NCBI RefSeq assembly: GCF_000400465.1 | Contig: NW_008806281.1 | Location: 330,001 to 362,000, forward strand | Length of the DNA stretch: 32,000 bases | DNA from: Wallemia ichthyophaga EXF-994 | Lineage: Eukaryota > Fungi > Basidiomycota | Direction: 5' to 3' | Shown here: one piece after another, positions 1 through 32,000 of the stretch | How the letters are laid out: every line of letters begins with the position of its first letter | Position numbering within the stretch: position 1 is the stretch's first letter | The notes under the pieces: model-generated | What the model saw: only the letters and a program-made list of their open reading frames with translations | What the model was told of the DNA's origin: nothing | Databases searched by the model: none | Program-made: the position numbers and the translations under genes

Positions 1-1912
1 CTTTGCTAGTTCGAGCTGATTTGGTGTAGCGTGTGCACTCCACAGATCCGCCCATGCTGCCAGTCTGTCGCTAATGTTCTCCCAAGGGTGGTTAGCGGGG
101 ATGTGAGTTGGTGTGTGAGGGTGAGTGTGTATGTGTGTAGGTGTGCGAGAGTGTGAATGTACATGCTCATGATCATGATTATGAGCATGTGAATGCTCTA
201 ATACATGCTCTAATGTGCCGCTATCGAAATGACCATCGACTTGAGGCAAGTGATGTATGTGATGGACTGACTCAGCGACTGAGGAATCAGGTATAGGTAC
301 TTTATTTGGCGTGACACTCTCATCCATAGCCAAACTACTCTCCTCCTTGTAACTCGAGTAGTCTAAAGCTGGAGTGGTTTGAGGTGCTACGGGCATTGGG
401 GGAGATGGCTCCAAAACAAATTCCCGTATGGGAGTTTGTGCATGTGAGGGTTTAGGTGTAGGTGCATCTGGTATTTCGTAGTGAGTTGGGTGTTGAATAT
501 ACTCAAATTGGTTATGTAAGGGGCGTGTTTCAGGTGCGTATTGTGGATTTTCATTGTGATTATCACCAGGTGGGGACGCAGCGGGTAAAGCAGGTTCAGT
601 TGGTGGTCTCTCAACTGGAGCAGATGGTGGTAAAGCCACTGTAGATGGAGCTTTCTTACTTTTAGTGTGGGAGCTTGGTGACATGATAGGATATGGTTCT
701 GGATAGGGTGCAGAGTGAGGTTCGTATTCACCTACAGGGAGTATTATTGGATGATTGGAGTGTTGCATAGGATGTGAAGTGAGAATTGGGGGAGTTGAGT
801 GTGGAATATATTCGCCAGGAAATGATTGGGGGTGTGATTGAGCATGTATAGCTTCCATGGAGAGTGGAGCTGGGTTTGGTGATGGCGATGGTGATTGTGA
901 CGGTGCTGGTGATGGTACTGGTGCTGGTGCTGTAGCTGCTGCCGCCACGGCTACTGGTGAACCCACTCTAGACGCCTCAGGTGATCGTATATTAAGAGTT
1001 TCAAGCTTATGATGAGTCTGATGAAGTAGCTCATAAATAGACAAAGCCCAGGGAGGAATATTTTCCTCCTCAGCCTTGGCAGCCTCTTGCTGTCTCTGAT
1101 GCTCAATCTGGCTAATGACGTCAATGCGCTCTCTAGCAGCTCTTTTGAGAGCATCACGTACGGTTTTGTCTTGCCTTTGATCAGTAGCTGCAGAGAGGAG
1201 CTGCTTAAGGTCATTGTCGTTGATAGTGAAATTGCGCTGTAATTTGTTAGTGGAGGTTGAAGGGGAAGAAGGGATGAGAGGAATGTCGTCACTATGAGGT
1301 TTTTGGGTGTCTGTGTGATTATCAATGGTTTGATTGTGATGTTGATCATGATGATGGCCAGTATAGTCAACATGGTCATCGTCATCGTCATCGAGATCTT
1401 TTGCACGTTCAAGAGCAGATTCAGGCCTTTCAGTGCCCATAGAAGACGCGTCTGGGGATTCAAGGGGAGGTTCTTGAGGATTATTTTCAGGTGGAATAGG
1501 GTTTGTGTCTTGATGAGTGTCTTGGAATTGGAGAGGGGAGGAATGTTGTGGGAGTGGCTGAGTGTTTTCAGTTGCAGTGGCGGGTGCAGAAGGTAAGAAT
1601 ACGTGTCTTGACTGTGTGTGTTAATATGTTAGTGTAACTGGATTATGTAGAAGATGAATCAACTAACGTGTTGATTGACGGATTCAGATGCGGGGTGGAG
1701 GACGAAGGTGGGGTTGGGGGTTCGAGACTCGGAGGGTGAAGGAGGGATTGGAGGGAGTGGAGCTTCCTGTAGCAATTTGTGAGTGAGATTCGACCAACCA
1801 CGTAAACCCGACAAACCCTCCTATCGAAACCAAAAGAAGCAACATGCCATTGACTGACCTTATCACCAGGTGGTGGTGTAATCGATTTTAATCTAATATC
1901 TTCCAAGTTCAT
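1..1912 (-). CDS. Pro/His-rich hypothetical protein; runs off the window start (3' end not in window); predicted exons 1912-1859, 1820-1668, 1611-<1
   Basis: Manual minus-strand translation: 1611 to 1 is stop-free (ends ...HPWENISDRLAAWADLWSAHATPNQLELAK). The ORF track missed it because there is no stop in the window. Intron 1667-1612 is GTTAGT..CTAAC..CAG. A 38-nt intron (1858-1821, GTCAGT..TAG) keeps frame back to ATG 1912 but has no clear branch site. Confidence 0.75.
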
Positions 1913-1937
1913 CGGCGTTTCTTGTTAAGCTCAGGCC

Positions 1938-4373
1938 ATGAGCAACAGTAAAAACCCAATTGAATTTGATAAAATAATTAATTCGAATAAAACCAAATTT
2001 ATAAACGAGCAATTGAGATCTGGGCTGTCTGACGATACACCTGAATCTACAACTACTTGTACACCTACTCAACACCCCACTACCACGCCTCGTCGTCGTA
2101 AACCACCCTCCCCGATAAAGATATTCCAAAACAATCTCAGCCTCGAGAAAGTCGGTATACCCACTTCACCCGCTTTTAATCATAATTGGTGCGAAAATGA
2201 TAACGCACTCTCTCCTTCCACCTCTATGCCCTCTCCTCAGCCTTCCCCTCAACCTTCCCCTAGAATTTCGTCTTTGGCTTTCTCTAGGGAAAATAGGGAT
2301 TCTAGCATGAACACCATCACTCCAAAGGTTTCAAATAGAGACGTCGATCACCTCCCTCCTTTACCCCCTTCTCCTACCGATATTGGCATGCTTTGCTTCA
2401 ATCAAGACGAATCATTCCTCCCTAAACACAAACACGCTCAATACCTTGGATCCCCTTCCCCTTTCAATAAAGACGCGTTAATGTCTTACATGTCTCAGTT
2501 CGACTTCTCCAATCTACGCCTGGATAATGCTCTCAGGAAACTTACCTCCAAATTGTTCCTACGCGCTGAATCTCAGCAGATTGATCGCATCTTAGAATCT
2601 TTTTCCTTTAAATTTTTCAGCGATAACCCTTCTTCAGTATACCGCAACCCAGACATCGTACACGCTATATCCTACTCTATTCTACTCCTTAACACTGACT
2701 TACACATTGCAGATATTGCTACTCATATGTCTAGAAACCAATTCCTAAAAAACACTCTCAATGTTATACACAACCAGTGCGATAACTTTAAGGACCTTGA
2801 TGCTGATGACTCCTCTTCTATTAGCTCTTCTACTAATGATAACTCCACATCAACCCATCAACCACCTCCTCTATCTTACTACTCGAGAAAAAGTAATATT
2901 GCTCGCAACGGTAGCTTATCCTCCATCAAGTCCAACCTCTCTCCTCCTTCTTCTTCCTCTTTCTCCGATGACAAGGTTAAAAAGAGCTCTTCTTCCATTA
3001 CTATCAACCAAAGCTATCATCTTCATCAGCTAGATTCCGACTTAGAACCTTTACTGCGAGAAATTTACAACAGCGTCCGCTTACACAAAATACTACTTCC
3101 TTTAGACTCTACCACTGCTGGTAATCTCTCTGCCAGTAATCATCGCAAAAAAAATACTAATAACAGACAAAGACTACCTAGGAATATGTCCTCTACTTCC
3201 ATGAGCGCTTCTTCTCTAAAGCGTGGTAGTATACGCGGTCTGTCTAGTCTTCTTGGAAATGAAGGTCGATCATCGCCTACTTGTTCTTTGGGTTCGGTAA
3301 TGGAGGTGAGTTGATGGTTAACAACTGCTTCTTGAAACCCACTTACAACCCAATCACAGAAACCTGCTCCTTCTATCGGTTTTGCTTCAAATCTCTCACA
3401 AACTATCATAAAAGAACAACATGAAGAATCAAACTCACTCAAATCATCTCCATCAGAAATAACTTTGGCCGAATTAACACTCAAAGATGAAGAATTAGCT
3501 TTGATGGGTCCTCCTTGGGCTAAAGAGGGATTTTTACAGCGCAAACACTACTATGAATCTCAAAATAAGCGTTCAAAAGACCGCAATTGGCTAGAAGTCT
3601 TTGTCGTGATATCTAAAGGTTATCTGAAAATGTTTACTTTTGGTGACACTGCTGGTGTACAAGGTGCTCAATCTAATGGTGGTGTAGGTGGTGGTAATTG
3701 GACTAATAACGCTAATTTAGTGGAAGATGTTCCGCTAGCACATTCCATTTCTGATATAATGAAACCTGGCTATAATAGATCACGGCCTTATTGCTTTCAA
3801 CTTATATTGCCTAATGGAGGTAAATATTACTTACAAACAGGTACAGAATCTTTATTAGAAGAGTGGGTATCAACATGCAATTATTGGGCATCACGATCTT
3901 CTAAGGAGCCTTTGAGTGGTGGCATTTCAAATATGGAGTATGGATGGAATACAACGTTGAGTGAGATTGAGCAGGGTACATCTTCAACCCATCTCAAGCC
4001 ACAGAAGGAAGAAGATGGGAGTAGTGTAAAGTCAAACTACTCTTTCAATAGATGGAAGCAAACATTTCGTACTAATGCAGATAGAACGTTTATTGAAGAA
4101 TGGAATTCTCCTCATTTACCTGTTGTTTCTTCCAGCCTAGCCGAGGAAGATCAAAGAAAGGCTCTTGAAAAGTGTAATAACAACTTGAAGAAAGAACTAC
4201 GTATACACCGACAAGTTTACGACAAAATGTTACAAAATTACTCAATCAAATCATCCAATCGCGATAAGGCGGTTAATAATTGGAATAAGAAGACAAAATA
4301 TTTAACAAATGAGATGAAAAAGTATGAAAGGTATATAGAGGAGTTGTCAAAGGCGATAAGTATGCGTAAGTAA
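1938..4373 (+). CDS. Sec7-domain + PH-domain Arf guanine nucleotide exchange factor (Syt1/Yel1/EFA6-like); intron 3306-3359
   Basis: Sec7 motifs FDFSNLRLDNALRKL..ESQQIDRILESFS..YSILLLNTDLH; PH-like KEGFLQRKHYYESQNKR..W and WVSTCNYWASRSSKEPLSGGISNMEYGW. GTGAGT..CAG intron joins the two ORFs in frame (SVME|KPAPSIGFASNLSQTII). Confidence 0.9.
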
Positions 4374-4702
4374 AAGGCTCAGTCAGGAACAAGGAACAAA
4401 TTGACTGACAAGGTGCCGATAATGGATATAGGTAAGGAAAAGGAGCAAGAAAAGTACGTGGAAAGGTTGGAGAGAGTTGGGAGTGTTGAAGAGGATGATG
4501 ATGATGATGATAAGATTGAGGATGATGAGGATGACTGAATGTGGAGTGTAGTGAGTTATGTGTACAGTACAATAAGTAAAAGCAGTAAAAGTAGAATAGG
4601 ATTATAATTTTAATGTTTATATTGTAATTATCCAATTTTCATTAATTTTATTGGTTTAGCTAGTTCAATCAGTTACAGTCACCATCACTCACCACCATCA
4701 CA

Positions 4703-7700
4703 ATGTCAATTAATAACGACAATAAGTGTGGCAGCAGTGGAAATAGCAGCATCAGTAGCAAAAACATCGAAAACAACAATACCACCAACAATACACTCTC
4801 ACGCTTACAACAAGCTTTCAAGAATCAAGAAGAAGCAATGAGAGCAAATCCGAAATTCAGACTACCACCTGCGCCTGGTGATATTTCCAATAGGAAACCA
4901 TCTGAATTATCCCTAACAGCTCCTAAGTTTGGTCAAATATCTGGACTTTTAAGCAGAGAGGAGGGGAATGACGATTTTGACTTTAATTTTAATCCATTAT
5001 CTGCAGAATTGAATACACCAATCAGTTTGAGTGATATTGCAAACTCAGAGTCGACTAGCTCAACTTTAAATAATCCTTCAACGTCTACTTCATTATCAAC
5101 TCATAATGACGCAGGTGTTACCTCTAATGATGCTCTAATTAACACTGGTGATAGTTCTAGTACCTCCAATCACACCACTATACCACAATCTCATAAATCC
5201 CCCAACAAAGTCGTCTCAGATATTCTAAACGACGACTTACTCGATCGAAAGTTAGCCACAAGAAAACATTACATTCTTCCATCTTCCCCTCTCTCCCCCT
5301 CCACTCCCACTCAAATCGACGAAACTGTCGATCATGACTCAAAGGATGACCCCATCGCTTCTCAAGTTTGGAAATTATACGCTAAACACAAATCTTCTAT
5401 CCCAAACGCTCAAAGAATGGAAAATTTGTCTTGGAGAATGATGATGATGTCTTTAAGAAGAAAGAAACATTCTGAGTCAAATCATTCTCTTAAAGATAAA
5501 ATTGATTCACCCCCCACACAAGATTCAGCTGATTTTGATAATAGAAGCGATCACTCTTCACCAACCCCTGAAGCTCAACCTGCCACTCAAGTAACCACAA
5601 ATACTGTTCAAGAAAATCTTGTAGACGCTATCAACTCTACAAAAATTCCTCTGCCTGATGAAGATGATCAGGAAGATGAGGAAGACGAGCGTGGTAGAAA
5701 ACCTCGCAGACATCGTGCTCCAAGGAAGCAAACAAACGTCGTCGTCGGTTTCGCTGGCAAAGTCCCTGAAGGTCTTGATAATGGTGAAGCTATTGTTGAC
5801 GATTTGATGGATTGGAGGGGCAAATCTAGATCTAGGTCACGCTCCGTTATGGACTGGAGAGGTCAATCAAGGTCCCGTTCTAGGCCTCCTCAAAATCATC
5901 AAAGCACAAACCCTTCAAAGAGTTATTTCATCCCCAGTCTACCTACACACACTCCTTCTCCAGATACGGCTAACAATGCGGATGCCTGTGAATCTACTCC
6001 TGATCATCAAAAGCTCCACCAAAATCTTCCTTCACGTATTAAAAATGAATTGACAACTACAATTGAAGAAGATAGTATTGGAAATGATCACTTTTACCAC
6101 TTTGGCACTGCTTCATCCTTACCAGACCCACAGTTCTTTTTACATCATGCTCAACAAAACAACACTAACCGTGCAAACGATCCTCAACAAAATTTTTACG
6201 ATCTTTTGAGTGATAATAAAGATATAGAAGACCTTTTAAAAGGCAAGCCCGCTCAGCAGTCACAGTATACTCCTTCTCCTAGTTTGTTGTCCAAATCTCT
6301 CTCTTCCAGTTACGAATACAGACCTGAAATTCATAATGTACCAGTGAGTGCGAAAAAAATTCTAAAAGCTCCCATTGACACTAGTTGAGGTGGCTCGTAA
6401 GCGTCCTGCTGAATATTCTCCAAAATTTACCACATTATTCAACAACATAGGAAACGGTCAATCAGATCCACCTCCTTTCAGCCTTACCAGCTCTTTCATG
6501 CCTCACCATAATAAAACTGACAACCATGAATCTGGCGTTAATACTGAAGGATCACTCAGCCCAGATGGAATAGATCTGAATGAGAAGAGCTTGGTCTTAC
6601 CTGATGGATTCCCAGACGATGGTGGTTTATCTGCACTGTTATCTCAGAGTGCCCCTGGCGATTCATACGGTGTATTTCCTCCAACAATACCGCAAGGACT
6701 ACCAACATACCAGGAGTATGCTCCAGCGAATAAGGACAACGAGGACTATCAAAATCAACAATCAGGTGATCAAGATTGGAATAACTTATTCAGCTTGCTG
6801 TATGGTACAAATTCCGCCCCATCCACTCCATCCTTGACGGATTCAATGAATTCGTTCGCAGCAAACATCAACCCAGCTAGTTTATTTAACAAGAAGAACA
6901 GGGAAGTGAAACCGATGCGCACATCCAATTCTAGTCAGTCTTCTAGTAAATATGCCTCTCAATCTCCTCAACTGCCAACTCAACCCACCCCCAAATTGAA
7001 GTCGTCTTTTAACATTCAATCTAAACCACATCCCATTAAATCACAAGAGCAGAACCATAAGAGCAACAACGTCTTATCTACCAGTGTACCATCCATACCA
7101 ATAACGAAGACAGGAACACAATCAGGAGGTCAATCTCAACAGCGTTCATCTTATGTACCATTACGCCAAGCACCGGTTAAGCAACCTAGTAATCCTAATT
7201 CCACTGCATCTCACAGTGACGTCAACTTGATAACAGATATCCAAAGCGCGAATGCTATGACTTGCTACAACTGCAAGACTACGAAAACACCCTTGTGGAG
7301 ACGAGATCCAGATGGCAACTCACTCTGTAATGCCTGCGGGCTTTTCCTAAAGCTGCATGGTGTAGTTCGACCACTAAGTCTCAAATCTGACGTCATAAAG
7401 AAGAGAAACAGAAATGGAGCTGGCTCGAATAATCCAAAAACAGTGGGTAAGAAGGGTGCTAAGGAGGGTACCCAGAGAGAATCACAAGCACCTTCTTCAT
7501 CTGATGTAAACTCTCACGCAAGCACCAATTCAAACCAGGACAATTACGCAGAATCAAGTCCCGCTTTGCTTCCATTCATGGGTCTGCCACCACAACCAGT
7601 CGTCAATACTAAGAAGAGGCGGACTAGCGCTGTTCAACAGCAGCAGTTTGAGCAACTCGAAGAGAAGCAGATTGAGAGTTCTGTTGGATATCTCAGTATC

Positions 7701-7715
7701 GATCGGTCAGTTTAG
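4703..7715 (+). CDS. areA: AreA/Nit2/Gat1-type GATA zinc-finger nitrogen regulator; one short intron near 6344-6389
   Basis: N-terminal DUF1752-like motif [27 protein letters not shown]; RKRPAEYSP motif; zinc finger [50 protein letters not shown]. The two overlapping ORFs need a splice to join. Confidence 0.88.
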
Positions 7716-8289
7716 CGTGCTTTGATGAGGTATGATTACCTGGATCTCTGTTTTGTTTTGGATATCGTAATTCCTTTCGCTATCATTTCGCTATTACTAT
7801 TTTATCACTTTGTAGGTATTGTCTCGAACATTAAGATATGTCTCACTGCTCGTAGGTATTTCCAACTCCCCCTTTCGCCTCTCATTCAAGCTTTCAATAC
7901 TCTGACTGTGTCTTTATCCGCAGTCTCATTACTCATGTTCTGATTTTACTTGCGATTCACGTGTAATTTTATTTTGACGGTTGTTTTAAAGGTTGAGATA
8001 GGTATTTATATAATTGCCCACGATTATCCTATCTGCGACTCTGCCATGCATCACTAATAACCTTCAGAACAAGGATGAGGTTTATAAAGATGTTTGGAAA
8101 TAATGGTTTTTCCCTCTAGCATGTCTGACAATAACAATCACTTAATGTGATTATATTTGCTCAATCCCGTGCAAATCTCTAGGTAATTGCGAAAATGATC
8201 ACAGCAAAAAAAACAAAGACTTTCTTATAGGCCCAATGTATTTTCTAATATCACGGCGAATTATACATGAAATAGAACCGAAATGCACG

Positions 8290-8580
8290 CACTACTCAAA
8301 AAGTCAAAATGCGTGCATTAGGTCAGCGAGAAATAATTACAGTCGCCTGAGGAAAATCCGTTTGAGCTCTTGCGTTCCAAAATTGATCAGATTATTATGC
8401 AATAATCACCATCAAAATCTAATTACTATTCATAAAATGTGCATCAGGTTAGGTTAAAGATAAATTGAGTCGGAAAAGCATTATGGTTGCGCCTCTTAAA
8501 TTATCTAAAATCAGGACACGTCATGTACTGGTTAGAAACGCAATAAACTCACTTCATGAAGTGCTTGCATTAGGTATTAC
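8290..8580 (+). repeat. Three related degenerate units at exact 126-bp spacing outside the identical IR
   Basis: TGCATTAGGTCAG at 8314, TGCATCAGGTTAG at 8440, TGCATTAGGT at 8566. 8290-8326 vs 9322-9357 = 31/37 with one gap. Confidence 0.7.
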
Positions 8581-9040
8581 GTCAAGGTCTACTGAAAACT
8601 TAGCTTAAAAAATACAGAAAATGCCCAGCACATTTCACTCACAGTTTAAATTTATGTTATACTAGTTTCAAGCAAACGTCATAGATATTACCAAGCTTAT
8701 TAACAAAAAGAAGCACGATGGACGACAATCTCTTTGCTTCTAGATTATTTGCAGGCCCCACGTGCCCCCTCACGTCATAATTTCTGTACATAGCCCTTCC
8801 ACCAGTCTAAACTAATGGACAAAATTCAACAGTTCCCATCTACTGTATTTACACGCCTTTCCTCGTCACGGATATAACATTGATCTCATTAAATCAGTTT
8901 GTTGTATATGCTTTTTCCTTGTACAAGCCATTCCTTTAATCTGCAGCCTGCAACTTACAATATTTGCTAAATTCTTCATTGTGTAATGGAAATAAAATAT
9001 CATGATCCTTTATCGATTGAACTGGAAGAAAAAGGAACGT

Positions 9041-11491
9041 AATTAGTAATAGCTAAGGCTGAGAAAGCATAGAGAACGATAAAGGTAAACACTTGAAAAC
9101 AGAAGAAAAACAAGAACCGAAAGCGATATGCGTATTTCATACTCAAATGTCAAGGTACATCATGCACAAGTTAAGAGTCGAAATGCGATCACTTTTCAGA
9201 ATGCATGATTTAGATGAAGGCAAATGTAAAGTGCCGGAAAAAGAGTTCGTAGATGGAACTATTCTCTTACTTAAGCTTCTAAGATAATTTTAAACTAATT
9301 AAAATCATAATACACCCCACTCACTACTCAAAATGCCAAATGCATGCATTATGTTAGGGTACATTGAGGTGCAATTGAAAAGGAACCCAAGAAAGCCAAA
9401 GTTGTGCCATTATTATGCTGAAAATTAGGAAAACATTACGCACTAATTAGAGTCACAATCAACCTACTATTCAAATTCCACAATACGTGCATTAGGTTAG
9501 CTTACCATTTACCTAAACCCTGTGTCCTCAGTGAGCCTTTCAAGTTCGTCAGCTTGTTGTACAGCACAACCCTGCCGATGTCCTTTCAACCAGCATAACG
9601 TCCATACGGAAAATGGGTTGAAAGTTTCGTATTTCCATCTTAATACGCCGCTAAAGTAGCAGCAGGTGACCTGATATCAAATATGTTTCGGCCTGTCGTC
9701 TTCTAAAAAGCCAGAAATCACTTTTTTCCCTAATCAGGATCGTGATTCACCCAATACTTTGCCTACTGACATGCACTAGGTCAGGTAACTTTTAGGGGAA
9801 AATGAAAAGTGACTCCATAATCCATCTCTTTGGTCTTTCAAACTCTAAAAAGTTCACGAATGAATAGGCATCACATCAAATGGCGATCCCTTCCCCCCAA
9901 CCCATCTCACCTAACAGCACGCACAAAGACTGGCTACTTTTAGGGGAAGCTGAAAAGCCGTACAGTATGGTGCTCTTTTGGAACTGTGGTATTTTTAAAT
10001 TCAGTAATCATTACGCAATATTCAGGATGACAATCCCCTACTTTTCATCATGCCAGAACTTGAGCACTAGGATGTCATAAGGGAAGTCATATTTATACTC
10101 AACAATTATTCATTCGTTCCTGACTAGCCCTATATGGTTTATAATGTTTTGTGAGCTGAGCGTTATCGCTTGGCTGAAGCTTGTTCATGATCGAAAGGTG
10201 GTACTGTCAAACTATTAGACAAAGCCGTGATAATATATCGTTAAAGTTTCTGTTCACAAATCAATATGTCTCATCAGTACTTAACACGTCGCTGGTGTAT
10301 GTTAACAACTGAGTTGATGACGGAAGTAGGGAATATGTCTTATCAGAGTTTAATATGTCAGTTAAAGTAATGCGATCGTTACAACCTCATTCCTGTTACT
10401 ATCTCATTACGATTTCAATAGGCTCGAGCCACATAATGACTCAGCCTTTCTTGCGTGAAAAGCTTCCTAATTGTGATTAAAGGGTAACTATAGAATCAAA
10501 AGAAGAGCAGAAATTTTCATCATTAATAGCTGTCTAAGTTTGCAGAATTGTATATTAGACTTTCATTGTTAACTTAAGGTTATTAATCACTTTGGCAGTC
10601 GGAGCCCTACCCTTTCGAATTTGATGAAAATAATCGAGTTTACTGGCTAGCTATACCACTAAACTAGAATTATTGACTATCATTATTCAATTTAAATTGA
10701 TGCCAGATGCGACCTTTTCCTAATTGTGCCTAAGGACACCACCCCTGATGACGTACATGACCCTTTTAACTGGCATTTGGCCCCTAACTATTTGAGAAGT
10801 GCTCATTTGTAAATGTTAATGGTGTCTCAAAAATGCTTTACAACGCCGGATAATCAGAAACCGTAAAGAAGAAGGAGTCACTGTTTAAAATCAAAGAAGA
10901 CAAAGGATTTAAACAATAAGAAAGCTCAGTGATTACTTTTGTTAAGCTAATTAATCAGTTGATGACCAATAGAGAAGTCAGTGGTATTTAGCAAATTCAA
11001 AGAGAAGGTCATAAATCACGAAGCTTTCCTGATAAAATAATCATCGCGAAATAACTTTGTTTCTAATCATTTCACTATGATTTTTCTTTGCATAGTCTTT
11101 TTATATCTTAAGAGCTCTTTAAGCAGCCAATTTCTCAATAATTTATTATATTTTTGTTACAATCATTAAAAATAACGTAACTTTTATTCTTTACAAGGGT
11201 GTTTGACATTAAACGACAGAGATTATCGTAACCAATGTCACTGAAAAGTTTCCTGTGTATCGTGTGTTATAGGAAGTTTTCAAGACATTAACGTCAATGA
11301 TTTTGATAATAGATCAGATTTTACCACTAACCCTTCACATATCAAATATAAATTAATTGTAAAAATTACGCAAAGTATTGCTTCATCTACAAAATTCAAG
11401 GCCATTGTTGACATTATTGTTTAATTACCGTCAAATTGTCACTAAGTCCTACATCGACATTTTACTGGTCGTTTGCATTGCAATCGATTTT
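9041..11491 (+). repeat. Left arm of giant inverted repeat (2451 bp)
   Basis: Block-by-block comparison: position p pairs with 23511-p. Identical to the reverse complement of 12020-14470 except at 10944, 10966, 10973 and 10981. The mirrored ORFs in the track (9093-9287/14224-14418; 9880-10080/13431-13631) give the same coordinate sum. Confidence 0.99.
9200..10100 (+). repeat. Degenerate ~143-148-bp tandem units in the outer left arm (mirrored at ~13410-14310)
   Basis: TGCAYTAKGTYAG at 9345, 9488 and 9772 (spacing 143 and 2x142). 9345-9382 vs 9772-9809 = 28/38 ungapped. 9788-9809 vs 9936-9957 = 20/22, 148 bp apart. Confidence 0.75.
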
Positions 11492-12019
11492 CTGAGCTGA
11501 TTAAGCTTATAAATGCAAAAGAGTAAATAGAATTTCGCGACAGCAGAGTAATCTCGATCCGTCCTGACGAAACCAAGCTTTCGAGAAATCGATGAAAGAT
11601 ATGTTTATATTCTTGCTTCAAATTGTAGAAAACGGACAAGAAAACAGAAGGTCATGGGACACGGATACATACTTTTACAATTTAACGTGGTGAAAACAAT
11701 CTAATATGATACTTTTTTTTTCTTATTTGAGATTGACAGCGAAGCTCATATAGTGTTGATTCAATTTAAACGACAAAGTTCGGTAAAATATTCTTTTCAG
11801 GGCATGCAATTATTTATTTATCATTACCTTAGTACAACAATAACAAGATTGAAAAGTACGACTTCAAATCTTGTACTGAATTTTGCATTGATGAAAAAGT
11901 TCTTCATGATGTAAGTTTGTCGACTCAAATTAAAATCAAAATGTGATGCACTTGTCGTTTATTCGTAGAAATTCTGATTTCTTTTCATTTTATTTATGCA
12001 TAAGCTTTTGTCAGCTTAA
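11492..12019. other. 528-bp AT-rich spacer/central core of the inverted repeat
   Basis: Sequence between the identical arms; spot-checked 60-nt lines are 27-28% GC; no credible ORF. Confidence 0.9.
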
Positions 12020-14470
12020 AAAATCGATTGCAATGCAAACGACCAGTAAAATGTCGATGTAGGACTTAGTGACAATTTGACGGTAATTAAACAATAATGT
12101 CAACAATGGCCTTGAATTTTGTAGATGAAGCAATACTTTGCGTAATTTTTACAATTAATTTATATTTGATATGTGAAGGGTTAGTGGTAAAATCTGATCT
12201 ATTATCAAAATCATTGACGTTAATGTCTTGAAAACTTCCTATAACACACGATACACAGGAAACTTTTCAGTGACATTGGTTACGATAATCTCTGTCGTTT
12301 AATGTCAAACACCCTTGTAAAGAATAAAAGTTACGTTATTTTTAATGATTGTAACAAAAATATAATAAATTATTGAGAAATTGGCTGCTTAAAGAGCTCT
12401 TAAGATATAAAAAGACTATGCAAAGAAAAATCATAGTGAAATGATTAGAAACAAAGTTATTTCGCGATGATTATTTTATCAGGAAAGCTTCGTGATTTAT
12501 GACCTTCTCTTTGAATTTGCTAAATACCATTGACTTCCCTATTGATCATCAACTGATTAATTAGCTAAACAAAAGTAATCACTGAGCTTTCTTATTGTTT
12601 AAATCCTTTGTCTTCTTTGATTTTAAACAGTGACTCCTTCTTCTTTACGGTTTCTGATTATCCGGCGTTGTAAAGCATTTTTGAGACACCATTAACATTT
12701 ACAAATGAGCACTTCTCAAATAGTTAGGGGCCAAATGCCAGTTAAAAGGGTCATGTACGTCATCAGGGGTGGTGTCCTTAGGCACAATTAGGAAAAGGTC
12801 GCATCTGGCATCAATTTAAATTGAATAATGATAGTCAATAATTCTAGTTTAGTGGTATAGCTAGCCAGTAAACTCGATTATTTTCATCAAATTCGAAAGG
12901 GTAGGGCTCCGACTGCCAAAGTGATTAATAACCTTAAGTTAACAATGAAAGTCTAATATACAATTCTGCAAACTTAGACAGCTATTAATGATGAAAATTT
13001 CTGCTCTTCTTTTGATTCTATAGTTACCCTTTAATCACAATTAGGAAGCTTTTCACGCAAGAAAGGCTGAGTCATTATGTGGCTCGAGCCTATTGAAATC
13101 GTAATGAGATAGTAACAGGAATGAGGTTGTAACGATCGCATTACTTTAACTGACATATTAAACTCTGATAAGACATATTCCCTACTTCCGTCATCAACTC
13201 AGTTGTTAACATACACCAGCGACGTGTTAAGTACTGATGAGACATATTGATTTGTGAACAGAAACTTTAACGATATATTATCACGGCTTTGTCTAATAGT
13301 TTGACAGTACCACCTTTCGATCATGAACAAGCTTCAGCCAAGCGATAACGCTCAGCTCACAAAACATTATAAACCATATAGGGCTAGTCAGGAACGAATG
13401 AATAATTGTTGAGTATAAATATGACTTCCCTTATGACATCCTAGTGCTCAAGTTCTGGCATGATGAAAAGTAGGGGATTGTCATCCTGAATATTGCGTAA
13501 TGATTACTGAATTTAAAAATACCACAGTTCCAAAAGAGCACCATACTGTACGGCTTTTCAGCTTCCCCTAAAAGTAGCCAGTCTTTGTGCGTGCTGTTAG
13601 GTGAGATGGGTTGGGGGGAAGGGATCGCCATTTGATGTGATGCCTATTCATTCGTGAACTTTTTAGAGTTTGAAAGACCAAAGAGATGGATTATGGAGTC
13701 ACTTTTCATTTTCCCCTAAAAGTTACCTGACCTAGTGCATGTCAGTAGGCAAAGTATTGGGTGAATCACGATCCTGATTAGGGAAAAAAGTGATTTCTGG
13801 CTTTTTAGAAGACGACAGGCCGAAACATATTTGATATCAGGTCACCTGCTGCTACTTTAGCGGCGTATTAAGATGGAAATACGAAACTTTCAACCCATTT
13901 TCCGTATGGACGTTATGCTGGTTGAAAGGACATCGGCAGGGTTGTGCTGTACAACAAGCTGACGAACTTGAAAGGCTCACTGAGGACACAGGGTTTAGGT
14001 AAATGGTAAGCTAACCTAATGCACGTATTGTGGAATTTGAATAGTAGGTTGATTGTGACTCTAATTAGTGCGTAATGTTTTCCTAATTTTCAGCATAATA
14101 ATGGCACAACTTTGGCTTTCTTGGGTTCCTTTTCAATTGCACCTCAATGTACCCTAACATAATGCATGCATTTGGCATTTTGAGTAGTGAGTGGGGTGTA
14201 TTATGATTTTAATTAGTTTAAAATTATCTTAGAAGCTTAAGTAAGAGAATAGTTCCATCTACGAACTCTTTTTCCGGCACTTTACATTTGCCTTCATCTA
14301 AATCATGCATTCTGAAAAGTGATCGCATTTCGACTCTTAACTTGTGCATGATGTACCTTGACATTTGAGTATGAAATACGCATATCGCTTTCGGTTCTTG
14401 TTTTTCTTCTGTTTTCAAGTGTTTACCTTTATCGTTCTCTATGCTTTCTCAGCCTTAGCTATTACTAATT
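12020..14470 (-). repeat. Right arm of giant inverted repeat (2451 bp)
   Basis: Reverse complement of 9041-11491 with 4 mismatches (12567, 12545, 12538, 12530). Confidence 0.99.
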
Positions 14471-15069
14471 CAATAATATATCTATGACTTTTGCTTGCAA
14501 TTCGTAAAACGTACACACCAACAAAGCGAGCAGTGGTAATAAATAGGGCTACATATTGTTTTCACAAGTACTTGTTTTTCTTGACGTTGATATGTTATCA
14601 AGTCTCCTGAACCGCAAATTGGCGTCTTTGGATCTTCTCGACTAGAATAGCATTTTCAAAGAGAGAAAAGTCTTCTAGTCAGTAAAGTTAAAAAGATGTG
14701 CACTCTTGTATCATTCAGCTGTAAAACTCGAAAGTATGCATAATCAGACCGGTGTATTTACCATGCATAATCCTCGAGTTGAGCCTCAAATTGTTTGTGA
14801 ATGATTGCAGGTTACACTAAATTAATTGACTGTATATTTTTTAAGGTTGTAAGTAATCAACTGCTGCCCACTTTTAACGCTTTGAACCATCAGCTCCTCG
14901 AAGCTCACGTCGGCTTCGATTGAAACTGAACCGCCCTCCTAGAGGATAATGACCACAGCACAGGTATCCCTTCACGTTAAAATATAAATCCAAAGGCGAT
15001 TCAATGACTAGTGTACATGTGCAAATTTGGGAAATGCAATATTGATATGCAAGGCAATCGAAGGTATGC

Positions 15070-16858
15070 TCAAAGCATATATCTAAATCCACGCTTGACA
15101 AGTAGAGAGTAATCTATTTTGCGATCAAACTTCTCTGGTACGTCCCATGGGTCGACACCTGGGTACTCCTCTTCCAGCTTTTCTATCTTCTTGTTGATAT
15201 CCTTCAGTATGTATCTAAAGCCTAGGATCGCAAAGCAAGAAAATCCGGTGCAGCTAAGGCAAATTGCGTATGACTGTCTGTAACCGTCCGGGCCGAATTT
15301 GTCTGCATCCCATATGTAGCTACCAGCGATATTACCAATATTGGAGAAAGCATTAACAAAGGCTATGGCAACTGAACGTCTCGATGTCGGGCGAATAAAT
15401 GAGCTTGCAGTGAATGCATAAACGCATATGAAACCACAGTAGCCCAGAGTCATCAAAAACAAGGCAACATACCTAGCGGCCTGGTTTGTAGTTGCCAAAG
15501 CAATTATGAATCCAGCGATGGATATCAGGTTTGAAACTAAAATGTGGAATGTACGCTCTTGGCATCTGTCAGAGTTAACTGACCAAGGGAAAGCGACTAA
15601 AGTTGCGAAGATCCATGGCGGTGCGCACATTAAAAGAGCTCTAGTACCCTCAAATCCCATGTTTTTCGTAAGAGTGGGGAAATAGATGTTGAAACTCAAA
15701 CCTATGACCATACCTGTGAGTGTTAAGGCCAACCACCAGACTTTGTAGTCAGATAAGGCCATTTTCATACCCTCGAGCACCTCTTTCTTTCCACCGACTG
15801 AATCCACCTTTCCAGCATCTTCAGCCATACGACGGATAGCTAGTTTTCTCTGAGAAGGCTATTAACTTAACGTTCATGAAAGGCCAACTGTCTTACCTCC
15901 AATGGTGATAAGAATCTCTCAGTTTCGGGAAAATCCGGTAAAATAAAAACTGAGCAAACAGCAACAAATATTGTAAGCGCGCCTCTGGGGAGACGTAAGC
16001 AAAATTTGGGAAGAATAAATTTTCTCACTCAATGTAAAACAGCCACCTGGTAAATTTTGTAAGTTGATGTAATCTCTATTGAATCTGCTTACCTCCAAGC
16101 TCTATGTCCTAGTTTGCCTTCCATTCCATTGACAATACCAGCGGCTATGAGGTTACCGAAGGCATTTGATATGAGATTACCACAGTAAAGTAAAGTCATT
16201 CTGACACCCAGCTCGTTCTTTTTGTACCATTTAGATAGCAAGAACATGGCACCCGGTAAGAAAGCAGCCTCAATGAAGCCAAGGAAAAACCTTGTCATCA
16301 GAATACCAACATAGTTCTCCGTAATACCAGTGAGTACACTGATCGTTCCCCATATACTCATGGCAGCGCCTATATAAAGCGATGGTCGATTGATGATTGA
16401 GATCAAACCGTTGGAGGGAATTCTAAACAAAGTGAGCTGTGATTATAAGAGGGTAGAAAGAGAAGCTTACTGCATAAGGATGTAGCCTACGTAAAGAATG
16501 CTGATGACAGTTTCGTATCTCTGACCAACGCCAAGTTCCAAGTCCTTTTGCAATCCTTGATAGCGTGCAGCAGGCACGTTGTTTCTGTCAATGTAATTGA
16601 GAATGTAGACTAGAAATCTACTATCAATGATGGTTAATGTAACGTCGAAGCTGACTTACTGATAATCATAATGCTCATCCTCAAATCTGTCTTAAAAACA
16701 AGTTTTCGCTCCATCTTTTTCCTGTTTTCATAGCCACCGAACTCGTCGTCATCGTTGTTGTAAGTTTCTAAATCAACAGTCGTCCCATTACCGGTGTCTG
16801 GTGCTGCTTCGTGCTCCTCGAGCTCGTTCTTAAAGTCTTTGTTTTCCTCGATATTCAT
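15070..16858 (-). CDS. MFS transporter, anion:cation symporter family (Dal5/Tna1-like allantoate/nicotinate permease); about 5 introns
   Basis: Spliced translation gives IYILNYIDRNNVPAARYQGLQKDLEL..ILYVGYILMQIPSN, TRFFLGFIEAAFLPGAMFLLSKWY, WRWLFYIEGALT..ILPDFPE. Canonical GTAAG/GTGAG donors. Confidence 0.9.
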
Positions 16859-17456
16859 TGTCTGAAACTATTATTTGATCTAGTAAATTGACGGAAATTT
16901 TTTTGAGATGAAAGCGATAACTCAGGTAGTATACGACAAAGTTATGAATTGATGAGTTTTAAGTCAGAATGATGACTCAGGAACGATAGGGGCACATGAC
17001 GGTGAATGGACTTGTGACTCTGTCCGGTTCGTTAATCCGAGGAATACAATAATTCGAGATTGAAGAAAGCGAACGCAAAGAACATTATTGACAGTAGACG
17101 CGTTCAATTATAAGCCTTTGAAGTGTCTAAAGACGTAAAAGTCCGTTCCAATCGTTAATTCAAGCAAATTGATGACAGGTGAATTTAATTTAAGTCGGAG
17201 CGCCGAACCCTGAGGAATCATGGAATCATGCGAACTTTATGACTATTACCCGGTCTATGCACTCGTTCACTTTAGCAGTGATAATTGACCACGCCGTGCA
17301 ACAAAGCATGTAAAGAATGAGAGAAATGATCAGCAGAAATAGCCAGTGAATTTAGCCAAATGAATTTAATTTTGATAGATTTTTTTGACTTTGTAAATTT
17401 TCAAATTCAACAAGAAGCCAACGCTCGCGACGCTCGCACCTTGACCCATTTTATCG

Positions 17457-20400
17457 ATGGAGGCCTACGTACAAAATCTCCATAGTCTGCTTGAGCAGAC
17501 AGTCGCGCCAGATACACAGATTATCAAGAATGCTACGGCGACATTAAACGCACAATACTACAAAGCACCTGAGTGCATTCCAGGGCTATTCGAGGTAGTA
17601 GCGTCAAGCCCAATGGATCCAGTCAGGCAATTGGCTGCCGTTGAGCTGCGTAAGAGAGTCAGTAATTCTAATGGTAATCTTTGGAAGAATTGCCCTCAAG
17701 AAATCAGAACTTCAATCAAATCTCGTTTGCTTGAAGTAATTCTGGTTGAGCACAGGTGCGTTAATTAAATCAATTTAGATTTATTCTTACAAGATTTAAG
17801 TAATCTTGTTCGTCACTCATGCGCTCGTGTCATCTCTGCAATCGCTGAGATCGAACTACCATTAAACACTTGGCCAGATCTTTTAAGCTACCTCACACAA
17901 GCTTCTACTTCACCAAACTCTGCGCACCGTGAGATTGGTATTTTTGTTCTCTACGCCCTCCTCGAAACTATCATCGAAGGTTTTGAAAGTCACCTGCCTT
18001 CTCTCTTCGCTCTCTTCGCAAAAAGCATATCAGACCCTGAGAGTTTGGAGGTTAGAGTCACAACCCTCAAAGCCTTAGGAAAGGTCGCTGAGTACATTGA
18101 TATCGATGATAAGAACGATATTGTGAGTTTTGAGTATTCAGATTCACTTTTCTAACAAACCATCAGAAAACCTTCCAAAGTCTTATTGAGCCAATGGTTA
18201 TCGTCCTCCAACAAGCCTTGGAAGCCGGTCAAGAGGACTCCGTAAAAGCTGGTTTTGACGTTTTCGAAACAATGTTGATCATAGTACGTGAAATCACACC
18301 GTTCAAAGTTCATTTTTGACGCTCGAATCAGGAAGCACCACTCCTTTCAAAGGCTATACCAGACCTCGTTCAATTTTTCTTAACTTCAGCCTCAAATTCA
18401 AACTACGAAGACTCACTTAGAGTTATGTGTCTTAACTGCTTGCTCTGGACTGTCAAATACAAGAAATCTAAGATTCAGTCCCTTGGTCTTGCCAAGCCAA
18501 TCTTGGAGCGCTTGCTTCCAATCGGTGCTGAAGAAGATCCAGAAGACATTGATGAAGATTCACCTTCTAGATTATCTTTCCGTGTTTTAGACACTTTAGC
18601 AACATCTTTACCACCATCGCAAGTGTTCCCTCCTCTTTACCAACAATTACGTGAATACATGAATTCCCCACAAGCACCACTACGTAAATCAGCAATGATG
18701 GCCTTCGGTGTCACCGTGGAAGGATGCTCAGAGTTCATTAGACCTCACATTGATGAGCTTTGGCCATTCATCGACGCTGGTTTGCAAGATGGCGAACCAA
18801 TAGTCCGCAAGGCTGCTTGTGTGGCTTTGGGTTGTATTTGTGACATGTTGGGTGATGAAGCTGCGGAGAGACACGGTGTGTTGCTCCCATTAGTTTTCAA
18901 CCTTATGAACGATGAAGCAACTCAACGTCCAGCCTGTACCGCACTTGATGCCCTTTTGGAAGTTCTTGGAGAGGACATCAACCAGTACCTTCCAATGCTC
19001 ATGGAGAGATTAGTTGGATTGCTGTCGACAGCCCCACTAGCAGTTAAGAGTACAGTTACTGGTGCAATTGGTTCAGCCGCTCACGCTGCCAAGACTCAAT
19101 TCGTACCCTACTTCGCACAAACAATTCAATTGATCCTTCCGTTCCTCAACTTGACGGAAGAGGGTGAAGAAATGGATCTCAGGGGTGTAACAATGGATGC
19201 TGTTGGTACAATCGCCGAAGCAGTCGGACCAGAAGTATTCAGACCTGTCTTCCAAGAAATCATGCAGCAAGCATATGCAGGAATGAACATTGATTCACCA
19301 CGCTTGCGTGAATGTTCTTTCATCTTCTTCACCGTCATGACTAGAGTCTTCGGAGAAGAATTCTCACCATTCCTTGGTGATGTTGTACCAGCTCTTTTGC
19401 GCAGCTTGGGTCAAGACGAAACCGATGATATGGAAGGTGGTGGTGGTGATGGATTGTTCGATGCTGGCGAAGAAAACGTCGAAGATATTGATCCAGAAAG
19501 AATGCTATCAGTAAATAGTGCAATGGCAATCGAGAAAGAGGTAGCTGCAGATGCAATTGGTGAAATTTTTATCAATACCAAGTCAAATTTCCTGCCATTC
19601 GTAGAGGAGTCTGTTGGAAAATTGATTGATCAACTCGAACATTACTACGAAGGTATTAGAAAGAGTGCACTTTCAAGTTTATTTGCTTTCATGTCAGCAT
19701 TCTATGAAATATCTTCACCAGCGCAATGGCAAGCAGGCATTGCTACATCATATCATGAAAATGTTGAAAAGTTGATCGAGCTTGTTTTACCTGCAATCTT
19801 TGATACTTGGGCACAAGAAGATGATAAGCAAGTTGTAACAACGATTGTACAAGAACTTGCTGAAACTCTCAACAAGATGGGACCATCCTTGATTTTAAGA
19901 GATGGCCGCGTTGAAAACGTCTGTAACTCAACCGCTGAGATTTTGAACGGCAAGTCACTTTGTCAACAAGATCCAGATCAGGATGACGAACTAGAGGAGG
20001 ATGTTGAAAATGCAGAGTATGAGTCAGTACTAATTCAAGCCGCTGGAGACTTAGTTGGTGCATTGGCGACATCAATTGGACAACAATTCTCTGGACCATT
20101 TGGAACATTTTTGCCATTAATTGCCAAATTCTACGGAAAGGGTAGAGCCGTCGGTGAAAGATCATCAGTGATTGGAACCATAGGAGAGATTATCGTTGGA
20201 TTGAAGTCTGGTATTACACCACACACAGAAAATTTACTCAAGTTAATCTTAACTGCACTTTCAGACGAAGAAGCAGAAGTAAGATCTAATGCAGCATTTG
20301 CAACTGGTGTGTTAGTTGAGAACACTGAATTAGACCTCTCAGGTCAATACATGATGATACTATCGTCACTGAAACCGTTGTTTGATGTTGGACATGAGGC

Positions 20401-20767
20401 ACCAAGCCCAGTTTTGAATGCCCGTGATAATGCAGCCGGTGCTACATCAAGAATGATTATAAAAAACGGATCAGCTATGCCATTGGATCAGGTGTTATCA
20501 GTATTAATCAGTGTTCTGCCATTAAGGAACGACTTATTAGAGAATGGCCCAGTTTTCAGAGCTATCTTCACGTTGTTTAGAACTAATGCAAATTTAATAA
20601 TGCCAGAGTTGCCAAATTTGTTGGCTGTTTTCAAGCACGTTCTTGATCCATCATTGCCTGAACAAATCAGTCAAGAGGTCAGATTAGAATTGGTGGAGCT
20701 TATTAAGGCAATCAATCAGCAAACACCGGAACAAGTTGCTCAAGCTGGATTGAATGCTTACATTTAG
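17457..20767 (+). CDS. KAP123: Importin-4 / Kap123 (importin-beta family, HEAT repeats); several short introns in the 5' part
   Basis: IBN_N motif VRQLAAVELRKRV; HEAT-repeat body including LRECSFIFF, IAMEKEV-like AIEKEVAADAIGEIF, EVRSNAAFATG, ARDNAAGATSRMI. Confidence 0.88.
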
Positions 20768-20892
20768 ACCACTAAAGAACCGCATTAATTTCTTGCATTA
20801 AACAGATTTTACGAAGATAATTTAGTAATATAGACCATGTAATACACTCGTTTACTCTTTATATATTGTTTCTCTTATACCTTTCAATATCA

Positions 20893-22354
20893 TCAATCCC
20901 ATAGTGGTTTGAAATTGCCGTTTTGTTGTGTTTCGAGAAGGTCATCATCTTGAAAGTCTGCTTCATCCTGAGTCGATGATTCATCAGAACTTGGATCAAG
21001 GTTCATGTCATCAAGGACGCCTTTCATTTCATCATCGTTCATTCCATCTCTGGCCATTGATGGATCATAATCTTGGATGCTAGCGCCTATAATTTGGGAA
21101 GCAGGCGGTGGAGGTGTAGTTATATCGGTGTCATTTATATTACCCTCAAGTGGTTGACTTAGAAACAAGGGTTGGTCGTTTTCATTCTGTTGGCGCTGGT
21201 CATTGATCTCCTTTTCATGTCGTGGTATATTAGTCTTGGATTGGTTTGTTGATTTGAAAGGTGTAACAGATTCCATGTTAATACGTCGCTTCTTGCGAGT
21301 GGATTGTGGAGGTATAGAAGATTGCATAAAGTTTGAAACATTAACTGTATCAGAGCGCCGACGGTTTTGTAAAATTGCAGTAGGGAGTTTTGGAGTGATT
21401 TGATTAGATCTTTCAGCAACTTGTGAAGGAGTGCTCATTGGGACAGAAGTTGAGAGTATCATTGAAGCTCGCATGTCATCGGCGTCAACGACAACGTGGA
21501 GAGGATCTGGGGCGTTGGTGAACATAAGTCGAATTGGAGCGCCCAAGCCTTCAGCCAACTGAAGAATAGCTTTAAACTCTTTCAAGGAAAAGTTAATGGC
21601 AACATCCTCGTAAACAGCGTAATAATCAAACTCGGTAGTTTCAACTTGAACCAATGTCTGAGTAGACTGATCCTTCAATTTACCTGCAGCAACAGTTTTG
21701 TCGTAATTACTATCTGAGGCATTAGCGAACCTTGCAGAAGATTCAGAACAAATGAGAGTGATGTCATTATTTATATTGAACTGAGTAAAGTGATCTAACC
21801 AATCACGAAGTACGCGGGCATTAGCGATGATTGAGCTAGTACAGAGACTTGGGTCATTTGAAGGTAATGTGAGAGTTGTTGAAGAGTAAATAAGTTTATG
21901 CGTGCGAGTTGCGCCGTTGTTGAAGGAAATTGTTTGAATAAGTCGCGATGAAACATCTTGATCGACAACTTTAAGATTACAGCCGCTGAGATTTCTCTCA
22001 TGGGATTTCAATCTCATTATCGAAAGCAAAGCTCTCGTCATTAATTTAATAGAAATTTCATCATTGAGGATCTTGTAATCGTCAAAGAAGTCTGAAGATA
22101 GCGTGAATATGATGAAACCTGATTTTGTAGAATTTAAAGCGGAAAGTTGCATCTGAAGTTTTAAGTGAGTTGATATTGCCATACATCCTCGCACTCTACT
22201 AACATCTGTATCACAGCATCGTAAAGTCAAGTCATCACTGAATCTAGAAAGGCATTGAAGGAGCTTTGTGAAGTCTGTATTGAAGTTAGATTGAAAATTA
22301 TTACATTCAATTGTAGACACCTTTGATTAAATTATTTGAAATGCTACATTCCAT
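20893..22354 (-). CDS. rad9: Rad9/Ddc1 subunit of the 9-1-1 checkpoint clamp; exons 22354-22321, 22274-22204, 22152-20893
   Basis: Spliced N-terminus [35 protein letters not shown]|[18 protein letters not shown]; [22 protein letters not shown] is typical of Rad9; acidic disordered C-terminal tail. Confidence 0.85.
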
Positions 22355-22389
22355 TTAGTGTACGAGTCTATCCTGCACAACCAACAAGA

Positions 22390-23897
22390 ATGTTTAGAGC
22401 ACTATACAGGAATAAAAATTTAATAAAACCAGTTTTCTTCCTTTCTTTGGGCGGTGTTGCCGTTTACGCACAAGATTCGCGTGCGTCGATACACAACTGG
22501 TTGACGCAGCCTCTACTCCACCAAATGGACACAGAGAACAGCCACAAGCTAGCAATCAACCTTCTTTCGCTCGGTATACACCCAAAGGATTACTCAGTTG
22601 ATTGGGAAGGTCTGAAAACTACCCTTTGGAACAAAGATTTCATCAATCCTATCGGTTTAGCTGCTGGTTTCGACAAGCACGCTGAAGCTATTGATGGCTT
22701 GTTCGATCTAGGCTTCGGTTTCGTGGAAGTTGGTTCCGTCACCCCAGAACCTCAGGTGACTTATTCGGTTAAAATGCTTTAAACAAAAGCTAACATGTTT
22801 TGAAGTCAGGAAATGATAAACCGCGCATGTTTAGATTGTCTGAAGATGAGGCAGTCATTAACAGGTACGGCTTCAATTCAGTTGGCCATATGACAGTCCT
22901 AGCAAGGTTAAGGCATAGATTGAAGAAGTTCGTCACAAATAATTCAGACACAGATACCACCAACCAACTTCTTCAATCTGGTTTGTTCAGCGCTGATGAA
23001 ACTATGACTCACTTCGACACTCCTGCTTCATTGCATAAAGGTAGAATTCTTAGCTTGAACCTCGGTAAAAACAAGACTACCGCTGAAAACGATGTTAGCG
23101 ATTACGTGAAAGGCGTCAGAAGACTTGGTCCATTCGCTGACATGTTGGTTATTAATGTCAGCTCACCAAACACTCCAGGATTGAGAGGTTTACAAAGGAG
23201 AGGTTTGTTAGAGGAGCTTCTTTCGAGTGTGGTTGGTGAACGTAAGACTCTTAAGAATCATCTTCCAATCCTTGTAAAAGTTGCACCAGATCTCGGCCTT
23301 GAAGAGTTGGAAGATGTTGGATTGGCAGCCAAGAACGTCGGTATTGATGGCGTTATAGTTAGTAATACGACACTTGATAGACCTTCAACACTCAAATCTG
23401 AAAACAGTAATCAAGTTGGTGGATTGAGTGGTAAACCTTTATTAGAAAAGTCTGTCAAAGCGTTAAAGGAGCTCTACATTTCTACAGATGGTCAAGTCCC
23501 TCTAATAGGATGTGGAGGCATTTCTTCGGGCAAGGATGCTCTTAAATTTGCTGGTGCAGGTGCATCACTAGTTCAACTGTACACTTCATTAGGATATGAA
23601 GGTGTAGGATTACCTAGGCGCATTAAAGATGAGATTACTCAAGAGTTGAAGTCACAAGGTATTGCTTCTTGGCAAGCTGTTGTTGGTACAGATGCCCTCG
23701 CTGAATTGACCCGTAAAAGATGGGAAAGAGGCTACTCAATTGCCATTTCAACGCTCACCAAAGAGGTAGAGAGCTTGATTGAGCGTGCAAAAAGCTTAGC
23801 AGATGGTTTCAACGAGAATGATGATGGGGAGAAGGTCAAGGAGGTAGTGAATGAGAGTTTAGAAAAAGCTAAGGAGGTTAAAACACGACTTGTGTAG
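22390..23897 (+). CDS. URA9: Class-2 (mitochondrial) dihydroorotate dehydrogenase; intron 22756-22805
   Basis: [26 protein letters not shown]|[51 protein letters not shown]; N-terminal mitochondrial presequence/TM-like segment. Confidence 0.95.
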
Positions 23898-24232
23898 ATT
23901 ACTTTAGACAGATTGAGAATAAATATGCATGGATGCTATTTTGATTGTATTGGGTGTATGTTAAATGTTACTGGTATCCGAACCCTTATCCTAGTGTAAA
24001 TAATTGCTTTGACTGAGAACCTAAGCTGAAACAATCCCCAATGTCCGATTGAAGGTAATAGAAAAAACTTTAAATGAAGAACTTTACAATATTGAGTACT
24101 GATGATGAGCGCGGTAATTCAAGTACCTATTTGTCCTTCGTTGTCGTGATGGTGACTACGTTTCTAAACATAACGATTTCTATCCCCACCTTCAACTCAT
24201 CGATCAGAGATATGCCTCTCAGCTTTATAAGG

Positions 24233-26696
24233 CTAATGTTTTCTATGTTCCTGGCGATTTGTGTCATTCGGCCTTGTGTATTTGTTATTGCTCAATGATT
24301 CGTCATTGGGTTCGTCATATCTCCAGGGTTTGTAGGGCTTAGTTGTTGGTTTATAAGGATTGTGAGGATTACGACCAAACCCATCTCTTCCATCAGATTC
24401 TCTGCTATCATAAAAGTCCTGAAAGTATGGTTTCTTGTTATAGTAATCTCGCCCATTGTGCTGTCGATTACTATATCTGTCTTTATAGTCCATTGATCTG
24501 CCACTGTAGCGATCATTGTTATAGTCTGATGGACGTCTATCGCGCTTTTGGCCATGGAAACTACCCATCTGCTTATCATTGTAGCTATTATTGGTGCTTT
24601 TATTACGACTAGAAAGCTTGTTATTATCATCGCCGTCATCTGGACTGATTGTATTATCACCTGTTTTCTCGATTGATTTACTCCAATCTGTTTGATCTTG
24701 TTGGGAAGTTCTGGGCGTATTCCATGTGCTTTGGTCATTCCATGAAGGACTCTGACGTCCTTCAACAGCCTCATTCCATTGGCTGTTGGTTTGGTTCGCT
24801 GACCAAGGGTCGTGAGATTTTGACTTGATGATTTCACAATCATCCGATTGAGTCGATAATGTCGTTCGCGGGTGTGGTAATTTTGACTGTACAGTTTGTT
24901 GAGCTTTAGGTTCTAGATTTGAATGTCAAATTTTTTCTTGCAATACTAGGCACTGTCATCTCACCTTCAGTATTGTGATTGTCCCGCCTTAGACTTTCAT
25001 GAGGTTTGGGTGGCAGTGGGTTATTACCCATTGAAGGTTCTTGTTTGCTTCTTTCATTAGTTCGATCAGAAGGTGGTTCAGGCTCGCCATAATCCATAGC
25101 GTCATCATCAGGAAAATTGTCTTGTTTCGCTTGTCTTGGTGGCGCTCTTTTAAAGTTGTCGTTATTGCTGAATCGTGATTGATTAGACGCAGTCCTAACA
25201 TAAGGATTTGATTGTACACGTGGATGAGGGGCGTTGTTTTGTGAACGACCCCTAAGAGCAGGAGCACCTCTAAAATTCAATGGCGGAGGTGGCTTACCAC
25301 TAAACATCGAGCCGGTGATGACTTGTTGAGGAACTTTATATGCTGGAGCAGGTCTAGAGCTAAATTGACCGAAAGATTGTTGATTAGGTGGAGCATACGG
25401 ATTAGTTCTAGGTTTGGACTGTATGTGTGGTAATTGAGGTTGCATAGGTCTAGCTTTATCATGCTGTGGATGTTGCTTTCTGGTGTCGTATTCGTGAGAT
25501 GATGGTAGAGGTTTGACGTCGTTTTTATCCATTGGTAGAGGTTTGGACCAAAAGTAATTATGATTGAGAGCATCTCTAGCAGAGATCCTCTTTTTTGGAT
25601 CCATTGTCAACATATTTTCAAGTAGATTGAGAGTACTTTGATCGGAGCTAGTTAATTGAGTGAATCTGCTTCTCAAGTTACCACCTTTGAAACCAGATGT
25701 TTTGATATCGATATCGTATTGACCTTTGATTGACTCCCATCCAGGCCAAGATGAAGGTGTAGGATCGCCACAGAGTTCAAATATACGCCGAAGTTGATCG
25801 ATATCGGTTTGGCCTTGTAAAATAGGCTTATGTGTGAACATCTCAGCAAATATGCACCTAAAAGTAAATGTTAGATGGAGTGGATAAAGGTTTCAAAGCT
25901 CACCCAACACCCCAGATATCGATCTCTGGACCATAATCACCCCAAGAGTTCTTTTCACCGAGGATTAACTCAGGTGGTCTATAAAATCTAGTGACAACCA
26001 TATTTGTATAGTTTCTAGACTTGTTTGAAGTAAGATTGCGTTGTAGTTTGTGACAAATCCTAGCTAAGCCGAAATCAGCAATTTTCAAGGACCCATCGTT
26101 TGATATTAGAATATTGGAAGCTTTCATGTCTCTATGTAGAACACCATTTGAGTGAATGAAAGCAGTACCTTGGCATAATTGTTGCATGTATAGCTTGATT
26201 TGAGATGCAGGAGGTTTAAAATCTGGTCTTTCAAGTAAACCAGTGAGATCATGATCCATGTAAGGGAAAACCATGTAAAACATTGGTGATGAGTTTTCTG
26301 GGTGAATGAGTGAGTGTTAAGAGAGGAAAAAGAAGGAGAGAGAGGGAAAATACCTTCGCCATAAGTCATGTCAACCAATTCAACGATATTTGAATGATTT
26401 AAGAGCTTTAAGAAGGTAATTTCTCTAATTGAAGTAGTTGGGAACTAAGTTTGGCGTGTAAGTTGATAAGGATAAAATCAATAGACTAAACTAACGCCAT
26501 CTTTTGCAGTGTGAACTAAGATTTTCTTAATTGCGACTTGATTACTCGTAGACCTAGAAGTCGCCTTGAATACAACGCCAAAAGTACCTTCACCAATTTT
26601 ATCGGATAACTTGTACTCCTTGTTAATCTCGGAGGAGCCGTGGAATTGATGAATTAGAATATTTTCATTTGATAGGGATCTCCTTCTATTCGTCAT
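24233..26696 (-). CDS. BUR1: Bur1/Sgv1 (CDK9-like) cyclin-dependent kinase with long low-complexity C-terminal tail; several short introns
   Basis: IGEGTFGVVFKA, VAIKKI, DG|FPTTSIREI, YMVFPYMDHDLTGLL, HRDMKASNILI, KIADFGLAR, YTNMVVTRFYRPPELILG, KPILQGQTDIDQL, LPSSHEYD. Splice at ~24986-24934 links to the tail ORF ending at 24233. Confidence 0.88.
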
Positions 26697-26747
26697 GAGC
26701 GATGAGTTGGGCGTTGAGTGTTGAGTTTGAACAGTCAACACGTAATT

Positions 26748-27616
26748 ATGGTGGAATTCGATTTTAGTAATTTTAACAGGTTAGACTTGAAATTTGACAG
26801 TTAATAAAATAAATCTATTGACCTCTCTATAGAAATAACTCATTGGCTTCAAATAATCAAGCTAATCTACCAAAAGCAACTTCAACTGGTACAACTATCG
26901 TTGGTTGCATTTACAAGGATGGTTTAGTTTTAGGCGCTGATACAAGAGCAACTGAAGGTGAAATCATCGCTGATAAAAACTGTGAAAAGATCCACTACTT
27001 GACAGATAATATTCGCTGTTGTGGCGCAGGCACTGCTGCAGATACAGAAGCTGTTACAGCATTGATATCTTCAAACCTGGAATTACACTCTTTATCCACA
27101 GGAAGAAGTCCAAGAGTTGTAACCGCAATGACAATGTTGAAACAAATGTTATTCCAATACCAAGGTCATATAGGTGCAGCTTTAGTTTTAGGTGGAATAG
27201 ATTCTACAGGTCCTAATCTATTCACCGTTGCACCACATGGATCAACAGATAAATTACCTTATGTTACGATGGGTTCAGGCTCATTAGCAGCAATGGCAGT
27301 ATTCGAATCAACATGGAAACCAAACTTAACACAAGACGAAGCAAAGAATTTAGTAATCAAAGCAATCTCAGCAGGTATCTTTAACGATTTAGGTTCAGGT
27401 TCAAATTGTGATGTTTGCGTAATTGAGAAGGATCAACCAACTCAATTATATAGAAATATTGCACCAGAGTTGAATGCAAGATCACAAAAGGAGAACAATT
27501 ACAAGTTCAGAAGGGGTACAACGGCTGTTAAGAAGGAATTTATCAGAAATCTTATTGATGAAGAGGAAGTTGTTGAGATTGGTCAAGGTGGTGATAGTAT
27601 GGATGTTAGTAGCTAA
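26748..27616 (+). CDS. PUP1: 20S proteasome subunit beta2; short first exon from 26748, intron ~26780-26832
   Basis: Propeptide [11 protein letters not shown]|[19 protein letters not shown] followed by catalytic TTIVG; [37 protein letters not shown]. Confidence 0.95.
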
Positions 27617-27713
27617 TAGCAACTAATTTTTAGCTAATTTTGAGTTGATGTACTGAAATGAAAGAATGAATTAAAATTGTTTTATCTAATCTATTACACC
27701 AACTGTCATCATC

Positions 27714-29073
27714 ATGGTATCGAGTAAGCAAGAATTGGAAGGAATGTTAATGCTTGAAAAACCTTTGATTAGAGTTAGTTTTGTTAAATGCTATATTGGC
27801 CACTCTAATACACGCAAATTCAGTCACCTTTAGAGAAATTACGTAAATCTTTCAGAAACATTCAAAAGCACTTGGATAAAGATTTGAATTTGATTTCTAA
27901 TAGTCTGAAGAATGATTTATCAGTAAATGATATTGATAAATTGATTTCGAAAGCTCATTCACTCAAATTAAAGGTATCGAGTTACGGCTATTATACCGAT
28001 TGCAGCACACTCACAAAACACAGCTGATTCAATTAGAATCTATACAATCAAACGATTACAATCAGCTTAAATTCAGATGCTTGCATATTAAATCTACTCT
28101 GTTAGATGGTTATCATCACAATGATAATAACCTAATTGAGGAATTCAAGGATATTAGAATTCAAAGGTGGATTGTTGATTGGTGTCTAAGAAATAACAAC
28201 AAATCCGTTGCAAATCTTCTGATTGACAAATCTAACATTCATTTCCTCATCGATAACGACTTAACTGATCAAATTACTAAAATTGAGTCAGATTTGTTGA
28301 ATTTCTCTTGCGATTCAGCTTTAGCCTGGTGTAATGAGAACAAGCTGAACCTCCGCAAACTTAGTATTCAATTCGAATTCGATTTAAGGTTACAACAGTA
28401 CATTGAAATCGTCAGACAAGGCAACATTCAATCAGCAATCTCTTACTTAAGGCATCATCTTATATCTCACTTTTCTACTCACTCCAAGCAAATTCAACAA
28501 GCTGTCGCTCTGTTAGCATTTCCTGAATCTTCCATTGTTGGCGTTTATCGTAATTTATATAACAAATCTAGATGGTCAGACTTGAGTCTACAATTTAAAG
28601 CTGTCGCTTTACATTTATACGGTTTAAGTACTCAACCTATGCTACATGTCGCTCTCAGCGTTGGTCTACCCTCACTTAAATTACAATGTTGCTCAATTGC
28701 TCAAGATTCCTCTCAAGTTGATAATCATGTCAACGAATTTGAACACCTTTACAATGATTCAACTTTCCTTTCGACGAAGAGTGAGAGACTCCTCGACAAC
28801 CACTCCACCAACTGTCCTACTTGTGACCCTGAGTTACTAGGTGCATTGGCTCAACAAGTTCCACACTCACATCACACTAACTCTTCAATCGTTTGTAAGA
28901 TTTCTGGAAAAGTCGTCAAAGACGGTGAAATGCTCGCTTTCCCTAATGGCAGAGTTTACTCTAAATCTGCTTTACATGATATGGCTCAAAACGATGCTCA
29001 AAATATGGTCAAATGTCCGCGAGATGGTACAATAGTCCACTACAGCAAACTACGCAAGGTCTTTGTTTCATGA
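27714..29073 (+). CDS. FYV10: GID/CTLH E3 ligase subunit Fyv10/Gid9/MAEA; two short 5' introns
   Basis: N-terminal LMLEKPLIR|SPLEKLRKSFR; CTLH/CRA ALAWCNENK..EFDLRLQQYIEIVR; C-terminal degenerate RING HSHHTNSSIVCKISG..PNGRVYS..VKCPRDG. Confidence 0.88.
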
Positions 29074-29248
29074 TTTGCTATTTCTTTCACTTTGTCTTAA
29101 ATTCAATGTTGTAAAATTATGTGTATATTTTTCATTACAATGTCCAATAAATTAAGTGAAAGATTCAAGTTGAGAGAGAAATAAGTAACAGCTAAATCCA
29201 AAACTATACAATGCTATAAACACTATTCTATCCACGATCAACGCTATT

Positions 29249-30194
29249 CTAACGCTTACGAGGTCGTAACCCAATCCTACTACCCTCGTCAATTGTGCAC
29301 TCGGCGGCTAAACTTTTATAAGGTGAATTTGATGACTTTCTACGATGCTGAGCTTTAGGTGTTTTGTTATTGTCATTGTTATCCTGCGCACAATCAATCA
29401 TGGTTTCATCTGATGATATACTACTGATTGCTGCATGTCTAGCTGAACGACGTATAGGTTGCTCAGATTTTATTGAACTAGCTATAGATATGCTGCCTAG
29501 CGCTTGCCTTAGACCAGATTTATCTGGTGAGAAGTAGGCTTCTGCGGTGATATTTGCTAGTAACTTCCTCGGTGTTCTCTCATCATCAATGTCATTAAGA
29601 TAGATAAGTCTTTGATGGGGACTTGTCATACCGCTGTTACTCGGAGTGGATTTAGACTTCACTAGACCCTGATTGGATTGTATGCGAGAATAGAGGGGTC
29701 GAGCGTCCTCTCTCATAATCATATTGATACGACGGCGTGTAGATCTGAATGGAGAGAGTTATGATTAGTTTGATGTTAGATATTAAAACAAAAACCAACC
29801 TCAAAGTGTGCCTCCAGCGATCATTCTCAGGTCCAAACTTTGATTTGCGTGCCGTCTTGGCCAAATGATGAACCAATTGATTTGGCGGCGCACAATCAGC
29901 GTATGGGGTATGAGTCGATTCATTAGCGTATTCATCACAGATTCTGTGTAAATTGTCGTCCTCATTTGTGCTCCAATCGAGCTCGGAGCTCTCAACGCTA
30001 GCCTCTGATACTGACGATCTAAGGGATGATATTGAAGATGCTCGCCTTCTTAAAGGATATCCACGGAGCCTTGTAGCCGTAGGCGGTGGCGTGCGTGGTG
30101 TGCGTGGCGAGACACTAGCGTTTGATGAGACTGTGAAACCAGGTGAACGCTCAGGAAGGTTGATTTTTGAAGGGTGTGATTGTGTAACTGCCAT
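29249..30194 (-). CDS. Hypothetical Ser/Arg/Pro-rich protein; intron ~29799-29745
   Basis: Two ORFs join in frame through GTTGGT..CTAAC..CAG (RWRHTLR|STRRRINM); the central TPYADCAPPNQLVHHLAK..W segment looks globular. Confidence 0.7.
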
Positions 30195-30494
30195 TGATAT
30201 TCCCTTGCTTATTTCCTTTATTTCCTCCGCTATCTTTTTCGGGTGATATTAGAGAGAGAGAGCGGAAGTGGAAAGCGCGGACGCGTCAAGTGAAAAATTT
30301 GGAGTGGGCTGATTTGAATGTAGGAAACAATTGAATAATTGAAAATAAAAATTGTGAAATATCATCGATTTGAAATTCTGGTTACTGATTCATCGATAGG
30401 CCCCAACTCGCTCCATGATGAGATCACTGAGGCACGAATAGAAGATGCGCATTGGTCTTTCTTGACGGTGACGAAAGTGTAAACTAATTGCAAT

Positions 30495-30848
30495 ATGTCA
30501 TTCAGCACAATCAGCAGCAACAACAGCAGCAGCGACTCTGGTCTACTCTCTCCACCTCCTTCTCACCGCTCAGACGGCGAGGACAGCAACAACAGCAATG
30601 GCAGCGTCGGCAAGTACAACATGACCCTTCAGTCTTACAGCGCTAGCTTGTGCGGCTATCACTTGGCGGCTGTGCGTAAAGCAACAAATGCAGTTGCAGA
30701 TGCACAATCCAAATCACTCTCTCCGTCTTTATCTAACTTGAGCCCTTCTAAACCTCCTAGATCCGCAAAGAAGGACAAAGCTCCGATTATTGCTGCTTCT
30801 CTCGTCATGCATAAAGCTCAACAAGATCGTTACAATGAAAAATTTTAG
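30495..30848 (+). CDS. Small Ser-rich hypothetical protein (117 aa)
   Basis: ATG-initiated ORF, GC-richer than its flanks, with coding-like composition; no recognisable domain. Confidence 0.55.
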   Translation: MSFSTISSNNSSSDSGLLSPPPSHRSDGEDSNNSNGSVGKYNMTLQSYSASLCGYHLAAVRKATNAVADAQSKSLSPSLSNLSPSKPPRSAKKDKAPIIAASLVMHKAQQDRYNEKF

Positions 30849-31611
30849 ACCAATAATCTTGAATCACAGATAATAATCATTATTCACAATCATCGTATCA
30901 TACCAATATTCCTACAGTTATTTCATTATTGAAACATCTTGCAATCGCATAGCTATTTACTCTGTTTGACAGTTCACTCGCATAACACAATTTCAGTAAC
31001 AAGAACGCAGATGACTTTTTAATCTATCCATCTTTTCCACACCAAACACCCTTAATCAACGCTACTTCTCATCATGAATGTAATATCTTTCATATGAACA
31101 CTTCAGCTTCCTTCTTCCAATTTGAAAGCATGTCTGCTTGGTTTTGCTTTTCACTCACAGTTTTCTATACTATCCTCGAGTATCCTTGTGTCTTAAAGCT
31201 TTTCGACGATTTTTTCGAAATTCACCCTTCTAATGGTGAGTGCTTCAAAATTACAAGCGACACAAAATTTTCAAACTAGTGATCAGCATTTCCCAAATCA
31301 AGAGCTTTTGCGTCATTTCTAATCTCATTAAGATTGTGTGATAAGGGAGGCAATTGAGGGAGTGTATTAGTAATTTAGTGGCCTTTGATCATGTTAAATG
31401 AGGAGTCAAGTTGATGTTCCTGACAAATTGCTCTCTAAAAACCTGTTAAAGTTGACACCAAGAAAAAGATCCACGGAAATGGCGATTTGAGGGGGATATA
31501 TATGTACATATATCGGGCTGTATGATTTTAAAGGATTCTTATTTAATTTTTATCCGCAATTCCTACACAACCTGATCTTCTACCACGCTTCGATTCATAC
31601 ACTCAACGCTG

Positions 31612-32000
31612 ATGGGTGCAACTCTATCAGGACTGGCCAATATATTCAAGCCACTGTTCTTCTGGAACGGAGGGAAAGAGTGTCGTATTCTAATGCTGGG
31701 ATTAGATGCTGCAGGGAAAACGACGATCATCTACAGATTGCAAGTGCGTGGAATGTGACAGCACTAAGCTCGATCGCGATTTATGTAGTTGGTAGCGGGA
31801 GTCTAACCTATCAATTAGCTTGGAGAAGTAATTCAAACAATACCCACTATTGGGTTCAATGTGGAGAGCATCGATTACAATGGCCTCAAACTCAATGTTT
31901 GGGATTTGGGTGGACAGACCAGTATTAGGCCGTGGGTATTATTGACTCAGGCTTACAATCACAACTCACAAATGCTTGTGTAGATATTGGCGGTGTTATT
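31612..32000 (+). CDS. ARL1: Arf-like GTPase Arl1, 5' part (truncated by window end); introns 31744-31818 and 31932-31983
   Basis: MG N-myristoylation start; [20 protein letters not shown]|[28 protein letters not shown]|YWRCY, which is diagnostic for Arl1. Confidence 0.93.

Follow-up and report, generated by a model that had tools for sequence, protein, structure and literature searches.

Wallemia ichthyophaga is a salt-loving fungus, an extreme halophile with a very compact genome, and belongs to the Wallemiomycetes, an early branch beside the Agaricomycotina; its genome is among the smallest in fungi. What role, in such a genome, might be played by a gene-free interval of more than 7 kb that harbors two near-identical, inverted copies of the same non-coding sequence? 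An initial annotation of this locus had proposed a transposon-free inverted-repeat (IR) centromere, an architecture that would be undescribed for the lineage. The latter claim stands, as our literature search found no description of Wallemia centromeres; nor did it find a ChIP or Hi-C study of any Wallemia species. Here we report a computational analysis of the locus, of its counterparts in six other strains, and of the corresponding regions in related lineages.

An outsized gene-free interval between convergent genes

The window, meaning the whole stretch of 32,000 nt analyzed, corresponds to positions 330001-362000 of scaffold KE007231.1 in the EXF-994 reference (GCA_000400465.1). The sequence was identified as W. 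ichthyophaga EXF-994 with 0 mismatches over 23311 nt, in agreement with its earlier assignment to a basidiomycete-like fungus. The scaffold ends are 339 kb and 138 kb away from the locus. The following features were delineated:

4703..7715, + strand: left neighbor, areA-type GATA nitrogen regulator (Pfam GATA_AreA and GATA matches), 3' end toward the gene-free interval
7716..9040, no strand: left non-coding flank, with no ORF of at least 75 aa and no Pfam match in six-frame translation
9041..11500, + strand: left arm of the IR, from repeat finding and base-by-base mirror comparison
10901..12610, no strand: AT-rich zone around the core, 1710 nt, GC 30.1%
11501..12010, no strand: unique core (spacer), 510 nt, GC 31.0%, non-palindromic
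12011..14470, - strand: right arm, 99.76% identity with the left arm
14471..15069, no strand: right non-coding flank
15070..16858, - strand: right neighbor, annotated MFS transporter gene (Pfam MFS_1 match), 3' end toward the gene-free interval

Once a 46-nt intron (6344-6389) is spliced out, areA encodes 988 aa, as in the reference annotation. The gene-free interval, 7716-15069, spans 7354 bp between the convergent areA and MFS 3' ends, and because both of these ends face it, the space is not needed for promoters. The mean intergenic spacer genome-wide is ~373 bp, calculated as (9.625 - 7.083 - 0.719 Mb)/4884 genes, and repeats make up only 1.67% of the genome (Zajc et al. 2013). The interval is thus an extreme size outlier in this genome.

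The inverted repeat and its AT-rich center

Mirror comparison gave arms of 2460 nt each with six mismatches, four of them clustered (left-arm positions 10944, 10966, 10973, and 10981) and two apart (11492 and 11494). When the arms are trimmed before the last two mismatches, the layout first annotated, 2 x 2451 nt with 4 mismatches around a 528-nt core, is reproduced exactly. Both boundaries are sharp, with mirror identity random immediately beyond them, and a chance origin is ruled out, one 32-mer from the repeat being expected 0.00 times in shuffles. The possibility that the spacer is a decayed perfect palindrome was rejected, its local score of 25 being not significant against shuffles (19.6 +/- 2.5, maximum 30). 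Alignment revealed a ~200-bp module present in three copies per arm, with a degenerate copy at 8270-8470 in the left flank; no tandem repeats or subrepeat arrays were detected in the arms.

The fall in GC toward the center described in the initial annotation holds approximately, with 46% at 9501-9700 and 26-31% over 10901-12500, against 41.0% in the window outside the gene-free interval. Average values are 36.0% for the left arm, 35.9% for the right arm, and 31.0% for the spacer, and the left arm drops from 37.9% over its outer 1.86 kb to 30.0% over its inner 0.6 kb. Of all 1-kb segments in the window, the one lowest in GC (11601-12600, 29.4%) lies within the AT-rich zone, and the dip at the IR center is ~15 points below the genome mean of 45.35% (Zajc et al. 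2013). GC skew was discarded as an indicator of replication origins, as its profile tracks gene orientation and low-complexity coding sequence.

Coding, RNA, and mobile-element content

No ORF of at least 70 aa is present in the arms or spacer, which bears out the earlier description of the arms as non-coding, and none of at least 75 aa occurs anywhere in 7716-15069. A six-frame Pfam scan of 7716-12100 returned no domain, including no RT, integrase, or gag, and a 1548-aa query of concatenated arm and core reading frames of at least 38 aa had no homologues among 5.8 billion proteins. With both searches empty, a coding or transposon origin of the interval was rejected. Exact look-ups of the arm ORFs, the core ORFs, and the areA 5' ORF retrieved no record, a search with areA brought up no W. 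ichthyophaga entry, an arm 26-mer was absent from JGI metagenome contigs, and tRNA (ARAGORN) and Rfam (E-value mode) searches of the interval were both empty. The LTR retroelement clusters, Tcn elements, or remnants thereof that characterize the Cryptococcus type of centromere were not found in the interval. Insertion of mitochondrial DNA, rDNA, and a subtelomeric location were likewise rejected, given the lack of organellar or rRNA signal and the distance to the scaffold ends (339 kb and 138 kb).

A terminal inverted repeat around a short middle without coding capacity is also the layout of a non-autonomous foldback-type DNA transposon, which in this case would have very long terminal inverted repeats and would have integrated into the areA-MFS intergenic region; RepeatMasker assigned 85 kb of this genome to DNA-transposon sequence (Zajc et al. 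2013). Such an insertion is, however, very unlikely. The IR ends show no target-site duplication (...AGGAACGT precedes the left arm and CAATAATA... follows the right arm), the arms are free of subrepeat arrays, the rest of the window and related loci totaling ~250 kb contain no further arm copy, and neither Pfam nor protein searches uncovered a transposase remnant. An insertion would also be at odds with the absence of presence/absence polymorphism in six strains, and would leave an extra 1.9 kb of non-coding flank and the gene desert of a sister lineage, considered below, unexplained.

Arm boundaries and concerted evolution in six further strains

The reference was assembled in 2013 from short reads of 500-bp and 2-kb libraries with SOAPdenovo (K=21), and it is the sole source for the internal layout of the IR, the orientation of the core, and the six differences between the arms. 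These libraries are unable to span a 2.46-kb arm, and the four clustered mismatches are located ~1.9 kb from the outer edge, roughly as far as the 2-kb library extends, at a point where gaps being filled from either side might meet. The arm could in principle be single-copy, or its inverted layout could have been created by scaffolding or gap closing in 2013. The reference sequence of the IR region nevertheless contains no Ns, and the outer end of the arm is joined to two distinct unique sequences, which forces two inverted copies. Assemblies of six other strains, built with IDBA-Hybrid at a maximum k of 120, point in the same direction. Their contigs end inside the right arm, 119 nt in for five strains and 251 nt in for one, where 119 nt is exactly k-1 and the outer arm edge is the same in all six. 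A stop k-1 nt into the arm on the MFS side in six independent assemblies would not be expected of a non-repeated arm, so that the IR must be real and common to all six strains, and an assembly artefact appears highly improbable.

At this MFS-side junction, the outer arm boundary is identical in position in the reference and the six strains, among which we observed no presence/absence polymorphism of the IR. The arm of the divergent strain SPOF differs from that of the reference at 6/251 sites, while the two reference arms show 0 differences from each other over the same stretch, which indicates that the arms evolve in concert; by the contig-end logic, variants within one strain are present in both arms. 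The suggestion of ongoing arm-to-arm homogenization thereby gains support. From these data we infer that the arms are kept near-identical by intrachromosomal gene conversion or recombination. Divergence amounts to 0.24% between arms and 0.006-0.95% between strains; the IR is older than the divergence of the strains and is thus not a very recent duplication.

The locus in related lineages

In a sister lineage (Logan SRR25399871), the 3' end of the orthologous MFS gene borders a 5966-bp gene-free interval, flanked by convergent genes, with an AT-rich core (GC 30-32%) and with no Pfam domain in six-frame scans. No inverted repeat was found in this desert, which suggests that the IR may be neither essential nor lineage-wide. 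The W. ichthyophaga interval has no homology to the sister desert or to the other retrieved loci, even with 7-nt words, although this says little on evolutionary rate, as ordinary intergenic DNA is also unalignable between these lineages. Gene order differs as well: other genes come after the sister areA, and a zf-HIT gene adjoins the desert on the MFS side. Neither areA nor the MFS gene adjoins a desert in W. mellicola or in a further, AT-rich lineage that is more distantly related, so conservation of the position is confined to a short evolutionary range. Synteny at the locus is broken relative to all three other lineages compared, and the areA-IR-MFS junction was found in W. ichthyophaga only.

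These rearrangements lend weight to the main rival explanation, a functionless inverted duplication that fills a rearrangement breakpoint as a palindrome and is passively homogenized by gene conversion, the centromere being elsewhere. The species-specific junction, the different neighbors of areA and of the desert in the sister lineage, and the absence of a desert beside either gene in the two further lineages are all compatible with it, as is an arm divergence that falls within the between-strain range. Several observations argue to the contrary and make this account rather unlikely: 7.35 kb of useless DNA would have been kept in 6/6 strains despite ~373-bp spacers and 1.67% repeats in this genome, the IR predates strain divergence, and the sister lineage maintains ~6 kb of non-coding DNA, unrelated in sequence, at its MFS border, which argues for selection on location and not for an accident.

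A further alternative is a chromatin or RNA element without kinetochore function, such as a hairpin-RNA (siRNA) nucleator of heterochromatin, a replication origin, or a fragile site. If transcribed, a perfect hairpin of 2.46 kb would yield long double-stranded RNA, and the interval is both AT-rich and a rearrangement hotspot. Yet the neighboring genes converge on the interval, which leaves no evident promoter, and the sister desert lacks any inverted repeat; we regard this option as quite unlikely.

Discussion

Taken together, the data suggest that the interval 7716-15069, with its IR-core-IR layout, most likely serves as this chromosome's centromere, of a small regional type similar to that of Komagataella phaffii. 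This is a well-supported candidate at one locus on one chromosome, in which we place moderate confidence. The features of IR-type centromeres that it displays are near-identical kb-scale arms around a short unique core, absence of genes, a stable position within the species, and arm homogenization. The original proposal of a transposon-free IR centromere thus agrees with all local predictions that could be tested here; what tempers it is the sister desert, where the IR is absent. A point against a centromere is the GC dip, which at ~15 points is modest compared with ~40 in Malassezia (PMC7025860).

In the proposed mechanism, CENP-A nucleosomes and the kinetochore would assemble on the AT-rich core and inner arms (~10.9-12.6 kb), with their occupancy tapering off along the arms. 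The arms would be homogenized by intrachromosomal gene conversion or recombination, and such recombination could also invert the core, as is known for K. phaffii. The centromere would be defined epigenetically or structurally rather than by sequence, which fits a sequence that is not conserved between species at an MFS-adjacent position common with the sister lineage. Extending this reading to the species, we tentatively propose that W. ichthyophaga chromosomes may have structurally defined, transposon-free IR-core-IR centromeres, of independent origin in Basidiomycota and convergent with the layout in Komagataella, Candida, and Schizosaccharomyces pombe, and that the repeat-free desert of the sister lineage may represent replacement of the structure in situ with its location kept.

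A confirmed IR centromere in Wallemiomycetes would mean that this architecture has evolved repeatedly, and would inform the question of whether CENP-A deposition is specified in part by the repeat or cruciform structure as such. A further gain would be a species pair that differs in the presence of a repeat at one shared position and so lends itself to work on the turnover of centromere structure; on the practical side, the 5.4-kb element would be a handle for stable vectors in an extreme halophile.

Comparison with known systems

Characterized basidiomycete centromeres are retrotransposon-rich, or short and AT-rich without repeats (PMC11185503, PMC7025860). The candidate shares with those of Malassezia (PMC7025860) and Kwoniella (PMC11185503) a 3-8-kb ORF-free or AT-rich region in a compact basidiomycete genome, a GC minimum, and synteny breaks, and the CENP-A-validated centromeres of Kwoniella have a median of 6.7 kb, similar to the gene-free span here. 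It differs from Kwoniella, where retrotransposon remnants occur (PMC11185503), in showing no retroelement trace. Malassezia centromeres have a core GC of 13-27% against a genomic 58-65% and explicitly no inverted repeats (PMC7025860); in place of the <1-kb core, deep GC trough, and freedom from repeats typical of them, the W. ichthyophaga locus has a GC minimum of ~30% versus 45% and a large IR. Kb-scale, identical, recombining inverted repeats are also known from the flip-flop mating-type loci of Ogataea and Komagataella, but those enclose 19-138 kb with MAT genes, as opposed to 510 non-coding bases.

IR centromeres have so far been known only in ascomycetes, namely Schizosaccharomyces, Komagataella, Pichia, several Candida, and Barnettozyma (sources including PMC5010909, PMC4741521, and PMC7263194). 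The imr-cc portion of S. pombe centromeres likewise has chromosome-specific inverted repeats around a non-repetitive CENP-A core (summarized in PMC5010909), but within a ~15-kb domain with large heterochromatic otr arrays outside, to which nothing beside the W. ichthyophaga locus is comparable. Candida tropicalis and the C. parapsilosis group have gene-free regions of 5.8-7.1 kb with an IR around a unique mid region, and some relatives lack the repeat in their orthologous centromeres; in the C. parapsilosis group interspecies rearrangement breakpoints fall at centromeres, a parallel to the synteny breaks at the present locus; in contrast to the 99.8% identical arms described here, Candida repeats are 85-97% identical, common to several chromosomes, and enclose mid regions of 2-3 kb or longer (PMC4741521, PMC7263194).

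The resemblance to K. phaffii extends to a near-identical IR with a short unique core, the absence of genes and transposons, and arms homogenized by recombination (PMC5010909). The locus also matches these centromeres in dimensions and composition, their ~2-2.7-kb virtually identical IR enclosing a ~1-kb mid region and their GC being just a few points lower than genome-wide (Coughlan et al. 2016, PMC5010909), although the core is about 1 kb there and 0.5 kb here. In K. phaffii, Cse4 binding, lack of transcription, presence of one such structure per chromosome, and core flipping have been demonstrated (PMC5010909), whereas the W. ichthyophaga locus is a candidate centromere. As the two species belong to different phyla, W. 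ichthyophaga being a member of the Basidiomycota (Wallemiomycetes), the likeness between them would be convergent.

A large inverted repeat in a gene-free interval

No annotated gene lies in the 7354 bp between positions 7716 and 15069, an interval that is faced on both sides by the 3' ends of its neighbours, an areA-type GATA factor gene and an MFS transporter gene, and that houses the one very large inverted repeat of the window. The repeat was resolved by an inverted-repeat search into two arms separated by a unique core.

Features of the repeat and its surroundings
1-3000: low-complexity coding sequence, from the 5' end of a Sec7-PH gene and from an unnamed minus-strand gene
4703-7715, plus strand: areA-type GATA factor gene, left neighbour of the interval
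8270-8470: ~200-bp module, copy in the left flank, direct orientation
9041-11500: left arm, 2460 nt
9302-9515, 9735-9830 and 9885-10050: ~200-bp module, copies in the arm (mirrored in the right arm), direct orientation
11501-12010: spacer (unique core), 510 nt
12011-14470: right arm, 2460 nt
15070-16858, minus strand: MFS transporter gene, right neighbour of the interval
18425-20767: importin-beta-4 ORF, 100% identical to W. ichthyophaga proteins

The W. ichthyophaga genome is compact: 4884 genes share 9.6 Mb, of which 73.6% is coding sequence and 1.67% repeats, introns amount to 0.72 Mb, and the GC content is 45.35% (Zajc et al. 2013). From these published totals the mean intergenic spacer is about 373 bp, and the interval is some 20 times as long. 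It is remote from the scaffold ends, lying 339 kb and 138 kb from those of KE007231.1 (482,636 bp), a scaffold of the EXF-994 reference GCA_000400465.1 whose position 330001 is the first base of the window. Elsewhere in the window, at 27128-29073 (reference locus L015:19672-21617), the 2013 reference annotation fuses a proteasome beta subunit and a CTLH-domain gene into one 508-aa model, while the 2019 strain annotations keep them separate, at 271 aa and 402 aa.

Base-by-base mirror comparison of the arms revealed six mismatches: a cluster of four simple substitutions at left-arm positions 10944-10981, and a pair at 11492 and 11494 adjoining the inner edge. The initial annotation had described arms of 2 x 2451 nt with four differences around a 528-nt core, figures that are recovered if each arm is made to stop ahead of the last two mismatches. 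Directly beyond both the outer and inner boundaries, mirror identity drops to random. The four clustered differences fall within 38 bp, some 1.9 kb in from the outer edge, and may mark either a patch missed by gene conversion or a gap-closing artefact of an assembly built on a 2-kb library. Weak mirrored similarity between the spacer ends (11501-11545 and 11966-12010; AAGCTTAT... then AAATG.AAAAG..AAAT.AGAATTTC) is not significant against shuffles and could be what is left of a repeat that once reached further inward; the spacer as a whole was rejected as a decayed palindrome (local score 25, versus 19.6 +/- 2.5 in shuffles).

The only internal structure found in the interval is a degenerate module of about 200 bp; the outer half of each arm holds three copies, and a further one lies in the left flank beyond the repeat. 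The copies are 60-65% identical and carry the motifs ATGCATGCATTAGGTCAGG, CTTTTAGGGGAAAATGAAAAG and ATCATTACGCAATAATCAG; no copy was found in any other fetched locus.

Otherwise, the arms and spacer contain no ORF of at least 70 aa, and the interval yielded no Pfam domain (six frames, stops masked), no tRNA, no tandem repeat and, with the cutoff as loose as E <= 1, no Rfam family. The concatenated arm and core reading frames of at least 38 aa had no homologue among 5.8 billion proteins. Some other element acting through chromatin or RNA, for instance a source of hairpin RNA, is an improbable account of the repeat. A foldback-type transposon is slightly less probable again: the repeat ends lack a target-site duplication, searches of the window, of related loci totalling ~250 kb and of JGI metagenome contigs gave no further copy of the arm, and insertion polymorphism was not seen among the six strains compared.

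The arms have a GC content of 36% and the spacer one of 31%, and GC falls to 30.1% over a 1.7-kb zone (10901-12610) that includes the lowest-GC kilobase of the window. The whole window (1-32000) is at 39.8%, or 41.0% without the gene-free interval, and is thus GC-poor against the published genome mean of 45.35% and coding mean of 47.5%, so that a broader GC-depressed neighbourhood may surround the repeat. Strong GC skews of opposite sign at the far left of the window (+0.24 to +0.44 at 1-2000 and -0.42 to -0.45 at 2001-3000) coincide with Ser/Pro/Thr-rich coding sequence of low complexity.

The repeat in independent strain assemblies

The reference, public as APLC01 in 82 scaffolds, is a purely short-read assembly at 270x (SOAPdenovo, K=21, 500-bp and 2-kb libraries), so no read pair directly spans the layout of a 2.46-kb repeat, and it is on this assembly that the orientation of the core and the six differences between the arms rest. 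The reference scaffold contains no N over the 23311 nt compared with the window, with 0 mismatches. For a further 21 strains, covered by short reads at over 200x, there are IDBA-Hybrid assemblies in which k went up to 120 (Gostincar et al. 2019), and six of these assemblies were compared here. In five (SPNZ, SPOK, SPNX, SPOE and SPOR) the contig with the MFS and importin genes ends exactly 119 nt, that is k-1, inside the right arm; in SPOF it ends 251 nt inside. Termination at the arm edge in six strains is the expected behaviour of an assembler at sequence present more than once. Since the same arm end adjoins two distinct unique flanks, on the areA side and on the MFS side, two copies in inverted orientation are required. 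Together these observations make an assembly artefact very unlikely.

Concerted evolution of the arms

SPOF differs from the reference at six of its 251 readable arm positions (five substitutions and one 1-nt deletion), whereas the two reference arms are identical to each other over the same stretch. A repeat with the same boundary in both strains implies that the duplication predates their split, and arms evolving independently should then differ at least as much as the strains do, which they do not. The contig ends agree. Three SPOF variants fall within the last 119 nt of its contig, a stretch common to both arms, and a single arm-specific variant, the deletion lying some 132 nt in, accounts for the extra 132 nt of that contig; SPOE carries a T-to-G change at 14391, inside the shared 119 nt. 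The arms are therefore being homogenised, as had been proposed from the reference sequence, and we infer gene conversion or recombination between them as the mechanism.

The SPOF flank is 99.05% identical to the reference. Between these strains the arm has diverged by 2.4% (SPOF01000026.1, L024:1-251, against 14219-14470) and the adjoining 16.5 kb by 0.95%; faster divergence of the arm fits non-coding DNA that is unconstrained or evolves fast.

Comparison with other Wallemia lineages

In a sister lineage (Logan assembly SRR25399871; importin 95% identical in amino acids, genes 78-86% in nucleotides), a gene-free and Pfam-free interval of 5966 bp adjoins the orthologous MFS gene at its 3' end. 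It has an AT-rich core (30-32% GC) and is flanked by convergent zf-HIT and MFS genes; neither an inverted repeat nor similarity to the W. ichthyophaga interval was found in it. Ordinary intergenic DNA is likewise unalignable between these lineages, so this dissimilarity alone says nothing on evolutionary rate. The sister-lineage areA gene is 30 kb away on the same contig, with other genes directly after it, indicating that the MFS-side border is common to the two lineages and the other border rearranged.

In W. mellicola CBS 633.66 the MFS gene is duplicated and adjoins Rad9 without a desert. At this locus (L020, JH668223.1:299252-322567) two tandem MFS genes stand beside importin, with the Rad9-DHODH block inverted on the other side, and several strain contigs (L002, L021-L023) terminate inside the MFS pair. 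In a more distant AT-rich lineage the neighbours of MFS are an ARID gene and a 430-aa gene, and a CIP1-like gene comes 2.4 kb after areA. A very AT-rich Wallemia-like lineage (L004, L013; 287-kb contig k119_340869 of ERZ27275090; GC 30-32%, importin 87% identical in amino acids) recurs across many metagenome assemblies (35 index blocks). The gene-free state is thus common only to the two closest lineages, and the locus is a synteny breakpoint in all comparisons made. A functionless inverted duplication at a rearrangement breakpoint is a reading we consider doubtful, if less so than the transposon or RNA-element accounts.

A candidate centromere

A gene-free, AT-rich interval conserved in position but not in sequence, and kept in a streamlined genome, has the look of a regional centromere, and no other common function known to us would predict such a set of features. 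On these grounds we place a centromere first among the readings: judged from sequence features, the interval is a well-supported candidate, and the chances that it would prove to be one we regard as evenly balanced. The initial annotation had called such an architecture undescribed for this lineage, and we likewise found no description of a Wallemia centromere or inverted repeat in the literature consulted, where inverted-repeat centromeres are reported from ascomycetes only. If confirmed, a known centromere architecture would gain a presumably convergent example in a new phylum.

Among known centromeres, those of Malassezia resemble the interval in size, but their GC troughs are far deeper and they lack repeats (PMC7025860), and the gene-free span falls within the size range of the CENP-A-validated centromeres of Kwoniella (median 6.7 kb; PMC11185503). 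A match is likewise seen with the inverted-repeat centromeres of the C. parapsilosis group, which are gene-free and 5.8-7.1 kb long; in that group the repeat is missing at orthologous centromeres of some relatives and rearrangements cluster at centromeres (PMC4741521, PMC7263194). Likened from sequence, a close anatomical match is offered by K. phaffii, whose gene-free, non-transcribed centromeres consist of a virtually identical repeat of ~2-2.7 kb around a unique mid region of ~1 kb, at 37-41% GC against a genome mean of 41%, with arms that recombine, cores that occur in flipped orientation, and Cse4 highest on the core and falling along the arms (PMC5010909).

Follow-up and report, generated by a model that had tools for sequence, protein, structure and literature searches.

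In the 32-kb Wallemia window (the whole stretch of DNA analysed here), the shoulder of an AT-rich core within a gene desert carries the relic of a tandem array, about nine head-to-tail units of 126-148 bp that run in a single orientation from ~8260 to 10090. The explanation that we favour, tentatively and at close to an even chance, is that this is an old local array which arose before a large inverted repeat (IR) and was partly copied by it, and that the boxes conserved in its units probably serve as binding sites under constraint, within a candidate pericentromere. Taken by itself, the repeat is an ordinary small decayed tandem array. The observation from which the analysis started, made in an earlier sequence-only reading, is confirmed with amendments, and the interpretation attached to it is partly supported: of the "old satellite array decaying" proposed there, the old and decaying tandem array stands, while a satellite in the usual sense does not, as the copies are nine, local and only 60-70% identical. 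The repeat may rather mark phased protein-binding sites than a true satellite.

Recounting placed the 13-mer TGCAYTAKGTYAG exactly where it had been reported, at 9345, 9488 and 9772, and ACTAYTCA at 9323 and 9466, and reproduced both the 28/38 identity between 9345-9382 and 9772-9809 and the 20/22 identity between 9788-9809 and 9936-9957. The box copies around the three exact 13-mers, on the forward strand like all copies of the array itself, occupy 9285-9372, 9433-9509 and 9720-9809 (leave-one-out E 2e-9, 2.8e-10 and 3.7e-7, respectively), the last of them carrying a ACTTTTAGGGGAAnnTGAAAAG extension and belonging to repeat family D1. The weaker copies claimed alongside them fared unequally. 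The copy closest to the core (10008-10088, with GCACTAGG at 10064), previously placed at ~10063, is upheld by a leave-one-out E of 2.7e-4 and is 71% identical over 76 nt to 9422-9496. The copy at 9202, the first in the left arm (9156-9229, with TGCATGATTTAG), is weak (leave-one-out E 0.05), and the degenerate unit at 9920 (9861-9957, family D1, E 0.008), in which the box is barely recognisable, was missed by the box profile and has as its sole support the 78% identity of 9918-9957 to 9770-9809, 148 bp upstream. Three copies outside the IR, with a 126-bp period, had been overlooked. These are an exact 13-mer at 8314 (8257-8335, with ACTACTCA at 8291; nhmmer E 7e-15, leave-one-out E 3.5e-7), a 13-mer with one mismatch at 8440 (8391-8463, with ACTATTCA at 8425; leave-one-out E 1.9e-6) and, 126 bp past the latter, a weak copy at 8566 (8521-8578, with TGCATTAGGTATT), for which nhmmer gave E values of 0.002-0.2 according to the model and which was excluded from training throughout. 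All in-arm copies are mirrored in the right arm, as had been stated: the arms are 100% complementary, and the mirror images of the six in-arm units, with mirrored nhmmer matches, lie on the reverse strand at 13423-14355, a left position x corresponding to a right position 23511-x.

As the motif was defined post hoc and three of the nine copies are weak, a chance resemblance selected by eye has to be weighed; its probability is close to negligible, since the shuffles, the leave-one-out recovery and the genic controls alike contradict it. At one mismatch or fewer, TGCAYTAKGTYAG occurs at five same-strand sites between 8314 and 9772 and at three mirrored ones, which makes 8 in the 32-kb window against 0.29 expected, a count reached in none of 100 shuffles (0/100). 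The composite ACTAYTCW-N8-20-TGCAYNAKGTYAG has 5 matches against 0.00 expected. Low-stringency self-BLAST returned six matches at E<=0.001, every one within 8260-10071; four equal-sized genic control chunks treated in the same way gave nothing except one short low-complexity palindrome. The leave-one-out profile recovered six solid and two weak copies, all of them local, and a box profile search gave no further match in the rest of the window, nor in 172 kb from related loci. TTAGG is enriched as well (8 against 1.4 expected) because it is part of the box motif. A telomere-like reading (TTAGG/TTAGGG) would be speculation, the enrichment coming only from motif content.

The IR consists of a left arm (9041-11500) and a right arm (12011-14470) that are 100% complementary over 2460 nt (pair I1), with a 510-nt loop between them (11501-12010). 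BLAST aligns 9041-11536 with 14470-11968, so reaching into the ends of the loop, whose first and last ~40 nt pair imperfectly. Although the array had been placed inside the IR arms, it extends 780 bp to the left of the left arm, crossing the boundary at 9041, and a profile search of the right flank (14471-15069) found zero box copies. Copies to the left of 9041 and none in the right flank imply that the array predates the IR, and the one-sided crossing implies that the right arm was copied from the left. In this way the array dates the palindrome, because a right arm derived from the left makes the IR a secondary structure, specific to this lineage, that was added to an AT-rich gene desert older than itself. 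The sequence of events that we favour would begin with an array older than the palindrome, which continues in unbroken register past the outer edge of the left arm (9041). A 2460-bp inverted duplication would then have passively copied the inner six units, and the arms would have stayed identical since then, with gene conversion as the probable means. Copying in the inverted duplication would fully account for the mirrored copies and for their facing the core. Within the array, a two-unit block (8286-8456) resembles 9318-9504 (E 1e-7), which points to duplication of whole units; a unit due near 9631 is absent, and units are also missing across 8600-9150.

Long perfect arms with direct repeats near their outer ends are also found in the Drosophila Foldback (FB) element, whose long inverted arms are built of degenerate tandem sub-repeats. 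By analogy, the 5.4-kb palindrome could be a mobile foldback or long-TIR transposon with arms that carry tandem sub-terminal repeats bound by a transposase, a reading that we consider very unlikely. Unlike FB, the Wallemia IR lacks a target-site duplication (with ...GGAACGT to its left and CAATAATA... to its right, the flanks have no direct repeat in common), it lies in a conserved gene desert, and its repeats cross one arm boundary, continuing beyond the left arm and not beyond the right, so that they are not confined to the arms. In addition, Pfam searches with the ten longest ORFs of the gap found nothing transposase-like, and the sister species has a gene desert in the corresponding position but lacks the IR there.

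Only a tripartite box of ~65 bp has been kept in each unit, composed of ATTAYGCAMTAATYAGRATC..AAT, then CACTAYTC, then CRTGCAYTAGGTYAG. The 13-mer is matched at >=12/13 positions in five copies, and the boxes are about 60-70% identical among copies. Between them lie spacers of about 70-90 bp whose sequence similarity is at random level (mean pairwise z of 0.5, against 3.9 for the boxes). Constraint on the box would explain such uneven decay most simply. Phased protein-binding boxes, which the sequence-only reading had offered as an alternative to a satellite, would be a putative explanation with indirect support from the confinement of conservation to these ~65 bp. Conserved boxes, randomised spacers and kept spacing together form an unusual pattern, of the kind that would be expected from constraint on phased binding sites. 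In the favoured account, the spacers would have been randomised with their spacing kept while the box stayed under constraint, and each nucleosome-sized interval would hold one putative sequence-specific DNA-binding site.

Alternatively, the array could be a neutral relic, which is a real possibility if one clearly short of an even chance. An old tandem duplication would merely be decaying, caught in the palindrome by chance and with its boxes unbound, and preservation of the boxes would result from short-tract gene conversion, from differences in mutation rate or from alignment loss caused by indels. Few copies of low identity on which Tandem Repeats Finder is silent, units that are missing or unrecognisable, nothing conserved in the sister species and no match to a known family would all be expected of such a relic. 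It accounts less well for the same ~65 bp being conserved in six to eight copies next to random spacers, or for a spacing held within a few bp (143, 143, 284, 148 and 143), which speaks against frequent indels in the spacers. Constrained binding sites, the explanation that we prefer, meet difficulties of their own. Only six copies are solid and units are missing, short-tract gene conversion among boxes could equally give uneven decay, spacer alignments scrambled by indels could mimic it, the two sister-species regions scanned (the desert and the stretch downstream of the GATA gene) contain no boxes, and the period differs between the outside (126) and the inside (143-148) of the arm. RIP-like decay was also considered and is unsupported, with transitions and transversions at 22:28.

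The alternation of conserved blocks with variable spacers of intron-like length (67-89 bp), together with AG/GT-like and YAG-like strings at box edges, could suggest an array of small RNA genes or the exons of a decayed repetitive gene, with the spacers as intergenic or intronic DNA. This is most improbable. No frame is open through all boxes, as each reading frame meets a stop in at least one of them; the positions at which copies differ have no codon periodicity (13/11/10 and 22/24/28); and the candidate 5' splice site GTYAG has an atypical pyrimidine at +3. For six boxes on both strands RNAalifold found no consensus structure (0 and -0.3 kcal/mol). Likewise, ARAGORN found no tRNA gene in the gap, Rfam returned nothing at E<=1 in the gap and nothing at gathering score in the whole window, and Pfam searches with the ten longest ORFs of the gap gave noise only (E>=0.016, all under curated cut-offs).

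Autocorrelation across 9200-10100 gave peaks at lags 143 and 148 that exceed shuffled sequence, as the sequence-only reading had anticipated. Lag 143 reached z=4.2 against a threshold of 3.7 (k=1), and lag 148 reached z=8.8 against 5.3 (k=4) and z=17.9 against 9.0 (k=6), where the threshold is the 95th percentile of the shuffle maximum across lags 20-399 (family-wise). Tandem Repeats Finder, in contrast, reported no array of period 126-148, even at a minimum score of 30. Unit spacing is 143, 143, 2x142, 148 and 143 within the arm, and 126 and 126 outside it. A significant periodicity, a unit near nucleosome-core size and a position adjoining an AT-rich, gene-free candidate centromere could be taken for a classical centromeric satellite, in which the array would be the eroded edge of a homogenised, all-chromosome family that wraps CENP-A nucleosomes. 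We regard this as very improbable. About nine units at 60-70% identity make neither a long many-copy array nor a block homogenised to an identity visible to Tandem Repeats Finder, and they sit on the shoulder (35-42% GC) rather than in the AT-rich core. The sister desert is without tandem or self-similar repeats, and repeats were reported to make up only 1.67% of the genome, which measures 9.6 Mb and is roughly three-quarters coding (PMC3849046). The earlier link to nucleosomes and to centromeric satellites had drawn on the 143-148 period alone and does not extend to the copies outside the arm; with a period of 126 there, nucleosome length is not a fixed property of the array. In alpha satellite, a nucleosome-scale monomer keeps its CENP-B box while the rest drifts, and the boxes recur at a fixed phase. 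That family, however, runs to thousands of homogenised copies spread over every chromosome and has a known binding protein, unlike the nine local copies in Wallemia, and the likeness is one of possible mechanism and not of membership.

The gene desert itself spans 7.3 kb (7716-15069, as defined from the ORF list and Pfam) and separates a GATA/AreA-type gene on the forward strand from an MFS transporter gene on the reverse strand, whose 3' ends converge on it. It exceeds every other gap in the window, all of them about 1 kb or less. Its AT-rich trough (10900-12700, 27.7-30% GC) covers about 1.8 kb, comprises the inner arm ends and the loop, and holds the GC minimum of the window, which coincides with the IR centre; the box array lies outside this AT-rich core. 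The sister species has a gene-free, AT-cored gap of 6 kb beside the same MFS gene, with a trough of 1.5 kb. Apart from 3' UTR-sized stubs adjoining the GATA and MFS genes the sequence of this gap is unalignable, and it lacks an IR, tandem repeats and any self-similarity. A profile search found the boxes absent from the sister desert and from the GATA-downstream region of the sister, so any function they have would be young or fast-evolving. The desert also lies at a synteny breakpoint, as an inverted block gives the sister another left neighbour (an inversion breakpoint). Its position beside the MFS gene has thus been kept between the species while the sequence diverged, a Malassezia-type pattern.

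That the desert serves as a centromere is plausible and circumstantial, as judged from one 32-kb window. It would be the strongest candidate that the window offers for a small regional centromere, and the boxes would be pericentric landmarks, resembling a CENP-B box or a boundary element, that phase or delimit chromatin beside the core. In a fuller version, which we find doubtful, the desert would be the centromere of this chromosome, with an AT-rich core in a homogenised palindrome, and the boxes would bind a putative pericentric factor as a CENP-B-box analogue that sets nucleosome phase or boundary. The IR would then be a recent novelty, since the sister species shows the AT-rich desert alone. 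If the desert is a centromere, the species pair would capture a shift from a plain AT-rich to an IR-type centromere within one genus, and the boxes would offer a handle on a sequence-specific pericentric protein in a basidiomycete. The literature searched yielded no description of a Wallemia centromere, and this would, if true, be the first Wallemiomycetes centromere described and the first of IR type in Basidiomycota.

Centromeres of other fungi resemble the locus in part. In S. pombe, the cnt core is flanked by imr inverted repeats with otr repeats outside, the outer dg/dh repeats are of kb scale, and tRNA genes act as boundaries. The Wallemia locus likewise has a core, a flanking IR and repeated elements on its shoulders, but the structure is 10-20 times smaller and no tRNA genes were found. 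The abstract on K. phaffii likens the centromeres of that yeast to those of S. pombe (PMC5010909). As the abstracts describe them, K. phaffii and C. tropicalis centromeres have near-identical IR arms of ~2-2.5 kb around a short unique core, lie in the largest non-coding interval of a compact genome of yeast type and are not conserved in sequence between species (PMC5010909, PMC7292649). With its 2460-nt arms and 510-nt loop the Wallemia locus shares the near-identical kb-scale IR and the short core. It differs from these Saccharomycotina in belonging to a basidiomycete (Wallemiomycetes), in having a loop of only 0.5 kb and in having a sister species without an IR; the phased box array on the IR shoulders is a feature of the Wallemia locus that those abstracts leave unmentioned. 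In Malassezia, a 3-5-kb kinetochore region extends across an AT-rich core at the GC minimum, at synteny breaks, without an IR and with an enriched 12-bp AT-rich motif within the core (PMC7025860). Wallemia resembles it as a basidiomycete with a very compact genome, an AT-rich core and a synteny break at the desert, whereas it has an IR, and its conserved GC-neutral box sits away from the AT-rich core.

A search for IR-containing contigs through the ORFs at 9880-10080, 8236-8457 and 4703-6388 found none on record. The contigs of three strains, all from short-read assemblies whose largest k was 120 (PMC6738226), stop at 14352, so that each reaches exactly k-1 = 119 nt into the right arm, and these breaks confirm the edge of the IR. 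As a possible outward extension of the IR, a 21/23 match was noted between ~8665-8688 and the reverse complement of ~14478-14500, with an alignment z of 3.4 and some shuffles scoring higher. One strain carries G in place of T at a site 76 nt into the right arm.

The gene-free interval of the window (7716-15069, 7.3 kb) contains a real tandem array, local and decayed, which predates the inverted repeat (IR) lying there and was partly copied by it. A repeat search places the left IR arm at 9041-11500 and the right arm at 12011-14470, each 2460 nt and 100% complementary to the other, around a loop of 510 nt (11501-12010), and in BLAST imperfect pairing continues ~40 nt into both loop ends. The longest ORF in the interval has at most 73 aa, no Pfam, Rfam or tRNA matches were found within it, and the convergent genes on either side, a GATA/AreA-type gene (+) and an MFS gene (-), face it with their 3' ends. 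Elsewhere in the window, ORFs of 100 aa or more are separated by gaps of ~1 kb at most. The lowest GC content of the window (27.7-30%) forms a trough at ~10900-12700 that spans the loop and the inner arm ends.

In each of the three short-read strains the contig stops at window position 14352, which is 119 nt (k-1) into the right arm, and its terminal 119 nt match the left arm too. Because the contigs break exactly k-1 inside this arm, the palindrome is no assembly artefact; it is genuine and present in strains ~0.02-0.2% diverged from the window. In one strain, position 77 of the contig (L002, reverse complement) shows a T-to-G change corresponding to window ~14428, 76 nt inside the right arm. 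The Rad9 ORF of the window is 100% identical to a protein in GCA_004918625.1, GCA_004917865.1 and GCA_004918895.1 (56% in Wallemia mellicola, the nearest named relative), and these assemblies fit the set of the 21-strain W. ichthyophaga population study, which used IDBA-Hybrid with a maximum k of 120 (PMC6738226).

The sequence-only reading had described a degenerate motif recurring at nucleosome length, and its counts were all correct when recomputed. The 13-mer TGCAYTAKGTYAG matches the window eight times with at most one mismatch, where 0.29 matches would be expected and none of 100 shuffles gives eight; the composite ACTAYTCW-N8-20-13-mer matches five times against 0.00. Autocorrelation of 9200-10100, the test on which that reading had staked the period of 143-148 bp, was compared with a dinucleotide-shuffle background under a maximum-over-lags control, and both lags exceed the thresholds: lag 143 at k=1 (z 4.2, threshold 3.7) and lag 148 at k=4 (z 8.8, threshold 5.3) and k=6 (z 17.9, threshold 9.0). 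The inner arm (10100-11500) gave no peak. Low-stringency self-BLAST returned six hits (E 1e-7 to 1e-3), every one inside 8260-10071, and none on genic chunks of equal size. In the window, a profile of the box, the ~65-bp conserved part of each 126-148-bp unit, matched array copies only, and 172 kb from other loci gave no match. Leave-one-out profiles recover the copies anchored at 8314, 8440, 9345, 9488, 9772 and 10063 (E 3e-10 to 3e-4) and, weakly, the copy at 9202 (E 0.05); the copy at 8566, absent from training, is weakly found by the box profile. Leave-one-out search misses the 9920 unit, which is linked to the 9772 unit solely via a 40-nt ACTTTTAGGGGAA..TGAAAAG stretch.

The array had been placed inside the IR arms, yet it also extends past the left one, where the copies at 8314, 8440 and 8566 stand at distances of 475-730 bp from the arm, with a period of 126 bp. 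Within the left arm, anchor spacings are 143, 143, 284, 148 and 143 bp. Since copies occur beyond the left arm and none in the right flank (14471-15069), the array predates the inverted duplication, and the left arm is apparently the original and the right arm the copy. The boxes are mirrored and point toward the core as described, a trivial result of arm copying. A two-unit block at 8286-8456 matches 9318-9504, which suggests that duplication moved multi-unit blocks in the manner of unequal exchange. The slot for a unit near 9631 (9505-9730) holds unrelated, slightly GC-richer sequence (~41%) with a 45-aa ORF (9522-9659, no Pfam match); this unit was either replaced or decayed completely. An inverted 21/23 match between ~8665-8688 (tttcaagcaaacgtcatagatat) and ~14478-14500 (ttgcaagcaaaagtcatagatat) lies 8 nt beyond the right arm but ~350 nt beyond the left, and may have been left by an earlier IR that reached further out and has since acquired a ~345-bp indel; its local alignment scores z=3.4, which some shuffles exceed.

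Conservation across the unit is very uneven. The alignment resolves a tripartite box, ATTAYGCAMTAATYAGRATC..AAT followed by CACTAYTC and then CRTGCAYTAGGTYAG, with pairwise z against shuffles averaging 3.9 (many >9), whereas the 67-89-bp spacers average 0.5, the pair 9772 and 9920 excepted. Conserved boxes between random spacers, together with the kept spacing, point to constraint on the box. A constrained box would give a sequence-specific protein a single binding site in every ~126-148 bp, and the predicted sites, in DNA of 35-42% GC outside the GC trough, would lie along the shoulder of the putative centromere core. We regard such putative binding-site boxes as possible and prefer them tentatively; a purely neutral relic is somewhat less probable, and the remaining rivals taken together are unlikely.

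A coding array was rejected, as no reading frame stays open through all boxes and the copies differ without codon phase. Structured RNA was rejected for the boxes, and RIP-type decay on transitions to transversions of 22:28. Sub-terminal repeats of a foldback transposon were dismissed because no target-site duplication was found at the IR ends, the repeats span the arm boundary and the desert site is conserved. Nor is this a classical satellite: the copies are too few and too diverged, and Tandem Repeats Finder, proposed earlier as a check, does not report the array. Taken alone, the argument from nucleosome length is weak, as the two sub-arrays differ in period; the typical fungal nucleosome repeat length of ~155-170 bp is above the array period. 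The earlier interpretation holds in part: the old decaying tandem array stands and phased binding boxes stay tentative, while a satellite in the classical sense and the confinement to the arms do not hold. On the + strand of 8250-10100, TTAGG occurs eight times (1.4 expected) and TTAGGG three times (0.3 expected), mostly within the 13-mer and the ACTTTTAGGGGAA extension. The box core resembles two degenerate telomere-type half repeats (TTAGGTYAG), and that this hints at a Myb/telobox-type binder is pure speculation.

In a sister species with 74-87% protein identity (SRR25399871, Logan assembly), the GATA, MFS and Rad9 genes share one 113-kb contig. There, acetyl-CoA carboxylase follows the GATA gene (downstream region L005 11320-13135) and the BRAP2-to-MFS block is inverted, which sets the window's desert at a rearrangement breakpoint. 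Beside MFS lies a 6.0-kb gene-free gap (L010 6536-12503) between convergent genes, zf-HIT and MFS, like the desert, with a 1.5-kb core at 29-32% GC. This gap contains no IR, tandem repeats or self-similarity, and is unalignable to the window except for UTR-sized stubs; the box is absent from it and from the region downstream of the GATA gene. An AT-cored desert of fixed position and changing sequence is the behaviour of small regional centromeres in compact fungal genomes, such as those of Malassezia (PMC7025860), and both deserts likewise keep position while sequence turns over. The K. phaffii centromere is designed as a short core enclosed by an IR of 2 kb (PMC5010909). No description of a Wallemia centromere was found in the literature searched. 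As an object the array is ordinary, of value as a historical marker of palindrome formation; if the desert is a centromere, it may offer a handle on pericentric proteins.

The W. ichthyophaga genome is reported to measure 9.6 Mb, of which roughly three-quarters is coding and 1.67% repeats (PMC3849046). The window is of fungal origin, and its ORFs beside the desert encode Sec7, PH, GATA/AreA, MFS, importin-beta, Rad9, dihydroorotate dehydrogenase, kinase and CTLH domains. The GATA/AreA-type gene (4703-7715) consists of two ORFs in different frames (4703-6388 and 6375-7715, 14-nt overlap), and a protein search returned no annotated protein 100% identical to it. As the sister gene is split likewise (L005 8236-10023 and 10001-11320), a short intron kept in both species is the most likely cause, in preference to a frameshift. 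Coding microsatellites and low-complexity repeats in the left-hand genes (110-190, 877-929, 4466-4534 and 5657-5689) are hexamer, nonamer and GAT runs unrelated to the box array.
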